Positions 1-64,000 of a stretch of DNA of 64,000 nucleotides are shown here, in pieces. The stretch is from an uncultured Nitrospira sp. Its GTDB lineage: Bacteria > Nitrospirota > Nitrospiria > Nitrospirales > Nitrospiraceae. How positions within the stretch are numbered: the stretch's first letter is position 1; each line of letters opens with the position of its first letter. The translations under genes and the position numbers were made by a program. The notes under the pieces were generated by a model. The model was given only the letters and a program-made list of their open reading frames with translations, was not told the origin of the DNA and did no database searches. The stretch covers positions 9,471 to 73,470 of the forward strand of contig CABVRV010000003.1 in assembly GCA_902500755.1 (NCBI GenBank). The letters are read 5' to 3'.

Positions 1-59
1 CACAAGCAAGGATCGCATTGTAAAGTAGACCATTTGTCGGAGCACTCGTCGAAACCATT

Positions 60-1643
60 ATGGCCATCGTAGATGAATGTGTCGGGCTGGATGTCGGACA
101 AACCGGCATCAAAGCCGTCCGTTTTCGCCGTCGTCTCAGCGGGCGCGAAACGGTCGATTATTTCCAGCACCCCATGCCGTTTTCACGGCCGGAGGATCTC
201 GAACCGGCTCGACGTGTGCAGTCGTTGCGAAGCTTCATCTGGCGACACGGTCTCTATGTCACAGACCGCTTAGTGACGGCCATCCCTTGTCAGGACCTCT
301 TCGTGAGAACGCTCTCATTCCCCTTTAAGGACTCAGCCAAGCTGGCGCAAGTCGTGCCTTTTGAAGTCGAAAATCTTGTGCCCATGCCGCTTGAAGATCT
401 GGCGGTCGGAAGCCTGATCCTTCCACCCGAACAACCGATCGATGGATCGGCGCTCGAGACGAAAGGTTCGGAGGTTCTTGTCACCGCCGCGCCCAGAGAG
501 AAGGTCGCCGAGCATCTCCGGTTTTTGGCGCAAGCCGATGTAGAGCCGTCGGCTATCAATGTCGATGCCATGGCGCTCTTTTCCGTGACGCAATATTTAC
601 AAGAAGAAGGCGCAACCGTGCCGCCGGATTTGGCCATCATCGATGTCGGCGCTTCGAAAACCACGCTCTGTCTCGTTCAGGGGGGGCGTCCCGTCGTGCT
701 TCGGACCATCCTGTGGGGCGGCAACCACCTCACGCACGCCCTAGCTGTCCGACAGGCCTGCAGCTTCGCCGACGCTGAACGTCATAAGCGCACGGTAGCC
801 GTTGATCAGGTACATGGGTTACTGGAGCCTATCCTGCGAGAACTTCGAATCACGCTGCAGGCCTATCAAGGAAGCGAGCGTGGTCGTTTGACCCACTGCT
901 GGGTATGCGGAGGTGGGTCCAAGCTTCAGGAAATCGGGAGCTACGTGTCTCGACAATTGGGACTCTACCCGGTGGGACCTCGCCAGGGGTTCGGACCCGA
1001 TGCCCCACGAGCATTCTCCATCGCGTTTGGTTTAGCGATTCATCCCAAGATCATCCGGCCACGCTGGCGATTTAAATCGTCCCCGCTCGGGCTTGCCCTT
1101 GACCTGAAGGGTGTGACAGACGACACTTCACAGGACGCCGTGACAACCACACGAGACCGGCGTATGGCCATCGCCGCTGTTCTGGTCATCGCTGTCCTGG
1201 CACTCGTGGATTTCTCGGTTCACTTCATGTTGCAAGACCAACGAGCGACGCGGCTGAAAACGGCCTTGCAGAGCCAGTATGAGCAATTTTTTGGAGCCGG
1301 GGCCGCACCGGGAGAGGAACTTGACCAAGCCCGGTACCGCATCGGGGTGCTTGATAAATCCCTTAGTCTGATCGACACCACCGACAACAAAGTCTTACGC
1401 ACACTGTCCGTCTTCGTCAAACAATTGCCACCCGGAACAACCGTCAAGGTTCGAGAACTGACCGTCGATGGCGCCGTGATTCTCTTGGAGGGCGAGACCA
1501 CCTCGTTCGACGCGGTTGAACGGGTGAAGCAGACCCTGGCTGCCAGCGCTCACCTCTCGGAAGTCGCGGTGACGGAAACTCGTGTGGGCGCAGCACCCAA
1601 TCAAGTGGTGTTTCGGATGACCGCCACGGTGAAACCATCATGA
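60..1643 (+). CDS. gspL: Type II secretion protein GspL (PilM-like actin-fold cytoplasmic domain, TM helix, PilN/GspL periplasmic domain)
   Basis: VGLDVGQTGIK and IIDVGASKT actin-fold motifs; TM segment near residue 370; VILLEGETTSFDAVERVKQTL C-terminus; followed by gspM and gspK. Confidence 0.75.
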   Translation: MAIVDECVGLDVGQTGIKAVRFRRRLSGRETVDYFQHPMPFSRPEDLEPARRVQSLRSFIWRHGLYVTDRLVTAIPCQDLFVRTLSFPFKDSAKLAQVVPFEVENLVPMPLEDLAVGSLILPPEQPIDGSALETKGSEVLVTAAPREKVAEHLRFLAQADVEPSAINVDAMALFSVTQYLQEEGATVPPDLAIIDVGASKTTLCLVQGGRPVVLRTILWGGNHLTHALAVRQACSFADAERHKRTVAVDQVHGLLEPILRELRITLQAYQGSERGRLTHCWVCGGGSKLQEIGSYVSRQLGLYPVGPRQGFGPDAPRAFSIAFGLAIHPKIIRPRWRFKSSPLGLALDLKGVTDDTSQDAVTTTRDRRMAIAAVLVIAVLALVDFSVHFMLQDQRATRLKTALQSQYEQFFGAGAAPGEELDQARYRIGVLDKSLSLIDTTDNKVLRTLSVFVKQLPPGTTVKVRELTVDGAVILLEGETTSFDAVERVKQTLAASAHLSEVAVTETRVGAAPNQVVFRMTATVKPS

Positions 1644-2188
1644 TGCAAAACTTCCGGGAACGATGGCACCAGATGTCCAAGCGGGAGCGGACGCTCGTGA
1701 CGGCAGGGGGCATCGTGCTTGGACTGAGCCTTGTCTTCCTGCTCATCGTGGATCCCTTACTCGAGAAACTGGATCGCCTTGAGCGTCAGACAGTGCGGAA
1801 ACAGAAAGATCTCACCGAGTTGGCGGCGCTGAGCCGAGCCTATCTCACCAAGCGGGACCGTTTGGCGAAAGTGGAAAGTCGCATGCCCGCAATCGACAGT
1901 CATTTCTCGCTGCTCACGTTCATGGAAGAAGCGGCCACGACGGCACAGGTGCGAGAGCGCATCACAAGTATGCAGCCGCAGGTCCAAACGCTGGCGCAAG
2001 GTTATGAAGAAACCGCCGTCGACCTGCGGTTAGAAGGCGTGCAACTGCCGGAAGTCCTTGCCTTACTGGTCGCCATTGACCAAGCTCCGTACGATCTTCA
2101 AGTCCGCCATCTCCAAATACGCCCCAAGTTCGATAACCCGGTGAACATGGACGCAACCATTCGGGTCTTAAGCTATGCCAAAAGCTGA
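1640..2188 (+). CDS. gspM: Type II secretion protein GspM
   Basis: W..MSKRERTLV N-terminus, one TM helix, coiled coil, then ferredoxin-like VDLRLEGV; overlaps the gspL stop. Confidence 0.8.
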   Translation: MMQNFRERWHQMSKRERTLVTAGGIVLGLSLVFLLIVDPLLEKLDRLERQTVRKQKDLTELAALSRAYLTKRDRLAKVESRMPAIDSHFSLLTFMEEAATTAQVRERITSMQPQVQTLAQGYEETAVDLRLEGVQLPEVLALLVAIDQAPYDLQVRHLQIRPKFDNPVNMDATIRVLSYAKS

Positions 2189-3119
2189 CCAGCGAGGCGT
2201 CGCGCTTCTGTTGGCGCTCCTCGTGTTGACCCTCCTCACCGCCCTCATTCTTGAATTTGACGCGGAAGCGCGCCGGGAATACCGTGCGGCGGCGACCTTT
2301 CGAGACGACTATAAGGCCAGTATGCTGACGCGGGCGGCGGTCCAGGCGACACGCGCGGTGCTGGCGCAGGATCTCCTGCGCGAAAAAATGACGGGGCAAA
2401 AATACGACGGCCCGACCGACATCTGGGCCATGCCGATCAAAAATTATGCGATCGGCGACGGGTTCTTGACGGCGCAAATCAAAGACGAGACAGGGAAAGT
2501 GAATCTGAACGACCTCGCCTCGACGTCTGGTGGGGAACTGGAACAGAAGAAAAGGGTTTTCCGGGTCAGACGATTGTTCGAACTGCTCAAGGTGAATCCA
2601 AACCTCGTGGATGCCCTCATCGACTGGATCGATCAGGATGACGCGCCTCAACCGGCCGGAGCAGAGAGCCTCTACTATCAGTCCTTGAGGCCGCCCTATC
2701 GAGCCGCAAATTCGCCGTTGCCTGGACTCGGCGATCTTCGGCTCATCAAGGGATTTACACCGGACATTATCGAGCGACTCGAGCCCTATGTCACGGTCTA
2801 TCCCTTGGAAGGTGGAGCCCCGATGAACCTCAACACAGCCGATCCCATCGTCATTCAGACGCTCGACCCCGGTATTACCCAATCGATTGCCATGGAGATC
2901 GCTCAAGGACGTCCATACAAAACCAAGGTCGAACTCGATCGAGTCAGCAGTTTTCAAGAAATCGGCCGGACGTTGCGCAACGACTACGACGTCAAGTCGG
3001 ACTATTTCTCAGCACGGCTGGCCATTACCGTGAACGAAACGACGAAGTCCTCATTCGTGGTCCTAAGGCGAGATGCCAGCAAAGGCGAGAGCACGGTGGA
3101 ATATTTGCGGATTCTCTGA
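2175..3119 (+). CDS. gspK: Type II secretion minor pseudopilin GspK
   Basis: QRG/VALLLALLVL prepilin motif; DETGKVNLN, DALIDWIDQD, MNLNTAD motifs. Confidence 0.9.
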   Translation: MPKADQRGVALLLALLVLTLLTALILEFDAEARREYRAAATFRDDYKASMLTRAAVQATRAVLAQDLLREKMTGQKYDGPTDIWAMPIKNYAIGDGFLTAQIKDETGKVNLNDLASTSGGELEQKKRVFRVRRLFELLKVNPNLVDALIDWIDQDDAPQPAGAESLYYQSLRPPYRAANSPLPGLGDLRLIKGFTPDIIERLEPYVTVYPLEGGAPMNLNTADPIVIQTLDPGITQSIAMEIAQGRPYKTKVELDRVSSFQEIGRTLRNDYDVKSDYFSARLAITVNETTKSSFVVLRRDASKGESTVEYLRIL

Positions 3120-3131
3120 CGGCACACTGCG

Positions 3132-3190
3132 AGTTCCAGGTTTCAAGTTTTAAGGCCCCTGTCTCAACAGGTAACTTGGAACGTGAAACT
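3132..3190. terminator. Imperfect inverted repeat between convergent gspK and the REC-kinase gene (heptamer-built, possible bidirectional terminator)
   Basis: agttccaggtttcaagtt (3132-3149) pairs 15/18 with aacttggaacgtgaaact (3173-3190). Confidence 0.55.
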
Positions 3191-4089
3191 TAATCAAGCG
3201 GTACCATGATCGTCACTTCATTACCGCATTCATTGTAGGCTAAACTAGGAAAAAACGAACGAGTCAAAAAGATCCCTCTCCCATTCGCGCCTTCCGACTC
3301 ACATACTTCCTGCGAGCGCATGAGCAGACTCCGCCATTTGAAACCCTTGCCTTCATCGGTGATGCGATAAAGCAGACTGTTACCGCTCTTCTCGTAGAGC
3401 GCATGAATGGTCACGCGCCGATCTCTGAGCCGAGCTTGGGCCAAGCGTCGGGCGAGGAGCTGTTCATACTGTCCGTCCGCCAGAGCCTCTTGTTTCTCTT
3501 GGTAAAAGATTTCGAGATTCCCATGTTCGATGGCATTGAAGAGCAATTCTTGTAACGCTCCTTGAAGGTGCAACCGCCGCGTCGGCGGCAAAGCGGACGC
3601 CGTAGTCTTCATCAACCAGGAAATAATTCCTGAGATATGGGCAGGATCCGAGTCCACAGTCAGGCTATACTCTGATCGGCACACTCCCGGAAGATCAGCC
3701 AGATCTCCAGGCAGGAGTCCGCGCGCGCGCTGAATTGCGTGGGCCAATTCTTCTTCGGCGATAGGTTTATGAAGATAGTCGGCGGCTCCGACGCGCAGCG
3801 CCTCCAGGATCATCGGTTCCGGCGCGTCTTGGGCCATCACAATCACGGGGCAGGGATCATGTCTGGCTTTGAGCTTTTTCACCAATCTGAGTCCGGCTGC
3901 GTCGGGGAGAAATAAATCGGTGAGTACTATGTCCGGGGCCGTGGAATCGATGGTCGCCAATGCCGCTGCCGGATCATCCACGGCGACGACCGAAAACCCT
4001 CTGCCCCGCAAGTGCTGGGCGATGCACGCTTGGGTCTCTGGACACGAGTCGATGACCAACAGATGATCCGAGGTGTCCGGCATGTTCAT
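3190..4089 (-). CDS. Response regulator: REC + RsbW-like HATPase_c Ser kinase / anti-sigma domain
   Basis: REC with VLTDLFLPD and LHKPI; N-box ELLFNAIEHGN, G1 ITDEGKGF, G2 GRGIFL. Confidence 0.85.
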   Translation of the reverse strand: MNMPDTSDHLLVIDSCPETQACIAQHLRGRGFSVVAVDDPAAALATIDSTAPDIVLTDLFLPDAAGLRLVKKLKARHDPCPVIVMAQDAPEPMILEALRVGAADYLHKPIAEEELAHAIQRARGLLPGDLADLPGVCRSEYSLTVDSDPAHISGIISWLMKTTASALPPTRRLHLQGALQELLFNAIEHGNLEIFYQEKQEALADGQYEQLLARRLAQARLRDRRVTIHALYEKSGNSLLYRITDEGKGFKWRSLLMRSQEVCESEGANGRGIFLTRSFFPSLAYNECGNEVTIMVPLD

Positions 4090-4445
4090 GCGGCAAGTCC
4101 TTTGTCCCGTTCATGGCGAAGCGCATTCAGCAGACGCAAGAGTTCCTGTTCCAGCGTGACATAGAGCGCTTCAGCATGCTGAAGATTTCCGGCCTTTGCG
4201 GTTTCCTCTAATGTTTTGCATGCGTGAAGGGCAGCCGGAGCGCAAAACTGGAGGATCGCTCCCTTCAACCGATGACTGGATCGGGTCAAACCGGCGGCGT
4301 CTTGCGCGCCGAGTGTTGCTTTCGCTTCCGCTAAGTCCTTCGGCCCGTGTTCGATGAAGAGTTCCACCATCATGTCAAACGTCTCTCGGTCGTGATCGAC
4401 TCGGGAAAGCGCCTCATCAAGACTGAAGACGGAATCATGATTCAT
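4086..4445 (-). CDS. Stand-alone Hpt phosphotransfer protein
   Basis: SSHRLKGAILQFCA Hpt motif with conserved His; 119 aa helical protein. Confidence 0.9.
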   Translation of the reverse strand: MNHDSVFSLDEALSRVDHDRETFDMMVELFIEHGPKDLAEAKATLGAQDAAGLTRSSHRLKGAILQFCAPAALHACKTLEETAKAGNLQHAEALYVTLEQELLRLLNALRHERDKGLAA

Positions 4446-4457
4446 AAGATCCGCTCT

Positions 4458-5666
4458 CTACACGACTGCCGCCGTCACCTCGACACCCATCAGAGCCACA
4501 TCATCGGGAAATTGTTCGTGCCCCTGCCATCGGATCGCTTCCTCAATGGATCCCGCCACGACTTCCGTCAGAGGTCGGGGGCCGAAACCACGAATTGTCT
4601 CTTCCAGCCGATCTTGTCCCCACAATTCTCCGCTCGCATCCGGAACTTCATAAAGGCCGTCGCTCAACAGGTACAATCGATCACCCGGTGCGATCGTGAG
4701 ATCTGTCGTCACATACACCGTCGAGGCATCAAACCCGAGCGGTAAGTTAGGTCGAGTCATCCAACGGAATTCTCCAGACGCTCGTTGGAGAAACGCCCCA
4801 TTGTGACCGGCAGTGGCGTAGGAGAGGGTACGGGTACGCATGTCGAGTCTGGCAAAGATGATCGTAAAGTAGTTCCCGTCTTCCGTCAGCGGGAACTGTT
4901 TGTTGGCTTCCGTGAGAATGGAACCCGGATCAGTCGACCCGACATGCCGGAGCAAGTTGCCTCGTCGCAGAAATGTTGAAAGAGATGCGGAGCGCAATGC
5001 CGGCGAGACACCATGACCGGAAGCATCCAGCAAGTACAACCCCAACACACCATCGCCCCACGAAACGATGTTAAACAGGTCCCCGCCCAAGCCGAGCGAG
5101 GGTCGATAGGCATGCACCATCTGAACGCCGGGTAAGACGATGCCCGGCGCCGGGAGCAGCGATTCAACGTAGCGCGCCGCGGATTGCAGCTCTCGCTCGA
5201 GCACCTCCTGCTTGCGCCGAATCTCCCCGGTCGCGTCTTCTAATCGCCGGATCAGGGTCGCGGCGCGTATTCCGGACTGAACGCGAGCCGTGATTTCATA
5301 CTTGCTGGCGGCTTTGCTGAGAAAATCATCGGCCCCACGGGCCAATCCCTCGGCGATCTGCTCAGGTTGATCGTGGCTCGTCATCATGAGGATCTGACTG
5401 GTGAGCAGCTCAGGATCTTGGCGCACCCGTTCACAGAAGGACGGGCCGTCGATTTCAGGCATCATCCAATCTAAAATGGTCAGATCCGGTCGTTCACGAC
5501 GCAGCGCATCCAGTCCGGATTTGCCGTCGACCGCCTCGATCACGCGGTACCCCATCCGCTTGAGTCGAGCCGCCAGCGCAATGCGCGCGGTCGGCTCATC
5601 GTCCACGATGAGCACAGTTTGCCGCGCCACCTGAGCTGTTTGTTCAACCGACGTTGATGGCATCAC
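4458..5666 (-). CDS. REC + PP2C/SpoIIE Ser phosphatase (RsbU/RsbY-like)
   Basis: REC LIVDD..ILDWMMPEIDG..FLSK; PP2C LGGDLF, DASGHG, ATAGH, LSDG, DDVALM. Confidence 0.92.
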   Translation of the reverse strand: MMPSTSVEQTAQVARQTVLIVDDEPTARIALAARLKRMGYRVIEAVDGKSGLDALRRERPDLTILDWMMPEIDGPSFCERVRQDPELLTSQILMMTSHDQPEQIAEGLARGADDFLSKAASKYEITARVQSGIRAATLIRRLEDATGEIRRKQEVLERELQSAARYVESLLPAPGIVLPGVQMVHAYRPSLGLGGDLFNIVSWGDGVLGLYLLDASGHGVSPALRSASLSTFLRRGNLLRHVGSTDPGSILTEANKQFPLTEDGNYFTIIFARLDMRTRTLSYATAGHNGAFLQRASGEFRWMTRPNLPLGFDASTVYVTTDLTIAPGDRLYLLSDGLYEVPDASGELWGQDRLEETIRGFGPRPLTEVVAGSIEEAIRWQGHEQFPDDVALMGVEVTAAVV

Positions 5667-5694
5667 AAATCCCGCGTCAAAGTTACGTCATGTT

Positions 5695-5754
5695 TGTGAA
5701 GCGTCGTTCGTGAAGCGTGAAGTGTCTGAATCAAAAGACGAGATACGCTTCACG
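5695..5754. repeat. Intergenic heptamer repeat / hairpin element
   Basis: tgtgaag|cgtcgtt|cgtgaag|cgtgaag ... acgagat|acgcttc|acg. Confidence 0.65.
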
Positions 5755-5763
5755 CCGTCTGAC

Positions 5764-6114
5764 CTAGGCGGCTCGTTGTTGTGAGGCCAACGCATCTTGC
5801 TCGTTATCGTAGACGGGGATCAATTTCTGAATGTTTGCCAGGCTCATGATTTCCCGCACGTAGCTCTGCGGCTTCAACATACTCACTTTCCCTTGGCCCA
5901 ACTTAAAGTTTTGCGAGACCAGCGCAAGCAGTCCTAACCCGGAACTATCGACGAAGCGCACCTCGGACATATTCAAGATGAGATGCCGACAGCCCTTCTG
6001 CCGGATCGCTTCCACCGCCGTTTTGAATTGCTCACGATTGGCGTAGGTGAGATCTCCCGTCAACTCCAGAACCACACCGTTCGGCACTGGGCGTTCCTTC
6101 ACTTGCATGGCCAT
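5764..6114 (-). CDS. STAS anti-anti-sigma factor
   Basis: LELTGDL, LILNMSEVRFVDSSGLGLL (phospho-acceptor DSSG). Confidence 0.92.
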   Translation of the reverse strand: MAMQVKERPVPNGVVLELTGDLTYANREQFKTAVEAIRQKGCRHLILNMSEVRFVDSSGLGLLALVSQNFKLGQGKVSMLKPQSYVREIMSLANIQKLIPVYDNEQDALASQQRAA

Positions 6115-6162
6115 GACTTCCTCCTTCTTTCAATTCGGTCGAGACCGGTTCGTATCTTCCTC

Positions 6163-6501
6163 TCATGCGGCTCGAGCTTCAGCCGCCGCCTCCTCTGTTG
6201 GAAACACAGGAATCATCCTGTCTAGATTTGCCATCTCGAGAATCGTTTTCACCGTGCCTTGTGGCCCGACCAAGCTGAGCATTCTCTCGTCCGCCGTGAG
6301 CTGTTGGGACGTTAGTGCCAGCAAGCCGACAGCGGCACTATCGACATAGGTGGCATCGTGTAAATCGACGATGAGATGTTTACTTGGGGACTCCCTAAAT
6401 GTCTTCACCGCAGACGAGAAGTCTTTCCGGTTACGGTGCGTAAAGACATCGTCGATGTGCACCACGGTGGTCGTGTGTGAAGTGCGTTGAGTAATCGGCA
6501 T
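6163..6501 (-). CDS. Second STAS anti-anti-sigma factor
   Basis: LIVDLHDATYVDSAAVGLL..LEMANLDRMIPVFPTEEAA. Confidence 0.88.
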   Translation of the reverse strand: MPITQRTSHTTTVVHIDDVFTHRNRKDFSSAVKTFRESPSKHLIVDLHDATYVDSAAVGLLALTSQQLTADERMLSLVGPQGTVKTILEMANLDRMIPVFPTEEAAAEARAA

Positions 6502-6562
6502 ACAAACTCCCAGACAAATAGAGACTCAGTTGGATATGGTAGTCGTACTGGACTGCTTACTA

Positions 6563-6590
6563 TTGTCGGCTGGTTTTCCTCGGGACTTGA
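6563..6590 (-). promoter_or_regulatory. sigma28 (FliA) promoter for the STAS-STAS-PP2C-Hpt-kinase operon
   Basis: Minus strand TCAA-N16-GCCGACAA, 62 bp upstream of the STAS start. Confidence 0.7.
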
Positions 6591-6623
6591 GATCCAAGCG
6601 GTTGGGCAGCGAGGGCCGAAGGT

Positions 6624-7463
6624 TTAGGGCAACTTTGGGCGATCTATTCCAGACAACTCCGGTTGCAGCTGCGATGCGCCTGCTGGCATATCATCCGTTG
6701 ATTGCTCAGAGCCATCCGTCTCATGTTCTGCCCGGAGAAGTGAATCGGGTGGCGCTTGCTCAAGAATAATAACTTCAACTCGACGATTTTTGGCCCTTTG
6801 TTCAGAATCTAGATTGCCCGTCACTGGCCTCGTGTCGGCATGTCCTACCGCGGCAAGGTGGTCGGACGGCACACTGTAGAGTTCCGACAGCACTCTGACG
6901 ACCATCACAGCTCGAGCAGCCGATAAGTCCCAGTTGGAAGGAAATTGTGCCGTACGGATCGGAACATTATCCGTATGTCCCTCGACTTTGGTATGGCGGT
7001 TGAGCTCGACAAGCGCCCCGCTTAATCCCTCAAGAAATGGTAGTGCTTCCGCACGCACCGCAGCTTCTCCGCTGTTGAACAACAGCTGGTCTGGGATCGT
7101 GATGACGATGTCGCCGTTGACTTTTTCGGTGATTCGCACCGTCGACATCTGGGGGACCGCCTTGATGCTCTTCACCAAATTTCTCAGTTTTCTGATCACC
7201 ACCTCCTTACTCCCAGGCGTGTCCGGAGCCGTGAGTGCCGCTTTGTTGGCGCTCAACGAAAAGGGGGTAGGAGAGGACGGAGGACTTACGACTGGATTGA
7301 GCGCCGCCTTGATCGATTCACTGACGGTTCGGTACTTTCCGACGTTGACGGAGGAGATCGAGTACATCACGACGAAAAACGCAAAGAGTAAGGTAATGAA
7401 GTCGGCGTATGAGACCAGCCACCGCTCGTGGTTTTCGTGTTCCTCGTGCTTGTGCTTCGCCAT
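6624..7463 (-). CDS. motB: Flagellar stator protein MotB
   Basis: WLVSYADFITLLFAFFVVMYS; OmpA-like VEGHTD..SNWDLSAARA..NRRVEV. Confidence 0.96.
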   Translation of the reverse strand: MAKHKHEEHENHERWLVSYADFITLLFAFFVVMYSISSVNVGKYRTVSESIKAALNPVVSPPSSPTPFSLSANKAALTAPDTPGSKEVVIRKLRNLVKSIKAVPQMSTVRITEKVNGDIVITIPDQLLFNSGEAAVRAEALPFLEGLSGALVELNRHTKVEGHTDNVPIRTAQFPSNWDLSAARAVMVVRVLSELYSVPSDHLAAVGHADTRPVTGNLDSEQRAKNRRVEVIILEQAPPDSLLRAEHETDGSEQSTDDMPAGASQLQPELSGIDRPKLP

Positions 7464-7470
7464 TGATCAC

Positions 7471-7557
7471 CGTGACGCGTGAAACGTGCAACGTGAAGCG
7501 TTTGAGTCATCCCTCTTTAAGACCATCACGAGATACGAATGACGCTTCACGAACGAC
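7471..7557. repeat. Intergenic heptamer inverted-repeat element between motA and motB
   Basis: cgtgacg|cgtgaaa|cgtgcaa|cgtgaag|cgt ... acgagat|acgaatg|acgcttc|acgaacg|ac. Confidence 0.75.
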
Positions 7558-7558
7558 A

Positions 7559-8329
7559 TCATTTTTTTGTCTCCTTGGTCCGCTCGCTTTGGGGCAGAAC
7601 GCCCTCTAACTTTTCCTGAAGCAACCGAGGATTTTCACCTTGAGCAAGTCCTACGAGTCCCATAATGACCAGGTTGCGAGCACCCGCTTCTTCCTTCAGC
7701 TTCAGTTTGATCTTATTGGCAAGTGGAAGAAAAAACAGGTTCGCTGCGCCGACGCCGTAGACGGTGGCAACGAACGCCACCGCGATACCGCTGCCTAGTT
7801 TTGAGGGATCAGCTAGATTTTCCATCACGTGGATCAGCCCAAGCACCGCGCCGATGATGCCGACGGTCGGCGCATACCCACCGGCCGCTTCCCAGACCTT
7901 GGCTGCGATCACGCCCTGCTCCTCATGATGCTCCACCTCGATCTCAAGAATCTCGTGCACGGCTTTCGGTTCTGTTCCGTCGACGATGAGTTGAATCCCT
8001 TTTTTCATGAACGGATCCTTAATGTCCTTCAGCTTTCCTTCCAGCGCCAACAACCCTTGTTTCCGCGAGATCGTGGCGAGATCTAAGATGAGTTTAATCG
8101 TTCCTTTGTTGTCGATATGAGGGCCTGCGATCGCGATGGACAGCGCACCAAACGCCTTGATGACCACCGATAACGGATTTTGTATGCAAATCGCGCCGAA
8201 GGTGCCGCCGATCACGATGATGAAGGCGGTGAGCTGCATGATCGAGCCGACGTGCCCACCCTCCAGTACTTGGCCCCCGATAATGGAGCCCAACGCGATC
8301 GCTATTCCAAGGATTGTGGCAATATCCAT
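7559..8329 (-). CDS. motA: Flagellar stator protein MotA
   Basis: RKQGLLALE, GIQLIVDG, GGYAPTVGIIGAVLGLI, AFVATVYGV. Confidence 0.96.
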   Translation of the reverse strand: MDIATILGIAIALGSIIGGQVLEGGHVGSIMQLTAFIIVIGGTFGAICIQNPLSVVIKAFGALSIAIAGPHIDNKGTIKLILDLATISRKQGLLALEGKLKDIKDPFMKKGIQLIVDGTEPKAVHEILEIEVEHHEEQGVIAAKVWEAAGGYAPTVGIIGAVLGLIHVMENLADPSKLGSGIAVAFVATVYGVGAANLFFLPLANKIKLKLKEEAGARNLVIMGLVGLAQGENPRLLQEKLEGVLPQSERTKETKK

Positions 8330-8341
8330 TATTCCGGCGCC

Positions 8342-8536
8342 TCATTTGAATCCGAATTGAGCCAGGATATCGTCGGCTACTTGCTGTTTCATGGCCGTCA
8401 TTTTCGAATCATCGAGTTGCTTCAGCAGGTGACCGGCTGTGCCTTCGACACCCCTGTTCTCCCCGTTCTGTTGAATACTGAAGATCGCGACCAGTTCCAC
8501 TAATTTGTTTTGCACGTCATCGAGTATGGTCACCAT
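8342..8536 (-). CDS. CheZ C-terminal-like 64-aa protein (truncated remnant or mini-CheZ)
   Basis: LDDVQNKLVELVAIF ... QQVADDILAQFGFK resembles the CheZ tail and CheY-binding C-helix; lies between cheY and motA; no DxxxQ catalytic motif. Confidence 0.65.
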   Translation of the reverse strand: MVTILDDVQNKLVELVAIFSIQQNGENRGVEGTAGHLLKQLDDSKMTAMKQQVADDILAQFGFK

Positions 8537-8543
8537 CCATGGC

Positions 8544-8924
8544 TTACTTGAAAATCTTGCCGAGCTTCTCGTGCATGGTCTCTGCCGTAAAGGGCTTGAC
8601 AATGTAGTTACTCACCCCGGCTTGAACGGCCTCAACCAGATTGCTCTGTTGAGCTTCAGCCGTCACCATCAACACAGGAATAGCTTTGAGTTTCTCGTCC
8701 GCCCTAATTGCACGGAGCATATCGATGCCCGTCATGACCGGCATGTTCCAATCGGAGACGACGAATCCGTACGTATCGCCCCGTAGCTTTTGCAGGGCTT
8801 CCTGCCCGTTTTCGGCTTCGTCACAATTGGGAAATCCCAGCTGTTTCAGAATATTTTTTATGATCCTTCTCATCGTGACCATGTCATCGACGACGAGGAT
8901 TTTCATGTTGGGATCGGCTGGCAT
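8544..8924 (-). CDS. cheY: Chemotaxis response regulator CheY
   Basis: [29 protein letters not shown]; start moved to the ATG at 8924 behind GAGG. Confidence 0.93.
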
Positions 8925-9024
8925 GATGCCTCTTTTTTTCTGCTTCGACTGTCCCAACACGAGGACGCACTGCTAACAAAACCGTGGTGGTGGGCGTCTT
9001 CGTGACGCCCCTGCACTTCACTCC

Positions 9025-9052
9025 ATATCGGCACATGCCTCGAATGACCTGA
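9025..9052 (-). promoter_or_regulatory. sigma28 promoter for cheY-(cheZ-like)-motA-motB
   Basis: Minus strand TCAG-N16-GCCGATAT. Confidence 0.6.
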
Positions 9053-9235
9053 GCCGGAGAGAGTCGAGAGGTGCTCGGATTTCGAGCTGAGAATGAAACG
9101 ATCAACTGGCGTGGAGGAAAGTCGGTTCGATCAATGGCCGTAACGACAGAATTATGCCGACCGCTCATTTTCTGAGCACCGCGCGGGTCAAAGAATGAAG
9201 GTATCTCCCATTCCGTCCGTCAACGGGAGAACGAC

Positions 9236-9475
9236 TCATGCCTCTCTCGACTTGCCCGAGCGACTGTGCATCCACTCATGAATGTCGCGGCGAAGAAAGC
9301 GCCAATGCTTTCCAATCTTCGAAGCTGGCAGTTCACCGACCCGCGCGAGTTTGTAGACGGTGGATTTCGGCACCCGGAGGAACTTTGCGACCTCCATCAC
9401 GGTCAGGATTTCCCCGTCCCGAGCGGGCGCGCCATCCAACTGGTTCCCCGTTATTGTAGGTCCATCACTATTCAT
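9236..9475 (-). CDS. Small excisionase/MerR-like HTH DNA-binding protein (HTH_17 type)
   Basis: ILTVMEVAKFLRVPKSTVYKLARVGELPASKIGKHWRFLRRDIHEWM. Confidence 0.88.
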   Translation of the reverse strand: MNSDGPTITGNQLDGAPARDGEILTVMEVAKFLRVPKSTVYKLARVGELPASKIGKHWRFLRRDIHEWMHSRSGKSREA

Positions 9476-9485
9476 GACACCTGAG

Positions 9486-9513
9486 GTATCGGCGGAGCGG
9501 TTTCAAAACTTGA
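9486..9513 (-). promoter_or_regulatory. sigma28 promoter for the HTH gene
   Basis: Minus strand TCAAGTTT-N12-GCCGATAC. Confidence 0.72.
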
Positions 9514-9585
9514 GTCGGTGCTATACTCAGATCCCAGACTTGGGGACCGGTTCCTTCCCACTGCATGTGGATGGGTTATGTCCGT

Positions 9586-9612
9586 TCAGGTTTTCCAGAG
9601 GCGAACCGAAGA
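9586..9612 (+). promoter_or_regulatory. Possible weak sigma28 promoter for the FlhG/MinD paralog
   Basis: TCAGGTTT-N11-ACCGAAGA; the -10 matches only 5/8. Confidence 0.3.
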
Positions 9613-9652
9613 AGATGTACCACTCGGCTCAGACCAATAGGAACTGATCTCA

Positions 9653-10552
9653 ATGGCACATATCATCTCTATCGCGTCGGGAAAAGGAGGAGTCGGAAAA
9701 AGTGTGGTCGCATCCAACCTGGCACTCGTCCTGGCAAGGAAGGGCAAGCAGGTCGTGCTCGCAGATCTCGATATTGGAGGGGCGGACGCTCACGTGCTGT
9801 TCGGCCTTCTCCATCCAACGCACACCTTGACCGATTTTCTCACTCATCGCGTCGAACGGCTGGATGATGTGGCTCAACCCCTGCCGATTCATAGCTCGTT
9901 GCGTCTGATCCCTGGAACGGGGGATACGCTGGCAACAGCCAACATGTCCTACTCGCAGAAGAAACGTCTCATCCGAAGCTTTCAAGACATCCTTGCGGAT
10001 GTGATCATTGTCGATATCGGAGCGGGAACAAGCTACCATGCCCTCGATTTTTTTCTGATGGCCGACCATCATCTCGTCGTGGCCACGCCAGACCCGACCT
10101 CCGTTCTGGATCTGTATCGCTTCATTAAGCTGGCCGCCATTCGGCGCGTCTTGTCGATGTTCTTAATGCGGGAGGTCATGGCGGAAGGTCTTGCCAATCG
10201 AGATTACAGCAGCGTGGAGGAAGTCTTGGAAGCGGCTGGGAAGACCGACGAATCGGGACGAACACTCGCCGCATCGACCTTGGGAGCTTTTCAACCGGCC
10301 CTCGTTCTTAATCGCGTGTCAGGGCGCGCTCGTGTGAACGTGCCGCAGCTAAAGAAACTGCTGAAGGAGTATGTCGGCGGTGATTTACTGTTACTGGGAC
10401 AGATTCCTGACGATCCCGCGATGGAACAAGCCGTTCGTGCCTACGTTCCGGTGGTCCACCATGCTCCCTCTTCCCCTGGCGCCACGGCACTGGTAAAGAC
10501 AGCGGAAGCTCTGGTTCAGCTCCTCTCCACCTCTGCCACTCAAGCAGCCTAG
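9653..10552 (+). CDS. MinD/FlhG(FleN)-family ATPase, second paralog
   Basis: ISIASGKGGVGKS deviant Walker A, DLDIGGAD, VDIGAG, VATPDPTSVLDLY. Confidence 0.88.
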   Translation: MAHIISIASGKGGVGKSVVASNLALVLARKGKQVVLADLDIGGADAHVLFGLLHPTHTLTDFLTHRVERLDDVAQPLPIHSSLRLIPGTGDTLATANMSYSQKKRLIRSFQDILADVIIVDIGAGTSYHALDFFLMADHHLVVATPDPTSVLDLYRFIKLAAIRRVLSMFLMREVMAEGLANRDYSSVEEVLEAAGKTDESGRTLAASTLGAFQPALVLNRVSGRARVNVPQLKKLLKEYVGGDLLLLGQIPDDPAMEQAVRAYVPVVHHAPSSPGATALVKTAEALVQLLSTSATQAA

Positions 10553-10560
10553 TTGACCGC

Positions 10561-11184
10561 TTAGGAAAGCGGATTCGAAGCAGCCGCCTTGCGGCGAGAT
10601 CTCAACTGTTCAGCTTGTACCTGAAGAATATGGCGGATGAGGTGCTCCTGATCATCCGGCTTGAGATCGACGAACTCGGTGGCAATTGCATACCCTTGAC
10701 CACCAGCCTGCGGCATCGCTCGAATAACCCTGACGGTCGCCTTGATCAGGATGAATGGAGGAAGAATCAGCTTCAGCGCAAGCTGATCACCGGTGGATAA
10801 TTCCCGACCCGACAGGAAACTCACACCCCCGCCGCTCAAATTGACATCCATCGGTCGTGCCATAGTGACGCTGTCAGGTCGGCTGGCTGCCAAGGCATTC
10901 AGAATCACTTCAAGCAGATAATCCACCTTCATAATCCACGGTAGGACCGGGGACCCAACCAATGAATCGCCAGACCGGGCAAGAAGGTCCGCCGTCGGTT
11001 TACCCACAGCGGTAGAAATCATGTCGGCAGTTGGAGCACCTGCCTCGACAGCAAGTGTGTGGCCGGACTCCATCAACACTCGATACTCCATCAACACCCG
11101 GTCATCGACTCTGATCCATTCGCGCCGTTCGTCCTGGGTGGTCGTGGATGGAGCTTCCATTGGGGTCGTCATGTGCGACGTCAT
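10561..11184 (-). CDS. PilZ-domain c-di-GMP receptor
   Basis: RREWIR (RxxxR) and NLSGGG (D/NxSxxG). Confidence 0.88.
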   Translation of the reverse strand: MTSHMTTPMEAPSTTTQDERREWIRVDDRVLMEYRVLMESGHTLAVEAGAPTADMISTAVGKPTADLLARSGDSLVGSPVLPWIMKVDYLLEVILNALAASRPDSVTMARPMDVNLSGGGVSFLSGRELSTGDQLALKLILPPFILIKATVRVIRAMPQAGGQGYAIATEFVDLKPDDQEHLIRHILQVQAEQLRSRRKAAASNPLS

Positions 11185-11203
11185 GATCGTCTCACGTCTG
11201 ACA

Positions 11204-11993
11204 TTATGCGGCCAGACTCAGCGCCATGGCAAAGGCTAAAGCCGGATCGCCGGCTGACTGGCCAAGTCGGTCGTTGACCACTTCAAAATAGTCCAGCCCG
11301 AGCAGCAATAAGCACGCTGGAACTTTATAGCGAAGCCCGACCCTTAACTCACGAGTCAATGCGCCTTCGAATGCCTGTGTATGAAACACCAGAGTGAGAG
11401 GGTCTCGTAGGGTGGTGTCACGCGTGCGCCGACAGACAGCAAGATTCTTCAAGCAGAGCGTCAGGACCATACCTACCGCGTCAATCAATTGGCGCTCCCA
11501 CGCTGTGTAGGGCTGCGTACTTTTTCGTTGAACGACGAGAAGACTTTCCTCTTCCTCACCGATCATCAAGGGCAATTCATGACCATTTCGTGGACTCCCC
11601 ATCAAGCTCACCTGGCTAAACGGTCGAAATGAGCGCATGCGAAGAGTGTTGAGGAGGAACAAGTCGAAGCGAAATCGATCGTTGAACGGTGACAGCAGGC
11701 AGGCGACCAAGTCGTCGGAGGAGGTAACGACGGAGACGTGCCTCCTGTTCTCGGCTCCGATCGTCAGACCAGATCCTTACGTGCTCATGGCTTGACCGAG
11801 CAATCCCGATGACTTCAGTAGGAATCGCTATTGGCAATTTTTTCGCCATGGTCCCGATGATGTCGTTTTCATCTGAGCATTCAGCGAGTTCGGCAAGGAG
11901 CTGATGGAACACTTCAAGTTGTTGGGTTAGCGGCAGTGGGTCGTGATCTTCTGATCGTTGTAGATCAACTGGGGATCGCTCTTCGCTTGCCAT
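11204..11993 (-). pseudogene. Disrupted GAF-like sensor + diguanylate cyclase (GGDEF domain truncated)
   Basis: Two overlapping ORFs (11616-11993, 11204-11710); the second has RDPLTLVF..LLGLDYFEVVNDRLGQSAGD and stops before any GG(D/E)EF. Confidence 0.75.
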
Positions 11994-12011
11994 TGCCCGT
12001 TCCTAGTGCGA

Positions 12012-12338
12012 CTAGGCTTCCACGGACATCGCCTCGGGTGCTGAAGCCGGCACACCGAGCCGTTGACGTAGTCCTTGTAATCGGTGTCTTGTCGCCGTCG
12101 TCTGGCCTAACAACGACGTCAGCACGGCTTGTGCGGTCTGTACCTGGTCGCGGATCTGTCTATCCAACTTGAGGACTTCTTGCGCCGAGGAAACTGGCAT
12201 CCCCGTCGATTCCAGTAGAACCCCTCTCTCCCGATAACATTGGATGACCGCATCCCACTGCCCCAATCGAGCGGCCTCACAGGCCGTCTGTGTGAGTCTC
12301 ACGATCTCAGCCTGACGGTTAACGCTCATCGAATTCAT
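12012..12338 (-). CDS. FliT-like flagellar chaperone
   Basis: After fliS with ATGA overlap; GQWDAV..RERGVLL..LDRQI pattern. Confidence 0.6.
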   Translation of the reverse strand: MNSMSVNRQAEIVRLTQTACEAARLGQWDAVIQCYRERGVLLESTGMPVSSAQEVLKLDRQIRDQVQTAQAVLTSLLGQTTATRHRLQGLRQRLGVPASAPEAMSVEA

Positions 12339-12730
12339 CGCACTCCTGCCAATCGAGGTTGCTGCTGAGCGGCGACCTCCCGCCACGCTTCACGCAAGGT
12401 GCTCAGGCAGCGCAAAGGAGCGTCGAGCTTCTTCTCGTTATTCTTAGCATTGGCTTCGACGAGTTCCGCCAACATATAGTCGTACAATCTCCGCAGTGAC
12501 CGTGCAATGTCTCCGCCTTGTTCGTAATCGAGTACGCTGTTCAGCTCTCCAATGATCGCGATGGCCCGCCCCAGATGCCGCGCCTTCTCTCGGATATTCT
12601 TCGCCTGGATCTCACGTCTGGCAATCTCAATCGAGTGTATCGCGCCGTCGTATAACAACACGATCAACTGGAGGCCGGAAGACGTAACGACCTGAGTCTG
12701 TTCATACTGACGAGCGTACTGAGTGAGCAT
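12335..12730 (-). CDS. fliS: Flagellin chaperone FliS
   Basis: LIVLLYDGAI, IIGELNSVLDYEQGGDIARSLRRLYDY, LREAW. Confidence 0.95.
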   Translation of the reverse strand: MLTQYARQYEQTQVVTSSGLQLIVLLYDGAIHSIEIARREIQAKNIREKARHLGRAIAIIGELNSVLDYEQGGDIARSLRRLYDYMLAELVEANAKNNEKKLDAPLRCLSTLREAWREVAAQQQPRLAGVR

Positions 12731-12750
12731 GGCTGATCTTCCCCGTTTGA

Positions 12751-14148
12751 TTATTGATTCGATGAAGACTGTGATTCAAGGAAGCTGCTTTGCCCCTGGA
12801 GCTGCCGCAAGAGCCCATCCAACGCGGCGAATTGGCGTCTCAGTCGTTCTTCGTAACGACTCAGGGCATCCTCTTGCCTTGTGATGTCGTTTCCAACTCG
12901 GCTAATCTCGCTGGTTAAGCCGTTTTTCCGAAGCGTGAGAGCACCGCCTACGACATCATTCAACGCGTCTACTGTCGATACGAGAGACTGGGCCAGGCCG
13001 GTCGCCGCTCCCTGGTTGGCAAAGAGTGTCTTCACTGCGCTGTAATTTGTGCTCAAGGCGGTGGTCAGCTGTCCATCGTCGACTGTCAGGGTTCCATCTC
13101 GCTCGGTCTTGAATCCGATTTGTCCGACACTGCTGTAGGTGGGGGCTCCGCTGACCGAGGATGAGAGGGCCGTTCTGAGTTGAGCAATCACGGTTCTGAC
13201 GGACGACTCGTTGAAAAATACCCCTCCCTGCTTCGTTGTCACGTCGTAGGTGGTCCGTTCATTGATGAATTTGACCACCTCGTTGTACGCCGTTGCCAAG
13301 GCTTTGATGTTCGTCTTGACGGCATTCAGGTCTTGGGACAGGCTCACCTGAACCGTCTCCGTTCCTGTCGTCTTTGTGAGCGTGAGAGACAGTCCCGGGA
13401 TTGCGTCGGAGATCGTGTTCGAACTGCGTTGGATCGTCAGCGGACTGAGCGCCTGATCCCCGATCTGGATCTCCGCATTCTGCGCGGCGGACAAGGTATC
13501 GCTTCCGCCCGTGCCGCTGCCGTTCAGGAGATCCAAGTCCGTCCCGTCGGCCACAATGGTAATCGCCTGGTCGCTGCCTGTGTTGGTGGAAGAAAGGGCC
13601 AAGCGGTACGAAGGAGCGGCCTCCGTTCCGGTGTTGATCAACGAGGCCGTCACCCCAGCCCCAAGATCAGTAATCTGATCCCGTAAGTCTGTCAGGGTAG
13701 CTGTTGCTCCCAAATTCACGGTTTGGTTCGCTCCAGACCCCACCTTGAAGGTGAATGTGGCCGACCCTCCGCCGACGATGTCCGTGGTCTCGGATGAGAC
13801 GGCTTTGGCTGCCTTACTGACGATTTGATGGGATTGTGCAAGTTGAGTGACTCGAATGCTGTACGTTCCCGATGTTCCTGATGAAGAGGCCGAGACGGAG
13901 AGTACCGTTGAGTCCGTCACCGAGGCGGTTGTCCTATCGAACGACGTCGAAAGCCGGAGCGCCTCGGCGGCGCTTTGGAACGCCGCCACTTTGGTCCTCA
14001 CGGTGGTCAAATCTGTGAGTTTGGTATTGAGATCGGTTCTTTTTTTGGTCAGTCGATCAACCGGCAGCTGTGCAACCTTCACCAGTTGATCGACAACCTG
14101 ACCAAAATCCAGCCCGTTCCCAAGGCCTCCAAAACTTATCGTCGGCAT
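12751..14148 (-). CDS. fliD: Filament cap FliD
   Basis: ISFGGLGNGLDF, VTQLAQSH, SNTISDAIPGLSLTL, LRRQFAALD. Confidence 0.95.
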   Translation of the reverse strand: MPTISFGGLGNGLDFGQVVDQLVKVAQLPVDRLTKKRTDLNTKLTDLTTVRTKVAAFQSAAEALRLSTSFDRTTASVTDSTVLSVSASSSGTSGTYSIRVTQLAQSHQIVSKAAKAVSSETTDIVGGGSATFTFKVGSGANQTVNLGATATLTDLRDQITDLGAGVTASLINTGTEAAPSYRLALSSTNTGSDQAITIVADGTDLDLLNGSGTGGSDTLSAAQNAEIQIGDQALSPLTIQRSSNTISDAIPGLSLTLTKTTGTETVQVSLSQDLNAVKTNIKALATAYNEVVKFINERTTYDVTTKQGGVFFNESSVRTVIAQLRTALSSSVSGAPTYSSVGQIGFKTERDGTLTVDDGQLTTALSTNYSAVKTLFANQGAATGLAQSLVSTVDALNDVVGGALTLRKNGLTSEISRVGNDITRQEDALSRYEERLRRQFAALDGLLRQLQGQSSFLESQSSSNQ

Positions 14149-14169
14149 CTCACATCCTTGTGTGTCAGA

Positions 14170-14529
14170 TCAAACATGCTCCTCAAAGAGCAGGCCTTTA
14201 TGATTCGCCAAGTCCTTGGCGAGATCGATCACCTCCTGAGGAGGGATCTGTCGAATCACGTCTCCGGTGTCTCCGTTCAAGATCTTGACGACGACCCGGT
14301 GAAGGTCTTGATCCACTTCGATCTGCAACTGTGATCCCGATTGTTGCAGAGTTTCTCTCACCTTGCCCACGGCTTGTTCAAGCGCCACACGGTGCGTCGG
14401 AGACGCAGGACTAAAGTCCGAACCGTGCGTACGCTCGGCCACGCGCGCGTTCATTGGAAGCGCATCGGCCTGACTCGTACGGCTGGCAGTGGTCGGGAGA
14501 TCCACCTTCGATGTAACATTGGTGATCAT
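14170..14529 (-). CDS. flaG: FlaG
   Basis: VVKILNGDTGDVIRQIPPQEVI..GLLF. Confidence 0.92.
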   Translation of the reverse strand: MITNVTSKVDLPTTASRTSQADALPMNARVAERTHGSDFSPASPTHRVALEQAVGKVRETLQQSGSQLQIEVDQDLHRVVVKILNGDTGDVIRQIPPQEVIDLAKDLANHKGLLFEEHV

Positions 14530-14552
14530 GATAGCCCCCCTTTGTCACTCCA

Positions 14553-14592
14553 TTCACCTGGCCCCTCTCCTAGTAGGGAGAGGGGCGGTGAA
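14553..14592. terminator. Stem-loop between flagellin and flaG (partial terminator or mRNA stabiliser)
   Basis: ttcacc tg gcccctctcc - loop - ggagaggggc ggtgaa. Confidence 0.55.
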
Positions 14593-14604
14593 CGATGTGC
14601 TGCC

Positions 14605-15432
14605 TTATCCTCTGAGTAGAGCCAGCGCCTGTTGCGGGAGCGTATTGGCTTGTGCCAGCGTGGCAATTCCCGCCTGCACCAAGATCTGATTCTTCGTGAA
14701 TATGGATGTCTCGAGTGCGATATCGGCATCTCGGATCCGCGATTCTGCAGCCGTGAGATTTTCGCTCGTGACCTGCAGATTTGCGATCGTCGCCTCAAAC
14801 CGGTTCTGAATGGAACCGTATTCGGCTCGTGCCGTTGCAATCGCGCTGATCGCATTGTCGATATTCGCCAACGAACTCGTCGCATTGGCGGAGGTGGAAA
14901 CGTTCACCGAGGACAATCCCAACGAGGTGGTCGTGATGTCGTTGAGATCCAGGCTCAGCGTATTCCCCGCGCCACTGCGGAAGCCGATGGCGATGGAGAA
15001 GCTGATCGTGCTGCCACTGGTCAGCGCCTGACCGTTGAACTCGGTCACTTGGGCGATCCGGTCGATTTCCGAACGCAGAGCGATGAACTCTTGATCGATG
15101 TAAGACCGTTCTGTATTCCCGACCGTCCCGCTCGCGGACTGTGAAGACAGCTCACGGAGCCGAGCCAGCAGTGAGCCGATGGTGGCAGCCGCGCCGTCGG
15201 CAATCTGCGTGAGGCTGATGCCGTCCGAGGCATTTCGAGTCGCCTGATTGATGCTGCGAATCTGCGCCCGCAAGGACTCGGACAAACCAAGGCCCGCGGC
15301 ATCATCCGCAGCTCGTGTCACCCGAAGGCCGGATGACAACCGTTCCACCGAACGGTTCAAACTCAGGGTGTTAATCGAGAGGTTCCGCTGAGCCGCGATA
15401 GACGCGGGGTTGTTATTAACGATAAGAGCCAT
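14605..15432 (-). CDS. fliC: Flagellin (275 aa, minimal, essentially D0/D1 only)
   Basis: ERLSSGLRVTRAADDAAGL, AESRIRDADIA, LAQANTLPQQALALL. Confidence 0.97.
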   Translation of the reverse strand: MALIVNNNPASIAAQRNLSINTLSLNRSVERLSSGLRVTRAADDAAGLGLSESLRAQIRSINQATRNASDGISLTQIADGAAATIGSLLARLRELSSQSASGTVGNTERSYIDQEFIALRSEIDRIAQVTEFNGQALTSGSTISFSIAIGFRSGAGNTLSLDLNDITTTSLGLSSVNVSTSANATSSLANIDNAISAIATARAEYGSIQNRFEATIANLQVTSENLTAAESRIRDADIALETSIFTKNQILVQAGIATLAQANTLPQQALALLRG

Positions 15433-15439
15433 TGCTCTT

Positions 15440-15495
15440 CCTCCTTGAAACTAGAACACCATCCGTTGCTGTGCTTCCGACATCCGTGCAGAAGC
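15440..15495 (-). promoter_or_regulatory. Candidate CsrA-binding GGA sites in the flagellin leader
   Basis: mRNA-sense GCACGGAUGU in a gcttc/gaagc stem, CAACGGAUGG, and CAAGGAGG overlapping the SD. Confidence 0.55.
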
Positions 15496-15530
15496 CGTAT
15501 TCCCTTACGCCTGTTCGTGGCGTGCTTGTC

Positions 15531-15557
15531 TTATCGGCGAATCCCAAGGGGACTTGA
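15531..15557 (-). promoter_or_regulatory. sigma28 promoter for flagellin
   Basis: Minus strand TCAA-N15-GCCGATAA. Confidence 0.85.
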
Positions 15558-15624
15558 GCCTGTAGAGCAACTGCCAGAGAGCGGAATAACCGTTCTGCAA
15601 CGGATTAGAACGAATAGGGTCGTC

Positions 15625-16152
15625 TCAGGACGAAAGCCTTGGCAGGATTTCGTATTCCAGCAAATCGGCCATACGAACCGTATCGCTGAGGTATCGCGCG
15701 CCAAGAAGTTCTTCTATCCATCCCGCGATAGTTCGAACATCTGAATCAGCTGCAGGATTTGGGGCGTTGTTTCCGATCAATTCCAGCAGATCGGCCACCT
15801 TACCTAACCACCGATCCAGCGAAGACATGTCTTGCATCCCCAGTCGGAGCTGACCCACCAGTGAGCGTCCTTCCTGGATGACGAGCTCACGGTATCGGTT
15901 GATCGATCCGCGGGCGGCATGGATGATCTCCGCCTGCGTCAGCGACGTCGCAACAAGATTGCTGAACTTGGCCGACGACTCTTGGAGAAGCCTTGGGTCG
16001 AGATCACGATCAGTAAGTTGACGACGATCGAGCGTCATAGTGGTCACAATACGAGCTTTCGCATGGGCGCGCTCGCTTAGTTCGACAAAGACGTCCCCCA
16101 ATGAGGTATCGGTGCCCGCAACCCATTGATCTTCATCTAATCTGACTTGCAT
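15625..16152 (-). CDS. Hypothetical protein between the glycosylation genes and flagellin
   Basis: 175-aa ORF with AAGGAG SD; C-terminal DTVRMADLLEYEILP. Confidence 0.75.
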   Translation of the reverse strand: MQVRLDEDQWVAGTDTSLGDVFVELSERAHAKARIVTTMTLDRRQLTDRDLDPRLLQESSAKFSNLVATSLTQAEIIHAARGSINRYRELVIQEGRSLVGQLRLGMQDMSSLDRWLGKVADLLELIGNNAPNPAADSDVRTIAGWIEELLGARYLSDTVRMADLLEYEILPRLSS

Positions 16153-16179
16153 GAGAGGTCTCCTTATCCCAACATGGAT

Positions 16180-17856
16180 TCACGCGACCTGCTGTATCGG
16201 CCCCGCCTGAGGCATGTTCAACCCGAGCTCAGACGCGAGACGGACATCGTTTGCATGCGCACCGAACAGACGTCGTTGGATGTCCAAAACCCGTGACAAA
16301 TATGTTCGATAAGCACAACCGTGATGACGCGCAAGCCGGTCCAACCCTTTGACGTTGTCGCTTTGGAGTTGTCGCAGAAAAGCAGCCGTGATCGGCGCCG
16401 TTGCGGCACTGTTCATGCCGACGAGATGGAGCCGTTGTTTTTCCACGCCCTGTTCCTGCTGAAGTTGTTTCACCTGTGACAGATTGATAGGTCCTTGGCC
16501 GGCAAGACGAGCAATCTCACCAGCTCTTCGACAGGCCGTTTCCAGAAGCGGGATCAGGCCTTGAATGGATTCCCTTGCCTGTTTTGGGTCGGGAGGAGGC
16601 CCGTCCGGCGCGGGGAGCTTGCTACAAATCCCGGTGTGGATTTCATACCAATATCGACGCCAGAAAGCGGCGTACCAAGCAGTCACGGAGGACTCCCTTC
16701 CCGCCTTCAATCGGAACCTACTCAATCCATCCTCATCTACGTCGGAGATATATACGCGTGCTCCCGAAACTGGCGACGGAAACGACGTGCTCTTCAATAC
16801 ATGGAGCAGCAGATCAGCCACGAGGTTCGGCGAAATTCGATCTTTGCAGGCATGGTGGGCACAGACCTGATCGAATCCACAGGGAGCACACTCAAGTTCA
16901 GGCTGAATCACCCAATGGCCCGTTCCGTACGGTCCGGTTTCCTGAAAATCCACATGTCCAACAGAAAGGTCAATCACCGAGGTTCCCGCCGCAACGCCGA
17001 CGTGCATGGGGCCTGTATCGTTGGTCAACAGGCTTCGGCATTCCGCCAATAGAGCAGCAAGCTGGCTCAAGGTCGTGCGGCCTGCTAGGTTTTTGACCGG
17101 ATTCCGCCCTCCCGCCTCTCGATAGACCCGCATCACTTCAGCGATCGTCGTCTCCTCCTCGGAACTGCCGATGAAAGCGAGCCCTCCATGCCATTGTTTA
17201 CTGAGCTGCGCCAGCGATACTCCAAACAGATGAGGACGCCACGCCTTCAGGACGTCACTAGCGCCGACTTGAACGGCAAGCCACTGGGACGATCCTGCCA
17301 GTGTCTCCCTGGCCCATGCGTGATCTTTGTCTGGAATTGTGATGTGCAATGGGGTAAAGGCCCCAGGGCCGCTCCCACCCAGCGCGTAGACATCCACGAG
17401 ATTGAATCGATTGAACCGACGAAATTGGTGAAAATCACAAAAATACGCCATCCATGGATTGTCGACGACCATCCCTCCGTCCCATGCGCTTCGCGCCCCG
17501 CGAATGTCCTGAGTTCCGATCGCGCCCGCCAAGAGCGCACTCGGCCGATTGAAGGTCAAATTGATGACACGATCGTACCGACGTTCGGTGAGCGGCTTCA
17601 CCCAAACATTCACGTCTTGATAGAGCGAGATCACATCTTTCACCGCCGCTCGACTCTCATCGATCAGAGCGTGAAAATCGAATGGGATCACGTGGCGCAA
17701 ACCTTTCAACAACGCCGCGACCTGAGCAAACCGACGATCCACGACCAGATCCACCGCAGCTCCTGCCCATTCTTCTTGCAGGCGACTCAATAACGCCCCC
17801 ATTTGAATGAGATCGCCCATCCGAGTAATGTTGATGATCAGCACCTGCCTGGTCAT
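16180..17856 (-). CDS. GT9 (heptosyltransferase-like) glycosyltransferase with C-terminal extension
   Basis: ITRMGDLIQ, AGRTTLSQLAALL, LLTNDTGPMHVGVAAG. Confidence 0.88.
   Translation of the reverse strand: MTRQVLIINITRMGDLIQMGALLSRLQEEWAGAAVDLVVDRRFAQVAALLKGLRHVIPFDFHALIDESRAAVKDVISLYQDVNVWVKPLTERRYDRVINLTFNRPSALLAGAIGTQDIRGARSAWDGGMVVDNPWMAYFCDFHQFRRFNRFNLVDVYALGGSGPGAFTPLHITIPDKDHAWARETLAGSSQWLAVQVGASDVLKAWRPHLFGVSLAQLSKQWHGGLAFIGSSEEETTIAEVMRVYREAGGRNPVKNLAGRTTLSQLAALLAECRSLLTNDTGPMHVGVAAGTSVIDLSVGHVDFQETGPYGTGHWVIQPELECAPCGFDQVCAHHACKDRISPNLVADLLLHVLKSTSFPSPVSGARVYISDVDEDGLSRFRLKAGRESSVTAWYAAFWRRYWYEIHTGICSKLPAPDGPPPDPKQARESIQGLIPLLETACRRAGEIARLAGQGPINLSQVKQLQQEQGVEKQRLHLVGMNSAATAPITAAFLRQLQSDNVKGLDRLARHHGCAYRTYLSRVLDIQRRLFGAHANDVRLASELGLNMPQAGPIQQVA
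16194..16220 (-). promoter_or_regulatory. Possible internal sigma28 promoter for the 175-aa ORF
   Basis: Minus strand TGAA-N15-GCCGATAC inside the GT9 3' end. Confidence 0.4.
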
Positions 17857-19670
17857 AGAAGATCTCTCGTTTCGGCTCGATAGCTGTCCAACATCAGAAC
17901 CAACAACTCTTCTCGACTCAGTTCGCGCCCTGGTGCCCGTGCTCGGATGTCCGCGGCAAGATCCTTGAGTTCGACTCGTTGGTCTGAGGGAAATCGACTC
18001 AGCAGTGGACCGAGTTCGGTCGCTGAGTCGGTCCGCTGCCTGAGCTCAGCCGCAGACCGCTCACCCCGCAAGATCGAACCAATCCTATCCGGCTGCTGCA
18101 TCCCGACGGCGGCCAACAAGTCCTGCATCCGGTGTCGATAAGTATGCTCACGCAAAACGCGCCGGCGAGCCGCCTCGGCATGGGCGCGTCGACCATCTGA
18201 ATCTGTGAGCCATGTCCGAATCAATGACGGCACATCGTCAGGGCTTCGAAAACACACCATTTCATCCGGAGAAAAGAGTTCGGGAAGCAGTGTTCTTTCA
18301 TCGACGAGTTGAAAGGCCCCGCACGCGGCTAATTCAAATGTGCGAGGATTGACGAAATCCGGATGAGCATCCAATCCTGTGCCGGAAGAGGAATGAAGAT
18401 TCAGATTGACCGCTGTGCCATTGAAGACCTTGACACAGGCGTCTGTATCGATCCGGGCTCCGTTTCGTTGAAGGACGCTGGAGAGATCCCCTGCGCCATC
18501 CCATTCGTTCCCCCACAACTTGAACGTCCATTCCTTAGAAAGCCACCGAGGCAAGAGACGACGTCGATTGTCATACCCCGCCCCTACAAACGAGACGTCG
18601 GCTCCATATTCCTGTTGCTCATTGGTCGTCAGCGTCACGGGATGATGAACGGCTGCGTCCGCCGCCATGGGAAGATAGTGAACCTGGGCAGCACCGGCAC
18701 GCTTTAACGCCTCGATGCACTCTGCCTGTTGAATAACGAACCAATGATCGTATCCTCCGGCCAGTTGTCGCCAGTACGTGAGATGTCGGTAGTTTTCCAC
18801 GAACCACATCGCCGTCGTAAATCTCTTCTTGCGCAGATGTTGCAACACCGCAAGTGTCAATGGCGCTTGAGCGATGGCTAGAACCAGATCAGGAGGGTCC
18901 TCAGCGATCTTCGCGATCGTACTGAAACTCAGCACGTCGGCAAAGCGGCTCTGCACCGTCAGCCGATACCGTTCCTCCCGAAATGATCCAAAGACCTCAT
19001 AACTGCCGTGATGCACACTGTGGTCGATCCAGGTGACCCGATGCCCCAGTTCACTCAATGCTCGGACGACATAACGGGCGATCGGGAGTGAGCCTCCATA
19101 GATAGGACCAACCACCGCAACGTGCAGTTGGCCTCCTGCTTTTCCGACCACGATTCGACGCAAGCTTGCCTCAAGCCGTTGGTGTTCCTCGGCATGTAGT
19201 CTCGCCGCCGGCCCATAGGTAAAGAATCGAAGTGGGGCTGATTGTAAAGCCAACTGCTCAGCCATTACGTTTGGTGTGCCCGTAATCCACTGAATCGTGT
19301 TGATCCACGATTCAAGCGGCCTGGCTCCCAAGGCATCCTTCAAGACCGACACATCGGGCACAACGACCGCGAGCCGCGACTCAGACGGCTTGATCAACAC
19401 CAACGCCTCCACGTGATAGAGCAATCCGACTCCGAGCACGACACCCAGTTCTCCTGTCTTCCATTCACCGACTTGTTGCTCGGCCCAGGATCCGGCTTCT
19501 TTACGCGGATCGTATGCGCTGTGAATCCATTGTCCGCCATGTGTGGCTGAAGGAGTCCCTTCACGTGAAGATGTCATCGTGAGAATACCCCCACGACTAT
19601 CTTTTATGGCCGCAACAAGAGCCGGATCGCTATGGCCAAGCCTCTCGAGGTTGTGATTCAAGTACTCCAC
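17853..19670 (-). CDS. CgeB-family (DUF3880-type) glycosyltransferase with Maf-like N-terminus
   Basis: WIHSAYDPRKEA and LGVGLLYH N-terminus; DVSFVGAGY, NPRTFELAACGAFQLVD, EHTYRHRM. Confidence 0.8.
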   Translation of the reverse strand: MEYLNHNLERLGHSDPALVAAIKDSRGGILTMTSSREGTPSATHGGQWIHSAYDPRKEAGSWAEQQVGEWKTGELGVVLGVGLLYHVEALVLIKPSESRLAVVVPDVSVLKDALGARPLESWINTIQWITGTPNVMAEQLALQSAPLRFFTYGPAARLHAEEHQRLEASLRRIVVGKAGGQLHVAVVGPIYGGSLPIARYVVRALSELGHRVTWIDHSVHHGSYEVFGSFREERYRLTVQSRFADVLSFSTIAKIAEDPPDLVLAIAQAPLTLAVLQHLRKKRFTTAMWFVENYRHLTYWRQLAGGYDHWFVIQQAECIEALKRAGAAQVHYLPMAADAAVHHPVTLTTNEQQEYGADVSFVGAGYDNRRRLLPRWLSKEWTFKLWGNEWDGAGDLSSVLQRNGARIDTDACVKVFNGTAVNLNLHSSSGTGLDAHPDFVNPRTFELAACGAFQLVDERTLLPELFSPDEMVCFRSPDDVPSLIRTWLTDSDGRRAHAEAARRRVLREHTYRHRMQDLLAAVGMQQPDRIGSILRGERSAAELRQRTDSATELGPLLSRFPSDQRVELKDLAADIRARAPGRELSREELLVLMLDSYRAETRDLL

Positions 19671-19679
19671 CGAATCCTC

Positions 19680-20867
19680 TCACGACACCGAAGACGGTTG
19701 AAGCTGCCGCCAAACCTGCTCTCGCTGAATCGGTTCGACCGGCTCGCGCCCTGCCTCGACATAGTACGCGCCCCAGTGATCTCGATAGCTTTCCCACAGC
19801 GACCAGTCCGCGACCGTCGTGTCGTAGTGACCACGCAGCAGTGCGATCGTCTCAGTGATAGGCCATCGGCTCGGCTTCACCGCATGCATCCTCTCCATCT
19901 CTCCCCGTTCCGCTTGCCATACCCAGTGATGTGGTCCATACGGTCCCGTGTCATGAACGCGCGCTCGCGCAAAATACCAGCCGATCACTCGCGTCCCCAC
20001 TGCGGCAGCCAGATGAAGCGGGCCGGTATCGGCCCCGATCACAATTTGACACCGCGCAAGAAGGCCGGCCAGTTGGATCAGCGACAGCCTCCCGGTGCTA
20101 TCCCACACACGACCCAGGAAAAAGGGAGGGAGCGATCCCTGAATACACTGGGCCCGTTCCTGTTCGTGCTGATCTCCAACCAACACGATGCGACTAGCCG
20201 GAAGAATCTCCAAGCACTCGGTAATCATCCGCTCCCAGGCTGCAACCGGAACCAATCGCTCTCGATCTCCTGCTCCGACAAGCACACCGACCCACGGCCC
20301 CTCGGATTGCCCAATGGGGTCGAGATCAGTGGGAAGCGCCGTCTCTGGCACCCGGATTGGCATGATTTGCTTAGGTGGCGACATGCCGCACATCCCGCAA
20401 AATGCGTCCGCTAAATGAATACGAGGGCTCTGCTTCGCCGTGGACACACTTCGTATATACAAGGCCCAGGGCGATAATCTCTGATCCAGAGGCCCTCCGG
20501 TGATGGCTCCGAGATTCTCCCGCGCAAGCAACGCGCCGGCCAGGATCGACCGTGGATGTTGGTTCAGCACAAATGCACAGTCATAGCGGTCTTCCATCGT
20601 CGCACGAAGTTCGGCATCTGCCTCTGCGATGTGTTCGGAACGTATCTGCGCTTCGGCACTGATTGCTCGTCGATGCCATGCGGCTCCATCCCATTTCACG
20701 ACAGCCGAAATTCCAGGTAGTAGTTGGCCGATATCGGCCAGTGGCGCAGGACACAAGAGATCGACATCCCAATCGGCGTGAGATTCTTTCAGCGCCGTGA
20801 TCGCCGGGATCGTCTGAACAAGATCGCCTAGTCTGGCTAGTTGAATAACAAGCGCTCGTCGGGTCAT
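19680..20867 (-). CDS. GT9 glycosyltransferase
   Basis: LARLGDLVQ, TGRLSLIQLAGLL, IGADTGPLHLAAAVG. Confidence 0.88.
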   Translation of the reverse strand: MTRRALVIQLARLGDLVQTIPAITALKESHADWDVDLLCPAPLADIGQLLPGISAVVKWDGAAWHRRAISAEAQIRSEHIAEADAELRATMEDRYDCAFVLNQHPRSILAGALLARENLGAITGGPLDQRLSPWALYIRSVSTAKQSPRIHLADAFCGMCGMSPPKQIMPIRVPETALPTDLDPIGQSEGPWVGVLVGAGDRERLVPVAAWERMITECLEILPASRIVLVGDQHEQERAQCIQGSLPPFFLGRVWDSTGRLSLIQLAGLLARCQIVIGADTGPLHLAAAVGTRVIGWYFARARVHDTGPYGPHHWVWQAERGEMERMHAVKPSRWPITETIALLRGHYDTTVADWSLWESYRDHWGAYYVEAGREPVEPIQREQVWRQLQPSSVS

Positions 20868-20871
20868 TTCG

Positions 20872-23800
20872 TTAGGAAGAAGCGGCTTCGAAGGCCAACA
20901 CTGCTTCTCTCCCCGTTATGGCTTGTCCAAGTTGATCCAGTCCGTCATGACCCGGCGCCACTTGCCGGAGGGCGTCATATTCGCGACGGGCTTCCTCGAT
21001 CTGTTCACCCCGCAACAGGACGCTCGCGAACGCAAATCGAGCAGCCAAGTCGCCAGGATTTCTCCTGACATAGCTGCGCAAGTGTTCGCTCAACTCTTGC
21101 CATCGGTTTTGTGCCGTCCCTGCTCGGAGCAACCAATGAATCGCCTCCGCGTCATCGGGGTGTTCGGCCAGCACCTGAAGAAATCGCTCCCACGCTCCTT
21201 GCGTGTAGGCCCTTCCCATCGCCGCCATGCCCATTCCCATCAAGCACTTCCTGCAATCGGCGCCTGCTTGCATCGCCCTGTTGAACGCACTTTCAGCTTG
21301 CTCATACTGTTCTCGCTGCATGTCGAGGATACCTCTTACTAGCAGGCCTTCGGCATCACCGGGGCGATCGGTCAGCAACTGCTGTAGTTGCTGGTCAGCC
21401 GCCCCAAGGTCTCCTTGTTCCAGAAATCCACGGATGACTCGAAGGCGAATCCCCGGGTCATCCTTCAATTCAAGATAGCGTGCAAGAAACTTCACGTGTA
21501 AGACCGGCTCCTGTAGCCATTGGGCTACTGTCGCCCCCCAGAACAGCACAAATCGGTCGTTGGGCCAGTCGTCAACCATTTGGATCTCTCGTCTGACCGC
21601 CGACTCATTTCGCTTCAGCGCCTCCGCTTGGGTCGCCGCCACATGCGCCCATGCAGCACGATCCTTGATATCCTCCAACAATCGAACGTTCCCCACGCAT
21701 CGGTCCTCTGCTTCGGTAATGACGTGCTTGTACCCATCGGTGTGGTAACGCAGATCTTCGTCGACCAACCACCAGTGAGATTTCCATCGTTCGTGCAGCC
21801 GGATGGCGTTGGTCTCATCATGCTGCTTGCGGCCAGGGGTTTGGCTTTCGAGATGATAGAGAACGCTCCGAGGCTGATACACGACTCGAGAACCTCGCTC
21901 ACTGGCTTTGAGGCAGAGATCGACATCCTCGAAGCCGTTGCGGAACCCTTCGTCGAAGCCGCCCAGCTCCATGAAAAGCGATTGGCGTATCAGCAAACAT
22001 GCCCCGGTGACAACTTGATATTCGCGTCGGTGATTCACGGCGGGCGAATCACCTGAGAAACCCTTATAGATGTGATAGGGAAGTCCATCCGACCGATTGA
22101 GGACTACACCGGCATGTTGGACGGTCCCATCTGGATACAATAGCTTGCTGCCGACGATACCGACCTCCGGGTATCCCTCAACTTCGCCTACAAGGGCCTT
22201 TAACCAGCCTTTCAATGGGATGGTGTCGTTGTTGAGAAAGACCAGATATTTCCCTCGTGCGGCCCTAGCACCCTGGTTGCAGGCCTTGGCAAATCCTAGA
22301 TTGTCCTGATTCCGAATGATCTGAACATCCCCTGACAACGAGGACAGGTATTCCGTCGTGCCATCTGTCGAATGATTGTCCACCACGATGACTTCGTAGG
22401 ACGACTCCGTGGTCACCGCCGCCAGTGCCGTCAGGCATTGCACCGTGAGCTCCAGTTTGTTCCATACAGGGATGATAATGCTGCACGTAATCCCCTCTCG
22501 ATCGCACGGCCTGGAGGCAAAACGTTGCAGCGAAGCCTCGTACTCCGTAACCAGCCGGTGGTGCCGCTTCTCCAGCGAGAACCCCAATTGTCGGAGAACG
22601 TCGTTTACGAACGCAGCCCAGCCCGCGGTCGTCGTCGACGGGAACGCCTGATACTGCAAATGGTAGAGCCCTCGAAACAAGACCCAGCAGAGCGGCACCT
22701 CACTGGCATGCACCCATTCCTGATCGAACGTATGAAGTCGGCCGCGGTCATCCTGAACCAGGTTGAATGGGATGCAATCGGCAAAGTTCCCCGGCAGCGA
22801 AGCATCCATCCATGAAAGACTGCTCGCCCTCGCCGAGCCGTCTCGCACAGGCCACGTTGCGTGTTCGAGCAACAGCCACACCCACGGCCGCAGCCATGCC
22901 GCAATATCTTGCACCGAAGCTCGCCGGGCGATCAGGCGCATCAGCTCGGTCGAGAATAGCGTCCCGCCATGGTAGGGGCCGACCGTCTGAATCTCCTGAC
23001 GCCAGGTTGCATCTGTGAGCTGGGGCTGCCCGTCCAACAGACGACGGCGATGTACCGTGATGCTGCCGTCGACCTCCGGCATGAAGGTGGTTTCCACGCG
23101 CAAGCTCGGTCGCCGGGTCGCCGACGAATAGTGGGTGGCAAGCCACGAGGTTCCACGAGCAGCCCCGCGAGTGGCCACAACCAGGAACGAGTTGGCCAGG
23201 TCCAGGAGCAGGCCGTTGCGCTCTAGTGCCTGGGCCGCGAGGTTCTCCGGAAAGCTCGGACGCCAGTCCCGTGTATAGTCGCGGCTCAAGATTCGAGTAA
23301 GCAGATCGGCAACGCGGAAGGCCGGAAACGATCGTGCGAGGTCGCTGACAATCACCTGCGGCAGCTTGTAGTCAGGAAAGGGATAGAAAAACTCTGTCTT
23401 CTCGAAACCGGCCTCCGCCAGACGCCGGCGGATCTCGTTTCGACCGAAGGTCACCGCCGTCCCAGGTCCGTACAGATCCCCTATGCCATAGAATGGCTGT
23501 CCGAGATGGTCCTCAGAACTGCCTGCAAAGTATTTTAGGCCGAGCTGGTTCTCGATGGCGACGAGTAGCGTCCCACCTTCCTTGAGAAACGACCGGGCCT
23601 TGCTGAGGCACGTCCTGATGGGATCGGCCCCCGGCATGAACAGAGGGGCATACTCCAGTACCCCGATGAGCGTGACGACGTCGTACTGCTCCTCCAAACA
23701 AAGCGTCGCGATATTATCCGCAACTACACGGACGTTGGACAGGTCACGGCAACGCTCCGCCGCGATGGCAGCACGCCGGACACTGCCTTCCACCGCCGTG

Positions 23801-25140
23801 ATCTCTGCCCCCGATTCGCCCAGCACCCTCGTGACGGCCCCGCAACCGCACCCCAATTCCAAGACCCGACTTTCTGAAGGAAAGTTCAGCCAACGGAGTA
23901 GATTTCCGCGCCTCGACGATAGGTGGTACTCAGTCGGCCAGTCGACAATCTGCCGTTCCAACTCTGTTGATTCGGATGTCAGGTCGCCGGTATTTCTGAC
24001 TATGGTCAGGATGCGTTCTTCCGTGTCTTTTCCATCGGAATACGTGATACCGCTGTAATCGTCCCGACGCCAGATACGGAGCGCAGGATCGAACCGGTAA
24101 TCCAATGGTTTGGCAGGAGCGGCGAGGTCCGCTGCCACAGGGATGATCGCCGGCACCTGGCCTGCCCAGCCAGCCTCAATAACGTCCATAATGCGAGAGA
24201 CGCTCTCCCCAAGGCAGGCAAACTGTTCGTCGCGGAGCCGGACCGTGTCGATGCGCGTCTGATCGAGGTTGGCGAGGACATCTGCCACCGTGCGTCGTAG
24301 TTCCGCGCGAGTCGTCTTGACGGGGAAATCAAAGGGAATCATCGCAGGACGCGGTGGGTTGCGGTCCGGAATCAGCCAGTCCGTCACGGCCACCACCGGA
24401 ATGCCCAACAGCAGGGCCTCCACCATGACGCTGGACTCTTCGGTGACGAGCAGGTCAGCGAGCCCAAGGCACGGCATGATGCCAAGATTTGGATCAAGGA
24501 TGTAGACATTCTCCGCGCAGCCTCGGTGCAGCTCGTTCATCCGCCTGATGTTTTCTAATACTTGCGGATACGTCTCCGGCCAGGGCGCCTGCTTGAGCAG
24601 CAAATTGACCGGCAGGTCCCGCAGGGATTGGACCAGGTCGTCCTGTTTGCCGTCGTTTTCCCAGGAAGGAGCGTAAAGGACGGAACGGCGTTGTCCGAGA
24701 TGCAGTTCGGCCCTTAGTGTTGCCACATTGCGTTGAAAGGCCTCCGGATCTCGGAAGATGGCATCCGCTTTCGGCCACCCCAGTTCATACACCCCCAAAC
24801 GTGGATGCGCCTCCGGCTGACAGGCGCAAGCCTGCCAGCGCTTGCGCCAGGCCGGTCCGGGTAGTACCCCAACGTCGAACCGGTTCCATGGCTCATATCG
24901 CCAGAAGTCGGGCCACATGTCATGTCGCTGGGCCAGGTCATGCAGTAGGATGGCTGACATCTTCGCGTTGGAAGGATCTGGACGGTGAGAACAGTAGATG
25001 CCGATCTCAGCCGGTTCATCCATGCGGTCCGTGAATCGTACCCGATATTGGCGCCGCTCAGCCTCCTGGGCGACAGGCGCCAGAGTTTGTCGCTCAATCT
25101 CGTCCGTGTAGAAGAATGAAATCAGTGTCCGGCGGTTCAT
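20872..25140 (-). CDS. Multidomain glycan-synthesis protein: TagF/CDP-glycerol-transferase-like + class I SAM methyltransferase + GT2 + TPR
   Basis: VLYAPSW..LLVTEESSVMVEALLLG; VLELGCGCG..IGVLEYA; CSIIIPVWN..VVDNHSTDGT..FLNNDT; C-terminal TPR helices. Confidence 0.85.
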   Translation of the reverse strand: MNRRTLISFFYTDEIERQTLAPVAQEAERRQYRVRFTDRMDEPAEIGIYCSHRPDPSNAKMSAILLHDLAQRHDMWPDFWRYEPWNRFDVGVLPGPAWRKRWQACACQPEAHPRLGVYELGWPKADAIFRDPEAFQRNVATLRAELHLGQRRSVLYAPSWENDGKQDDLVQSLRDLPVNLLLKQAPWPETYPQVLENIRRMNELHRGCAENVYILDPNLGIMPCLGLADLLVTEESSVMVEALLLGIPVVAVTDWLIPDRNPPRPAMIPFDFPVKTTRAELRRTVADVLANLDQTRIDTVRLRDEQFACLGESVSRIMDVIEAGWAGQVPAIIPVAADLAAPAKPLDYRFDPALRIWRRDDYSGITYSDGKDTEERILTIVRNTGDLTSESTELERQIVDWPTEYHLSSRRGNLLRWLNFPSESRVLELGCGCGAVTRVLGESGAEITAVEGSVRRAAIAAERCRDLSNVRVVADNIATLCLEEQYDVVTLIGVLEYAPLFMPGADPIRTCLSKARSFLKEGGTLLVAIENQLGLKYFAGSSEDHLGQPFYGIGDLYGPGTAVTFGRNEIRRRLAEAGFEKTEFFYPFPDYKLPQVIVSDLARSFPAFRVADLLTRILSRDYTRDWRPSFPENLAAQALERNGLLLDLANSFLVVATRGAARGTSWLATHYSSATRRPSLRVETTFMPEVDGSITVHRRRLLDGQPQLTDATWRQEIQTVGPYHGGTLFSTELMRLIARRASVQDIAAWLRPWVWLLLEHATWPVRDGSARASSLSWMDASLPGNFADCIPFNLVQDDRGRLHTFDQEWVHASEVPLCWVLFRGLYHLQYQAFPSTTTAGWAAFVNDVLRQLGFSLEKRHHRLVTEYEASLQRFASRPCDREGITCSIIIPVWNKLELTVQCLTALAAVTTESSYEVIVVDNHSTDGTTEYLSSLSGDVQIIRNQDNLGFAKACNQGARAARGKYLVFLNNDTIPLKGWLKALVGEVEGYPEVGIVGSKLLYPDGTVQHAGVVLNRSDGLPYHIYKGFSGDSPAVNHRREYQVVTGACLLIRQSLFMELGGFDEGFRNGFEDVDLCLKASERGSRVVYQPRSVLYHLESQTPGRKQHDETNAIRLHERWKSHWWLVDEDLRYHTDGYKHVITEAEDRCVGNVRLLEDIKDRAAWAHVAATQAEALKRNESAVRREIQMVDDWPNDRFVLFWGATVAQWLQEPVLHVKFLARYLELKDDPGIRLRVIRGFLEQGDLGAADQQLQQLLTDRPGDAEGLLVRGILDMQREQYEQAESAFNRAMQAGADCRKCLMGMGMAAMGRAYTQGAWERFLQVLAEHPDDAEAIHWLLRAGTAQNRWQELSEHLRSYVRRNPGDLAARFAFASVLLRGEQIEEARREYDALRQVAPGHDGLDQLGQAITGREAVLAFEAASS

Positions 25141-25432
25141 AGACGTCCTCGTTGTAATGTGAAGTGGCGATCAGTCCTCTGCTCGGCCTGCCTGGGCGAC
25201 GCCCTATCTCGACTTCGAACGGAACCACCCCGTCTGCGAAGCAGTGGGACGGAGATCAGCGAACAAGTTTCCTTTCGGGATCCAGTGCGTCGAGGCATCA
25301 TTCTAGACAACGCGCATTGTCCACTCATTAAGCTATGACTGGACGACTCAACGCAGCGCGTTGGCGCAGTCAGTTGCGCCGACGATCAGCGGACCGCCGG
25401 ATCTACACGGACCGTATCGTGGGTCAGACTGG

Positions 25433-25448
25433 TACAAATAGCGTGCCA
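25433..25448 (-). promoter_or_regulatory. Candidate sigma54 promoter for the glycosylation genes
   Basis: Minus strand TGGCAC-GCTAT-TTGTA. Confidence 0.55.
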
Positions 25449-25799
25449 TTCCGGGCTCCGTACACGATGCACAAAACATGAGTGATTCAGCAAGGAACGA
25501 GGGATTGTGCATCGGCCAAATCCTTCCCCACGGCAATGATTACCCAGCGATGGAGGACTGTGCGCGGCAGAAATCCACCGGCTTTAGCGATACAACACGC
25601 ATGGGCATCCCTGCCTTTGACCATCAAGGTTGAGATCCAGGGCAACTCCTGATTCGTTTTGATGCCGATAGAGAAGCCTGCCTGCCCTTAGGATCTTAAG
25701 CATGCTCACGGTTACCACGCTCAAGCCATTCAGTCACATATGGAGCACGTTGCCTGACGGATTGCGGCATCGGAAAATCAGAAAGCACCTCAGTAGGGC

Positions 25800-26807
25800 T
25801 CAGGATCCCTGCGGTTTTGCCACTAACCGGTCCTCCGGTTCTCTCCTGAAAGATCGAGACACGACTTCCAGATTGCTCACGGCTTCGGCCGGATATCCTT
25901 TGGACACTGCCGCCTTGAAGCAGGTAATTGCCAGATCCATATTGGAACGATCAAACGCTATGACACCGAGGTTATTGTAAACCTCCCATGACTCGGTGCC
26001 CGCACCCGCAAGTTCGAGTAACAAATCCAACGCTCTACTAAAATCCCCGCTGGCATACCAGCGCTCCGCCTCCTTGCACAAAAACTTGTCCAACCGCTCC
26101 CTCGTGCACATTGGAGACGGGCCGTCACCCGGCGTGATGCCGGGGAGGGTCTGGCTCGTCTTGTAAAAGAACGGGTCCTTTCCTCGAACATCAGGTTCAT
26201 GCCATTCCACCACATACCGTCCGGCAGATTCTGAAGGATAGCGATCGAGGAGGGTCGTTGGACTAGGCCTGTAAAATTTTGCTGTGTGAAGCTCCTTGCA
26301 GGTGCCAGGGTAGGCCGTCATATGTGGTGCTTCATAGATGGCGTTGTGTAGGTGGATGGAGAAGGTATCTGTGCGCCCATCAATTCCTTCAATGGTACGC
26401 CAGAAGGAATCTGCATCAGAGAAATAGATCAATGCCGCATAGGAATACACATGATCGACCGCCTCTGGGATGGCCCAATCCGAGCCGTCCACCAGTCGGT
26501 AGTCAACATGAGACAGGTGGCCGAACCGCCGCTGGCACTCCATGAGAGCCTCGACGGACACATCCACCAAGGTCAGGTGTCGGCAGAACGGAGCGATGAG
26601 GCGGGCAAGCCGGCCGGTACCGCAACCGTAATCGACGATCCGCATGTCCCGCAGATGCTCGATCTCAACGTACCGCAACAGAGTCGCAAGCGTGGCATAC
26701 GTATGGCACCCCTTCATTCGCTTCGGGTCATTGGTGAGCAGCGTCTCCGTGCTGGCGGTCTCTTGAAGGTACTTTTCCCAGAAGGCCTTGTAAACAGACC
26801 AATCCAT
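25800..26807 (-). CDS. Class I SAM methyltransferase with C-terminal TPR
   Basis: IVDYGCGTGR motif I; TPR WEVYNNLGVIAF..AITCFKAAV; start at ATG 26807 behind AGGAGG. Confidence 0.85.
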   Translation of the reverse strand: MDWSVYKAFWEKYLQETASTETLLTNDPKRMKGCHTYATLATLLRYVEIEHLRDMRIVDYGCGTGRLARLIAPFCRHLTLVDVSVEALMECQRRFGHLSHVDYRLVDGSDWAIPEAVDHVYSYAALIYFSDADSFWRTIEGIDGRTDTFSIHLHNAIYEAPHMTAYPGTCKELHTAKFYRPSPTTLLDRYPSESAGRYVVEWHEPDVRGKDPFFYKTSQTLPGITPGDGPSPMCTRERLDKFLCKEAERWYASGDFSRALDLLLELAGAGTESWEVYNNLGVIAFDRSNMDLAITCFKAAVSKGYPAEAVSNLEVVSRSFRREPEDRLVAKPQGS

Positions 26808-26862
26808 GGTGATTCCTCCTAAGATGATAGAGAGCCGAGCAAACCCGCACAGCCAAATGCAC

Positions 26863-26878
26863 TCCAAGTCTCGTGCCA
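26863..26878 (-). promoter_or_regulatory. Possible sigma54 promoter for the methyltransferase
   Basis: Minus strand TGGCAC-GAGAC-TTGGA (non-consensus -12). Confidence 0.35.
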
Positions 26879-27010
26879 GTAGCTATTGGGGTTAGGCAGA
26901 AGATATCCGCTTGTTCAAATGACGGAAAGTTCACCACTTCCCTCTACCTCGGCAAGATTTGCCAGGCCCTGTGGAAGAATCGGCCGGTATCGGGGCGAAG
27001 ACGAGCCCGA

Positions 27011-27736
27011 CTACGGATCGAGGAATGAAGCACTGACTTTCTGGAACACACATTGTTCGATGGCGTTGCGGACCGATCCGCCCCACCCCCGATATTCGAT
27101 GTACTCCAGCTCATTGAAGCGAAACTCAATACCGATCATCTCGCTCCCATGCCGCGCGTCTGCATTCTTCACGACGCCGGTGAGATTGGTAATGTGTCCC
27201 AAGCCAGGCAGTTCGAACTCCAAACGGACTGTGCTTCCGGGACGCAGCCAGATAGGTCGTTGGACCAACGCCACGCTGCACCCCCCTTCACTGAGATCTT
27301 TCAGCAAGCCGCCAAAGTAGTCGCTGGTGGGCAGACTCGATTGGGATGAATGATCTGGGTCGGTTCGCATCAACAGAATCGGCTCGTTCGATGACACACG
27401 CACATGCTTGCGCAGATGCATCTCTTCGACAGTTTTGGGGTAGGCGATAAAAAGAAGCGGCACCGGTGAGCTAAGCAGATCACGTATCTCACTGCGATAG
27501 CCGACGAGTTTGCCCTCATGAAGGTAGCTGACGGTACATGGCGTGCCGCCAACAACTTGTTGATCGTGACCGAGCTGAAGCGGCCATTCACAGATCAGCC
27601 AGGCGTGATCTTTCCATCCGAGTAGCGTCGAGCCGTACATGACCTTCTGCTGATCAAGAGAAAGGGATATTTTCAACGGCAGTCCGACCGACAAGAACGA
27701 CGCCGCGGGAGGAACAGACACGACCATGTCATTCAT
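27011..27736 (-). CDS. YcgR-like flagellar brake (PilZN + PilZ)
   Basis: N-terminal PilZN-like beta domain; RKHVR and DLSEGG; start inferred from the AGGAG SD. Confidence 0.85.
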   Translation of the reverse strand: MNDMVVSVPPAASFLSVGLPLKISLSLDQQKVMYGSTLLGWKDHAWLICEWPLQLGHDQQVVGGTPCTVSYLHEGKLVGYRSEIRDLLSSPVPLLFIAYPKTVEEMHLRKHVRVSSNEPILLMRTDPDHSSQSSLPTSDYFGGLLKDLSEGGCSVALVQRPIWLRPGSTVRLEFELPGLGHITNLTGVVKNADARHGSEMIGIEFRFNELEYIEYRGWGGSVRNAIEQCVFQKVSASFLDP

Positions 27737-27785
27737 ACCCATCACTCCTGAATCACCAGCTGATTTCAACCGCTGCTGATGAACC

Positions 27786-27813
27786 CTATCGGATATTCAT
27801 GGGCTAATCTTGA
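27786..27813 (-). promoter_or_regulatory. sigma28 promoter for the brake gene
   Basis: Minus strand TCAA-N16-TCCGATAG. Confidence 0.6.
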
Positions 27814-27883
27814 GGGTGAGCGAACAGGATCGAGCACATCGTCGCCGAACCGATCCCAACGCGGTAGGATCCGCGGGTAATCA

Positions 27884-27911
27884 TCAAGTTCCACGCCTAC
27901 TTCGCCGATAA
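27884..27911 (+). promoter_or_regulatory. sigma28 promoter for the HD-GYP / hybrid kinase operon
   Basis: TCAAGTTC-N12-GCCGATAA. Confidence 0.8.
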
Positions 27912-27980
27912 CATCCTCAGCTCCTATTCTTCTGTCGGCACATCCGACCGGCGACCCTTTTGACTTGGAGTCTATGACCT

Positions 27981-29231
27981 ATGGCGACAAAGCGCATCGC
28001 AATCGAGCAGCTCATTCCCGGCATGTTCGTCGTGGAGATGGATGTTCCCTGGTACCGGACACCGTTTCTCTTCCATAAACGGTTGATCAACGATCTCCAG
28101 ACTATTGATCTCATGAAGCAACATGGGATTCGGATGGTGACGATCGACACCGGCAAAGGATCCGATCTCCCATCAGCGACGACTCAACCGTGTGTCAACG
28201 ACGACTCGGCCGCCCCGAACGTGGCCTTTCCGCAAGAGCCACACACTCAGCAGGCGATCGAACGCACACGTGCTGAGCAACCGGCTGTGGTCATCTATGC
28301 GCAGGCACAAGAAGCGGTTGAACGCATTTTCAATGACCTTGAGCGTGGAGTCCCTCCGACCCCCGAGGCGACGAAAGCCATCGTCTCAAATGTTCTGGAC
28401 CAAGTCCTTAATGACCGAGCTGCCATAGCGACTCAGGTTGCCATTCAGAAAATCAAACAGTTCGATCGGTCTCTGACAACCCACGCGTTGGATGCCTGCA
28501 TCTTATCTCTCATCGTCGCCGTTGAAAGTGACCTTGACCAACCGCTACAAGAATTGGTCGGAATGGGAGCCTTGCTCCACGACGCAGGCTATGTCCGTCT
28601 CCCACGCAATCTGGTTCGGAAGCGAGACGAATGCACCGGACAAGATAAAACATTGCTGGAACAGCATTGCAAGCTCGGCGTGACACTCCTTTCGGAACAA
28701 CCTGGTATGCACGAGGATGTCCTTCGAATCGTACGGGAGCATCATGAACGGTCGGACAAGAGCGGCTTTCCAGCCGGCCTTGGTCACGATCAGACCTCAC
28801 GTCTTGCTCAAATCGTCGGAATCGTCGATTTCTACGACGGCATGGTCAGTCGACGCGGGGCCCGACCAGCGATGATTCCCCACGATGCCGTTCGGCAACT
28901 CTTCCTCGCGGGAGAACGAGGGCAATTTGAAAAGACCTTAGTGGAGGTGATGATTCGGAGCATCGGCGTCTACCCGGTTGGAAGCCTGGTCAGGCTCAAC
29001 ACAGGCGAACAGGCAGTTGTCGTCGGAGCCAATCCACAGCAACGGCTCAAACCACTCGTCAAAGTCACGACCGATCCACAAGGTGGATCCTATGCGACAC
29101 CGATCGAAATCGACCTGGCTGCGCCGTCCTCAGACCACACTGTACGAAGCGTGCTGCGTGTGCTCGACCCGGTTCGTGAGCGCGTCAACATCGGCATACA
29201 TCTGGACACGACTTTGCCGCGAGCCGCATGA
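27981..29231 (+). CDS. HD-GYP c-di-GMP phosphodiesterase family protein (DUF3391-type N-terminus)
   Basis: IAIEQLIPGMFV; LLHDAG, HHERSDKSGFP, VDFYDGM. Confidence 0.88.
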   Translation: MATKRIAIEQLIPGMFVVEMDVPWYRTPFLFHKRLINDLQTIDLMKQHGIRMVTIDTGKGSDLPSATTQPCVNDDSAAPNVAFPQEPHTQQAIERTRAEQPAVVIYAQAQEAVERIFNDLERGVPPTPEATKAIVSNVLDQVLNDRAAIATQVAIQKIKQFDRSLTTHALDACILSLIVAVESDLDQPLQELVGMGALLHDAGYVRLPRNLVRKRDECTGQDKTLLEQHCKLGVTLLSEQPGMHEDVLRIVREHHERSDKSGFPAGLGHDQTSRLAQIVGIVDFYDGMVSRRGARPAMIPHDAVRQLFLAGERGQFEKTLVEVMIRSIGVYPVGSLVRLNTGEQAVVVGANPQQRLKPLVKVTTDPQGGSYATPIEIDLAAPSSDHTVRSVLRVLDPVRERVNIGIHLDTTLPRAA

Positions 29232-32119
29232 TGAAACCGCCTAAACGAAAACGGGGGCGATATCGACGCCGAAAGGCGACCTCTCAACCTGCGGCTTCCG
29301 TTGCGCGGGACCTCCTTGAAGGGCTTCCTGTTGCCGCTCTCGTTCTCAACCCCGATCTGACGGTCCAGGCTATCAACCGAGAGGGCATTCGGCTACTCGG
29401 ATCACGATGTCGATCCAGCCATGGATCATCGTTCCCGGTGCTATGGGCAAAACTTACCCGGTCTCGCGAATCACGCATTTCTGCACAGCTGAATAGCACA
29501 TTTAAAACCAATCGTCCGGTCTCAACGACTCAACAGCTCTTCGCAGGAAGCAAGACGACGAACACTCCTGTCGAGTGGACGTGCCTCCCGAGCGAGCTCA
29601 ATGGTACGAGAGTTCTGGTCATCAGCATTCGAGACCTCTCCCATGAAATGGAGTTGGAGCAAGACCGTGATCGCTTGGCAGCAATCGCCGAAGAAAGCCC
29701 TTCACCCCTTATCGAACTGGATCGGGATTCCAGTCTGTTGTATGCCAATCCTGCCATGATTTCGCTACTCTCTCGATTTGGGTACAGCCTCGACGGATTC
29801 CCAAACGTGGCGCCACGCCGACTTCCGAACATTGTCGAGCACTGCCTCAACACCGGTCAGACACTCCATCACGAAGAAGTCCTCCTACCGGAAGCCAGTT
29901 TTTCTTGGACCTTTTGTCCAGTGCCTCATCATGGAGTGGTTCGCGGCTATGCGACCGACATGACAAACGTTCACAAGACGCAGCAGGCGCTCCGGTTATC
30001 AGCCGACCAACTTCAGCAGAGCAATCAACGACTGGACAAGGCGCTTGATGAAGCGAAAGAGTCTGCGCGCGTCAAAACGGCGTTCCTTGCCACAGTCAGC
30101 CACGAGTTGCGAACGCCCATGAACGGCGTGATCGGCATGACAAGTCTCCTGATGGAGACATCTTTGACGTCTGAGCAGCAGTCGTACACCGAAACCATAC
30201 GCCAGTGCGGAGAGGCGCTGCTGCAACTGATCAATGATGTGCTCGAATGCAGCAAGATTGAGGCGGGAAAACTGGAGCTGGAGTGCCTCGATTTCAATCT
30301 GCGAACCACGGTAGAGCAGGTCCTCGCGCAGTTTGCCGAACGCGCTGAGACGAAAGGTCTTGAGTTGACCGGGCTGGTCCATGCAGCGGTGCCGACTGGA
30401 CTCAACGGCGACCCTGGACGATTGCGCCAGATCCTGACCAATCTTGTGGCGAACGCCGTAAAATTTACCGACAAAGGAGAAGTGACACTGCAGGCCTATC
30501 TTGAAGAAGACCTATCGGATTCCGCGGTCATTCGGTTCGAGGTCACCGACAGCGGCATCGGCATCAGTCCGAATACTCAGGCCAGGCTCTTTCGTCCATT
30601 CATGCAGGCTGACAGTTCAACGACGAGAAAATACGGCGGCACCGGCCTTGGCCTGTCCATTTCGAAACAACTCGTGGAGTTGATGGGAGGAAGTATCGGC
30701 GTACGGAGCTCCGAAGGACAAGGGAGTACCTTCTGGTGCACGGCGCGCCTTCTCAAACAAGCCGGCTCGCCGCGTGCCATTCTTCCGATGGGAGATCTCG
30801 CAGGGAAACATGTCTTGATCGTCGATGACAACGAATCGAATCGTCTGATTCTCCATCATTTGGTATCCGGCTGGGGAATGGTTGACGATCTGGCAGAGGA
30901 CGCCGAATCCGCTTTGCACCGGATATCTGAGGCGACACGACGAGGAACTCCGTACGATCTTGCGATCTTGGATGTCATCATGCCGGGAAAGGACGGGCTT
31001 CAGCTCGCCCGAGAACTTCAGCATCATCCAGAGGGATCTGGGATTCGCCTTGTCGTGATGACCTCGATGCTTCAACGAGGCCACGCGGAGCAGGCGCGTC
31101 AAGCCGGCGCCATGGGTTATCTACCGAAACCTGTGCGCCACGACGAATTGCGAGACTGTTTGCGAACCGTTCTCGGTCTGGCTGAGAGTCCAAGGCCAAA
31201 GGAACCTCAAACACTCTCGGTCGTTCCTCAACTGGTCACCAGGCATACGGTCGCCGAGAACGTCCAACACCGACGCGTCCTCGTGGTGGAAGACAATCTG
31301 GTCAACCAAAAGCTTGCCGTCCGCATGGTCGAGAAACTGGGTTATCAGCCTGATGTTGTCGACAATGGCCAAGAAGCCTTGACAGCACTGAAGAAGTGCG
31401 ACTATGCCGCTATTTTAATGGATTGTCAGATGCCCATCATGGATGGCTTTGAGACAACCAAGAATATTCGCGAGCGTGAAGCAATGGCTACATCTGGTGG
31501 ACCACCGGCTCAGGCAGATCCTCAATTAAGCATAGGCTCGTCTTCCCTACCGCATATGCCGATCATTGCGGTGACCGCCAATGCCATGCAAGGAGATCGA
31601 GAACGTTGTTTGGCGGCTGGGATGGATGATTATCTTTCGAAGCCGATCAAACTGGATGAACTCCGCGCTGCCCTTGCACGTTGGATCACCTCACCGTCTA
31701 CCAACGCCGTGTCTGAACAACAGCAGCCTGTGTACACCACGACCGCCCCTACTCGAGGGATCTTTGACCCCGCCAGGATGTACCAGAATATCGGCAGCGA
31801 CAACGAATTATTCGCGCAACTCATCTGTCTGTTCCTCGATCGTCACCAGACCATGTTGGCTGAGATCAGAACGGCGCTCGCCGATGGTGATTCGTCCGCG
31901 GTGGAGCGGACTGCTCACACCTTCAAGGGAACGGCGGGAAATCTTTGCGCTTCTGAAGTAGGACTCACCGCTAGTCGTCTGGAAGCTGTCGGTCGTCTCA
32001 GTGCGCTTCACGATGCCCCTCCCGTCTATGCGCAACTCGAGCTTGAGGTCGCACGACTCGTTCGCGTGTTGGAATCCTACCGGCAGGGGTATCAGCCCAT
32101 CACTGAGGCAGCCGCCTAG
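29228..32119 (+). CDS. Soluble hybrid histidine kinase (PAS-PAS-HisKA-HATPase-REC-REC-Hpt)
   Basis: SHELRTPMNG, NLVANAVKFT, DSGIGI, GGTGLGL; two RECs; AHTFKGTAGNL Hpt; no obvious TM segment. Confidence 0.93.
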   Translation: MMKPPKRKRGRYRRRKATSQPAASVARDLLEGLPVAALVLNPDLTVQAINREGIRLLGSRCRSSHGSSFPVLWAKLTRSRESRISAQLNSTFKTNRPVSTTQQLFAGSKTTNTPVEWTCLPSELNGTRVLVISIRDLSHEMELEQDRDRLAAIAEESPSPLIELDRDSSLLYANPAMISLLSRFGYSLDGFPNVAPRRLPNIVEHCLNTGQTLHHEEVLLPEASFSWTFCPVPHHGVVRGYATDMTNVHKTQQALRLSADQLQQSNQRLDKALDEAKESARVKTAFLATVSHELRTPMNGVIGMTSLLMETSLTSEQQSYTETIRQCGEALLQLINDVLECSKIEAGKLELECLDFNLRTTVEQVLAQFAERAETKGLELTGLVHAAVPTGLNGDPGRLRQILTNLVANAVKFTDKGEVTLQAYLEEDLSDSAVIRFEVTDSGIGISPNTQARLFRPFMQADSSTTRKYGGTGLGLSISKQLVELMGGSIGVRSSEGQGSTFWCTARLLKQAGSPRAILPMGDLAGKHVLIVDDNESNRLILHHLVSGWGMVDDLAEDAESALHRISEATRRGTPYDLAILDVIMPGKDGLQLARELQHHPEGSGIRLVVMTSMLQRGHAEQARQAGAMGYLPKPVRHDELRDCLRTVLGLAESPRPKEPQTLSVVPQLVTRHTVAENVQHRRVLVVEDNLVNQKLAVRMVEKLGYQPDVVDNGQEALTALKKCDYAAILMDCQMPIMDGFETTKNIREREAMATSGGPPAQADPQLSIGSSSLPHMPIIAVTANAMQGDRERCLAAGMDDYLSKPIKLDELRAALARWITSPSTNAVSEQQQPVYTTTAPTRGIFDPARMYQNIGSDNELFAQLICLFLDRHQTMLAEIRTALADGDSSAVERTAHTFKGTAGNLCASEVGLTASRLEAVGRLSALHDAPPVYAQLELEVARLVRVLESYRQGYQPITEAAA

Positions 32120-32156
32120 TCCGACCTTCCTCTTACATCAGCTCTATTGAGGCGAC

Positions 32157-32639
32157 TTACGCAGGACACTCTGTCGCAGGGTGCACAGTGGTAGGTGCTT
32201 CTGTGGCGGGGAGCACTGCAGGAAACAACGGATGTCTGGTGGGAAACTCTTCAGAGAGGACCAACTGTTTCCCGAGCTTGGTCGTGTTACTGATGAGCAG
32301 CGGACCACGAAGATTGGCGGTGATTCGACCTGGATCATCCGAAGGAATGGTCAAGATCACAACCAAGGCAAGATCATCCCTCTGTCCTTCCTTGATCTCT
32401 GCCAGAGCATCGACAGGAACCTCAATATGGTAATCAGGATGGAACGTCGCCGGATCCATGAGGACAAAGGCCAGCCCAGGCTCGTCAACCGATTGCAGCC
32501 ACTTGAAAGGGGCTTCGGTGTCGTGATCAAGTATCACGTAACGCTGTTGCTCGGGAAACCCAAGCAGCCCGGAAGGAAACCGGACGATACTGTCCTCGGA
32601 AACTTCGAAAGATCCAAAGCGGGTCGATGTGCACTTCAC
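32157..32639 (-). CDS. fliW: Flagellar assembly factor FliW
   Basis: FPSGLLGFP, FKWLQSVDEPGLAF, TANLRGPLLI. Confidence 0.95.
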   Translation of the reverse strand: MKCTSTRFGSFEVSEDSIVRFPSGLLGFPEQQRYVILDHDTEAPFKWLQSVDEPGLAFVLMDPATFHPDYHIEVPVDALAEIKEGQRDDLALVVILTIPSDDPGRITANLRGPLLISNTTKLGKQLVLSEEFPTRHPLFPAVLPATEAPTTVHPATECPA

Positions 32640-32649
32640 AAATCTATCC

Positions 32650-32895
32650 TCACGAAGCCAGGCGGCGTTTCACAGGAATGAGGCGACGAAATGCCTCGAG
32701 CGGCACGGCCTGCGTTTTCGAAGCTAACTGGTTCTCTTCTTGAATCCTCGAATACACCTCTTCCCGATGAACCGCGACGGCCGGCGGCGCTTCGATTCCG
32801 AGTCGAACCTGCCCGCTTTTCACACCCAGCACGACGACACGGATGTCGGGGCCGATCGTGACACTCTCTCCCCGTCGACGTGTAAGTACCAGCAT
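32650..32895 (-). CDS. csrA: Carbon storage regulator CsrA
   Basis: [30 protein letters not shown]. Confidence 0.96.
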
Positions 32896-32930
32896 ACTCG
32901 TCTTCCATGGCTACACAGTGTTCCATAGAA

Positions 32931-32958
32931 TTATCGGCCATCCATGATGCAAACTTGA
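32931..32958 (-). promoter_or_regulatory. sigma28 promoter for csrA-fliW
   Basis: Minus strand TCAAGTTT-N12-GCCGATAA. Confidence 0.85.
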
Positions 32959-32966
32959 TAGATGAC

Positions 32967-34736
32967 TTACCGCAGGTGCTTCAGGAGAGAATTCTCGAAT
33001 ATCCGCCCGAGCGTTTCGCCTGCAGCTTGAATGGCATACTCTTGCAGGGTGAGATCGGAGATGGTTCGTGCCAAGTCGATGTCTTCGAATGAGGACAACG
33101 TGTTGGTTGCCAGCACTTTCGCGTCCTCCAATGCCGATGAGGTGGCTTCCAGGCGATTCGCGAGCGCACCGACTTCAGCCTGAGCCGCCGATACCTGCCC
33201 AAGTGCACGGTCCAAGTCACCCAGGCTCTCCACGATTCCGGCCTTGAAGTTTCCCCGTAGCGCTGCAAGCAGATGCTGCACTGTTTCAAAGAGATTCACA
33301 TTCGGGCCGCTGAAGGCGTGATGGCCAAGCACGTTCGTGGGGATCACCTCCCCGTCTGCCACTTCAATTTTGTGAGTTGCGGAATCGCCCGCATATCTGC
33401 TCTGGCTGACGATATGGAATAAATCCCCAGCAGTTGGAGACCCCGTGTCGTTCGTGATCGAGAGCTGAATGCCCTCAAACGTGATCGGGGCGCCTGAGGC
33501 GTACGCCTGTCCCTCAAGCACCGTCTTGGGAGTGAGCGCGACGGTCAATCGATCACCAGCCACTGGTGATCCTGGTTGTCCGTTTGAAAGCACCACACGC
33601 AAGCCATCGAATTCGATCGCTCCGCCGGACACATAGTTGTTCCCAGTTGAAAGGGTTGACCCGGTCGTCGTATTGACGACCGAATACTGTGTAGGAGACG
33701 TAAATTGAATCTCGTACGAATCGAGGGTAACCCGCTGTGGGTCAATCACTCCGGTATCAATAGCACCGACCCGTCCTACATTGGCTACGCTCGCAGTCAC
33801 CCTTACCGGTGCCGAGGTATTGAGAACGTCATAGCTGGTGGGACCAGTGAATCGGACGACATAATTGTCGAACGACGCGACGTTCGCATCACGCACCTGC
33901 CCCTGAGAGACGATGGCTCCTCCGCTGTTGGCCGAAGCTGCTTGCGTGATCACGGTGGGGGCGAACGTCACGGCGCCGTCGGCCGCACTGCCTCCGTTGA
34001 ATCCAAGCAGCGTACGCGCAGAGCCACCAATCACTGCTACTTCTGCACTCGCCCCCTCAGAATTGGAGGCAATCACGAGCCGAGCATTGTCATACGTCAC
34101 GGAAACACTTTTCCCTGCGGCAAGTAAGGTTGCATCGGTATTGATCCGACTCTGCACCCGTGCAGCGACGTCAGAACCGCTGAGCGTCTCGGTGCCGCTG
34201 GTTAAATCGATCAAGCCGGACGTCACACCATCAATTGTCACGGTCAACGTGTCCGCGACAGCGTTCGTCAGGGTAATGGGGGTAGACACCACCAGCCCCG
34301 CAGCGAATCCATGTCGGCTTGTGCCTCCAAACACCGGTTGGTTCTCATCGAACTCAGCATTGCCGAGTTGCAGTAAATGCTGCAAGAGTGCTTGCACTTC
34401 GTGTGCACCAGCAACTCGTTCTGTCGCGCCGTTTGTATCAGAGGCAAACTGAACCGCCAGCTGCCTAATACGAGACAGGGCTGCCGTCGTACCTTGGAGC
34501 GATGTATCGGCCAATTCCACTCGTGTCGTGGCGGTTGAAATATTGCGGAGCCGTTGCTCCAACTTTGCCAATGTCGTCCGTTCTCCGACAATCCGATGGA
34601 AACGACCAGGGTCGTCGGAAGGTTGCAAGACCTGTTTGCCGGTGGCGAGATGTTCCTGCAAGCGGAGTGCTTTGGATCGAGCCCGTTGATAGTTGTTGAC
34701 CAGAAATCCAAACACCTGCTGTTCTGTCACACGCAT
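32967..34736 (-). CDS. flgL: Hook-filament junction protein FlgL (enlarged, 589 aa)
   Basis: LATGKQVLQPSDDP; AEVGALANRLE..EDIDLA. Confidence 0.93.
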   Translation of the reverse strand: MRVTEQQVFGFLVNNYQRARSKALRLQEHLATGKQVLQPSDDPGRFHRIVGERTTLAKLEQRLRNISTATTRVELADTSLQGTTAALSRIRQLAVQFASDTNGATERVAGAHEVQALLQHLLQLGNAEFDENQPVFGGTSRHGFAAGLVVSTPITLTNAVADTLTVTIDGVTSGLIDLTSGTETLSGSDVAARVQSRINTDATLLAAGKSVSVTYDNARLVIASNSEGASAEVAVIGGSARTLLGFNGGSAADGAVTFAPTVITQAASANSGGAIVSQGQVRDANVASFDNYVVRFTGPTSYDVLNTSAPVRVTASVANVGRVGAIDTGVIDPQRVTLDSYEIQFTSPTQYSVVNTTTGSTLSTGNNYVSGGAIEFDGLRVVLSNGQPGSPVAGDRLTVALTPKTVLEGQAYASGAPITFEGIQLSITNDTGSPTAGDLFHIVSQSRYAGDSATHKIEVADGEVIPTNVLGHHAFSGPNVNLFETVQHLLAALRGNFKAGIVESLGDLDRALGQVSAAQAEVGALANRLEATSSALEDAKVLATNTLSSFEDIDLARTISDLTLQEYAIQAAGETLGRIFENSLLKHLR

Positions 34737-34751
34737 GGCAGGCTCCTCCGT

Positions 34752-36776
34752 CTATCGTTTGAGGGAAATCAACGTCGACATCATTTCATCAGCAGCGACG
34801 ATCATGCGTGACGCCGCTTCAAACGCCCGTTGAAACTTAAGAAGATTGACGAGTTCCTCATCAAGCGAGACACCGGACGCCTGGGCACGGAAATTCTGGA
34901 GTTGTTCGTGGCGGATCTCTTCCGTCTCAAGCCGCTGCCCTGCGACTTGAGAGGCCACGCCCAGATCGGTCGCGGTCTTACGATAGGCGTCGAACAGCGT
35001 CGCATTGTCGAGGCCGGTGACGGTTTTTGACTGGAGCGCGACGAGGTCCAGACCGTTCTCACTATTACCCGGGACACCCGCTCGTGTGGACGAGAGCGCA
35101 ACTTTTGACGGATCTGAGAACGCAACAGCTAAATCCCTCGCGGCGTTGTCGCGAGAGTTTACGTTCAAGACATCGTTGGCCGCCGGTGACCCGGAGACCG
35201 TCACTGCAATCCCGTCCAAATGAAATGTTTGAGGCCCGCTATACGTGCCCGACGCCGCCGTGCTGACCCCGCCCGATAATCCGAGCGTCGCTCGTGCCGT
35301 TCCACCCGTCACATCCACAGCACTGGTCCCGCCGACAGAATTTGACCGCAAAACGAGTCGGTGTGTTGTGTGATCAAACAACACCGTGACCTGCCGACCG
35401 GCTGCGGCCAGTGCGCTGTCCGCGTTGATTTTGCTTTGAAGCTCCTCGGCAAGCGCGTCGCCAGAGATATACGCCAGGCCCGGTGATCCGGTACCGTTGA
35501 GCGTAATGGTTCCCGAAGTCGTTCCGTCTACCGATACAACCAGTGTATCGTTCACTCCCGTCACAATGCTGACAGGCGCATCCACTGTCGGAGGTGTCAG
35601 CACTGTTCCAGTATAGTTCCCTCTGATACCAGCTCCCGTTGTTGCATCGACTATTGCGTACCCGCTAGGTCCCGTAAATCGAATCTCGTAGTCATGGAAG
35701 GTCAGGAGACTCGGCGCAGTGACCGTCCCGTTCGCAATCGAGGCGGTGCCACTGTTTGTGGTCGGCGCGTTCGTTGTAACCGATAATCCCGAAAAGAGAT
35801 CCTCTCCGGTGGAACCATCGAGACCATACCCCACTCGGTGAATGTGGTTCACCTCAGTGAGAAGAGAGCCAGCCAGGGCATTGATCCCTCGTTGGACTGA
35901 AGGAATCGTGCGATCCCGGACATCCAGAAGCCCACGCACCTTCCCGGTGCTTATCAGGTCGTTAATGACAGACGGTTGGGGCCCCCCAATATCATATCCA
36001 ATATCTATCAAACCTTGGTTATCTGGAGATTCCACCCCGACGAGCTTACGGGTCGTTTCCTGGTCCACTAAGACAAGCCCGCGGGCGGTAAAGACTGAGA
36101 CCGTGCCGTCCGGACGTTCAAGGGTAAGCACCTCAACTCGCGTGGCAAGCTCATTAACGGCCAGGTCTCGCTGATCACGAAGGTCATTGGCATTTTGGCC
36201 ACTCACTTCGGCAGATTTAATCTGGCTGTTGAACTCGGCAATCTTTCCCGTCAAGCTGTTGATCTCGCTGATCGTCACACCGATCTGCGCATCAACGGCG
36301 CGGCGGGTCTCCACCAAATCCGCATTGAGCTGATGGAACGTACTTGACAGAGTCGTGGCTCGTGAGAGGACGACGGAACGCGGAGCGATCTGAGACGGTG
36401 TCGTGGTCGCATCCTGCAGTGCTTTGAAGAACTCGTTCAACTTCCCCGACAAACCCTGCCCACGCGCATCTCCCAACAGACTCTCAAGCCTGTTCAGTTC
36501 CTCACGTGCCACGGTAAACTGGCCAAGATCCTCATGAGACTGCGTCAACTCCCGGTTCAAGAATCCGTCCACAGCGCGTCGGATCTCAGCAATTTTCACT
36601 CCCGTGCCGACTTGCCCCGGACTCCCATCCACAGGCCGCTCTTCCGTGAGTATGACTTGTTGCCTGGAGAAGCCCGGAGTGTTCACATTACTGATATTAT
36701 GGCCGGTGACCGTCAAGGCTTGTTGTGCGGTAAAGAGGGCGGTCTTTGCAACATCAAGCAGTGCGTTCAGCCCCAT
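34752..36776 (-). CDS. flgK: Hook-filament junction protein FlgK
   Basis: GHNISNVNTPGFSRQ, NDLRDQRD, GVSLDEELVNLLKFQRAF. Confidence 0.95.
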   Translation of the reverse strand: MGLNALLDVAKTALFTAQQALTVTGHNISNVNTPGFSRQQVILTEERPVDGSPGQVGTGVKIAEIRRAVDGFLNRELTQSHEDLGQFTVAREELNRLESLLGDARGQGLSGKLNEFFKALQDATTTPSQIAPRSVVLSRATTLSSTFHQLNADLVETRRAVDAQIGVTISEINSLTGKIAEFNSQIKSAEVSGQNANDLRDQRDLAVNELATRVEVLTLERPDGTVSVFTARGLVLVDQETTRKLVGVESPDNQGLIDIGYDIGGPQPSVINDLISTGKVRGLLDVRDRTIPSVQRGINALAGSLLTEVNHIHRVGYGLDGSTGEDLFSGLSVTTNAPTTNSGTASIANGTVTAPSLLTFHDYEIRFTGPSGYAIVDATTGAGIRGNYTGTVLTPPTVDAPVSIVTGVNDTLVVSVDGTTSGTITLNGTGSPGLAYISGDALAEELQSKINADSALAAAGRQVTVLFDHTTHRLVLRSNSVGGTSAVDVTGGTARATLGLSGGVSTAASGTYSGPQTFHLDGIAVTVSGSPAANDVLNVNSRDNAARDLAVAFSDPSKVALSSTRAGVPGNSENGLDLVALQSKTVTGLDNATLFDAYRKTATDLGVASQVAGQRLETEEIRHEQLQNFRAQASGVSLDEELVNLLKFQRAFEAASRMIVAADEMMSTLISLKR

Positions 36777-36782
36777 CGATCT

Positions 36783-37289
36783 TCACCCCCTCCGCCTGAT
36801 TAATGTCGCCGGCATGGCGCCAGCGTTTCGACCGCCTAGGGTCGAATAGACGTCGCTTCCCGGAGCGGGCTGACGATGCGCTTCCAATGCCCGGACGAGA
36901 AACGACTGAATATTTTTCACAAGCACCTGGTTGACCGCAATATCCTGCTGCACTGCTCGAACTCGTTCTGCGAGTCGTTCGTACTGTTGCAAGATCGCGT
37001 GAGTCTGTGTGCTCTTCATTCGTTGCAGGATATTCGTTAATGTTCGACCCGTTTCTGGTACATCCTGGGTAACGGCTAAATCACGTACGAATGCGTCAAA
37101 CTCTTTCTTCAGACCGCTGAGAGACTCAAGAATTGAAACTCTGGCTTGATTAATCGAGAGAAACTCGTCGAGGGCCATGCGTTTGATGGCGTCGCGCTCT
37201 TGACGGATGTTGTGTGCGAGCAGTTCACATTGCGCGGATTCACGCGCAAGGAGATCGATTAACTGATCGAGAGAGCTTGAGATATTCAC
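36783..37289 (-). CDS. flgN: FlgN chaperone
   Basis: Between flgM and flgK; helical; VNQVLV..YSTLG C-terminus; start uncertain (the ORF is open to 37346). Confidence 0.8.
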   Translation of the reverse strand: MNISSSLDQLIDLLARESAQCELLAHNIRQERDAIKRMALDEFLSINQARVSILESLSGLKKEFDAFVRDLAVTQDVPETGRTLTNILQRMKSTQTHAILQQYERLAERVRAVQQDIAVNQVLVKNIQSFLVRALEAHRQPAPGSDVYSTLGGRNAGAMPATLIRRRG

Positions 37290-37366
37290 GATCGACAACC
37301 TGCCCATCCATAGGCCAGAACGGAAGTCCGTCCGTTGCTGTCGCACTTGCAGGAAACTGACGTGGC

Positions 37367-37672
37367 TTAGAGTATGGCGTCTGTCAGAACCTGTCTCACA
37401 AGGGCATCACCTACCGCACGGCCACTGACATCATACGTTCCACTCTCAAGGGAGCGCCTGATGCTCTCCACTCGTTCAGCCCGCTCAGGATCCGGTTGAT
37501 TTACCAACTCGCGAATCCGTTGCAGTTCCTTCGCCTGGGTGGAAATCTGAACTTCATCTTTCCCCGCTTGGGTGCGAGCAGTTGCTTGTCGAGCCCCGGA
37601 ACTTTCAGCTTCGTGAACTCCAAGCAACACCTTTGCAAGATGATCGACTTTCCCATGACCTGAAATTTGCAT
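37367..37672 (-). CDS. flgM: Anti-sigma28 factor FlgM
   Basis: DEVQIS..RAERVESIRRSLESGTYDV. Confidence 0.92.
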   Translation of the reverse strand: MQISGHGKVDHLAKVLLGVHEAESSGARQATARTQAGKDEVQISTQAKELQRIRELVNQPDPERAERVESIRRSLESGTYDVSGRAVGDALVRQVLTDAIL

Positions 37673-37749
37673 ACCCTCACTCCTTCCCCACGTTTCTTGC
37701 CCGAGCTATAAGGCTACACGTGTGATGGCCTTTACCCCAGTCGTAATCC

Positions 37750-37777
37750 TTATCGGCTCCTACCCGTCAGAACTTGA
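37750..37777 (-). promoter_or_regulatory. sigma28 promoter for flgM-flgN-flgK-flgL
   Basis: Minus strand TCAAGTTC-N12-GCCGATAA. Confidence 0.85.
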
Positions 37778-38158
37778 GTTCTTCACCGGGGTCGGAGAAA
37801 AATGTTTATCCGCATATTCCTGAACCATTTTGGCAATCCCTATCCCTCCAGAGTCTGCTGCTCGAACCCCGATTTCCTCATCATAAAATGAGTAAAAATA
37901 GGCTCCTTGCTTGTTTGCAATGGTTCCCTCGGGAACCGTTTCTCTCATAACCTTCAGTAAATATGAGATAAAATAGGCTTCGAATTGCCGTCCGGCGTGA
38001 ATCAACTGCTCGCGATTCTCACTAATATCATTTGATTTCAATGAGTTAAGTCGATGGCCGAAATGGCCGGCTCCGATATTCCAAGTCGGATCTGCATATA
38101 ATGGTGAAGATCCCCATTTAGAATCATCACCATGTGAAGTATTTACATTATTAATCAT
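37760..38158 (-). CDS. flgJ: Short FlgJ (rod-binding domain only)
   Basis: GRQFEAYFISYLLKVMRETVP..GGIGIAKMV; no muramidase domain. Confidence 0.85.
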   Translation of the reverse strand: MINNVNTSHGDDSKWGSSPLYADPTWNIGAGHFGHRLNSLKSNDISENREQLIHAGRQFEAYFISYLLKVMRETVPEGTIANKQGAYFYSFYDEEIGVRAADSGGIGIAKMVQEYADKHFSPTPVKNSSSDG

Positions 38159-38166
38159 ATTATTGC

Positions 38167-39318
38167 TTAAATTATCTCAAGATTAGCTTGAAGTGAACCG
38201 GCTGCCCGCAATGCCGAGAGAATTGCGACAAGATCACGAGGGGTCACACCAACCGCATTAAGCGCTCGCACGACCTCTCCCAACGTTACCGTTTCATCCA
38301 CAACGATCAGACGCGATTCCTGTTCTTTTATTTCTGTCTGAACATCCGGAGTGACGGTTGTTTGCCCGGCTGCGGAACCAATAAGCGGAGCTGATGGCTG
38401 AGATACGTTTAACGTATTCTTTACCGAGATCGTGAGATTGCCATGCGAAATCGCGCACGTCGAAATCCGCACGTGCTCACCCAGCACTACCGTTCCAGTC
38501 CGTTCATTGACGACGACCTTAGCTACAGCATCGACGGCGACATCAAGCCCCTCAATCGATGCGATGTACTCGACGACACGCCCCTGGAAGGTCTGCGGAA
38601 TCGTCGCTCTGACATATCCGGCGTTGACGGCGGACGCACTGCCTTTTCCGAACGTGCCTTCGATGGCTTCGGCCGTTCTGATGGCGGTTGTAAAATCAGG
38701 TTGCCGGAGGAGCACTGAAACCGTTTCCCACGAATCAATGTTGACGAGCAGCTCTTTTTCAATGATCGCTCCCCCAGGGACCACTCCGGCCGCTTGGTGA
38801 TTCTTGACCACCGTGGCTCCTCCTGCTCCTCCACTGCCTCCTAGAAACCCCCCGATGGAGACCGGCCCCTGCGCAACAGCAAAGACTTGTTGGTTGGCTG
38901 CTTTCAACGGTGTCAGTAAGAGCGTGCCTCCTTGTAGACTCTTGGCGTTCGCCATAGATGATACGACTGCGTCCAACGTCATACCAGGTTTTGAGAATGG
39001 AGGAAGCTTGGCCGTAACCATGACCGAGGCGATGTTCCTGGTCAGCAATTGAATGGGGTCAATCACAAGATTCACCCCCATTTTGTTCAGCATGGACATC
39101 ATGGCCTGAATCGTGAACTGGCCGCCGATGACACGGTCTCCAGTACTATCCAGACCCACCACCAGACCATAGCCCAGCAGCTGGTTTTCACGCACACCCT
39201 CAATGACGCCTATGTCCTTGATTCTCACTGCGTCGGCAGTCGGAGGAGAAAAGCAAATAGATCCCAGCACCGATACACCCAACAAAAAGAAAAGTCGTAC
39301 AATCATGAGGTATGACAC
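38167..39318 (-). CDS. flgI: P-ring protein FlgI
   Basis: VRIKDI, NQLLGYGLVVGL, AKSLQGGTLLLTPL, VVVNERTGTVV; the true start may be ATG 39306. Confidence 0.96.
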   Translation of the reverse strand: MSYLMIVRLFFLLGVSVLGSICFSPPTADAVRIKDIGVIEGVRENQLLGYGLVVGLDSTGDRVIGGQFTIQAMMSMLNKMGVNLVIDPIQLLTRNIASVMVTAKLPPFSKPGMTLDAVVSSMANAKSLQGGTLLLTPLKAANQQVFAVAQGPVSIGGFLGGSGGAGGATVVKNHQAAGVVPGGAIIEKELLVNIDSWETVSVLLRQPDFTTAIRTAEAIEGTFGKGSASAVNAGYVRATIPQTFQGRVVEYIASIEGLDVAVDAVAKVVVNERTGTVVLGEHVRISTCAISHGNLTISVKNTLNVSQPSAPLIGSAAGQTTVTPDVQTEIKEQESRLIVVDETVTLGEVVRALNAVGVTPRDLVAILSALRAAGSLQANLEII

Positions 39319-39591
39319 CTATCGTATCTGCGAACGTTTCGAGACTTGGGATTTCTGTTTTCGACCAAGGAAGACGCGCGCCAGCCATCCCTGCTCCGTC
39401 ACTGTGTCATTCGTGGAGTCGCGGTCAACATCACCCACCCGGTGCAATGGTGCATGGTTGACACCGGGAGGATTGCAATCGGCCCGTCGCACCACTCCGC
39501 TTTGTAACATCATCTGTAGAGTATGAAGATTAAGGGGACGTTTTTTTAACGTACTCCTCCGCACTGGCTGACGTTTCAATGGAGCCGGCAT
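39319..39591 (-). CDS. Possible small hypothetical protein (90 aa) between flgH and flgI
   Basis: AAGGA SD 6 nt before the ATG; fills the flgH-flgI gap; its stop abuts flgI. Confidence 0.45.
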   Translation of the reverse strand: MPAPLKRQPVRRSTLKKRPLNLHTLQMMLQSGVVRRADCNPPGVNHAPLHRVGDVDRDSTNDTVTEQGWLARVFLGRKQKSQVSKRSQIR

Positions 39592-39604
39592 ACAACATCC
39601 TTCA

Positions 39605-40426
39605 TCAAAATGGATAGATCCAATCAAGAATCCGAACAAACCATCCAGGCCGTTGAACATCATCGAGAACGCCGAGGCCGGAATATTCGATCTTGGCATC
39701 AGCGATGGCGGAGGACAGGACGGTATTCTTGGTATCGACATCCACTCGACGCACGATTCCGCCGATACTCATCAGCTGCTTTTCACTGTTTACGCTGACC
39801 TCTCGTCGCCCTTCAATGCGAAGATCCCCGTTCGGTAGCACCTCGGTCACGATCGCAGAGATGGTCCCGGTCAGAGTCCCGGCTCGGCTGGTGGCGCCTT
39901 TCCCACCGAATTTGCTGTTGGCGCTCGCGTCAATCCCCATTCCGCGTCGAGTTTCATCGCTGAATCGTATTCCGGGTATTCCGATATATCCCATCGCGCT
40001 ACCAACAAGACTGTTTTTAATCGTTGATTCGCGTTGCGCCTCTGTATCAGCCGATTTTGACCCCTTGTGATTTTCCACGATCTTGACGGTGAGAATGTCG
40101 CCGATCCGCATGGCACGGAGATCTTCATAGAGATAGGCTCGTCCGTTTTCTTCCTGCCAGAGTGAACCCACGGTCTTCGGTGGAGGCAGAGGAGTGACAG
40201 CGATCTTACTGGAGACATCCGGAGGACTCGCACATCCTTGAAGCAAGAGGACCACGGCTGCACAGAGATAACTCACAGATAATCCTCGGAAGAACCATAT
40301 TGCGTTGTGAAGGCTGCGCAAATCGTTGCCGTGAGTCCTCGCTCCTGGATACGTCACCCACATCTTGGGCCTGAAGATCTCCGGCAACATCCCGCTAGAA
40401 CTCCACCTGAACAAGGCTAGGACCAA
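39605..40426 (-). CDS. flgH: L-ring lipoprotein FlgH
   Basis: Lipobox LQGC; GDILTVKIVE, VLPNGDLRIEGRRE, SSAIADAKIEY; the true start is likely downstream. Confidence 0.93.
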   Translation of the reverse strand: MVLALFRWSSSGMLPEIFRPKMWVTYPGARTHGNDLRSLHNAIWFFRGLSVSYLCAAVVLLLQGCASPPDVSSKIAVTPLPPPKTVGSLWQEENGRAYLYEDLRAMRIGDILTVKIVENHKGSKSADTEAQRESTIKNSLVGSAMGYIGIPGIRFSDETRRGMGIDASANSKFGGKGATSRAGTLTGTISAIVTEVLPNGDLRIEGRREVSVNSEKQLMSIGGIVRRVDVDTKNTVLSSAIADAKIEYSGLGVLDDVQRPGWFVRILDWIYPF

Positions 40427-41183
40427 CCACCTTGGCCGTCAGTTCCCTGCCAGAATCTAAATTGGCAACCGTGATGGTCTGTCCGACCTGTCCGCTCGAT
40501 TTCGTAATGCCGTAGGTCCGAATCGAGAGACCTCCACGTTGCGCTTCGATGAGGACTCGATCGCCTTTCTTCACCGCCAAAGGGAGCCTGACGAATGCTT
40601 GGCGCAGCGGAACGTCTGGCGGAAGCGGTCGTGCTGCGCTCATTCCTATAACCTCGCTCTCCTGGGTAAGGAAGGGATGATTCACCTGATGCACCCGCAT
40701 CTGTACAGTCTTGATATCTCCGACATCGATCAGTTCGTCGGCCTTAAGAAATCGATTAGGAACGATGGCATCGATTATCGCCGTCACTTCTGCGACCACT
40801 TGGATGGTCTTTCTGGATTTGCCGCTTGTCGCAACCACCCGAAACATCCGCCGCCCTGGGCCATCTTCTGTAGAACTTGTAATGACGTGAAGCTCGATCG
40901 AGCCTCCAGGAATGGTAATAGCATCAGCAGGCTCTAAGATCGTCACATGTGCAGTCTTCACCTTCTGTCCCCACTCGCCCCTTAGATATTTCTCGATGGC
41001 CTTCCTCAATGATTCGGAAGTCACTTCACTAGTACTCGTGCCTTCCCTCCCGTCTGCAACTTTCCCCTGCATCGACGACCCACTTTTCACGGAAGTTGGA
41101 TGAGCGTCTGCGCTGGTTCCGCCCGTCGCCGTCGTCACAGCCAAGAAGGCTCCGATGATGAGGATAATCGAGATCCTAGACAC
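40395..41183 (-). CDS. flgA: P-ring assembly chaperone FlgA
   Basis: Signal peptide; SAF domain; VKKGDRV..GQVGQTITVANLDSGRELTAKV; GTG start behind AAGGAG. Confidence 0.9.
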   Translation of the reverse strand: MSRISIILIIGAFLAVTTATGGTSADAHPTSVKSGSSMQGKVADGREGTSTSEVTSESLRKAIEKYLRGEWGQKVKTAHVTILEPADAITIPGGSIELHVITSSTEDGPGRRMFRVVATSGKSRKTIQVVAEVTAIIDAIVPNRFLKADELIDVGDIKTVQMRVHQVNHPFLTQESEVIGMSAARPLPPDVPLRQAFVRLPLAVKKGDRVLIEAQRGGLSIRTYGITKSSGQVGQTITVANLDSGRELTAKVVGPSLVQVEF

Positions 41184-41193
41184 GGAGTACTCC

Positions 41194-41985
41194 TTATCGT
41201 CTGAGATTATTGGCAATGGCCATCATTTCATCGGAAGCCTGAATCGTCTTCGAATTGATCTCATAACTGCGCTGGGCAATGATCATATTGACCATTTCTT
41301 CAGCAAGATTGACGTTGGAACTTTCCAAAAATCCTTGCTGGATCGTGCCGAACCCAGTGGTAAAACCACCGGTTCCTTGTGTCGGCGGCCCGGATGCAAA
41401 ACTGTCGATAAAAAGGTTGTTCCCCATCGCGACTAAACCGGAAGGGTTGTCGAACCGTGTGAGCTGGATTTGTCCCACTTGGGAGGCTTGTGTGACTCCG
41501 GGAAGTAGGACCGAGACCGTCCCATCCTGACCAATATCCACCTTAAGCGCGCCTGAAGGAATGGTGATAACAGGGTTCAACAGGTCTCCGTCACCGGTCA
41601 CGACATTCCCCACATTGTCGCGCTTAAACGAACCATTTCGGGTGTACATGATCGTCCCGTCCGGACGGGACACTTGAAAGAACCCCGCGCCATCTATGGC
41701 AAGATCCAGTTCATTGTTTGTTTGCCGCATGTTCCCCTGAATCCATTCCTTAGCCACAGTCGTCGGGCGCACCCCGGCTCCGACCTGAATACCGACAGGA
41801 AACACCCCGACGTTGGACGCATTCGTGCCGGGAAGCCGTTGAATCTGATACAGCAGATCTGCGAATTCTGCGCGGCTTCTCTTAAAGGAATTGGTGTTGA
41901 CGTTCGCGAGGTTATGGGCAACCGTATCAACATTGATCTGTTGAGCCGTCATTCCAGTTGCCGCTGTCCACATGGCTCTGATCAT
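41194..41985 (-). CDS. flgG: Distal rod protein FlgG
   Basis: MIRAMWTAATGM, NNLAN-like HNLANVNT, LESSNVNLAEEMVNMI. Confidence 0.96.
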   Translation of the reverse strand: MIRAMWTAATGMTAQQINVDTVAHNLANVNTNSFKRSRAEFADLLYQIQRLPGTNASNVGVFPVGIQVGAGVRPTTVAKEWIQGNMRQTNNELDLAIDGAGFFQVSRPDGTIMYTRNGSFKRDNVGNVVTGDGDLLNPVITIPSGALKVDIGQDGTVSVLLPGVTQASQVGQIQLTRFDNPSGLVAMGNNLFIDSFASGPPTQGTGGFTTGFGTIQQGFLESSNVNLAEEMVNMIIAQRSYEINSKTIQASDEMMAIANNLRR

Positions 41986-42019
41986 GGCGTTCCTCCAGTG
42001 TCGCTTGTGCCGATTTCGG

Positions 42020-42050
42020 ACGCTTCACGTTTTACAAGATACGTTTCACG
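42020..42050. repeat. Single-arm heptamer array between flgF and flgG
   Basis: acgcttc|acgtttt|acaagat|acgtttc|acg. Confidence 0.6.
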
Positions 42051-42053
42051 GCA

Positions 42054-42824
42054 TTACACCACTCGACCGACATCTTGAATTGCGATCTCGGCCATTCGAT
42101 CAAGCGTCTGAATCAGTTTTTGCGTGGATTCATAGTTGCGCATGCCCTGGATCATCTTGACCATCTCGCCGATCGAGTTTACGTTTGACTCTTCGATATG
42201 TCCGACCTGAATCTGCGGATTCTTGCTCACAGTGCCTTTTTCTGAAAAAAACAGTCCATCCGACGACTTCTGCGGCATGTCATCATCAGGAAATTCCATG
42301 ACCTTGATGGTCGCGACAGATTTTCCGTCGACTTTGATGTCCCCCTGTTCAGAAATCTCCAGCTTCCCTGGAGGAATGGTGATTTTGCCTTTGGTCCCCA
42401 TCACGGGATGCCCCAATCCAGTTACCAGCCGATGTTCACGATCGAGTGATAACATGCCGTTCCTGGTGTAGCGGAGACCTTGGGGTGTCTCCACTTCAAA
42501 AAATCCACGACCCTGAATGGCGAGATCCAGTGGATTGCCGGTCAGTCGAACCCGCCCGGCTTCAAACGTCGTCTTGATCTGGTGAGGTGCCACAAACGCG
42601 CGTTCGGTCGGACCGAAGGGCCTGGCCATGATCTGTTGCGCCAATCCAACAGTTCGACCACTCGTCGGCATCACCGCGTGGTACTTCGGAAAGATCGCCT
42701 TAAAGGCCTGTTCGTCTTGTTTGAAACCGGCGGTATTCACATTCGCCATGTTATTGGCAAATACTTGCATCCGACGCTCATGCGCCAGAGCGCCGGACAA
42801 AATGGGATAGATGCCTCGATTCAT
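42054..42824 (-). CDS. flgF: Proximal rod protein FlgF
   Basis: ANNMANVNTAGFK, TGNPLDLAIQG, EESNVNSIGEMV. Confidence 0.93.
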   Translation of the reverse strand: MNRGIYPILSGALAHERRMQVFANNMANVNTAGFKQDEQAFKAIFPKYHAVMPTSGRTVGLAQQIMARPFGPTERAFVAPHQIKTTFEAGRVRLTGNPLDLAIQGRGFFEVETPQGLRYTRNGMLSLDREHRLVTGLGHPVMGTKGKITIPPGKLEISEQGDIKVDGKSVATIKVMEFPDDDMPQKSSDGLFFSEKGTVSKNPQIQVGHIEESNVNSIGEMVKMIQGMRNYESTQKLIQTLDRMAEIAIQDVGRVV

Positions 42825-42857
42825 GCTGTCGACTCCTTTTAATGTCGCACAACAAAC

Positions 42858-42873
42858 AGCAACCCTTATGCCA
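42858..42873 (-). promoter_or_regulatory. sigma54 promoter for flgF-flgG-flgA-flgH-flgI-flgJ
   Basis: Minus strand TGGCAT-AAGGG-TTGCT. Confidence 0.8.
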
Positions 42874-43168
42874 GTTTCACGAATGCGGGCCCCCTGAAGT
42901 CGCCAGCACTGTGAGTCTGAAAATGTGTCGGTTTACTCAGGAGATAGAGGCGGGAGATGACATCAGCTATTATCGGCAGGGAGTTTAGCCCTAGGCCATT
43001 CCTACCAGGTCTAGTGAAAAATATTCCTAGCGGGATGATTGCGCGCCATCGCTCATACTCCTCTCATGGTTATGGAAATGGGGTTGAGGAAGTACTGTGG
43101 GGGAATACCCATGAAAGAGGTCTTCACCCACACCACCACATTCCACGAGCTGTCCGGTTTCGGTTCGA

Positions 43169-43918
43169 TCAACTCGTCGCTTGCAAGTGCGCTTTGAGAC
43201 GAATGATAGCCTTCGTGTGGACTTGACAGACGCGTGATTCAGTCACCTTCATGAGCTCTCCGATTTCCTTCATGGTGAGCTCTTCATAGTAATAGAGTGT
43301 CAGCACCAGCCGTTCTTTTTCCGGCAGCAGCCGAATGGCCGTGGCGATCACTTCACGTTCGCGTTCGTTGACCAAGGACGAGAGTGGATCAGGAGTATGC
43401 GTGTCCGCCAGCATCTTGACCACTTTATGGCCGTCCGGCTCCTGTAGACTCAAATCGTCGACGCTGATCAGCACGGCGCCTCGGGCGCGGGTGATGAAAT
43501 CGTCCAGCTCCTCCATCGACATCTTCAACTCCGCCGCGACCTCCTCATCATGCGGAGGGCGACCCAGTCGGCTCATGAGTGTCACATGCGTTTTTTGGAG
43601 CAACCCGATGCGTTCGTGAACGGATCGCGGAATCCAATCCATCGAGCGAATTTCATCCAACATGGCGCCCCGAATGCGGAACTCGGCATAGGTCTTAAAT
43701 TTCGCCTCTCGAGTGGGATCGTACTTGTCCATGGCATCCATCAACCCAATGGTGCCGACTGAGATCAGATCCTCGGCATCCAAGTAGGCTGGGAGTCGAA
43801 AGGCCAGCCGATGAGCCATCGCGCGAATCACGTGAGCGAACTCTTTGATGAGTTCCTCGCGCCTGGCTCCCTGCGCAATGAAGGATTTACGCACATGCGA
43901 TACGGCAGTCTTTCTCAT
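43169..43918 (-). CDS. fliA: Flagellar sigma factor FliA (sigma28)
   Basis: FKTYAEFRIRGAMLDEIRSMDW, YYYEELTMKEIG..ESRVCQVH; start inferred at ATG 43918. Confidence 0.96.
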   Translation of the reverse strand: MRKTAVSHVRKSFIAQGARREELIKEFAHVIRAMAHRLAFRLPAYLDAEDLISVGTIGLMDAMDKYDPTREAKFKTYAEFRIRGAMLDEIRSMDWIPRSVHERIGLLQKTHVTLMSRLGRPPHDEEVAAELKMSMEELDDFITRARGAVLISVDDLSLQEPDGHKVVKMLADTHTPDPLSSLVNEREREVIATAIRLLPEKERLVLTLYYYEELTMKEIGELMKVTESRVCQVHTKAIIRLKAHLQATS

Positions 43919-43941
43919 GTTTGTTCCATTCGAGCTTGTGT

Positions 43942-44829
43942 TCAGCCACCGGCATGCGTGGCTGATCGTTGCCAAACGAGTTGCACAGAGCTTTTGGGGA
44001 GGCCGGGCTTCGGCCACTGAACCACCTGTTGCGCAAGCCGCTTGAATGCTTGCGCAGCCGGCGCGTCTGGAAACATGTCGGAAACTGCCTTTTGTTGCAT
44101 CACTGCCATATGAATGTAGTCGTCGTAAGGAATCGCTCCGACCAACTCGACGGATACATGAAGGAAACGATCGACCGCCACATCAAGCTTCCCAAACACT
44201 TCTGACGCTTCTCGGGGACTTTTAGCTTGATTCACGAGGACCTTGAACCGACGTTCTCGGTATTGGCGAGCCAAGACCTTGATCAAGGCATACGCGTCCG
44301 TGAGCGAGGTGGGTTCCGGGGAGATGATCACCATCGTCTCATCTGCCGACGAGGCAAAAAAGGTGACGTTCGGCGAGATCCCCGCACCAGTGTCGATCAG
44401 AAGCACGTCCATCTCTGCAGCGAGATCTGCCAGCTGTTCTTGAATCATCAACTGTTGCGATTCCGTCAATGACGTCAGGCGTGGGACACCTGAGCTGGCC
44501 GGCAGAACATGGATCCCTGCCGGACCTTTCAGCATGATCTCCGCTAGGGTATGGGTGCCGACCAACACGTCTTCGATGGTATGTCGTGGAACAAGTCCTA
44601 GGAGTACATCAAGATTGCCGAGACCAAGATCAGCATCGAGGAGAAGTACTCGTTTCCCTGCCTTCGAGAGCGACACCGCAAGATTCGCCACCACGTTAGT
44701 TTTTCCAACCCCACCTTTCCCGCTGGCGACAGCAATGACTTGAGTGGCCAACTCACCTCCTGCATCCACATCATCCGACACAAGGACGGCTTTTCTCATT
44801 CTGAGTTGCATAGCGTGACCTCCAACCAA
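43942..44829 (-). CDS. flhG: FlhG (FleN)
   Basis: ASGKGGVGKT, DADLGLGN, PEPTSLTDAYALIK; downstream of flhF. Confidence 0.93.
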   Translation of the reverse strand: MVGGHAMQLRMRKAVLVSDDVDAGGELATQVIAVASGKGGVGKTNVVANLAVSLSKAGKRVLLLDADLGLGNLDVLLGLVPRHTIEDVLVGTHTLAEIMLKGPAGIHVLPASSGVPRLTSLTESQQLMIQEQLADLAAEMDVLLIDTGAGISPNVTFFASSADETMVIISPEPTSLTDAYALIKVLARQYRERRFKVLVNQAKSPREASEVFGKLDVAVDRFLHVSVELVGAIPYDDYIHMAVMQQKAVSDMFPDAPAAQAFKRLAQQVVQWPKPGLPKSSVQLVWQRSATHAGG

Positions 44830-46176
44830 TTATCCGCGGTGAGTTCCAACTCCTGTCATGGCAGGAGTTGCGACCGATGTTCGACCCGACTGACGACTGA
44901 GTGGCTGAACACCAGTACCCCCTTCCGTAGTGAGGAGAGCAGCCAGATGTTCCGATGAGGCGACTTCGATATCCCCGGGCACTCGCCGCCCAACACTCCA
45001 ATAGGAAAGGGGAATACCGGCTTGGTGCGCGACTTCAAAGATCGTCCCCAACGATTCCGCCTCATCGAGTTTGGTAAAAAGCAGTCGCAATCGTGGGAGA
45101 TCGTCAAGGCGTCTGATGATGCGATGAGCTTCATGCGTTCCGGTAAAAGCCGAGAGGACCAGGTGTGTTGCGACCGTCCCTTCCGGTAGGAGACGGCACA
45201 ACTCTTTGGCCACCGTAAGATCGTCCGGTCCGATTCCGGGCATGTCGATGAGCACCAGATCGACTCGAGTATGACGGCGGAGCCCTTCAGATACCTGTCG
45301 AGCTGACAGCGCACACGCGAATGGCACTCCCACAATCCTGGCATACCGCCGCAACTGCGCCACAGCATTTTCGCGATGCGCATCAAAGCTGATCAGCGCG
45401 ACGGATTTCCCTTGCTCTTGACGATAATAGGCCGCCATCTTGGCCACAGCGGAAGTTTTTCCGCTTCCACTTGGTCCAAGGAGAATGCCGACCGTGGGAT
45501 GCGCTCGGTCATCAAGAAAAGAGCCGCTCGTTGCGACACGCCGTCCAATAGCTCGCTGTAGCGCATATTTAGCCGACTTCTCGTCGCACGTTCCCTCATG
45601 CTGGATAGTCGAGTGGGCCTCATTCACGAGTGCGGTAGCCGTTGCCGGATCGAGCCCACCTGCAATGAGGGTGCGGCGCAGAGTCATGAGGAAGGGTGAT
45701 ATGGCAGGACTCCCCGCCTGAGTGTTCTCGTGAGAGAGGTCCTGTATCAAACTACTCAGTTCGGTCATTGCACTGCGTAGGTGATGGAGCCCCTGTCGCT
45801 TTAGTTGAGGGCGTTTTAGTTTCGACGGAGCAGACGGTCGATCCACGGAGGGAGTAATAGCTTCGTGATTCAGCTGCAGCATGGTTTGCAGCGTTTGCTG
45901 AAACGTTTGCAAGGCCGCCGGCGAAGGAGGTTGAGCAGCGGGAAGAGGTATGGATCGATCGCTGTTTTGACGGCTGTCCTTCAGCTGGGGAGGCTGTTGG
46001 GCTTCGTGTTCAGCGGCCGCCATAATTTCCAACACCGGTCGATTAAATACACGCAGCAATCGTCCCCCTTCACGCACTTCTTTTGACGAGAGGATGATGG
46101 CGTCCGGCCCAAGCTCTTCTTTAATGGCTCGCATAGCATCCTGCATCGTCACGGCATGAAATATCTTCACCTTCAT
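44830..46176 (-). CDS. flhF: SRP-type GTPase FlhF
   Basis: MKVKIFHA..AMRAIKEELGPDA; GPSGSGKT, DMPG, TKLDE. Confidence 0.9.
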   Translation of the reverse strand: MKVKIFHAVTMQDAMRAIKEELGPDAIILSSKEVREGGRLLRVFNRPVLEIMAAAEHEAQQPPQLKDSRQNSDRSIPLPAAQPPSPAALQTFQQTLQTMLQLNHEAITPSVDRPSAPSKLKRPQLKRQGLHHLRSAMTELSSLIQDLSHENTQAGSPAISPFLMTLRRTLIAGGLDPATATALVNEAHSTIQHEGTCDEKSAKYALQRAIGRRVATSGSFLDDRAHPTVGILLGPSGSGKTSAVAKMAAYYRQEQGKSVALISFDAHRENAVAQLRRYARIVGVPFACALSARQVSEGLRRHTRVDLVLIDMPGIGPDDLTVAKELCRLLPEGTVATHLVLSAFTGTHEAHRIIRRLDDLPRLRLLFTKLDEAESLGTIFEVAHQAGIPLSYWSVGRRVPGDIEVASSEHLAALLTTEGGTGVQPLSRQSGRTSVATPAMTGVGTHRG

Positions 46177-46184
46177 GATTTACC

Positions 46185-48281
46185 CTAGGATGGCTGTGCC
46201 AATTCCAAGTCGATGCGAACAGTATCGAGGGATTGCAAACGAACGAAAGAATCAACTTCGTTTAGTCCCATCACGGGCACGGAATGCAACAGACGATCAC
46301 TGTGCCGCCGGAGGTGGCGGCGCACCGCTTGAGAACACAGGACAATCGGTTGCTGCCCTCGAGCCGCAACCCGCTCAGCCGCTTGTTTCAAGTTGCTCAG
46401 AAGTTTATGCGAGACCGTCGGATCGAGGTTCAATGCGACGCCAGGCGGCAAAGCTGCCACTTGGTCCGCTAAAGACCGATCAAGTCGTGGGTCCAACGTA
46501 ATGACCTGGAGCGTACCGTCCGGTGCCTGATATTGTTTGGTGATAGTCCTCGCAAGCGACTGCCGCGCATATTCCGTCAGGATGTCTGCATCTTTCGTAT
46601 TCGTGGCCTGATCTGAAACAGCCTCCAGGATGGATCGGATGTCTCGAATTGGAATGCCTTCTTTGAGCAGATTTCCGAGGACACGCACGACTGTCCCAAG
46701 CGGCAGCAGTGTTGGGATGAGTTCTTCTACCAATTTAGGGTGCGACTTCCCAACTTCATCCAATAACGCTTGAACCTCTTGCCTTCCCAGTAATTCATGG
46801 CCATGACGCTTGATCAACTCGGAAAGATGTGTGGCGATGGCGGAACTCGCATCAACCACCGTATAACCGGCCATTTGAGCTTGCTCTCGAGCATCATCAG
46901 GAACCCAGAGAGCTGGCAAGCCAAACGCAGGTTCTTTGGTCTCAATCCCCTGCACCAACCCTCGCTGACCGGTGCCAGGATCAATCGCCAAGAGATGGCC
47001 TGGCACCACGTCGGCCTTCGCAACTTCCACCCCCTTCAAAATAATGGCATATTCGTTCGGGCGTAGCTGCAGGTTGTCACGGATATGAATCGGCGGCACA
47101 ACAAAGCCCATCGATTCGGCGAATTGTCGACGTAACGCCTTAATCCTATCGAGCAACGCAGTCCCTTGCGTGCCCTCAACCAGTCCGATCAGTCCATACC
47201 CTACCTGGACTTCCATGAGATCGAGCGGCGTCACACGAGTCATCCCTTCTTCTACTTTGGCGGTGACAGGAGCTGGTGTTGGGGCTGCCTGAATCTGTTC
47301 CTGCTGATGGAGATGGTAGGCAATCCATGCGACAGCGCTTCCCAACAACAGGAAGGCTGCATGGGGAAGGCCAGGAACAAGTCCAAGCGCCAAAAGAATG
47401 CCTGCGGCGATCCCCACTGCTTTGGAGGACATCAACAGCTGACGAGCCATCTCCCCGCCTAGGTCTGTTTCTGAAGCAGCCCGAGTCACAACGATACCGG
47501 CCGCAGTCGAAACAATCAGCGCCGGAATCTGCGCGACTAATCCTTCACCAACGGTGAGCACCGTATAGGTCTGCGCTGCCAGCCCCGGACTCATCCCTTG
47601 CTGCAGAATGCCGATCGCCAACCCACCGAGAATGTTGACCAAAATGATAATCACAGCCGCGATCGCGTCGCCTCGCACGAATTTGCTGGCACCGTCCATC
47701 GCACCGTAAAAGTCCGCCTCTTCCGTAATCTCCCGCCTTCGGCGTCGCGCCTCGGTTTCGTTGATCAGACCGGAGTTAAGATCCGCGTCAATGCTCATCT
47801 GTTTCCCGGGCATCGCATCCAGCGTGAACCGAGCAGCCACCTCGGCCACGCGCCCTGCCCCTTTCGTCACCACGACAAAATTGATGATGACGAGTATGGT
47901 GAAGACCACCAAGCCGACTGTGTAATTCCCTCCCACAATGAAATTTCCGAATGCCCGAATGACTTCCCCGGCCGCCCCGGCCCCTTCATTGCCATGCAGC
48001 AAGATCAGTCTGGTCGACGCAATATTGAGGGACAACCGGAACAACGTGATCATGAGAAGAATCGAAGGAAACACAGAAAACTCGATCGGCCGCCGCACTT
48101 GAAGTCCCACCAGCAGAATGAGGACCGAGAGGGTAATATCAAAACTCAACAGCAAATCGAGCATGAACCGTGGCAACGGCAGCAACATCACCATGATAAT
48201 GGCTACAACCCCGACGGACATCATGATGTCCGGGTGTTTAAGGAACTGCGTCGGTCCTACTGGTTCTGTTGCTGTTGTCAT
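46185..48281 (-). CDS. flhA: Export gate FlhA
   Basis: ARFTLDAMPGKQMSIDADL, FYGAMDGASKFVRGDA. Confidence 0.97.
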   Translation of the reverse strand: MTTATEPVGPTQFLKHPDIMMSVGVVAIIMVMLLPLPRFMLDLLLSFDITLSVLILLVGLQVRRPIEFSVFPSILLMITLFRLSLNIASTRLILLHGNEGAGAAGEVIRAFGNFIVGGNYTVGLVVFTILVIINFVVVTKGAGRVAEVAARFTLDAMPGKQMSIDADLNSGLINETEARRRRREITEEADFYGAMDGASKFVRGDAIAAVIIILVNILGGLAIGILQQGMSPGLAAQTYTVLTVGEGLVAQIPALIVSTAAGIVVTRAASETDLGGEMARQLLMSSKAVGIAAGILLALGLVPGLPHAAFLLLGSAVAWIAYHLHQQEQIQAAPTPAPVTAKVEEGMTRVTPLDLMEVQVGYGLIGLVEGTQGTALLDRIKALRRQFAESMGFVVPPIHIRDNLQLRPNEYAIILKGVEVAKADVVPGHLLAIDPGTGQRGLVQGIETKEPAFGLPALWVPDDAREQAQMAGYTVVDASSAIATHLSELIKRHGHELLGRQEVQALLDEVGKSHPKLVEELIPTLLPLGTVVRVLGNLLKEGIPIRDIRSILEAVSDQATNTKDADILTEYARQSLARTITKQYQAPDGTLQVITLDPRLDRSLADQVAALPPGVALNLDPTVSHKLLSNLKQAAERVAARGQQPIVLCSQAVRRHLRRHSDRLLHSVPVMGLNEVDSFVRLQSLDTVRIDLELAQPS

Positions 48282-48304
48282 AACTGTACGTGCCTATATC
48301 ATGC

Positions 48305-49384
48305 TCATGGTGTTACGCCTTTAGCGCGATACACGAACGCCAGGATCTCGGCCACCGCACGATAGAGATCATTGGGAATCTCCCTCCCAATATCGACAAG
48401 TTTAAAGATCGTTCTTGCAACAAACTTGTTTTCGATGACCGCCACTCCATGATGCCGCGCCAGCTCTCGGATACGCTCCGCAATCAGACCCGCGCCCTTC
48501 GCGACAACAACCGGCGCCGACATCTTTGACGTGTCATATTTCAGGGCGACCGCCAAATGTGTCGGGTTCGTGATCACGACGTCCGCCGTCTTGACCGCAG
48601 CCATCATGCGTTTCTTTGTAAGTTCTCGCTGGACAGTCCGCACTCGATTCTTGATCAGAGGGTCGCCTTCCGTGGTTTTGTGTTCTTCCTTAATCTCTTC
48701 CTTCGACATGCGAAGGTCTCGTTCCCATTCATAGCGCTGATAGAAATAGTCGAGCACTGCGAGCACTGCGATGGCTCCAGAAACAACCAATCCGACTTTG
48801 AGGGACAATTGACCGGTCACCTGCAAGACGGACCCCAAATCGAACTCGATCAGTTCCGGAATTCGTAGGATGTCGTAGCGTGCGACCCAGATACCGACAC
48901 CCGTCACAATTGCGATCTTCAGCAGGCCTTTGATCAACTCCATCACGGAGCGGAAGGAGGTCAGTTTGGAGAGCCCTTTGATCGGATTGATGCGGGCGAA
49001 CTCCGGTTGCAGTCCGTTTGATTTCCATAACAGGCCTGTCTGCAGCAGCGAGGCGGCGCTTCCCAGCACCAACACCCCCACGACGATCGGGAGACTTAAC
49101 GCAAAGACTGTGAGCCCGGCCTGAATCACGACCATATAGACCTGTTCAATCGACATCCCATCGTAAAAGTCGACTGGAAAGGAGAGCGTCAGACCTTGTC
49201 GTGTCATCTCCGTCATTCGTTGAAGACCGACCGGCAACATGGCGGCCAACAACCCAATGCCGCCTACCAGAATAGCCGCCGTTGACACGTCGCGGCTCAT
49301 GGCGACCTGCCCCTTTCGGCGTGCTTCCTCCTTTCGCTTCGGAGTCGCGGGCTCTGTCTTGTTCGACTTATCGTCTTCAGCCAT
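48305..49384 (-). CDS. flhB: Export switch FlhB
   Basis: KTEPAT, EGDP, ITNPTH autocleavage site. Confidence 0.97.
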   Translation of the reverse strand: MAEDDKSNKTEPATPKRKEEARRKGQVAMSRDVSTAAILVGGIGLLAAMLPVGLQRMTEMTRQGLTLSFPVDFYDGMSIEQVYMVVIQAGLTVFALSLPIVVGVLVLGSAASLLQTGLLWKSNGLQPEFARINPIKGLSKLTSFRSVMELIKGLLKIAIVTGVGIWVARYDILRIPELIEFDLGSVLQVTGQLSLKVGLVVSGAIAVLAVLDYFYQRYEWERDLRMSKEEIKEEHKTTEGDPLIKNRVRTVQRELTKKRMMAAVKTADVVITNPTHLAVALKYDTSKMSAPVVVAKGAGLIAERIRELARHHGVAVIENKFVARTIFKLVDIGREIPNDLYRAVAEILAFVYRAKGVTP

Positions 49385-50165
49385 GTCCCAACGCTTTTAG
49401 AAGTGCCTGAATCGTCAGTTGGAGACGTTCTATCTCACGAGCCAAGAGGTTCACCGTAAAAGGCATCGAGAGCGCCAGTATGGCCAATCCACCGGCAATC
49501 GTGACGGGAAAGCTTATAACGAACACATTGATTTGACTGACCGCTCGTCCCAGCATGGCTAAAAGGATATTAATCATGAAAATCACGACGAGCACGGGTG
49601 CGGCCAACTTCAAGCCGAGCACGAACATGTTCTGAGAAAGACGCAGGACATCATCGCCCACTTCGCTTGGAAGGGAGGCCCCAAACGCTGGAATAGCCTC
49701 GTAGCTTGACAGAATAGTGGCAACGAGAATCATGTGCCCATTGAGAGAGAGAAACACGAGCGACGCCAGCAAGGTGAAGTATCGACCGATGATCGGAGTT
49801 TGGTGCGCGGTGGCCGGATCGAAAAGCTGGACGACACCAAACCCCATTTGGATGCCGATCAATTCACCCGCAACCTCCAGCGCGCTGAAAAACAGCCGCA
49901 CGGCCAGTCCGATCGCCAATCCGATCGTCATTTCGCTCACGAGTCCTGCGGCGAGAGCCAGCGGATCATAGGGCACGACCGGAAGATGGACCATCGGAGC
50001 TAGCAACAATCCCAATGCCAGAATAAGAGCAACTTTGATTTTCAGTGGAACCGCTCGTCCGCTCAAGACAGGAAATGCGGCCAGTAGCCCTCCAATCCTG
50101 GAAATGAGGACTAAGAATGCCTGGAATTCAGGAAGCAGAATGTGGATCGGCTGCGTGAACGCCAT
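49377..50165 (-). CDS. fliR: FliR
   Basis: AGELIGIQMGFG, RAVSQINVF..FP. Confidence 0.95.
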   Translation of the reverse strand: MAFTQPIHILLPEFQAFLVLISRIGGLLAAFPVLSGRAVPLKIKVALILALGLLLAPMVHLPVVPYDPLALAAGLVSEMTIGLAIGLAVRLFFSALEVAGELIGIQMGFGVVQLFDPATAHQTPIIGRYFTLLASLVFLSLNGHMILVATILSSYEAIPAFGASLPSEVGDDVLRLSQNMFVLGLKLAAPVLVVIFMINILLAMLGRAVSQINVFVISFPVTIAGGLAILALSMPFTVNLLAREIERLQLTIQALLKALGHG

Positions 50166-50174
50166 TGTTTGTTA

Positions 50175-50444
50175 CTAGTGCACGTAGTTAGGAATATTCA
50201 TGAACAGATTTGACATATAGGCCGTCATCACGTTCAGCATCCATGGAAGAAACACGAGGAGAGCTCCGAAAAGGGCCAACACTTTCGGCACAAAGGTCAG
50301 CGTGGCTTCATTCAGCTGCGTCATGGCCTGGAGCGCGCTGATGGCCAGCCCGATGAACAGACTCAGCCCAAGAATCGGGGATGACACCAGCAACGTCGTT
50401 TCCAATGCTTGTCTACCCAGTTCGGTCACCATCTCCGGCGTCAT
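50175..50444 (-). CDS. fliQ: FliQ
   Basis: QAMTQLNEATLTFVPK. Confidence 0.96.
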   Translation of the reverse strand: MTPEMVTELGRQALETTLLVSSPILGLSLFIGLAISALQAMTQLNEATLTFVPKVLALFGALLVFLPWMLNVMTAYMSNLFMNIPNYVH

Positions 50445-50544
50445 GTGTTCCCCTCTCGTGAGAGCTTGTCACCACACGCTACGCTGCCGCCGATTACTCC
50501 TCCAGGATCTCTCGCCGACAACTCTACGCGAAGAGACAACTCAC

Positions 50545-51312
50545 TCACTGAAAGCTTCGCACCATCGATCCCACCACGAGATACCACCCATCGGCCAAGA
50601 CGAAGAGAATCAACTTGAACGGAAGAGAAATCACCACAGGAGGCAGCAGCATCATCCCCATCGACATGAGAATGCTCGCGACGACCATATCGACGATGAG
50701 AAATGGAATGTAAATTAAAAACCCGATTTGGAATGCAATCCGAAGCTCGCTGAGAATAAACGCGGGGATGATGGCATGGGTCGGGACATCCTCGATTCGT
50801 TCTGGCTTCGGGATTTTACTCAATGTGATGAACAGTTCAAGATCCTTGTCCCGCACTTGTCGTAGCATGAACCCTCGCACCGGTTCGCTCCCCTTTTTCC
50901 ATGCCTCTTCGTACGAGATCTGCTCAGCCATGAGCGGTTGTACGGCGCTGTTGTACACAGCCTGACCGACCGGAGCCATAATGAACATCGTCAAGAACAA
51001 CGCCAAAGACAGGAGCACTTGATTCGGAGGGACCGCCTGAGTGCCGAGAGCCTGACGCAGGAATGACAGCACGATGACAATCCTCGTGAACGAGGTGACC
51101 ATAATGAAGAGGGCCGGCGCCAAGGACAGCACCGTGAGGAGAATTAAGATTTGTATGACGACGGCAGTCTGTTTGGGACCGTCTGGTCCGAAATCGAAAC
51201 TGATGGACGGACCACTCGCCACCGCATCCGAGAGCGGGATCAGGAGGAGTGCCGTTGCACAGAGACCAGTCACCCACATGATGGTATTCCGCCATTGTCG
51301 ACTCTTACCCAT
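50545..51312 (-). CDS. fliP: FliP
   Basis: TSFTRIVIVL, PPNQVL, SMGMMLLPPVVISLPFK; start inferred at ATG 51312. Confidence 0.96.
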   Translation of the reverse strand: MGKSRQWRNTIMWVTGLCATALLLIPLSDAVASGPSISFDFGPDGPKQTAVVIQILILLTVLSLAPALFIMVTSFTRIVIVLSFLRQALGTQAVPPNQVLLSLALFLTMFIMAPVGQAVYNSAVQPLMAEQISYEEAWKKGSEPVRGFMLRQVRDKDLELFITLSKIPKPERIEDVPTHAIIPAFILSELRIAFQIGFLIYIPFLIVDMVVASILMSMGMMLLPPVVISLPFKLILFVLADGWYLVVGSMVRSFQ

Positions 51313-51709
51313 GCGCATCCTTATCGGAACGGACCGGAACGACCGGCCAACGCTGAAGCCAGGACGAAAAGACTGAACCCGGCAGGGATGACGTCGGCGT
51401 TGCTGCTGCCTCCGTGGTTTGCGCCAATAATTCATGTAATCGGGTCGAATCATTGAGACGCCCCAAAGGAACGAGATCAGTTGCCGTCGTCCCAACGATC
51501 AGATACTCGCCGGCGACCGACACGAGCGACACGGTCTTACGCGGGGCGAGATATCCCGTCGCCAGCACTTGAACGAGTGGACGCCCTCCCACCACTCCCA
51601 AGCGATGCCCCATTACGCGGCGGACAATGACCGTCGCAATCCCCATCAACACCAGGACAATGGCCAAGGCGGAAACGGTACGGAACAGGCTTTCCCACAG
51701 ATCGATCAC
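51305..51709 (-). CDS. fliO: FliO
   Basis: One TM helix then LAPRKTVSLVSVAGEYLIVG; GTG start behind GGAG. Confidence 0.88.
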   Translation of the reverse strand: MIDLWESLFRTVSALAIVLVLMGIATVIVRRVMGHRLGVVGGRPLVQVLATGYLAPRKTVSLVSVAGEYLIVGTTATDLVPLGRLNDSTRLHELLAQTTEAAATPTSSLPGSVFSSWLQRWPVVPVRSDKDAHG

Positions 51710-51728
51710 AACCGCTCCCTCTGACCGG

Positions 51729-52097
51729 TTAACGAAGCTGCTGCACGCGCTCCGCGGCACTCACCACATCTGTCAGTCGAATGCCGAATTTTTCATTCAC
51801 GACCACGACTTCACCACGGGCAACGAGTTTGTTATTCACCATCACTTCCATCGGTTCACCCGCCAATTTATCCAGTTCGATGACGGAGCCTTGGGCGAGT
51901 TGCAACAGATCGCGGATCGCCATCTTGGTAGACCCGACGTACACGGCTACGCTCATGGGAATATCGAGAAGGAAATCCATATTCTTCGGGGTTCCTCCTG
52001 TTTCCGTCCCTTGAACGGACGGAAACGAGGCAGGCTTAGGAACACCCTTCCCTTCCGCTTGAAGATCCGTGCGCATCGCAGATTCTGATTCAGCCAT
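51729..52097 (-). CDS. fliN: C-ring protein FliN
   Basis: LLDIPMSV, GSVIELDKLAGEP, ARGEVVVVNEKFGIR. Confidence 0.96.
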   Translation of the reverse strand: MAESESAMRTDLQAEGKGVPKPASFPSVQGTETGGTPKNMDFLLDIPMSVAVYVGSTKMAIRDLLQLAQGSVIELDKLAGEPMEVMVNNKLVARGEVVVVNEKFGIRLTDVVSAAERVQQLR

Positions 52098-52122
52098 AAT
52101 CGCTCTCTTCGTTCTGTAAGGA

Positions 52123-53097
52123 TTAATTCATCGTTGTGGTCACACGACAGGCATGATTGCCCTTGTAGATACCGGGGCTGCCCTGAAACTTGTGATAGCC
52201 CTCGATGTAACAATCGAGCGGGTCACCTGGACGCTGATCAAGTAAGATGACGTCTCCAGCTGAAAAGTTCATCACATCTTTTACCGTCACCGTGGCAGTT
52301 CCAAGTCGTACCGCGATCGGAAGAGGGCATTCTTGCAATCGTTCGCGGAATCGCTGACTCCAGTCGCCATTCTGATCCACTTGATCGGACACTAACCCAG
52401 AGTAGAGTTTTTCTTTGATTGGCTCGAGCATCGCATAGGGATACACGATGTGTAGCTCCCGCGCAGTTTCCCCCAGCACGACTTGCAGCGTAACGACCAC
52501 AACGATCTCGGAGGACGTGACCACCATTGCGAACTGAGGATTAGTTTCAGACCGCAAATGCTCCACTTTCACCGGCACGACGGCTTGCCATGCTTTCTCA
52601 AGGTCGACGAGAGCCTGTAGCAGCAACTTTTTGATGATCCTCAATTGGACAGGGGTAAAGTCTCGTCCTTCGAGTTTCACATGGGTCTGACCTTTCCCAC
52701 CGAAAAAATAATCCACGATCAAATACACGAGGAACGCATCCATCACGAAGAGGGCGCTGCCTCGTAACGGCGGCATATGGAACACGTTTAAGGACGACGG
52801 TATCGGCACCTTCTTCAGAAATTCGCCAAACTTGATCACCTGCGTCCCGACGACGACGAATTCGACCGCGTCGCGAAACATGTTGGTCCAGGATACGGAT
52901 TGGCGGCGAATGAACCGATCGTTGACCATCTCCATGGTCGGCATTCGACCACGAATGATCCGCTCTTGGTTGAACAAATCGTATTGCCTGACGCCTTTAG
53001 CGACCGCCTCGTTTTCCTTGGGCGCCGTATCGACTTCTCCTGACACCACTCCTTTCAAGAGCGCATCGATCTCGTCTTGAGAGAGAATTTTTTCCAT
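52123..53097 (-). CDS. fliM: C-ring protein FliM
   Basis: LSQDEIDALL CheY-binding motif; C-terminal SpoA domain. Confidence 0.96.
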   Translation of the reverse strand: MEKILSQDEIDALLKGVVSGEVDTAPKENEAVAKGVRQYDLFNQERIIRGRMPTMEMVNDRFIRRQSVSWTNMFRDAVEFVVVGTQVIKFGEFLKKVPIPSSLNVFHMPPLRGSALFVMDAFLVYLIVDYFFGGKGQTHVKLEGRDFTPVQLRIIKKLLLQALVDLEKAWQAVVPVKVEHLRSETNPQFAMVVTSSEIVVVVTLQVVLGETARELHIVYPYAMLEPIKEKLYSGLVSDQVDQNGDWSQRFRERLQECPLPIAVRLGTATVTVKDVMNFSAGDVILLDQRPGDPLDCYIEGYHKFQGSPGIYKGNHACRVTTTMN

Positions 53098-53108
53098 GGC
53101 AACGGCTT

Positions 53109-53660
53109 TTACTGCACAACGAAGTCTGTGAAATAGGCGGACCGGACACCGGGTTTAGTGAGGAGACCATTGACCCGTTGAGTGATTTCGTCGCGCAACT
53201 GAAATTTCCCTTGTGTCGTTCTCACGGCATTCACATCCTTGCTGCTGAGCAGAACGAGCACGGCATCTCGGACTTGAGGGACTCGTGCGGACAGGTCAGC
53301 AGACACAGCTTCATTTTCCACCTCAAGCTTGATGGTCAGTTTCAAGTAACGAACCTCCGGTGTATCCGCAAGGTTCACAATGAAAGGGTCCAAATCGACC
53401 ATGACTCCTGGTGCGGTGGCCTTGCTTTGTTTCCCTCCGGGTCCACTATGAGACTCGGACTTCACTGCAACCTCACTTTTATGCTCTTCAGAAGTTTCTG
53501 AAGATTTGTCCGACCCGTCTAGAAATTTGACGGCCACCATCGCTCCCCCCACGCCAAAGACGAGGGCCGCAACGGAAACGATAATGAGTAATTTAATTGG
53601 AAACGCTGGAGCGGGGGCCGCTACTGAAGCCTTTTCATCTGCCGCGGCTGCATCTGCCAT
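53109..53660 (-). CDS. fliL: FliL
   Basis: TM helix; LDPFIVNL, PQVRDAVL, YFTDFVVQ. Confidence 0.93.
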   Translation of the reverse strand: MADAAAADEKASVAAPAPAFPIKLLIIVSVAALVFGVGGAMVAVKFLDGSDKSSETSEEHKSEVAVKSESHSGPGGKQSKATAPGVMVDLDPFIVNLADTPEVRYLKLTIKLEVENEAVSADLSARVPQVRDAVLVLLSSKDVNAVRTTQGKFQLRDEITQRVNGLLTKPGVRSAYFTDFVVQ

Positions 53661-53700
53661 AACTCCTCCTCGAGTGACTCATTGGCCAGCTCAGGGAGGT

Positions 53701-53716
53701 TGCAATGCATATGCCA
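53701..53716 (-). promoter_or_regulatory. sigma54 promoter for the fliL-fliM-fliN-fliOPQR-flhBAFG-fliA operon
   Basis: Minus strand TGGCAT-ATGCA-TTGCA. Confidence 0.85.
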
Positions 53717-53818
53717 TTTCCTCCTCATCGGATTCGGATCTCGGAGACCATTAATCAACGCTCCTGGCGTATGATTTCATGCCGAGTGCGGTACCCGATG
53801 GGATTCGGAACTGCTGGT

Positions 53819-53855
53819 TGTCAATCAATCCGTTGACACCGTCAAGAAACTGACG
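53819..53855. promoter_or_regulatory. Candidate enhancer (UAS) palindromes / IHF site upstream of the fliL sigma54 promoter
   Basis: TGTCAA-N8-TTGACA, CGTCA-N6-TGACG; AATCAAtccgTTG matches IHF WATCARN4TTR. Confidence 0.45.
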
Positions 53856-53917
53856 TAACGAGAGGTGGGTCGAGCCGGAAAGAAGACGACTTCGTTCGAG
53901 CCTAGCGCGTGCAGGTG

Positions 53918-53940
53918 GCCCGGGAGCGGCGCTCCCGGGC
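53918..53940. terminator. GC-rich hairpin downstream of flgE
   Basis: gcccgggagc-ggc-gctcccgggc perfect 10-bp stem; no U-tract on the minus side. Confidence 0.55.
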
Positions 53941-53954
53941 TAAAACCGATCACC

Positions 53955-55313
53955 CTATCGTTTCAGATTGACCAACTCTTGGAGAAGTTCATCCGATGTC
54001 GTAATGACTCTCGAGTTGGCTTGGAATCCCCGCTGCGCGGCAATCATGTCGATAAAGTTTTCTCCAAGGTCCACGTTGGACAACTCGAGCGTGTTGGACA
54101 AGACTCGCCCGAGGCCAGCAAACGTGGGCGGCCCAACCAACGGCTGCCCGGATGCGCCTGACTCGGCGAATGTGTTCTTACCAGTTCGAAGTAGTCCAAG
54201 TGGATCGGCAAATCGTGCAAGAGCTAGTTGAGCCAAGGGACGAATTTGTCCATTGGAGAATCTTCCGTTGATAAGTCCATTGGTCTCCACAGAGACCGTC
54301 TGAAGCGCCCCGGCACCGAACCCATTCTGACTCTGCTGAACCAATCCTGACGGTGCTCCAAATTGCGTGGTAAGATCGACTCCGGCCCCACTGTCCGTTG
54401 TCACGCTCGCACCGAAATTGAAAGCGAGTAGCTGATCGGCGGTTGCGCCGAGAAAATCAATTCGGGCCTCTCCCACTGTAGCCCCCGCCGCGCCGCCAGC
54501 AGTGCCGGTGTCGTAACTTGTTACGACGCTCTCGGTATCAAGGGCGCCTCCAGTGGTGAATGTCAAGGTTCCGGAGGCCACACGCACGAGCCCGAGTGGC
54601 ACGTTAATGTTGGCAGCGTTGTAATTCGCAGTGTCGATTTCGTTGGTACTGCCGACGACATTGTAGTTCCACGTATTCGCCGCAGTCTTTGAAAAGTAGG
54701 TTGTGAGCAGATGCGGATTACCAAGCGTATCATAGACTGTGAGTGACGTCGAAAACTGAGAAGTCCCGTTCGGATCTACAAGTGAAAACACGCTCGTTGG
54801 GGATTGCGAATTAAGATTCGCCCCGATATCAACCGTACTCGTCAGGTTCGGCGGCGCGGTGGTTGAGGGTAACGTGACGCCGCCGATGCTGGCTGTGATG
54901 AGCCCGTTGGCGTTGACTTGATATCCTTGGAGTAGGAATCCGCTGGGGTCGACAATGCGACTCTGCGCATCCAAGTGAAACTGTCCGGCTCGAGAATAAA
55001 AGCTCGCACCACTTGCATCCCGGAGAAGAAAAAATCCGTTGCCGTCGATCGCCAGATCGAGCCCACTACTCGAAGTACTCAGGGAACCTTGAGAAAAATT
55101 CCCCTGCACGCCGTTCAACGCCACACCCAGACCCGTCTGAAGCGTCCCCCCCACACCACCCAACGATGAAGTGATCAGATCGGCAAACACCGACCGACTG
55201 GATTTAAACCCGACCGTATTCAAGTTTGCGATGTTATTCCCTATGACCGACAATGCATTGCTGTTCGCATTGAGCCCGCTGACGCCCGTGAAAAGTGATG
55301 ACAGAATTCCCAT
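53955..55313 (-). CDS. flgE: Hook protein FlgE
   Basis: VIGNNIANLNTVGFKSSR, DLAIDGNGFF, LELSNVDL..QANSRVITT. Confidence 0.96.
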   Translation of the reverse strand: MGILSSLFTGVSGLNANSNALSVIGNNIANLNTVGFKSSRSVFADLITSSLGGVGGTLQTGLGVALNGVQGNFSQGSLSTSSSGLDLAIDGNGFFLLRDASGASFYSRAGQFHLDAQSRIVDPSGFLLQGYQVNANGLITASIGGVTLPSTTAPPNLTSTVDIGANLNSQSPTSVFSLVDPNGTSQFSTSLTVYDTLGNPHLLTTYFSKTAANTWNYNVVGSTNEIDTANYNAANINVPLGLVRVASGTLTFTTGGALDTESVVTSYDTGTAGGAAGATVGEARIDFLGATADQLLAFNFGASVTTDSGAGVDLTTQFGAPSGLVQQSQNGFGAGALQTVSVETNGLINGRFSNGQIRPLAQLALARFADPLGLLRTGKNTFAESGASGQPLVGPPTFAGLGRVLSNTLELSNVDLGENFIDMIAAQRGFQANSRVITTSDELLQELVNLKR

Positions 55314-55333
55314 CTGTGCAGTCCTCCCCTTGA

Positions 55334-55987
55334 TTATCGTAGTTCGACGATGGCGGATGGCTCAATGGCCAAATCACCGACAAGCAGTTTGGCCTGTCCC
55401 TCTTCCATACGGACCCCGGACACAGTGAGCGATGCACGCCCTTCCACTGGCACAGCCTTCCCTTCGGTATCCAGCGCCGAAATCAGATACCGATAGAGCC
55501 CTTTCGGCATCGCGATTCCATCTTGGTTCTTTCCATCCCATTCAGCTGCATAGACCCCCGCGAGTTGGTCGCGATACTCCAGGCTCCGTACAACCTGACC
55601 TTGGTGATCCTGTATGCTGACGAGAACTTTTTCGGCATTCTTGTCCAGTCTATAGCCGAAGGCCGAAGGCCCATCTCCGAGTTGAACCAGTGGTTGCCCG
55701 ATCGTGACCGTCCGACCAACCATGGGGAGCAGCGTGAACTGCAGAGACGCCGTTTGAGCGTCGAGGCTCTGCTGAAGCAGCTGCGCCTGTTTCGCGCTCT
55801 GCTCGAGCTGGCTGAACTGTGCGAGTTGCGAGACGAACTCGGTGTTGTCGGTGGGCTTCAAAGGATCCTGGTTTTTTAGCTGCGTGATGAGCAGTTTCAG
55901 AAAATCATCTTGCCCCAATGCGCGGGGCCCCGTTCGTTCAGGAGCGGGTGTCGCGCCTGCAGAATTGAGTTCGGATACATCAATCAT
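55334..55987 (-). CDS. flgD: Hook cap FlgD
   Basis: LGQDDFLKLLITQLKNQDPLKP, EWDGKNQDG. Confidence 0.96.
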   Translation of the reverse strand: MIDVSELNSAGATPAPERTGPRALGQDDFLKLLITQLKNQDPLKPTDNTEFVSQLAQFSQLEQSAKQAQLLQQSLDAQTASLQFTLLPMVGRTVTIGQPLVQLGDGPSAFGYRLDKNAEKVLVSIQDHQGQVVRSLEYRDQLAGVYAAEWDGKNQDGIAMPKGLYRYLISALDTEGKAVPVEGRASLTVSGVRMEEGQAKLLVGDLAIEPSAIVELR

Positions 55988-56008
55988 TTCCAGTATCTCC
56001 CTTGCCGC

Positions 56009-57646
56009 CTAGGCCACGACATTCAACAGGCCATGTCGTGCGCCACGAGCTTTGTCCTGCTGATCTGAATTGGACTCCCGTCCCATCCCATTCGAACCCT
56101 GATTCCATGGCTGTTCAGACTCCTGAGACGAACCCTGCTGAAACGAACGACCTCCGCTTTGACGATCGATGTCGACACGGAACTGCCCCATATCCAATCC
56201 GCTCGCCTGCAGCGCCGCTTGAAGTCGATCTTGACCGTTGATGAAGAATTGCCCGACTTCGAGTCGATCGGAGGAGAAATGGGTATGGACAAGATCATTG
56301 GTCATCGCAATACGAATATTCACATGCCCGAGGTCCGGTTGATTTACATTCACGACTACGGATCGCATCGCCGAATTCCCGGCTGATTGAGTCATCTCCT
56401 CTGCGCGTAGGCTCGGTTGCACATGAGTGCTGAACGAAGCTTGGGTGGAGGCAGCCGAAGCGGAAATGGACTGGCCAGGCACTCCACCTAATACCGACTC
56501 TCCCACTGAACCATTGCCGACCTGGTGATTGACAACGAACGTCTGGGGCACCTTTGTATCTCTATTACCCAACTGTCTCTTATCGTCATCCGACCATAGT
56601 TCGCTAGACGGTTCTGCTCCATCACTGCCTGGCTGATGTCCATGAGAAAAAGACTGCTCCGTACTCGTACCGAGCGTGTCATGATCACCAAGAGTGGCCA
56701 TATGCTGGGCTGACGGAATGGGGGTAGAATAATTGAGCGGTCTTCCATCATGTTTCAGTGTCTCGTCCTTGGCTCCTAGGGGGTTTTCCTCCAATGATGT
56801 CGTCCCGACATGGGCTTGAACAACGTGGGAAATATCCGGACCTTTCGGGGAAAGGGCTGAGCGAAGAAATGAATCTCCGGACGCAGATGAAGAATCACCA
56901 TGATCGACTGCTACTTTCCCACTGTCATTGACAGCCTCCGCTGCCGTTCCCTCGGCACCCTGGACTTCTAGCCCATCACTATTCGTCTGAACTTCCAACA
57001 GATTCGGTTGCTGTGTTGCCGGAGGATGCAATGGAGCACCGGCACTATTCGTAAAGGGAGCTCCGATAGCCTCAGGAGTTGTCCCGAAAGATTTGGTGGA
57101 TTCGTACGAGATCAACGGATGCTGGGAGTCCCTGTCCAGGCCAGTTGCGCCGTTCAATGGGTACGGTTCGGTCTCGGTCTGGACTTCTGCCTGGTCAACT
57201 ACCTGAGGCTCGGTTGGAATGGAACTTAGATTGGATATCGGAGCACTCCCTTGCTCCTGAGAACCAGACCCAACATCACTCTTTTGGGGTGACGATTCAA
57301 GATTGGTCTTCGTATCGTCGGTATTCTTGTCGTCACTGTTGTCGCTACTCGTTCTCTCAACTGCCTGAGAGGAGGAGCCATGAGACCGATCTGGTTGAGT
57401 CGAATCAGTGAGCCCTTTGGTCTCCTTCGCACGGGAGCCATCCTCGGCCTTGTCCACTAATCGAGCACCCTCCGCCTCGCGGACAGTGGCCTTCCCCTCC
57501 TCACCACGAACCGACCGAAGCACCGACAAAAACCCCTTCCGACCACTAACAGACTTGGGAGGAGTTTCGTCTCGTACCGCTCGTACACCACTGTCTCTAA
57601 GAGCCCCAGAGAGAGTGGGGAAGATGTCTGTTGGTATCAAAACCAC
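56009..57646 (-). CDS. fliK: Hook-length control protein FliK
   Basis: Long low-complexity S/T/E/G region; C-terminal QPDLGHVNIRI..LQAALQASGL; precedes flgD. Confidence 0.85.
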   Translation of the reverse strand: MVLIPTDIFPTLSGALRDSGVRAVRDETPPKSVSGRKGFLSVLRSVRGEEGKATVREAEGARLVDKAEDGSRAKETKGLTDSTQPDRSHGSSSQAVERTSSDNSDDKNTDDTKTNLESSPQKSDVGSGSQEQGSAPISNLSSIPTEPQVVDQAEVQTETEPYPLNGATGLDRDSQHPLISYESTKSFGTTPEAIGAPFTNSAGAPLHPPATQQPNLLEVQTNSDGLEVQGAEGTAAEAVNDSGKVAVDHGDSSSASGDSFLRSALSPKGPDISHVVQAHVGTTSLEENPLGAKDETLKHDGRPLNYSTPIPSAQHMATLGDHDTLGTSTEQSFSHGHQPGSDGAEPSSELWSDDDKRQLGNRDTKVPQTFVVNHQVGNGSVGESVLGGVPGQSISASAASTQASFSTHVQPSLRAEEMTQSAGNSAMRSVVVNVNQPDLGHVNIRIAMTNDLVHTHFSSDRLEVGQFFINGQDRLQAALQASGLDMGQFRVDIDRQSGGRSFQQGSSQESEQPWNQGSNGMGRESNSDQQDKARGARHGLLNVVA

Positions 57647-57681
57647 GTACGTCAGCCTCGTGTTGATTCGGCTGAGGGAAA

Positions 57682-57697
57682 TACAAGCCCCATGCCA
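57682..57697 (-). promoter_or_regulatory. sigma54 promoter for fliK-flgD-flgE
   Basis: Minus strand TGGCAT-GGGGC-TTGTA. Confidence 0.65.
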
Positions 57698-57723
57698 CCC
57701 CAGGATCCCTATGGCACGCTCAT

Positions 57724-57736
57724 TATCAAGTAGTTA
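57724..57736. promoter_or_regulatory. IHF-binding consensus upstream of the fliK sigma54 promoter
   Basis: TATCAAgtagTTA = WATCARN4TTR in an AT-rich patch 27 bp upstream of the -24 box. Confidence 0.5.
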
Positions 57737-57970
57737 TAAAAGAAGGGCGAGAAATCTATGGTGAGAGAGGAAAAGTTTATCGTGTAGTAGGCAAAAGTAA
57801 CCGGATAGGAGAACAGATTGGTTTCTTGCCGGTTACAGCGGTGCGTCAAACTGCGGTCGCGCCTGCATTGGACGCTCTTCTGGCCTCTATCGACCAACTT
57901 CCGCTTAGTCAATGTCTAAACACTGATCCTTCCACTATTACATTCTCATTCCTCGACACATACATAGCCT

Positions 57971-58579
57971 TTACGGCATCCATCGGCCGCTCAGGCTCAA
58001 AAGGCTAGCTGCAATGCTGACGATATGCCCTTGCTCGTCCAAAATCGGGATCAGCCAACCGGTTAGCGTGCCTTGGCCTTTGGCGCCGTTGAGAAAATTC
58101 ATCCGACCATTCAGCAGAAGCCCTGGAACAAAGTTCCCGCCTGGAGTGGCAAGACAGGTCGCACCATCTGGGGTCTCACATTCGACAGGAGTCGGACCGG
58201 TGCTTGACGCCATTGTGACATTCGCTTCATAGACGCCGGCAATCAAGCGAGCATGGATGCGGCCAGACTGAGTCGCGATAGGCACATTAGAATCGTACAT
58301 GATGACAAACGGCACACCTGCCGTTCCTCCAATTGATCCGGTGAGTGTGCCGGTAATCTGACGATCTCTCACGATGAATCGCCCGCTTTGACCGGCCGGA
58401 CGGACATCGCCGGTATCAATCGTCAAGATGGTACCACTCGCACTAAACGGTACGTGCGGCCCGGCGAATGCCGGCAGAGAAACACCCGCTAACCCAACGA
58501 TAATGGCGCAGACCCGAAGTACGCCACCACATAGAAATGTTCGCTCCGAACTGCAATGCGGCGTAATACCTTTATACAT
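57971..58579 (-). CDS. Hypothetical exported beta-rich protein
   Basis: 202 aa; Sec-type signal ending LPAFA|G; G/T-rich beta-strand pattern; two close Cys. Confidence 0.65.
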   Translation of the reverse strand: MYKGITPHCSSERTFLCGGVLRVCAIIVGLAGVSLPAFAGPHVPFSASGTILTIDTGDVRPAGQSGRFIVRDRQITGTLTGSIGGTAGVPFVIMYDSNVPIATQSGRIHARLIAGVYEANVTMASSTGPTPVECETPDGATCLATPGGNFVPGLLLNGRMNFLNGAKGQGTLTGWLIPILDEQGHIVSIAASLLSLSGRWMP

Positions 58580-58831
58580 AGCTACCCCCTTTCAAAACCA
58601 AGGACCTTCCACAATGATCTGGAGCAATACGTACTATACATTAACTTATTATTACGGAGATACGATAAAGTTGATCACGATCTGGAAGACCTCGTTCAGG
58701 AGAAGGCCGTGTCAGATTGGATACCCCTCGCCACACCTGTCTGTTGGCACACCACGCGCAAGGAGATGCCACAATGCGTTGGGACCTGATGGATTGAGAA
58801 CTGGAATTTTGTCTGGTATTGGACAAATGCT

Positions 58832-59593
58832 CTACGGCATCTGTGCCAACAACTGCTCGGTGAGTTTAGCGGCCCGATCCGCTTTGACCTGGGAAAGAAT
58901 CGCTCCGGCGGTCTTTGATTTTACCAGGCGGAGGATTTCAAGCGCCCTTCGATCCGGCATACGTTCCAGACGCGCAGCCGCGTCTTCCGATGGCATAGAC
59001 TCGTACATCTTCGCAAGCCGTGTCCGTTCCTCTTGTGCCAGACGTTCCTTCTCTACATTGACTTTGGCCTGGGATCGGTCTTCTTTGGCCTGGGCGCTTT
59101 GAATCTTCTTCTCCAAGGCTTCGTTTTGTTCTAACAATTCCTCGATCTGGATTCTCACGATCATGAGCCGTTGCTCGTTGTGACGGATCGCCTCTTCCCG
59201 CTGATCCAGATCACGCTTACGCTGCTCCAGCATTTCCAGTACTTCGCGCGGAACATCGATCGCGGGTCCCTGACTTGCCGGAGGGGCCAGCAACTTGGCG
59301 TCATCCCGCACCTCCGATTCGTTCTTCTCTCCCGGCGGAACAGGAGGGACCGCATCCAGGTTCGAAGATGTCTGGGACATCGATGAAACCTTGGATTTAG
59401 GTTCGGACGAGGCTTGCCCCAATTGCACCATGGCCCACAACAGAATAGTCGAACCAAAGACTCCCCCAATCAGTGTCCAGAGAGAAGCGTGTCGATTCGA
59501 TCTCGACGTCGAGTCCTGAGTTCTCTGACTGACAACACGGAATCGCTCTTTTATCGGATTGGTGGGAGATGAATTCATACACCCCGCTCTCAT
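58832..59593 (-). CDS. MotE/FlbB(YlxF)-like flagellar protein (TM, coiled coil, MgtE_N)
   Basis: LAKMYESMPSEDAAARL..AGAILSQV; directly after fliJ. Confidence 0.8.
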   Translation of the reverse strand: MRAGCMNSSPTNPIKERFRVVSQRTQDSTSRSNRHASLWTLIGGVFGSTILLWAMVQLGQASSEPKSKVSSMSQTSSNLDAVPPVPPGEKNESEVRDDAKLLAPPASQGPAIDVPREVLEMLEQRKRDLDQREEAIRHNEQRLMIVRIQIEELLEQNEALEKKIQSAQAKEDRSQAKVNVEKERLAQEERTRLAKMYESMPSEDAAARLERMPDRRALEILRLVKSKTAGAILSQVKADRAAKLTEQLLAQMP

Positions 59594-60015
59594 TGCAACA
59601 AATAACGACGGCTCGCGGCCTCATCCGTCGCTCGCTGTTCCTGACGGGCCAAATCGGCACATTGTGTGGCCTTGCGTCGATCGAGAATACGATCGAGCAA
59701 CTTGCACTCCTGATTCGCTTCGACAAGGAGATTGTTGGTGCGCTGCCATGACACGGTGGTCTGCTCAATCACGAGATACGCCTGGCGCAAAGCCGCCTGC
59801 TGCGAATGCATACGCGCCTGCCACTCCAACATGGCCTCTATGGTCATGCCTTGCTTCGCTTGTTGACTATATGTATCGGCATCTTCCAACATTTCGATTT
59901 CCATCCCGCGATATCGTTCTTCGCTGCGAGAAAGGGATCGGGCGATCTGGCCCAATTCCATCATGAGAGCCTCCACCGCCTGCCCGCGCAGCTTCCGCAA
60001 CGAGTCAAGGCTCAT
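59590..60015 (-). CDS. fliJ: FliJ
   Basis: Helical coiled coil after fliI; LVEANQECKLLDRIL, EQRATDE. Confidence 0.8.
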   Translation of the reverse strand: MSLDSLRKLRGQAVEALMMELGQIARSLSRSEERYRGMEIEMLEDADTYSQQAKQGMTIEAMLEWQARMHSQQAALRQAYLVIEQTTVSWQRTNNLLVEANQECKLLDRILDRRKATQCADLARQEQRATDEAASRRYLLQ

Positions 60016-61319
60016 GTGGCTTTCTTGGCCAGCATCTCAAGCTGCTGTGCAGATGAGGCGAAGCTGGCCGCTTGATCAATGTCTTGGCGCAAATACCCGT
60101 TGATCGCGTCCTGAGCGTCAACGGCGCGGTCAAGGACAGCATTCATCCCTGGTTTGTAGGCGCCAAGTAGAACCAAGTCCTCAGATTGTCGGTATCGAGC
60201 GACCAATTCCAGAAGCCGCCTGGCCGCATCGTAGTGTGAACGGTCGACGATATCCCGCATGACACGGCTGGTGCTTTGGAGCAGATCAATCGCGGGAAAA
60301 TGATTGCGTGCCGCCAGTGTCCGAGAGAGGACGATATGGCCATCTAAGATCGACCGGACCGTATCGGCAATTGGATCGTTCAGATCATCTCCATCGACAA
60401 GCACGGTGTACAGTCCAGTTATGGTCCCGGGGCCGGGACCCGTCCCCACACGTTCCAACAGCTTCGGCAAGAATGCGAATACCGAGGGGGTATAGCCTTT
60501 CGTCGTCGGAGGTTCTCCGATCGCGAGCCCAACTTCTCGCTGACTGTAGGCTAATCGCGTCAATGAGTCCATGAGCAACAAGACGTGCTTTCCTGCATCA
60601 CGAAAATACTCGGCAATGGTCGTCGCCACCAGTGCAGCCCGGAGCCGGACGAGCGGAGCCTGGTCGGAAGTCGCCACGACTACGACGGAGCGCGAGAGCG
60701 CCTCAGGATCGAGATCGCGCTCTAAAAATTCGTTGACCTCTCGACCTCGCTCTCCGATCAACGCAATGACATTCACATCCGCTTGTGTGTAGCGGCTGAT
60801 CATCCCCAGCAACACGCTCTTGCCGACACCCGAACCGGAGAAAATCCCCATCTTTTGACCACGACCACACGTAAGAAAGCCGTTGATCGCACGCACGCCG
60901 AGATCAAGCGGAGCTTGGACCCGGGATCGTTGCAACGGGTTCGGAGCCTCGGCGTGAAGCGGGTACCTGACAATCGTCGCTGGCATGCCCTTGCCATCGA
61001 GCGGATTCCCGCATCCATCGAGAACACGCCCCAGCAAGCCTGGCCCGACAGCCAGGTCGGCGACATGGCCCGTCATGGTAATTCGACTCCCTGGCCCAAT
61101 ACCCTGCATTTCTCCCAAGGGCATCAACAGCACGCGATCCCCACGGAACCCCACGACTTCCGCAGTAATCGGTCCATCACCGACCTCCCGGGTAATCCGG
61201 CACAGCTCGCCAACCGTCGTCATGGGCCCGTACCCTTCCACGACCATTCCCACCGCTTGCGCCACTCTTCCCGACACTTCGATCGGGTCGATGTGTTCAA
61301 GGAGCCGACTAAGACTCAC
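60012..61319 (-). CDS. fliI: Export ATPase FliI
   Basis: GIFSGSGVGKS, LIGERGRE, LLLMDSLTR, GEPPTTKGY. Confidence 0.97.
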   Translation of the reverse strand: MSLSRLLEHIDPIEVSGRVAQAVGMVVEGYGPMTTVGELCRITREVGDGPITAEVVGFRGDRVLLMPLGEMQGIGPGSRITMTGHVADLAVGPGLLGRVLDGCGNPLDGKGMPATIVRYPLHAEAPNPLQRSRVQAPLDLGVRAINGFLTCGRGQKMGIFSGSGVGKSVLLGMISRYTQADVNVIALIGERGREVNEFLERDLDPEALSRSVVVVATSDQAPLVRLRAALVATTIAEYFRDAGKHVLLLMDSLTRLAYSQREVGLAIGEPPTTKGYTPSVFAFLPKLLERVGTGPGPGTITGLYTVLVDGDDLNDPIADTVRSILDGHIVLSRTLAARNHFPAIDLLQSTSRVMRDIVDRSHYDAARRLLELVARYRQSEDLVLLGAYKPGMNAVLDRAVDAQDAINGYLRQDIDQAASFASSAQQLEMLAKKAT

Positions 61320-62334
61320 GATGGCTCCTGTTCCTCAAGGCATCGCCCAACCGGAGTAACTGCGTATCAAGGGACGCATCCACCATTCTGGTGCCGGTAT
61401 GCACAAGACAACTTCCACGTGGGAGCGAGGCCACCGGTTCGATGGTGAGCATCAGTGCGGGATCCCGTTGCCTTTCCAGTTCTGCTCGAACCGCCTCAAG
61501 GACGGCTGCATCCAGCGGATGCGCCTGTATCATTAACGCACCCGGCTCTCGAACAGCACCTAATGCGTCCTTCACCTGTATGACAATGTGTTCCCGATTC
61601 GACTCGGCCGACTCGTGAAGAATTTTCGAGACGATCTGAAGCGACAAGGCAATCACCTCGTCCTCGACTGTCCGCTGCAATTTTGATCGAGCCGCATCGA
61701 ATTTCCGAGCCGCATCGATCAACACGACCAGATCATGCCGACGCTCTTCTTCCATCCGCCGTTGTCCATCCGCGACGCCACGCTCGTATTCCGACGAGCC
61801 GTCGTCCTGCGCCGCCGCACCGTCTTCCCCAAACGTCTGAAATGGAGAAGTGTGCAGCCGTACCATACCGGACCGAACTGCCGCATGCTTTAAGACGGTA
61901 TTTTCGGCGCGCAACTGATGGAGTTCCAACAATCGCCGCACGGTGTTCAGCACGATTTCTGACTGGAAGGGCTTGACCAAAAAGTCAATGGCCCCGGCCT
62001 TCATCGCGCGGACTGCGAGTTCAACCGTTCCTGCTCCTGTCATCACCACACCGATGATCCGACTATCAATCTTCTGGGCTTCCTCAAGAACCGTAATCCC
62101 ATCTTGATCTGGCAGCAACACATCGGCAATCAAGAGAGCTGGAGCTTGCTGCTTGACCATCGCAATCGCTTCTTGCCCGGAACTGGCGACTCGAACGGAT
62201 ACTGGTTCCGGTCGGAACAGTTCAAGAAATAGGTTGCGAATCCCCTCTTCATCATCGACGATGAGGATCGTCCCCTGCGGTCGAGCGAGTTCATGTTCCC
62301 GAAACGTCTCCGCTGATATCGCCGAACCCTTCAC
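61309..62334 (-). CDS. fliH: FliH with N-terminal response-regulator receiver domain (REC-FliH fusion)
   Basis: Between fliG and fliI; REC ILIVDD..LIADVLLPDQDG..MTG..LVKPF; FliH YERGVADG, IQAHPLD, LPRGSCLVHTGTRMVDASLDTQL. Confidence 0.88.
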   Translation of the reverse strand: MKGSAISAETFREHELARPQGTILIVDDEEGIRNLFLELFRPEPVSVRVASSGQEAIAMVKQQAPALLIADVLLPDQDGITVLEEAQKIDSRIIGVVMTGAGTVELAVRAMKAGAIDFLVKPFQSEIVLNTVRRLLELHQLRAENTVLKHAAVRSGMVRLHTSPFQTFGEDGAAAQDDGSSEYERGVADGQRRMEEERRHDLVVLIDAARKFDAARSKLQRTVEDEVIALSLQIVSKILHESAESNREHIVIQVKDALGAVREPGALMIQAHPLDAAVLEAVRAELERQRDPALMLTIEPVASLPRGSCLVHTGTRMVDASLDTQLLRLGDALRNRSHRES

Positions 62335-63326
62335 TACAACATCTCCTCTCCGACGCCGGCGATCACGATACGGCCTTCCTCTTCGAGTTTTCGGCAGACT
62401 TTGAGGATATTCTGTTGAGCTCGTTCGACATCCGAAATCTTGACCGGCCCCCGTGTCTCCATATCATCTTTCAACATTTCGGCGGCACGGCTGGACATAT
62501 TTTTGAAGAATTTCTCTTTCACGTCGGGATTGGCGCCGCGCAGCGCAACCGGAAGGTCGTCTTTGCTGATCTCTTTCATCAACTCTTGCATCCCTCGATC
62601 ATCGACTTTCACGATGTCGTCAAACACAAACATGAGCGCTCGAATATTATCGGCGAGGGTTTGGCTTTTTTCTGAAATTCTGGTCATGATCCCGCCTTCA
62701 TTCGTCTTATCCATCCGCATCAAAATATTGGCGATGACCTCGGCCCCTCCGACGCTATGAGCTCCCATTTCTTTGCTTTCCAAGATGGCTTCTTGCAACG
62801 TTTCACTCAGTTCCTCCAGGACGTCCGGCTGCACTTCCTCCATCGTGGCAAGTCGAAGCGCCACATCTCCTCGCATCTCCTCCGGCAGAGCACACAGCAC
62901 TTGCCCGGCTTGGTCGCTCTCCAAATGGGCGAGAACCACCGCGACCGTTTGTGCATGTTCGACCTTCAACATTTGAGTCAGGGTTTTCACGTCCACCCAT
63001 TTCAACGCTTCCAGACCCGGATAGCTTTTCTGCGTCATCGATTCGATGACCCGCGCCGCCTTGTCCGGTCCCAGTGCTTTGGTCAGCACCGTCTTGATGA
63101 ATTCTTTTCCATGAAACTGAACTCCCCCCGTCGCACTCGCCGTTTGAAAATCTGAAATGACCGCCTCTTCCTCGTCTCGTGAAATCTGCGCCGTTCCGCT
63201 CATGAAGCTCCCCAATTTCTTGATTTCCTTCGGGTCAAGTTGTTTCATAACTTGGGCGGCGGCCTCTTCACCGATGGCGCGAAGGAGAATGGCCGCTTTC
63301 TGTTCGCCCGTCAAATTCTTTGCCAT
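62334..63326 (-). CDS. fliG: Rotor protein FliG
   Basis: QKAAILL, MFVFDDI, KNMSSRAA, GPVKISDVERAQ; start inferred at ATG 63326. Confidence 0.97.
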   Translation of the reverse strand: MAKNLTGEQKAAILLRAIGEEAAAQVMKQLDPKEIKKLGSFMSGTAQISRDEEEAVISDFQTASATGGVQFHGKEFIKTVLTKALGPDKAARVIESMTQKSYPGLEALKWVDVKTLTQMLKVEHAQTVAVVLAHLESDQAGQVLCALPEEMRGDVALRLATMEEVQPDVLEELSETLQEAILESKEMGAHSVGGAEVIANILMRMDKTNEGGIMTRISEKSQTLADNIRALMFVFDDIVKVDDRGMQELMKEISKDDLPVALRGANPDVKEKFFKNMSSRAAEMLKDDMETRGPVKISDVERAQQNILKVCRKLEEEGRIVIAGVGEEML

Positions 63327-63333
63327 CTCTGCG

Positions 63334-64000
63334 TTAGGTTGGATTCTTGAGCCACTGTTTGACGACAACGGCGGTCGTATCAGGATTCTTTCTGGCCATG
63401 TCGATGATCTGTGCCCGATCCGGAGCGTGTGTTAATGACCCCTCGGTCATCCCAGCCCGACCAGGGAGTGCGGAGACCGACGCTTCGGCCTGCATTTGCT
63501 CGGTCGTCGATCCCAACATCGCCAGCAGCGGACGGACGACAAACAGGAGGATCACCGTGAACAGAAGGATTCCTACACCATAACGAAGATAGGGCAACCA
63601 TGCTTTGGGACCTTCCGCTGTCGCTTCTGCCACAATACCTTGCGGTTCATCGGGTCCCGCCCCAAATTGAACATTGACCACTTGTACCTGATCCTGCCGC
63701 TCAGCTGAATAGCCCATTGCTTTTTTGACGATGTCCTCGATTCGTTTTAAGTCCTCTTCCGAACGCGGAATATATTTTCGCGCCGCGGCTGGTGCGTCTG
63801 TTGCCTCCCCTTCACCGGTTTTACTAGGTTCATACATGCCGTCGACGAGGACGGCCACGGAAAGTTGCTTGATCACACCGACAGGCTCCACAATTTTTGA
63901 GACGGTTCGACTGATCTCGTAGTTCACGGTCTCGTTTTTCGTTTGGCTGTTGTTTGAACTCGTTTGCGCAGGCTCCTGGTCTGTCCCTGGCGGCACGTTC
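63334..64000 (-). CDS. fliF: MS-ring FliF, C-terminal part (5' end beyond the window)
   Basis: ETVNYEISRTV, LSVAVLVDG, AMGYSAERQDQVQVVN, TM helix, VVKQWL. Confidence 0.93.
   Translation of the reverse strand, partial: NVPPGTDQEPAQTSSNNSQTKNETVNYEISRTVSKIVEPVGVIKQLSVAVLVDGMYEPSKTGEGEATDAPAAARKYIPRSEEDLKRIEDIVKKAMGYSAERQDQVQVVNVQFGAGPDEPQGIVAEATAEGPKAWLPYLRYGVGILLFTVILLFVVRPLLAMLGSTTEQMQAEASVSALPGRAGMTEGSLTHAPDRAQIIDMARKNPDTTAVVVKQWLKNPT

Follow-up and report, generated by a model that had tools for sequence, protein, structure and literature searches.

The window analysed here is a 64,000-nucleotide stretch of DNA from an uncultured Nitrospira sp. On its minus strand lie five co-oriented genes, encoding two STAS proteins, a REC-PP2C phosphatase, a stand-alone Hpt protein and a REC-HATPase_c_2 kinase (Table 1). 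Open reading frames and Pfam matches confirmed the initial annotation for all five genes, in position and in domain content; they also confirmed that this operon is devoid of a sigma factor gene, and that both fliA and flgM are inside the window. The stop codon of hpt and the start codon of the kinase gene overlap by 4 nt (ATGA), and the two genes are translationally coupled. The fold of the spacer ahead of the phosphatase gene (minimum free energy −31.8 kcal/mol, z −1.3) was not significant. No canonical terminator could be called 3′ of the kinase gene, where a hairpin of −18.1 kcal/mol (z −0.7) is found. We conclude that the five genes, hereafter the cassette, are a predicted phosphorylation switch, a conserved variant on the known bacterial “partner-switching” systems.

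Table 1. Features of the cassette and of the surrounding flagellar cluster (positions in the window).
Feature	Position	Strand	Remarks
Hairpin between kinase stop and convergent gspK stop	3120-3189	.	Possible bidirectional terminator; weak
REC-HATPase_c_2 kinase	3190-4089	-	299 aa; LvrC-family REC + Bergerat-fold Ser kinase/anti-sigma-like
Stand-alone Hpt phosphotransfer protein	4086-4445	-	119 aa; PF01627 E 2.4e-10; SHRLKG
REC-PP2C phosphatase (SpoIIE-type)	4458-5666	-	402 aa; Response_reg + SpoIIE domains
Spacer	5667-5763	-	97 nt; inverted repeat (REP-like hairpin)
STAS2	5764-6114	-	116 aa; PF01740 E 5e-20; motif FVDSSGLG; Asp56-Ser57 (DSSG)
STAS1	6163-6501	-	112 aa; PF01740 E 2.6e-16; motif YVDSAAVG; Asp54-Ser55 (DSAA); anti-sigma-antagonist-like
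5′ leader + deletion junction	6502-6562	-	Ribosome-binding site GGGAG, 8 nt ahead of ATG
Sigma-28 (FliA)-type promoter	6563-6590	-	TCAAGT-N14-GCCGACAA; in relatives, promoter of the che operon behind motB
cheY, motA, motB	6624-8960	-	cheY 8544-8960, motA 7559-8329, motB 6624-7463; directly upstream of cassette
Second sigma-28-like box, putative	9025-9052	-	TCAG-N16-GCCGATAT, 5′ of cheY; read from sequence
Sigma-28 box	27884-27911	+	Ahead of HD-GYP/hybrid-kinase operon
HD-GYP-type protein	27981-29231	+	Behind sigma-28 box
Hybrid histidine kinase	29228-32119	+	963 aa; PAS-PAS-HisKA-HATPase-REC(x3)-Hpt; candidate phosphodonor
flgM	37367-37672	-	Sigma-28 box 37750-37777; STAS target in earlier proposal
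fliA (sigma-28)	43169-44017	-	FliA model 252 bits, above cut-off

The TCAA-N16-GCCGACAA box announced ahead of STAS1 was indeed present (TCAAGTCCCGAGGAAAACCAGCCGACAA), and the motif count in the window shows that it is not a chance match: 4 strict matches to TCAAGT-N14/15-GCCGAYAA were found, against 0.01 expected. The motif also lies upstream of the flagellin gene (fliC), flgM, fliW and the HD-GYP/hybrid-kinase operon, the flagellin box being a fifth copy, shorter by one base and 98 nt upstream of its gene. A loose search of the genome yielded 9 matches, 6 of which start with TCAAGT, and 5 of these 6 belong to this flagellar cluster. The sigma-28 assignment is therefore well supported, and the motif shared with fliC, flgM and fliW bears out the claim of a sigma-28-linked cassette within a flagellar cluster. 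The sigma-28 promoter behind motB is kept at the same position in six other Nitrospira genomes. Both the operon architecture and its promoter are direct observations on this DNA.

In most relatives, motB is followed by a sigma-28 promoter and by the genes STAS0-cheY-cheA-cheW-MCP-cheR-cheD-cheB, and the cassette forms the 3′ tail of this operon. Two genomes, one of them a complete chromosome, show the full che operon with its cassette, and the gap between cheB and the cassette, 15-30 nt long, contains no promoter in at least 13 loci. The entire che block is gone in the present genome and in one other MAG (L002), and no orthologue of cheR, cheD, cheB or MCP genes was found in this assembly. The closest relative (L001) has motB ~20 kb away from the cassette, and in other relatives (L011, L017 and L024) cheB remnants are all that is left. 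We infer that the cassette was ancestrally the last five genes of a motB-linked chemotaxis operon, and that a ~20 kb deletion took every che gene of this operon and brought its sigma-28 promoter right next to the cassette. This means that the cassette adjoins a sigma-28 promoter only because ~20 kb of chemotaxis genes were apparently lost. An operon of just these five genes behind a sigma-28 promoter of their own, as first described, does exist here, but as a secondary arrangement, since in most Nitrospira the genes stand behind cheB and the promoter is that of the che operon. The cassette is conserved across Nitrospiraceae, its adjacency to the promoter is not. Some 55 nt of the leader are common only to the other che-less MAG, no homology was found between this leader and the STAS0 leader or the cheB-STAS1 junction of che+ relatives, and alignment with the che+ chromosome restarts 4 nt ahead of the STAS1 ATG. 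No terminator was detected ahead of the cassette, and read-through from the putative box 5′ of cheY (one mismatch per element) could give extra expression.

With all che genes of the operon lost, the cassette might be a functionless leftover, expressed from an orphaned promoter without input or output. The dN/dS of the two enzymes is also somewhat higher against the closest relative (0.14-0.16) than in deeper comparisons (0.06-0.09). However, gspK undergoes the same slight rise at short distance, and the values stay well below 1: all five genes are under purifying selection in Nitrospiraceae (dN/dS 0.03-0.16), with 0.04-0.06 for STAS1 and 0.03-0.04 for STAS2. Moreover, all five genes retain intact frames and the full set of catalytic residues, and a second, divergent MAG (dS above 1) keeps the same che-less arrangement. 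The che genes were also deleted several times independently, each time with other end points, and the cassette was spared in every case. We consider such a leftover very improbable.

The phosphorylatable serine expected of STAS targets is kept in both proteins, as D54-S55 of STAS1 and D56-S57 of STAS2 are invariant in 14 and 23 orthologues, respectively. The two STAS targets of the initial annotation are both found here, but they are not equivalent: STAS1 is absent from 6 of 21 orthologous loci (L007, L009, L010, L019, L021 and L023). As judged from this distribution, STAS1 is a lineage-specific paralogue and STAS2 the core target. The closest solved relatives of STAS2 are SpoIIAA and TM1081. 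The REC-PP2C protein has a canonical receiver, and its metal-binding motifs (GGDLF, DASGHG, SDG and DD) are intact and invariant in 23 orthologues. Among solved structures, P. aeruginosa RssB, also a REC-PP2C, comes closest (3EQ2, E 6e-32; also 3F7A); the match covers the receiver and the greater part of the PP2C domain. RR_RssB_Pseudo was the top NCBIfam match as well, but the phosphatase scored 111 bits where the family cut-off is 700, which is far too low for an RssB orthologue. The Hpt histidine is invariant in 24 orthologues.

The kinase retains its N (E181, N185, H189-G190), G1 (D245-x-G-x-G) and G2 (G270-R-G) boxes, all invariant among orthologues, and conservation within the protein is highest in the kinase domain. 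Separate phosphatase and kinase proteins, each with a receiver, had been described; both receivers are present, but that of the kinase (D14-S15, D58, A86, K108) shows little conservation within the clade. Its acidic pocket is degenerate, with one Asp lost (DD to DS), and the conserved Thr is gone as well (T to A). This receiver may not be phosphorylated. The protein matched Leptospira LvrC (PDB 9QIH) with an E value of 8e-17 as a single protein and 213 bits as a family profile, and its AF2 model (pLDDT 90.9) had LvrC as top Foldseek match (E 1.5e-21). Over its full length it belongs to a REC-HATPase_c_2 family of ~300-aa proteins that is widespread and has LvrC as its solved member. Natural fusions in this family (REC-kinase-REC-PP2C and REC-kinase-PP2C) point to a functional link between kinase and phosphatase. 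Family membership and fusion order, which differs from the REC-PP2C-kinase order of HsbR, rule out that the kinase is an HsbR fragment, and the “split HsbR” of the initial annotation is an analogy rather than a derivation.

Kinase, PP2C and STAS chemistry are as in the RsbU/RsbV/RsbW and SpoIIE/SpoIIAA/SpoIIAB systems of Bacillus, and a REC-PP2C, RsbY, is the phosphatase of the B. cereus system. In Bacillus the sigma factor, sigma-B or sigma-F, is encoded in the operon itself and the kinase has no receiver, whereas the Nitrospira cassette lacks a sigma gene and includes an Hpt gene. The proposed likeness to the HptB-HsbR-HsbA switch of P. aeruginosa (PA3345-PA3347) holds for domain content: both are phosphorelay-type inventories with a stand-alone Hpt, a REC-controlled PP2C, a HATPase_c_2-type Ser kinase and a Ser-bearing STAS protein. 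Both also have flagellar and che genes as neighbours, cheR being next to hsbA (PMC6482189; bioRxiv 10.1101/2021.08.29.457346), and the hybrid histidine kinase input of the Hsb system is proposed for the cassette too. However, HsbR is a single protein, whereas the Nitrospira phosphatase and LvrC-family kinase are separate; the cassette also differs by its order (STAS-STAS-PP2C-Hpt-kinase), its two STAS paralogues and its sigma-28-type promoter. A sigma-70-like promoter was proposed for P. putida hsbA (bioRxiv 10.1101/2021.08.29.457346), so that control by sigma-28 is not shared by Hsb systems at large. LvrC, in the relay LvrA-LvrB-LvrC, shares with the kinase its length and its REC plus RsbW-like Bergerat fold, and its receiver is fed by a histidine kinase; sequence and structure match over the full length, but identity is only 22-23%, and the gene of the Nitrospira protein shares a conserved operon with those of STAS, PP2C and Hpt proteins. 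In the text searched, the LvrC report presents LvrC as an anti-sigma factor whose sigma partner is unknown, and STAS proteins go unmentioned (PMC13269768). CrsR-CrsA of Shewanella oneidensis, like HsbR acting on RpoS, shares a REC-controlled phosphatase/kinase pair and a STAS antagonist, and the CrsR kinase domain doubles as an anti-sigma factor (PMC6482189). CrsR is a fused three-domain protein directed at RpoS, whereas the genomic context of the cassette is motility.

Our overall reading, which we hold tentatively, is that of a phosphorelay-gated partner-switching module in the late flagellar (sigma-28) regulon of Nitrospira. The core chemistry is probable given the intact catalytic motifs: the kinase would phosphorylate STAS1 at Ser55 and STAS2 at Ser57, the phosphatase would take this phosphate off, and the phosphorylation state of the STAS proteins would set the partner that they hold. 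Upstream, hybrid sensor kinases would pass phosphoryl groups to the PP2C receiver, via their own Hpt domain or the stand-alone Hpt, the degenerate receiver of the kinase being a possible further target. Histidine-kinase input is suggested by three facts: in L087, of genus g14, the Hpt slot is filled by a hybrid kinase of 1511 aa with a terminal Hpt domain, in L076 the kinase is part of an HK-REC-REC-kinase fusion, and LvrB phosphorylates LvrC (PMC13269768). The likeliest donor would be the 963-aa PAS kinase, a candidate because of its sigma-28 box and of its co-occurrence with the cassette: a full-length orthologue was found in 36 of 42 FliA+ genomes with the cassette, against 4 of 24 FliA+ genomes without it (shared ancestry uncorrected). 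Paralogous hybrid kinases are many, and its tie to the stand-alone Hpt is uncertain because it carries an Hpt domain of its own; we put its identification as donor somewhat short of probable.

As for the output, control of sigma-28 activity, with feedback on late flagellar genes, is the single most likely one, though we advance it with reserve. Of 121 Nitrospiraceae genomes, 47 carry the kinase gene, and 42 of these 47 are FliA+ (raw counts, shared ancestry uncorrected); the gene always adjoins che or mot genes. Since 24 of 66 FliA+ Nitrospiraceae genomes have no cassette, it is dispensable for FlgM/FliA function. Two routes can be drawn by analogy. Unphosphorylated STAS might bind FlgM, as HsbA does (PMC6482189; bioRxiv 10.1101/2021.08.29.457346), which we see as a rather doubtful route. 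Even less likely, the LvrC-like kinase might hold FliA until displaced by STAS, as with RsbW or SpoIIAB; FliA is a possible direct target because, among the assembly hits, in which only the genes on contigs C24 and C40 were classified, no other sigma-70-family gene resembles the SigB/F/G group.

The kinase could instead act on a non-flagellar sigma factor encoded elsewhere, as classical anti-sigma factors do, with the STAS proteins as antagonists, in which case motility-phase signals would be coupled to a stress or stationary-phase regulon, as for CrsR-CrsA, HsbR with RpoS and the LvrC proposal. Candidate sigma factors do exist in the genome: C24 encodes an RpoS-like one, which scores 324 bits against the RpoS model and so misses its cut-off, and C38 and C40 each encode an additional RpoD-like one. 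RpoS is bound by the kinase domains of CrsR and HsbR (PMC6482189), and the high conservation of the kinase domain relative to the rest of the protein would fit. However, none of 21 loci has a sigma gene linked to the cassette, its constant che or mot neighbours and its occurrence mostly in FliA+ genomes point to motility, and many HATPase_c_2 kinases serve partner switches without sigma-factor output. We judge this alternative unlikely.

Control of sigma-28 activity also has to be weighed against a non-sigma output, a minority possibility in our estimate, in which swimming behaviour rather than gene expression would be tuned. STAS would then bind either the chemoreceptor/CheA array, in che+ relatives, or a c-di-GMP enzyme or effector (HD-GYP, degenerate GGDEF, PilZ/YcgR brake). 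Another small STAS protein, STAS0, opens the che operon of relatives, and STAS genes are among the components of some che classes (PMC9239204), but the cassette remains intact under purifying selection after complete che loss, so that the array cannot be the sole target. As to c-di-GMP, the Nitrospira cassette itself has no such enzyme, but phospho-HsbA binds the cyclase HsbD (PMC5085249; PMC6482189), and SiaABCD, cited in PMC9239204, is another precedent. An HD-GYP gene of the sigma-28 regulon adjoins the candidate donor kinase, the window also holds PilZ and YcgR-like genes and a degenerate GGDEF remnant, and in a Thiotrichaceae relative a REC-GGDEF-EAL gene lies between cheB and STAS.

The five genes described in the initial annotation were all found by Pfam where it had placed them, tightly packed on the minus strand, and both STAS motifs that it quoted were present (Table). 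NCBIfam groups STAS1 and STAS2 with anti-sigma-factor antagonists, and has an equivalog for none of the five proteins. The Hpt stop and the kinase start overlap in an ATGA, which suggests translational coupling of these two genes. Directly upstream, on the same strand, lie cheY, motA and motB; downstream, the type II secretion genes gspL, gspM and gspK are convergent. The remaining window is a complete flagellar cluster, with fliA and flgM in it, as previously noted. Pfam matched an 86-aa ORF between cheY and motA only very weakly to the C-terminus of CheZ (E 0.0094, below cut-off). REP-like inverted repeats occur in intergenic positions within and at the end of the operon, and a similar sequence lies upstream of STAS2 in L007, another locus of the family; their folding energy is no better than that of shuffled sequence. 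Likewise, the spacer hairpin at 5667-5763 was rejected as a special structure, since it could not be told apart from shuffled sequence.

Table. Features of the cassette and of the flagellar cluster, in window coordinates
Feature	Position	Strand	Description
STAS1	6163-6501	-	112 aa; STAS (Pfam); motif YVDSAAVG
STAS2	5764-6114	-	116 aa; STAS (Pfam); motif FVDSSGLG
REC-PP2C	4458-5666	-	402 aa; Response_reg + SpoIIE (Pfam)
Hpt	4086-4445	-	119 aa; Hpt (Pfam), E 2.4e-10
REC-kinase	3190-4089	-	299 aa; Response_reg + HATPase_c_2 (Pfam)
Cassette promoter box	6563-6590	-	TCAAGTCCCGAGGAAAACCAGCCGACAA
Weaker sigma-28-like box	9025-9052	-	TCAG-N16-GCCGATAT; upstream of cheY-motA-motB
86-aa ORF	8342-8602	-	between cheY and motA
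REP-like inverted repeats	5695-5754, 3132-3190, 7471-7557
Flagellin	14605-15432
Sigma-28 box + HD-GYP-type protein + 963-aa hybrid kinase	27884-32119	+	genes 27981-32119; HD-GYP-type protein DUF3391 + HD_5, 416 aa
fliW	32157-32639	-
Sigma-28 box	32931-32958	-	immediately downstream of flgL, before fliW
flgM	37367-37672
fliA	43169-44017

The sigma-28 promoter proposed for the operon held up well. Its box matches TCAAGT-N14/15-GCCGAYAA, a motif with 4 strict matches in the window versus 0.01 expected from shuffles. The other copies precede flgM, fliW and the operon of the HD-GYP gene and hybrid histidine kinase, and 98 nt before flagellin (fliC) there is a fifth that is shorter by one base. Three of these genes, flagellin, flgM and fliW, belong to the textbook sigma-28 set. 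With a looser pattern, only nine matches were found in the whole genome; 6 begin with TCAAGT, and 5 of these 6 are in the flagellar cluster. The box is also kept after motB in relatives (L002, L001g, L004g, L006g, L009g, L021), with a weaker -10 element in some. Motif sharing and retention support the sigma-28 assignment well. Between motB and STAS1, neither a terminator nor a stable structure, including a structured leader, was found, so that read-through from the cheY promoter may raise cassette expression further.

The close homologues of the kinase all come from Nitrospira, the best named match being Candidatus Nitrospira kreftii (89-91% identity). A scan with the family profile, using one genome per species, returned 80 loci. 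In the 21 Nitrospira or Nitrospiraceae loci with enough flank, the order (STAS1)-STAS2-REC-PP2C-Hpt-REC-kinase is kept. The two STAS targets put forward in the initial annotation are both present in the window, but they are not general: STAS1 is missing in 6 of the 21 loci. We conclude from this distribution that STAS2 (DSSG) is the core component, and STAS1 (DSAA), ∼33% identical to it, a lineage-specific paralogue. A gammaproteobacterial cassette was seen in a Thiotrichaceae MAG (L079:2412-8897), in the order cheB, REC-GGDEF-EAL, STAS, REC-PP2C, REC-kinase, with no Hpt gene.

Across the orthologues there is little or no variation at the Asp-Ser pairs of the STAS proteins, the His of Hpt, the metal motifs of PP2C and the N, G1 and G2 boxes of the kinase. 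Both the stand-alone Hpt, in which the His of SHRLKG is invariant in 24 orthologues, and the phosphorylatable STAS Ser, within the invariant pairs D56-S57 of STAS2 and D54-S55 of STAS1, have their likes in the HptB-HsbR-HsbA system of Pseudomonas aeruginosa. These pairs align with the position of Asp57-Ser58 in Bacillus subtilis SpoIIAA. As in RsbW/RsbV/RsbU, the kinase boxes and PP2C metal motifs (GGDLF, DASGHG, SDG, DD) are intact; unlike in those systems, where the cognate sigma factor is encoded in the operon, no sigma factor gene was found in this operon, in agreement with the initial annotation, nor in 21 orthologous loci. The dN/dS ratios of the five genes against three relatives are 0.03 to 0.16, and it is highly improbable that the cassette is a relic.

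The kinase is assigned, by profile and predicted fold, to the family of LvrC, a Leptospira protein. A search of 1.8 billion representative proteins gave well over 100 clusters of ∼300-aa proteins that match the kinase end to end at 27-47% identity. The kinase has the architecture of LvrC-type proteins, an N-terminal receiver and a C-terminal RsbW-like HATPase_c_2 domain. In an alignment of 40 sequences, the N box E-x3-N-A-x-E-H-G and the G1 box D-E-G-x-G-F are invariant and a G-R-G motif is seen, corresponding in the window kinase to E181, N185, H189-G190, D245-x-G-x-G and G270-R-G. Between the N and G1 boxes lies a family-specific helical insert of ∼35 residues, GNLxIxxxEKxxALxxGxYxxLxxxR (alignment columns 225-265, kinase residues ∼192-225), which to our knowledge is absent from classical RsbW and SpoIIAB. 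The receiver is the least conserved part of the kinase in the Nitrospira clade: it keeps D58 and K108, and has Ser15 in place of the second acidic-pocket Asp and Ala86 in place of the conserved Thr; across Nitrospiraceae D14 is conserved at <70%, D58 at >=90% and K108 at 70-90%.

The only solved member of the family is PDB 9QIH (phmmer E 8.2e-17; family profile 213 bits over residues 4-295). Its PDB label "SenB" pointed to unrelated selenoneine enzymes; by the PDB code, the protein is LvrC. It is also the top Foldseek match of the AlphaFold model of the kinase (pLDDT 90.9), over the full length, with E 1.5e-21, 307 aligned columns and a TM score of 0.47, the orientation of the domains being different. 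LvrC was described in 2026 as a receiver fused to a Bergerat fold like that of RsbW. It is a substrate of the histidine kinase LvrB and was put forward as an anti-sigma factor under receiver control, with no sigma partner named (PMC13269768).

The family occurs in Spirochaetota, Planctomycetota, Riflebacteria, Sumerlaeota, Bacteroidota and others, and its members there mostly had no neighbouring STAS or PP2C genes detectable by the queries used. Natural fusions were found: REC-kinase-PP2C in Magnetospirillum, REC-kinase-REC-PP2C in SAR324, and HisKA-HATPase-REC-REC-kinase. Their domain content links the REC-kinase in function with a REC-PP2C and with input from histidine kinases. That a conserved operon here combines an LvrC-type protein with STAS and PP2C genes suggests that the family works in partner switches, and this link, together with the repeated che losses described below, is the main value of the present analysis.

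The initial annotation had likened the operon to a split HptB-HsbR-HsbA system. As a functional analogy this is reasonable. HsbR itself carries its domains in the order REC-PP2C-kinase (PMC6482189), with the REC, PP2C and kinase/anti-sigma parts in one protein, whereas here they are distributed over two, REC-PP2C and REC-HATPase_c_2. An origin by splitting of HsbR was rejected, since the kinase is a full-length, ∼300-aa member of the LvrC family, and the fusions in that family are ordered REC-kinase-(REC)-PP2C. The family distribution and the fusion order mean that "split HsbR" describes how the system may work and not where it comes from.

The initial annotation had described the five genes as a sigma-28-driven operon; the comparison of loci bears on how this arrangement arose. 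In 13 loci, the first STAS gene begins 15-30 nt after cheB without a promoter motif, with cheD, cheR and MCP genes upstream. On a complete Nitrospira chromosome (L004, genome G001), motA-motB is followed by a sigma-28-like box, STAS0 (100 aa), a 200-aa protein, cheY, cheA, cheW, a 1599-aa PAS/GAF histidine kinase, a REC protein, two MCPs, cheR, cheD, cheB and the five-gene cassette; in genome G004 this che operon is shorter, and TCAAGTAACGGACAGGATCAGCCGACAC overlaps the end of motB. An autonomous operon as the ancestral form was rejected, given that the cheB-STAS linkage is general in Nitrospiraceae and is also found in a Thiotrichaceae genome, and that remnants of cheB lie next to the cassette in several loci. 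Judged by gene order, the cassette was ancestrally part of the che operon and its standalone state is secondary. In G001, STAS0 and the next gene are at L081:2017-2319 (100 aa) and L081:2392-2994 (200 aa, no Pfam match), ahead of cheY-cheA, a pair reminiscent of the small CheS-type proteins that open alphaproteobacterial che operons. In L001, a gene for a 23S-rRNA-intervening-sequence protein (PF05635) lies between cheR and cheD (L001:3169-3570).

The alignment of the window with the che-containing chromosome runs through motB and picks up again 4 nt ahead of the STAS1 start, the intervening stretch being absent. In che-containing relatives the box after motB is followed by STAS0; in the window and in the MAG L002, by a ∼55-nt leader and STAS1. 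What is missing between motB and STAS1 (6502-6623) is the entire flagellar chemotaxis operon, ∼10-20 kb in relatives (L081/L082, L083, L088-L091), and still ∼20 kb separate motB from the cassette in the closest relative, L001. The strain retains flagella, cheY and motAB without cognate cheA, cheW, cheR, cheB and MCP genes; another contig carries a different CheA/CheW pair. An assembly artefact was rejected: the junction is gap-free within one contig and the same in the independent MAG L002, and no orthologue of cheR, cheD, the cheB methylesterase, STAS0 or these MCPs was found elsewhere in the assembly, which is 94% complete. Next to the cassette, the last 62 codons of cheB remain in L011, 193 in L017 and 93 in L024; in L013 and L015, no remnant was found there at the protein level. 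These partial remnants and varied end points indicate that che genes were lost repeatedly and independently, and that the cassette was spared every time. Such losses form a natural deletion series, in which retention of the cassette shows its function to be separable from chemotaxis proper. Although the window shares junction and leader with L002, its cassette genes are much nearer to those of the che-containing L001 (dS 0.2-0.8 versus 1.0-2.0), which suggests recombination in their history.

Co-occurrence was tallied by hand from tables covering 121 Nitrospiraceae genomes. Of these, 47 have the cassette, and 42 of the 47 are FliA-positive. Four loci of the five kinase-positive, FliA-negative genomes (G018, G022, G048, G052, G053) were viewed: che lies beside the cassette in two, mot and che in one, and the fourth contig is too short. 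These genomes were not retained as evidence against a flagellar role, since G022 and G052 keep che/mot genes beside the cassette, and FliA is there probably missed through detection or assembly gaps. By genomic context, the link between cassette and motility is firm; as 24 FliA-positive genomes lack the cassette, it is an accessory layer.

On the input side, a full-length orthologue of the 963-aa hybrid kinase (PAS-PAS-HisKA-HATPase-REC(x3)-Hpt) is found in 36 of the 42 FliA-positive genomes with the cassette versus 4 of the 24 without (raw counts, ignoring kinship), which makes it the leading candidate phosphodonor, with the caution that hybrid-kinase paralogues are many. A 1511-aa dCache-GAF-PAS hybrid kinase with Hpt as its last domain takes the place of the Hpt gene between PP2C and kinase in one genus of Nitrospiraceae, and in three further genomes a hybrid kinase directly adjoins the REC-kinase gene. 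We do not claim these as specific orthologues of the 963-aa kinase, since many hybrid-kinase paralogues score alike. The candidate pathway, conserved and placed in the late flagellar regulon, would run from the sensor hybrid kinase to Hpt, then to REC-PP2C and REC-kinase, and to STAS. Genetic work is difficult in Nitrospira, which count among the key nitrite oxidisers and comammox organisms.

As to the output, control of sigma-28 is a tentative reading to which we give somewhat less than an even chance. Its FlgM route, through STAS-FlgM binding, is possible though rather unlikely, and has a precedent in the binding of FlgM by HsbA in P. aeruginosa (PMC6482189). Among the sigma-70-family genes of the assembly, none but FliA resembles the SigB/F/G group, two others being classified as RpoS-like and RpoD-like. 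That group comprises the sigma factors acted on by RsbW and SpoIIAB, and a direct kinase-FliA pairing is therefore conceivable; as the route to sigma-28 control, we consider it doubtful. In its fully specified form, which is more doubtful still, the LvrC-type REC-kinase would be a phosphorelay-gated anti-sigma-28 that sequesters FliA directly, with STAS2 and STAS1 as antagonists and REC-PP2C as the releasing phosphatase. If so, it would provide a second late-flagellar checkpoint, independent of FlgM and secretion, evolved as the transcriptional output arm of the chemotaxis operon and kept upon che loss, and it would supply the recently described LvrC family with the partners it lacks (STAS, PP2C) and with a candidate class of sigma factor.

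Action on a sigma factor other than FliA is unlikely. Beyond RpoD and FliA, contigs C24, C38 and C40 of the assembly encode an RpoS-like factor of 317 aa, which scores below the RpoS cut-off, and two RpoD-like factors of ∼420 aa each, with long N-terminal extensions. A c-di-GMP or other non-sigma target has a modest chance, comparable to that of the FlgM route: phospho-HsbA binds HsbD (PMC5085249; PMC6482189), an HD-GYP gene shares its regulation with the candidate donor kinase, and the cassette of the Thiotrichaceae relative contains REC-GGDEF-EAL.

A second partner-switch locus was seen on contig C61 (15500-18900). It encodes a 925-aa protein that combines, in one chain, N-terminal membrane segments, a PAS-like region, PP2C, HATPase_c_2 and STAS, and a separate STAS gene comes next. 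Just past the window there is another single STAS gene, a paralogue (C3:82776-83045).

Follow-up and report, generated by a model that had tools for sequence, protein, structure and literature searches.

Flagellar assembly is known to be regulated by transcription hierarchies, secreted anti-sigma factors, chaperones and c-di-GMP, and c-di-GMP also binds FliI-type ATPases. Receivers of two-component systems can act on the flagellum by protein contact, as in the case of CheY-P, which acts on FliM/FliN. In the FlgSR checkpoint of Campylobacter, the kinase receives its signal from the export apparatus, with a transcriptional output (PMC3760246). The extreme N-terminus of FliH, the adaptor of the export ATPase FliI, binds FliN and FlhA through residues W7 and W10 (PMC9114704). 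In the literature, we found no description of a two-component receiver as an integral part of the export apparatus, and a full-text literature search returned no paper describing a fusion of a receiver domain (REC) with FliH, an architecture recorded in one database record. Such a fusion, here named REC-FliH, shares with FlgSR and with the binding of c-di-GMP to FliI a link between signalling and the flagellar type III export apparatus, but differs from an apparatus that signals to a kinase and from a ligand on the ATPase in that the receiver is built into the ATPase's adaptor. As proposed below, it would resemble CheY in that a phosphorylated receiver acts on the flagellar machine by protein contact rather than on DNA; CheY, however, is a free single-domain protein controlling rotation, whereas the receiver of REC-FliH is of a different class and is joined covalently to a component of the export apparatus. 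New here are the paralogy of this receiver with that of a sigma-54 activator, the lineages in which it was lost or has decayed, and its position directly before a conserved disordered segment that resembles a docking motif.

The window, that is, the whole stretch of 64,000 nucleotides analysed, belongs to a Nitrospira close to Ca. N. kreftii. Nitrospira are globally important nitrite oxidisers and comammox bacteria, and their switch between the motile and the attached state matters for biofilm-based water treatment. The REC-FliH gene (61309..62334, minus strand) is one ORF of 341 amino acids. Its GTG start codon overlaps the stop codon of fliG (TAGTG), and its stop codon lies 11 nt within fliI. 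The rotor/switch gene fliG (62334..63368, minus strand; FliG_N, FliG_M and FliG_C domains) is directly upstream with a 1-nt overlap, the export ATPase gene fliI (60012..61319, minus strand; ATP-synt_ab and T3SS_ATPase_C) directly downstream with an 11-nt overlap, and fliJ (59590..60015, minus strand; PF02050, E 6.4e-11) follows. According to Pfam, the order is fliF, fliG, REC-FliH, fliI, fliJ, a gene with an MgtE_N domain and fliK. The 122-aa fliN (51729..52097, minus strand), so named because it follows fliM and ends in a sequence typical of FliN, encodes the protein on which the N-terminal segment of FliH is expected to dock.

Pfam recognised two domains in the protein and no others: Response_reg (PF00072, residues 23-131, E 6.5e-23; 81.5 bits, cut-off 30.2) and FliH (PF02108, residues 207-328, E 4.6e-15; 56.1 bits, cut-off 24.1), with E-values far beyond chance. 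Profiles, AF2 models and Foldseek agree that the fusion in the fliG-X-fliI slot, first pointed out by the initial annotation, is real, and all the motifs quoted there were found, from the receiver to the C-terminal GSCLV..VDASLDTQL. That annotation had also considered a separate canonical fliH elsewhere; a PF02108 search of the whole genome gave a single match, REC-FliH itself, and thus no second fliH. REC-FliH is the working fliH of this Nitrospira.

The receiver (residues 22-131; 61942..62271, minus strand), delineated by Pfam, AF2, Foldseek, conservation and dN/dS, is predicted by AF2 to adopt the (beta-alpha)5 fold, with a pLDDT of ~90 across residues 22-144. It carries D27-D28 (IVDDEE), D71 (LLIADVLLPD), T99 (VVMTG) and K121 (LVKPF), so that every residue of the phospho-site is intact, as the initial annotation had stated. 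In Foldseek, the model of the whole protein matched the NtrX, Spo0F and NtrC1 receivers with target-normalised TM scores of 0.85-0.92 (0.85-0.94 over isolated solved receivers), and receivers only, with no FliH match. The receiver continues into helix alpha5 and a linker helix of the NtrC1/DctD type (SEIVLNTVRRLLELHQLRAENTVLKH, residues 125-150; 61885..61962, minus strand), defined by PDB profile alignment, AF2 (helix at 125-144) and homology to the activator described below; it includes the motif LLELHQLRAENTVLK at residues 135-149. The best NCBIfam matches, NtrX, FixJ and AtoC, align through residues 152-154, and the best PDB profile matches, NtrC1 and DctD, align through the linker helix to residues 151-155 (1ZY2, 1NY5 and 1QKK), which bears out the label 'NtrC-type' given earlier. 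Receivers of NtrC1, DctD and NtrX (1NY5, 1ZY2, 1QKK, 1L5Y, 4D6X) are the best matches in both sequence and fold and have in common with REC-FliH the complete Asp pocket, the Thr, the Lys and the linker helix. Where these activators have an HTH and an AAA+ domain for sigma-54 interaction, REC-FliH has FliH: neither the AAA+ domain (GAFTGA) nor HTH_8 was detected in it by Pfam. It therefore cannot be a transcription activator and stands outside the NtrC activator family, although its receiver probably derives from one of its members.

From the end of the linker helix on, residues 146-172 (TVLKHAAVRSGxVRLxSxPFQTFGxDG; 61819..61899, minus strand) form a predicted-disordered segment with pLDDT <50, in which K149, G156 and F168 are kept in 214, 206 and 208 of 218 sequences, respectively. 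It adjoins the receiver end and is also present in a REC-less relative. Its PFQTFGEDG (residues 164-172) resembles PWKTWTPDD of E. coli FliH, a motif-level comparison made post hoc. Linear motifs that bind a partner are expected to combine conservation with predicted disorder, as this segment does, and it is a candidate docking region for FliN/FlhA. A long helix corresponding to the FliH stalk or coiled coil (residues 182-245; 61600..61791, minus strand) follows in the AF2 model, starting at the GxxxG-type segment YERGVADG (183-190), and then the C-terminal globular domain, the expected FliI-binding head (residues 246-334; 61333..61599, minus strand), assigned by PF02108 and by matches to 5B0O, with HPLD at 272-275 and GSCLV..VDASLDTQL at 307-326. 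The AF2 model of the FliH part alone (residues 182-341) reached a pLDDT of 87, with the long helix at model residues 2-64. In Foldseek it best matched 5B0O_F and 5B0O_E (E 6.5e-6, target-normalised TM 0.69), followed by peripheral-stalk E subunits of V-ATPases, and its profile matched Salmonella FliH (5B0O_E) at E 2.2e-9. The NCBIfam FliH model PRK05687 gave E 5.8e-15 and 55.5 bits, under its equivalog cut-off of 180. Pairwise BLASTP against E. coli FliH was not significant (E 0.73), and the kinship to FliH rests on profiles and fold. Like canonical FliH/SctL of Salmonella and E. coli (FliH2-FliI, 5B0O), REC-FliH is a sole copy in the fliG-fliH-fliI slot, with a stalk helix, a GxxxG-type segment, an aromatic pair motif before the stalk and a 5B0O-like head. 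Unlike them, it has ~145 extra N-terminal residues (receiver and linker helix), so that its candidate docking segment is internal instead of at the extreme N-terminus. The AF2 model of the whole protein showed no fixed contact between the receiver and the FliH part (pTM 0.41).

The fusion was found in more than 200 distinct sequences, in at least 120 protein clusters of 61-100% identity and at 80 genome loci with Nitrospira/Nitrospiraceae names, among them that of N. moscoviensis NSP M-1 (complete genome). A survey of fliH across Nitrospirota, as the initial annotation had advised, showed the fusion to be conserved and confined to one family, Nitrospiraceae, within the sample of 201 genomes; its more divergent members occupy the same fliG-X-fliI slot. 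The statement that FliH elsewhere has no REC also agrees with our data, since the FliH frames of sister lineages are receiver-less and ~170-300 aa long, and those of a sister family of the same order 217-227 aa. At the 50% cluster level, an exhaustive search of 1.84 billion representatives yielded ~12 full-length clusters, all of them single-stretch relatives of this family with no independent fusion among them; below these clusters, multi-REC proteins swamp the match list, where fusions with a very different FliH could sit. Across 218 distinct sequences, with identities down to about 35%, the phospho-site is kept: D71 in 214, K121 in 216 and T/S99 in 211. At position 27, 207 of the 218 have Asp and nine have Glu; position 28 is Asp in 164 and non-Asp in 52 (Ala 37, His 13, Gln 1, Gly 1); position 29 is Asp/Glu in 217. 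Values of dN/dS were 0.136 for the receiver and 0.162 for the FliH head, that is, purifying selection on the receiver is equal to that on FliH.

The closest paralogue of this receiver is found in act505, an NtrC-family sigma-54 activator (G000:C3:80850-82370; REC-AAA+-HTH with GAFTGA) that heads the same flagellar cluster, outside the window and ~10 kb upstream of fliH, a position conserved in the relatives with listed coordinates. The receiver and linker helix of REC-FliH are 45% identical to those of act505 (117 bits; no other receiver exceeds 84 bits), and the homology extends to about residue 151 of REC-FliH. In a phylogenetic tree of receivers, those of REC-FliH form one clade (97/89) grouped with the act505 receivers (91/95), and every other receiver of the genome falls outside this group. 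It is therefore likely, judging from these sequences, that the receiver and linker helix were copied from the act505 receiver near the base of Nitrospiraceae. A FliH carrying an act505-derived receiver is, in consequence, a response regulator with FliH as its output domain, and REC-FliH would add 'FliH' to the output domains of response regulators. The activator itself is comparable in position to FlrA/FleQ and in type to FlgR/FlbD; it is a full activator, unlike REC-FliH, and its receiver is intact where that of FliH was lost or has decayed.

This arrangement suggests that a kinase signal may act directly on the flagellum-building machine via REC-FliH. The reading that we tentatively prefer, and to which we give slightly less than an even chance, is that of a complete FliH (docking segment, stalk helix and FliI-binding head) with an N-terminal grafted receiver that tunes docking by phosphorylation. 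The functional form of FliH is a dimer, and NtrC1/DctD receivers pass on their signal through a changed arrangement of a receiver-linker dimer. In FliH2, a phosphate on Asp71 would thus shift the two receivers relative to each other at the stalk tip that lies next to the C-ring and FlhA, and this would expose or occlude the adjacent candidate docking segment with its PFQTF motif. Such a change would tune how efficiently FliN/FlhA recruit and anchor FliH2-FliI, and thereby how fast flagellar proteins are exported and assembled; ATPase catalysis would not be the target. The initial annotation had put forward control of the export ATPase. The geometry favours control of docking over this: the receiver lies at the N-terminal, FliN/FlhA-proximal end, separated from the FliI-binding head by a 64-residue helix, and the most likely output would be gating of FliH2-FliI docking at the basal body rather than of ATPase chemistry. 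As the Salmonella FliH2-FliI complex is described as dispensable for export (PMC5789064), any such control would adjust export rather than gate it. Whatever its output, REC-FliH offers a compact system for how the FliH N-terminus engages FliN and FlhA.

Two phosphodonors in the window had been proposed. The first is a soluble hybrid kinase (29228..32119, plus strand), in which a domain search found PAS-HisKA-HATPase-3xREC-Hpt and no TM-like segment. An orthologue survey showed a full-length orthologue in G092, a congeneric genome that has lost the receiver, and none in genus g4, which carries REC-FliH. The kinase is thus not co-distributed with the fusion, and its role as an obligate partner is unsupported. 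The second, the Hpt at 4086-4445, is inside a separate partner-switching module with its own receivers, and it too is not supported as a donor. No cognate kinase for REC-FliH was identified among these candidates; act505 has no adjacent kinase in this genome.

The paralogy with act505 raises the alternative of cross-talk, in which the FliH receiver competes with act505 for the phosphodonor, as a phosphate sink or decoy, or heterodimerises with its receiver-linker, so that free or docked FliH2-FliI would report the assembly state to sigma-54 transcription, in a checkpoint like FliX-FlbD or FlgM. We consider this unlikely. It would fit the act505 receiver being the closest paralogue of the REC-FliH receiver and linker helix, the dimerisation of NtrC1/DctD-type receivers through alpha4-beta5-alpha5 and the linker (1NY5, 1ZY2, 1QKK), the lack of a kinase adjacent to act505 and a sigma-54-like box upstream of flgB that precedes the fliH operon. 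A scan of the upstream locus found 9 such boxes against 6.25 expected, which is not above chance, and only the placement of the one just upstream of flgB is suggestive. Against cross-talk, alpha1, which in receivers is the usual kinase-specificity region, differs by eye at most positions between the two receivers. Moreover, act505 is kept in G092, where the FliH receiver is gone, and its receiver is intact in G136, a genome of genus g4 in which the FliH receiver has decayed; this retention argues that the activator is independent of the FliH receiver. As a sign of a shared kinase, decay of the act505 receiver was sought alongside that of the FliH receiver in G136 and was not seen. The specific form in which the FliH receiver pairs with the act505 receiver-linker or drains its phosphodonor, and the undocked FliH2-FliI pool sets the activity of the activator, is distinctly improbable. 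If true, this would be a new kind of assembly-to-transcription checkpoint, in which a structural component of the export machine has acquired a copy of the regulator's own input domain.

In a further alternative, the receiver works without phosphorylation: it would only add a spacer or a means of dimerisation, or a constitutive contact to the C-ring or FlhA, and the conserved Asp pocket would be a structural relic. Structural roles of pseudo-receivers are well established; the fusion has no linked kinase, and G136 retains the domain despite a degenerate phospho-site (D71G, T99V, K121V). We regard this as unlikely, given that 97-99% of the 218 sequences retain D71, T/S99 and K121, that the receiver is constrained (dN/dS 0.14) and that the decayed case is a single long branch of the receiver tree (1.08 substitutions per site), as under lost constraint. 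In G092, the receiver was lost secondarily by in-frame deletion, leaving a REC-less FliH that retains segment 146-172, and the cluster fliF-fliG-fliH-fliI-fliJ-fliK is apparently intact, which indicates that the receiver is dispensable for core FliH function. This dispensability weighs against the preferred reading of phosphorylation-tuned docking, as do the degenerate phospho-site of G136, the lack of Asp at position 28 in about a quarter of the sequences and the absence of a fixed contact between the receiver and the FliH part in AF2. For studies of how the FliH N-terminus engages FliN and FlhA, the REC-less form and the decayed form are natural controls in close relatives.

A third alternative is CheY-like docking, with the phosphorylated receiver binding the FliM N-terminus or the hydrophobic patch of FliN as a second, signal-dependent C-ring anchor. 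A CheY-fold receiver tethered beside the FliN-binding end of FliH would suit such a role, but the receiver is of the NtrC1/DctD class and not of the CheY class, a separate CheY is encoded at 8544-8960, and signs of FliM binding are absent from the REC-FliH sequence; the probability of this reading is very low.

Finally, an assembly or annotation artefact or a decaying pseudogene, including the join artefact and the absence from relatives that the initial annotation had weighed, can be rejected with near certainty, as the fusion occurs in more than 200 distinct sequences and is under purifying selection (dN/dS 0.14/0.16), its start codon and the fliG stop overlap in the manner of translationally coupled genes, and the same uninterrupted ORF is present in relatives across many independent assemblies and in closed chromosomes such as the complete N. 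moscoviensis genome.

The gene between fliG and fliI is a single ORF of 341 codons on the minus strand (61309–62334), here called REC-FliH, whose GTG start shares one base with the fliG TAG stop (TAGTG) and whose stop codon lies 11 nt inside fliI, itself starting with GTG. Pfam profiles matched a receiver domain (Response_reg, PF00072, residues 23–131, E 6.5e-23) and FliH (PF02108, residues 207–328, E 4.6e-15), and the Pfam-assigned order on the same strand is fliF, fliG, REC-FliH, fliI, fliJ, a gene for an MgtE_N-domain protein and fliK, with fliM and fliN further down the flagellar cluster. The fusion that the initial annotation had placed in the fliH slot is therefore present as one ORF with both domains and flagellar neighbours, and every receiver and FliH motif that it quoted was found in its place. 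A separate canonical fliH elsewhere, which would have counted against that annotation, was sought by a six-frame search of the whole genome, and no second FliH was detected. Between fliK and the MgtE_N-domain gene lies a 202-aa ORF (57971–58579, minus strand) with a hydrophobic N-terminal segment.

An AlphaFold2 model (mean pLDDT 78, pTM 0.41), computed from an alignment of 31 family sequences, comprises a disordered N-terminal tail (residues 1–17/21), a well-defined (beta-alpha)5 receiver (22–124) whose last helix runs on to residue 144, a low-confidence stretch (146–179), a single long helix (182–245) and a small alpha/beta head (248–334). The modelled receiver superposes on the solved receivers of NtrX, NtrC1 and Spo0F; by sequence profile its closest solved relatives are NtrC1 and DctD, with alignments reaching residues 151–155, through the linker helix, and the best NCBIfam matches (NtrX, FixJ and AtoC) are consistent with this result. 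When the FliH part was modelled separately (pLDDT 87), the structure that ranked first by fold was 5B0O, the Salmonella FliH-FliI complex, through its FliH chain; E peripheral-stalk subunits of V-ATPases came next, and the sequence profile of the part matches 5B0O at E 2.2e-9. REC-FliH thus consists of an entire FliH to which a receiver and linker helix have been added in front, that is, a response regulator with FliH as its output domain, a new combination of two well-known parts.

The fusion is real and conserved. Full-length REC-FliH was found in several independent data sets: in 120 protein clusters among the matches listed (61–100% identity), in about a dozen clusters at the 50% level when 1.84 billion representatives were searched, and in 80 named genome loci. 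The protein studied here clusters at ≥90% with one from Ca. Nitrospira kreftii. The named loci are all from Nitrospira, Nitrospiraceae or unclassified Nitrospirota; one of them is in the complete N. moscoviensis NSP M-1 genome, with the gene between fliG and fliI. Two very divergent members occur on short metagenomic contigs: one is directly followed by a FliI-type ATPase gene, and the only neighbour of the other is an upstream gene without annotation, on a contig that stops short of any fliI. The survey of fliH across Nitrospirota that the initial annotation had proposed, carried out on a 201-genome sample of the phylum, revealed the full-length fusion in Nitrospiraceae alone (genera g1, g2, g4 and g5); FliH open frames outside this family span ~170–300 aa; among these, the frames of the sister family within its order span 217–227 aa. 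One database record (CUS31637.1, Ca. N. nitrificans) reads 'putative flagellar biosynthesis protein FliH with response regulator receiver domain (modular protein)', others name such proteins 'response regulator' or 'FliH', and a full-text literature search found no paper describing or testing the fusion.

Among 218 distinct sequences, the acceptor Asp71 is kept in 214, Lys121 in 216 and Thr/Ser99 in 211. Position 27 is acidic in 216 (Asp in 207, Glu in 9) and position 29 is Asp or Glu in 217, while Asp28 is kept in 164, with Ala in 37 and His in 13. Pairwise comparisons gave a dN/dS of 0.14 for the receiver and 0.16 for both stalk and head. Judged from these sequence data, purifying selection acts on the receiver as it does on FliH, and the phospho-site is maintained.

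The end of the window falls within fliF, and the remainder of the contig continues on the same strand with the head of the flagellar cluster. Within the region L014:2845–9365 (G000:C3:75844–82364) lies the gene for act505, a 505-aa sigma-54 activator of the NtrC family whose receiver is intact; it is followed by genes for a 744-aa TPR protein, HK433 (a 433-aa soluble PAS histidine kinase) and a second activator of 470 aa, for which FlbD is the second-best match, and then by flgB, flgC, fliE and fliF. This head is two-tiered like FlrA/FlrBC, although the first-tier regulator here appears to be phosphorylatable; no kinase gene was found beside act505 in the cluster head of this contig. A STAS-domain gene and a phage-type integrase fragment (L014:9717–11284) lie upstream of act505, near the contig end. 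No other receiver of the genome comes as near to that of FliH as the act505 receiver does (45% identity and 117 bits, with the next best far behind at 84 bits), and the similarity takes in the linker helix. A maximum-likelihood tree was built from 54 receivers; in it, those of REC-FliH make up a single clade (97/89), which groups with the act505 clade (91/95), and the remaining receivers of the genome all fall outside this grouping. Tree and similarity together indicate that the receiver was copied once from this flagellar activator, roughly when Nitrospiraceae arose. A sigma-54-type box (GGCAT-N6-TTGC) upstream of flgB (L014:2696–2711, minus strand) would place fliH in a sigma-54-dependent operon; two further boxes (42858–42873 and 53701–53716, minus strand) lie just upstream of genes starting at 42824 and 53660. 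The number of boxes is not above chance, and their positions alone are suggestive.

In Salmonella FliH, Trp7 and Trp10 at the extreme N-terminus bind FliN and FlhA, residues 1–140 form an elongated coiled coil and residues 141–235 bind the FliI N-terminus; FliH anchors the ATPase ring in the manner of a peripheral stalk (PMC9114704). Residues 146–172 of REC-FliH, right after the linker helix, are predicted by AlphaFold2 to be disordered, and yet they are among the most conserved of the protein (K149 in 214, G156 in 206 and F168 in 208 of 218 sequences) and are retained in a FliH of the same genus that lacks the receiver (G092). Their PFQTFGEDG resembles PWKTWTPDD at residues 6–14 of E. coli FliH, a post hoc match at the level of a motif. 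In the model, the receiver is thus predicted to sit at the docking end of FliH, ~64 helical residues from the FliI-binding head. With this geometry, docking or anchoring is a more plausible point of control than ATPase activity itself, which is the main correction to the initial annotation, where the export ATPase was named as the possible target. FliH is a dimer, and NtrC1 and DctD receivers signal through re-arrangement of the receiver-linker dimer; the simplest mechanism is therefore that phosphorylation would change the receiver pair at the FliH2 tip. Phospho-control of FliH2-FliI docking is accordingly the reading we favour, with a probability approaching an even chance.

The kinship with act505 also allows for cross-talk between the FliH receiver and its parental activator, which we consider unlikely. 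A structural role of the receiver, independent of phosphorylation, is a rather poor candidate. Three genomes carry natural variants. G092 encodes a 215-aa receiver-less FliH (L015:7155–7802, G092:C3, minus strand) that starts a few residues ahead of the conserved ILKHAAV... segment, in an otherwise apparently intact fliF-fliG-fliH-fliI-fliJ-fliK; because it is nested within the REC-FliH clade of its genus in the FliH-body tree (95/94), the absence is a secondary in-frame deletion. The FliH of G065 (genus g3) also lacks a receiver; its position in the tree is at the base of the family, where the branching order is unresolved, and this absence could be ancestral or a loss. G136 (genus g4; L023:938–1990 and L131, G136:C1) has kept the domain with its phospho-site destroyed (D71G, T99V and K121V) and its receiver on a long branch, and its act505 orthologue has an intact receiver. 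These variants show a receiver that, as far as sequences tell, is accessory, i.e. regulatory, and structurally dispensable. CheY-like binding of the receiver to the switch is highly improbable.

For phospho-control of docking, no phosphodonor could be singled out among the kinase and Hpt genes considered. The donor first suggested, a soluble hybrid kinase (PAS-HisKA-HATPase-3xREC-Hpt, 29228–32119, plus strand), occurs as full-length orthologues in g1, g2 and g5, also in the receiver-less G092, and has none in the sister family or in g4, where REC-FliH is present, a distribution that speaks against it as an obligate partner. It is preceded by a gene for an HD-GYP-like protein (DUF3391 and HD_5; both within 27981–32119, plus strand), and the two genes run opposite to the flagellar cluster in whose middle they sit. 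The suggested alternative, a small Hpt (4086–4445), also loses ground: it belongs to a minus-strand partner-switching module with a REC and RsbW-like HATPase_c_2 kinase (3190–4089), a REC and SpoIIE/PP2C phosphatase (4458–5666) and two STAS proteins (5764–6114 and 6163–6501), so the module has receivers of its own. This module (3190–6501) adjoins motA/motB (6624–8329) and a CheY-like gene (8544–8960). HK433 presumably pairs with the adjacent 470-aa activator. Genomes of g4 carry, immediately upstream of their act505 orthologue, a gene for a PAS-HisKA-HATPase-REC hybrid (L131:3269–4912 and L132:3597–5192), a candidate cognate kinase of act505; its closest relatives in the Nitrospira genome studied share 46–52% identity and lie on other contigs (C44 and C100). 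Inside the flagellar/chemotaxis cluster, a 207-aa PilZ-domain protein (10561–11184, minus strand) may be a YcgR-like c-di-GMP brake.
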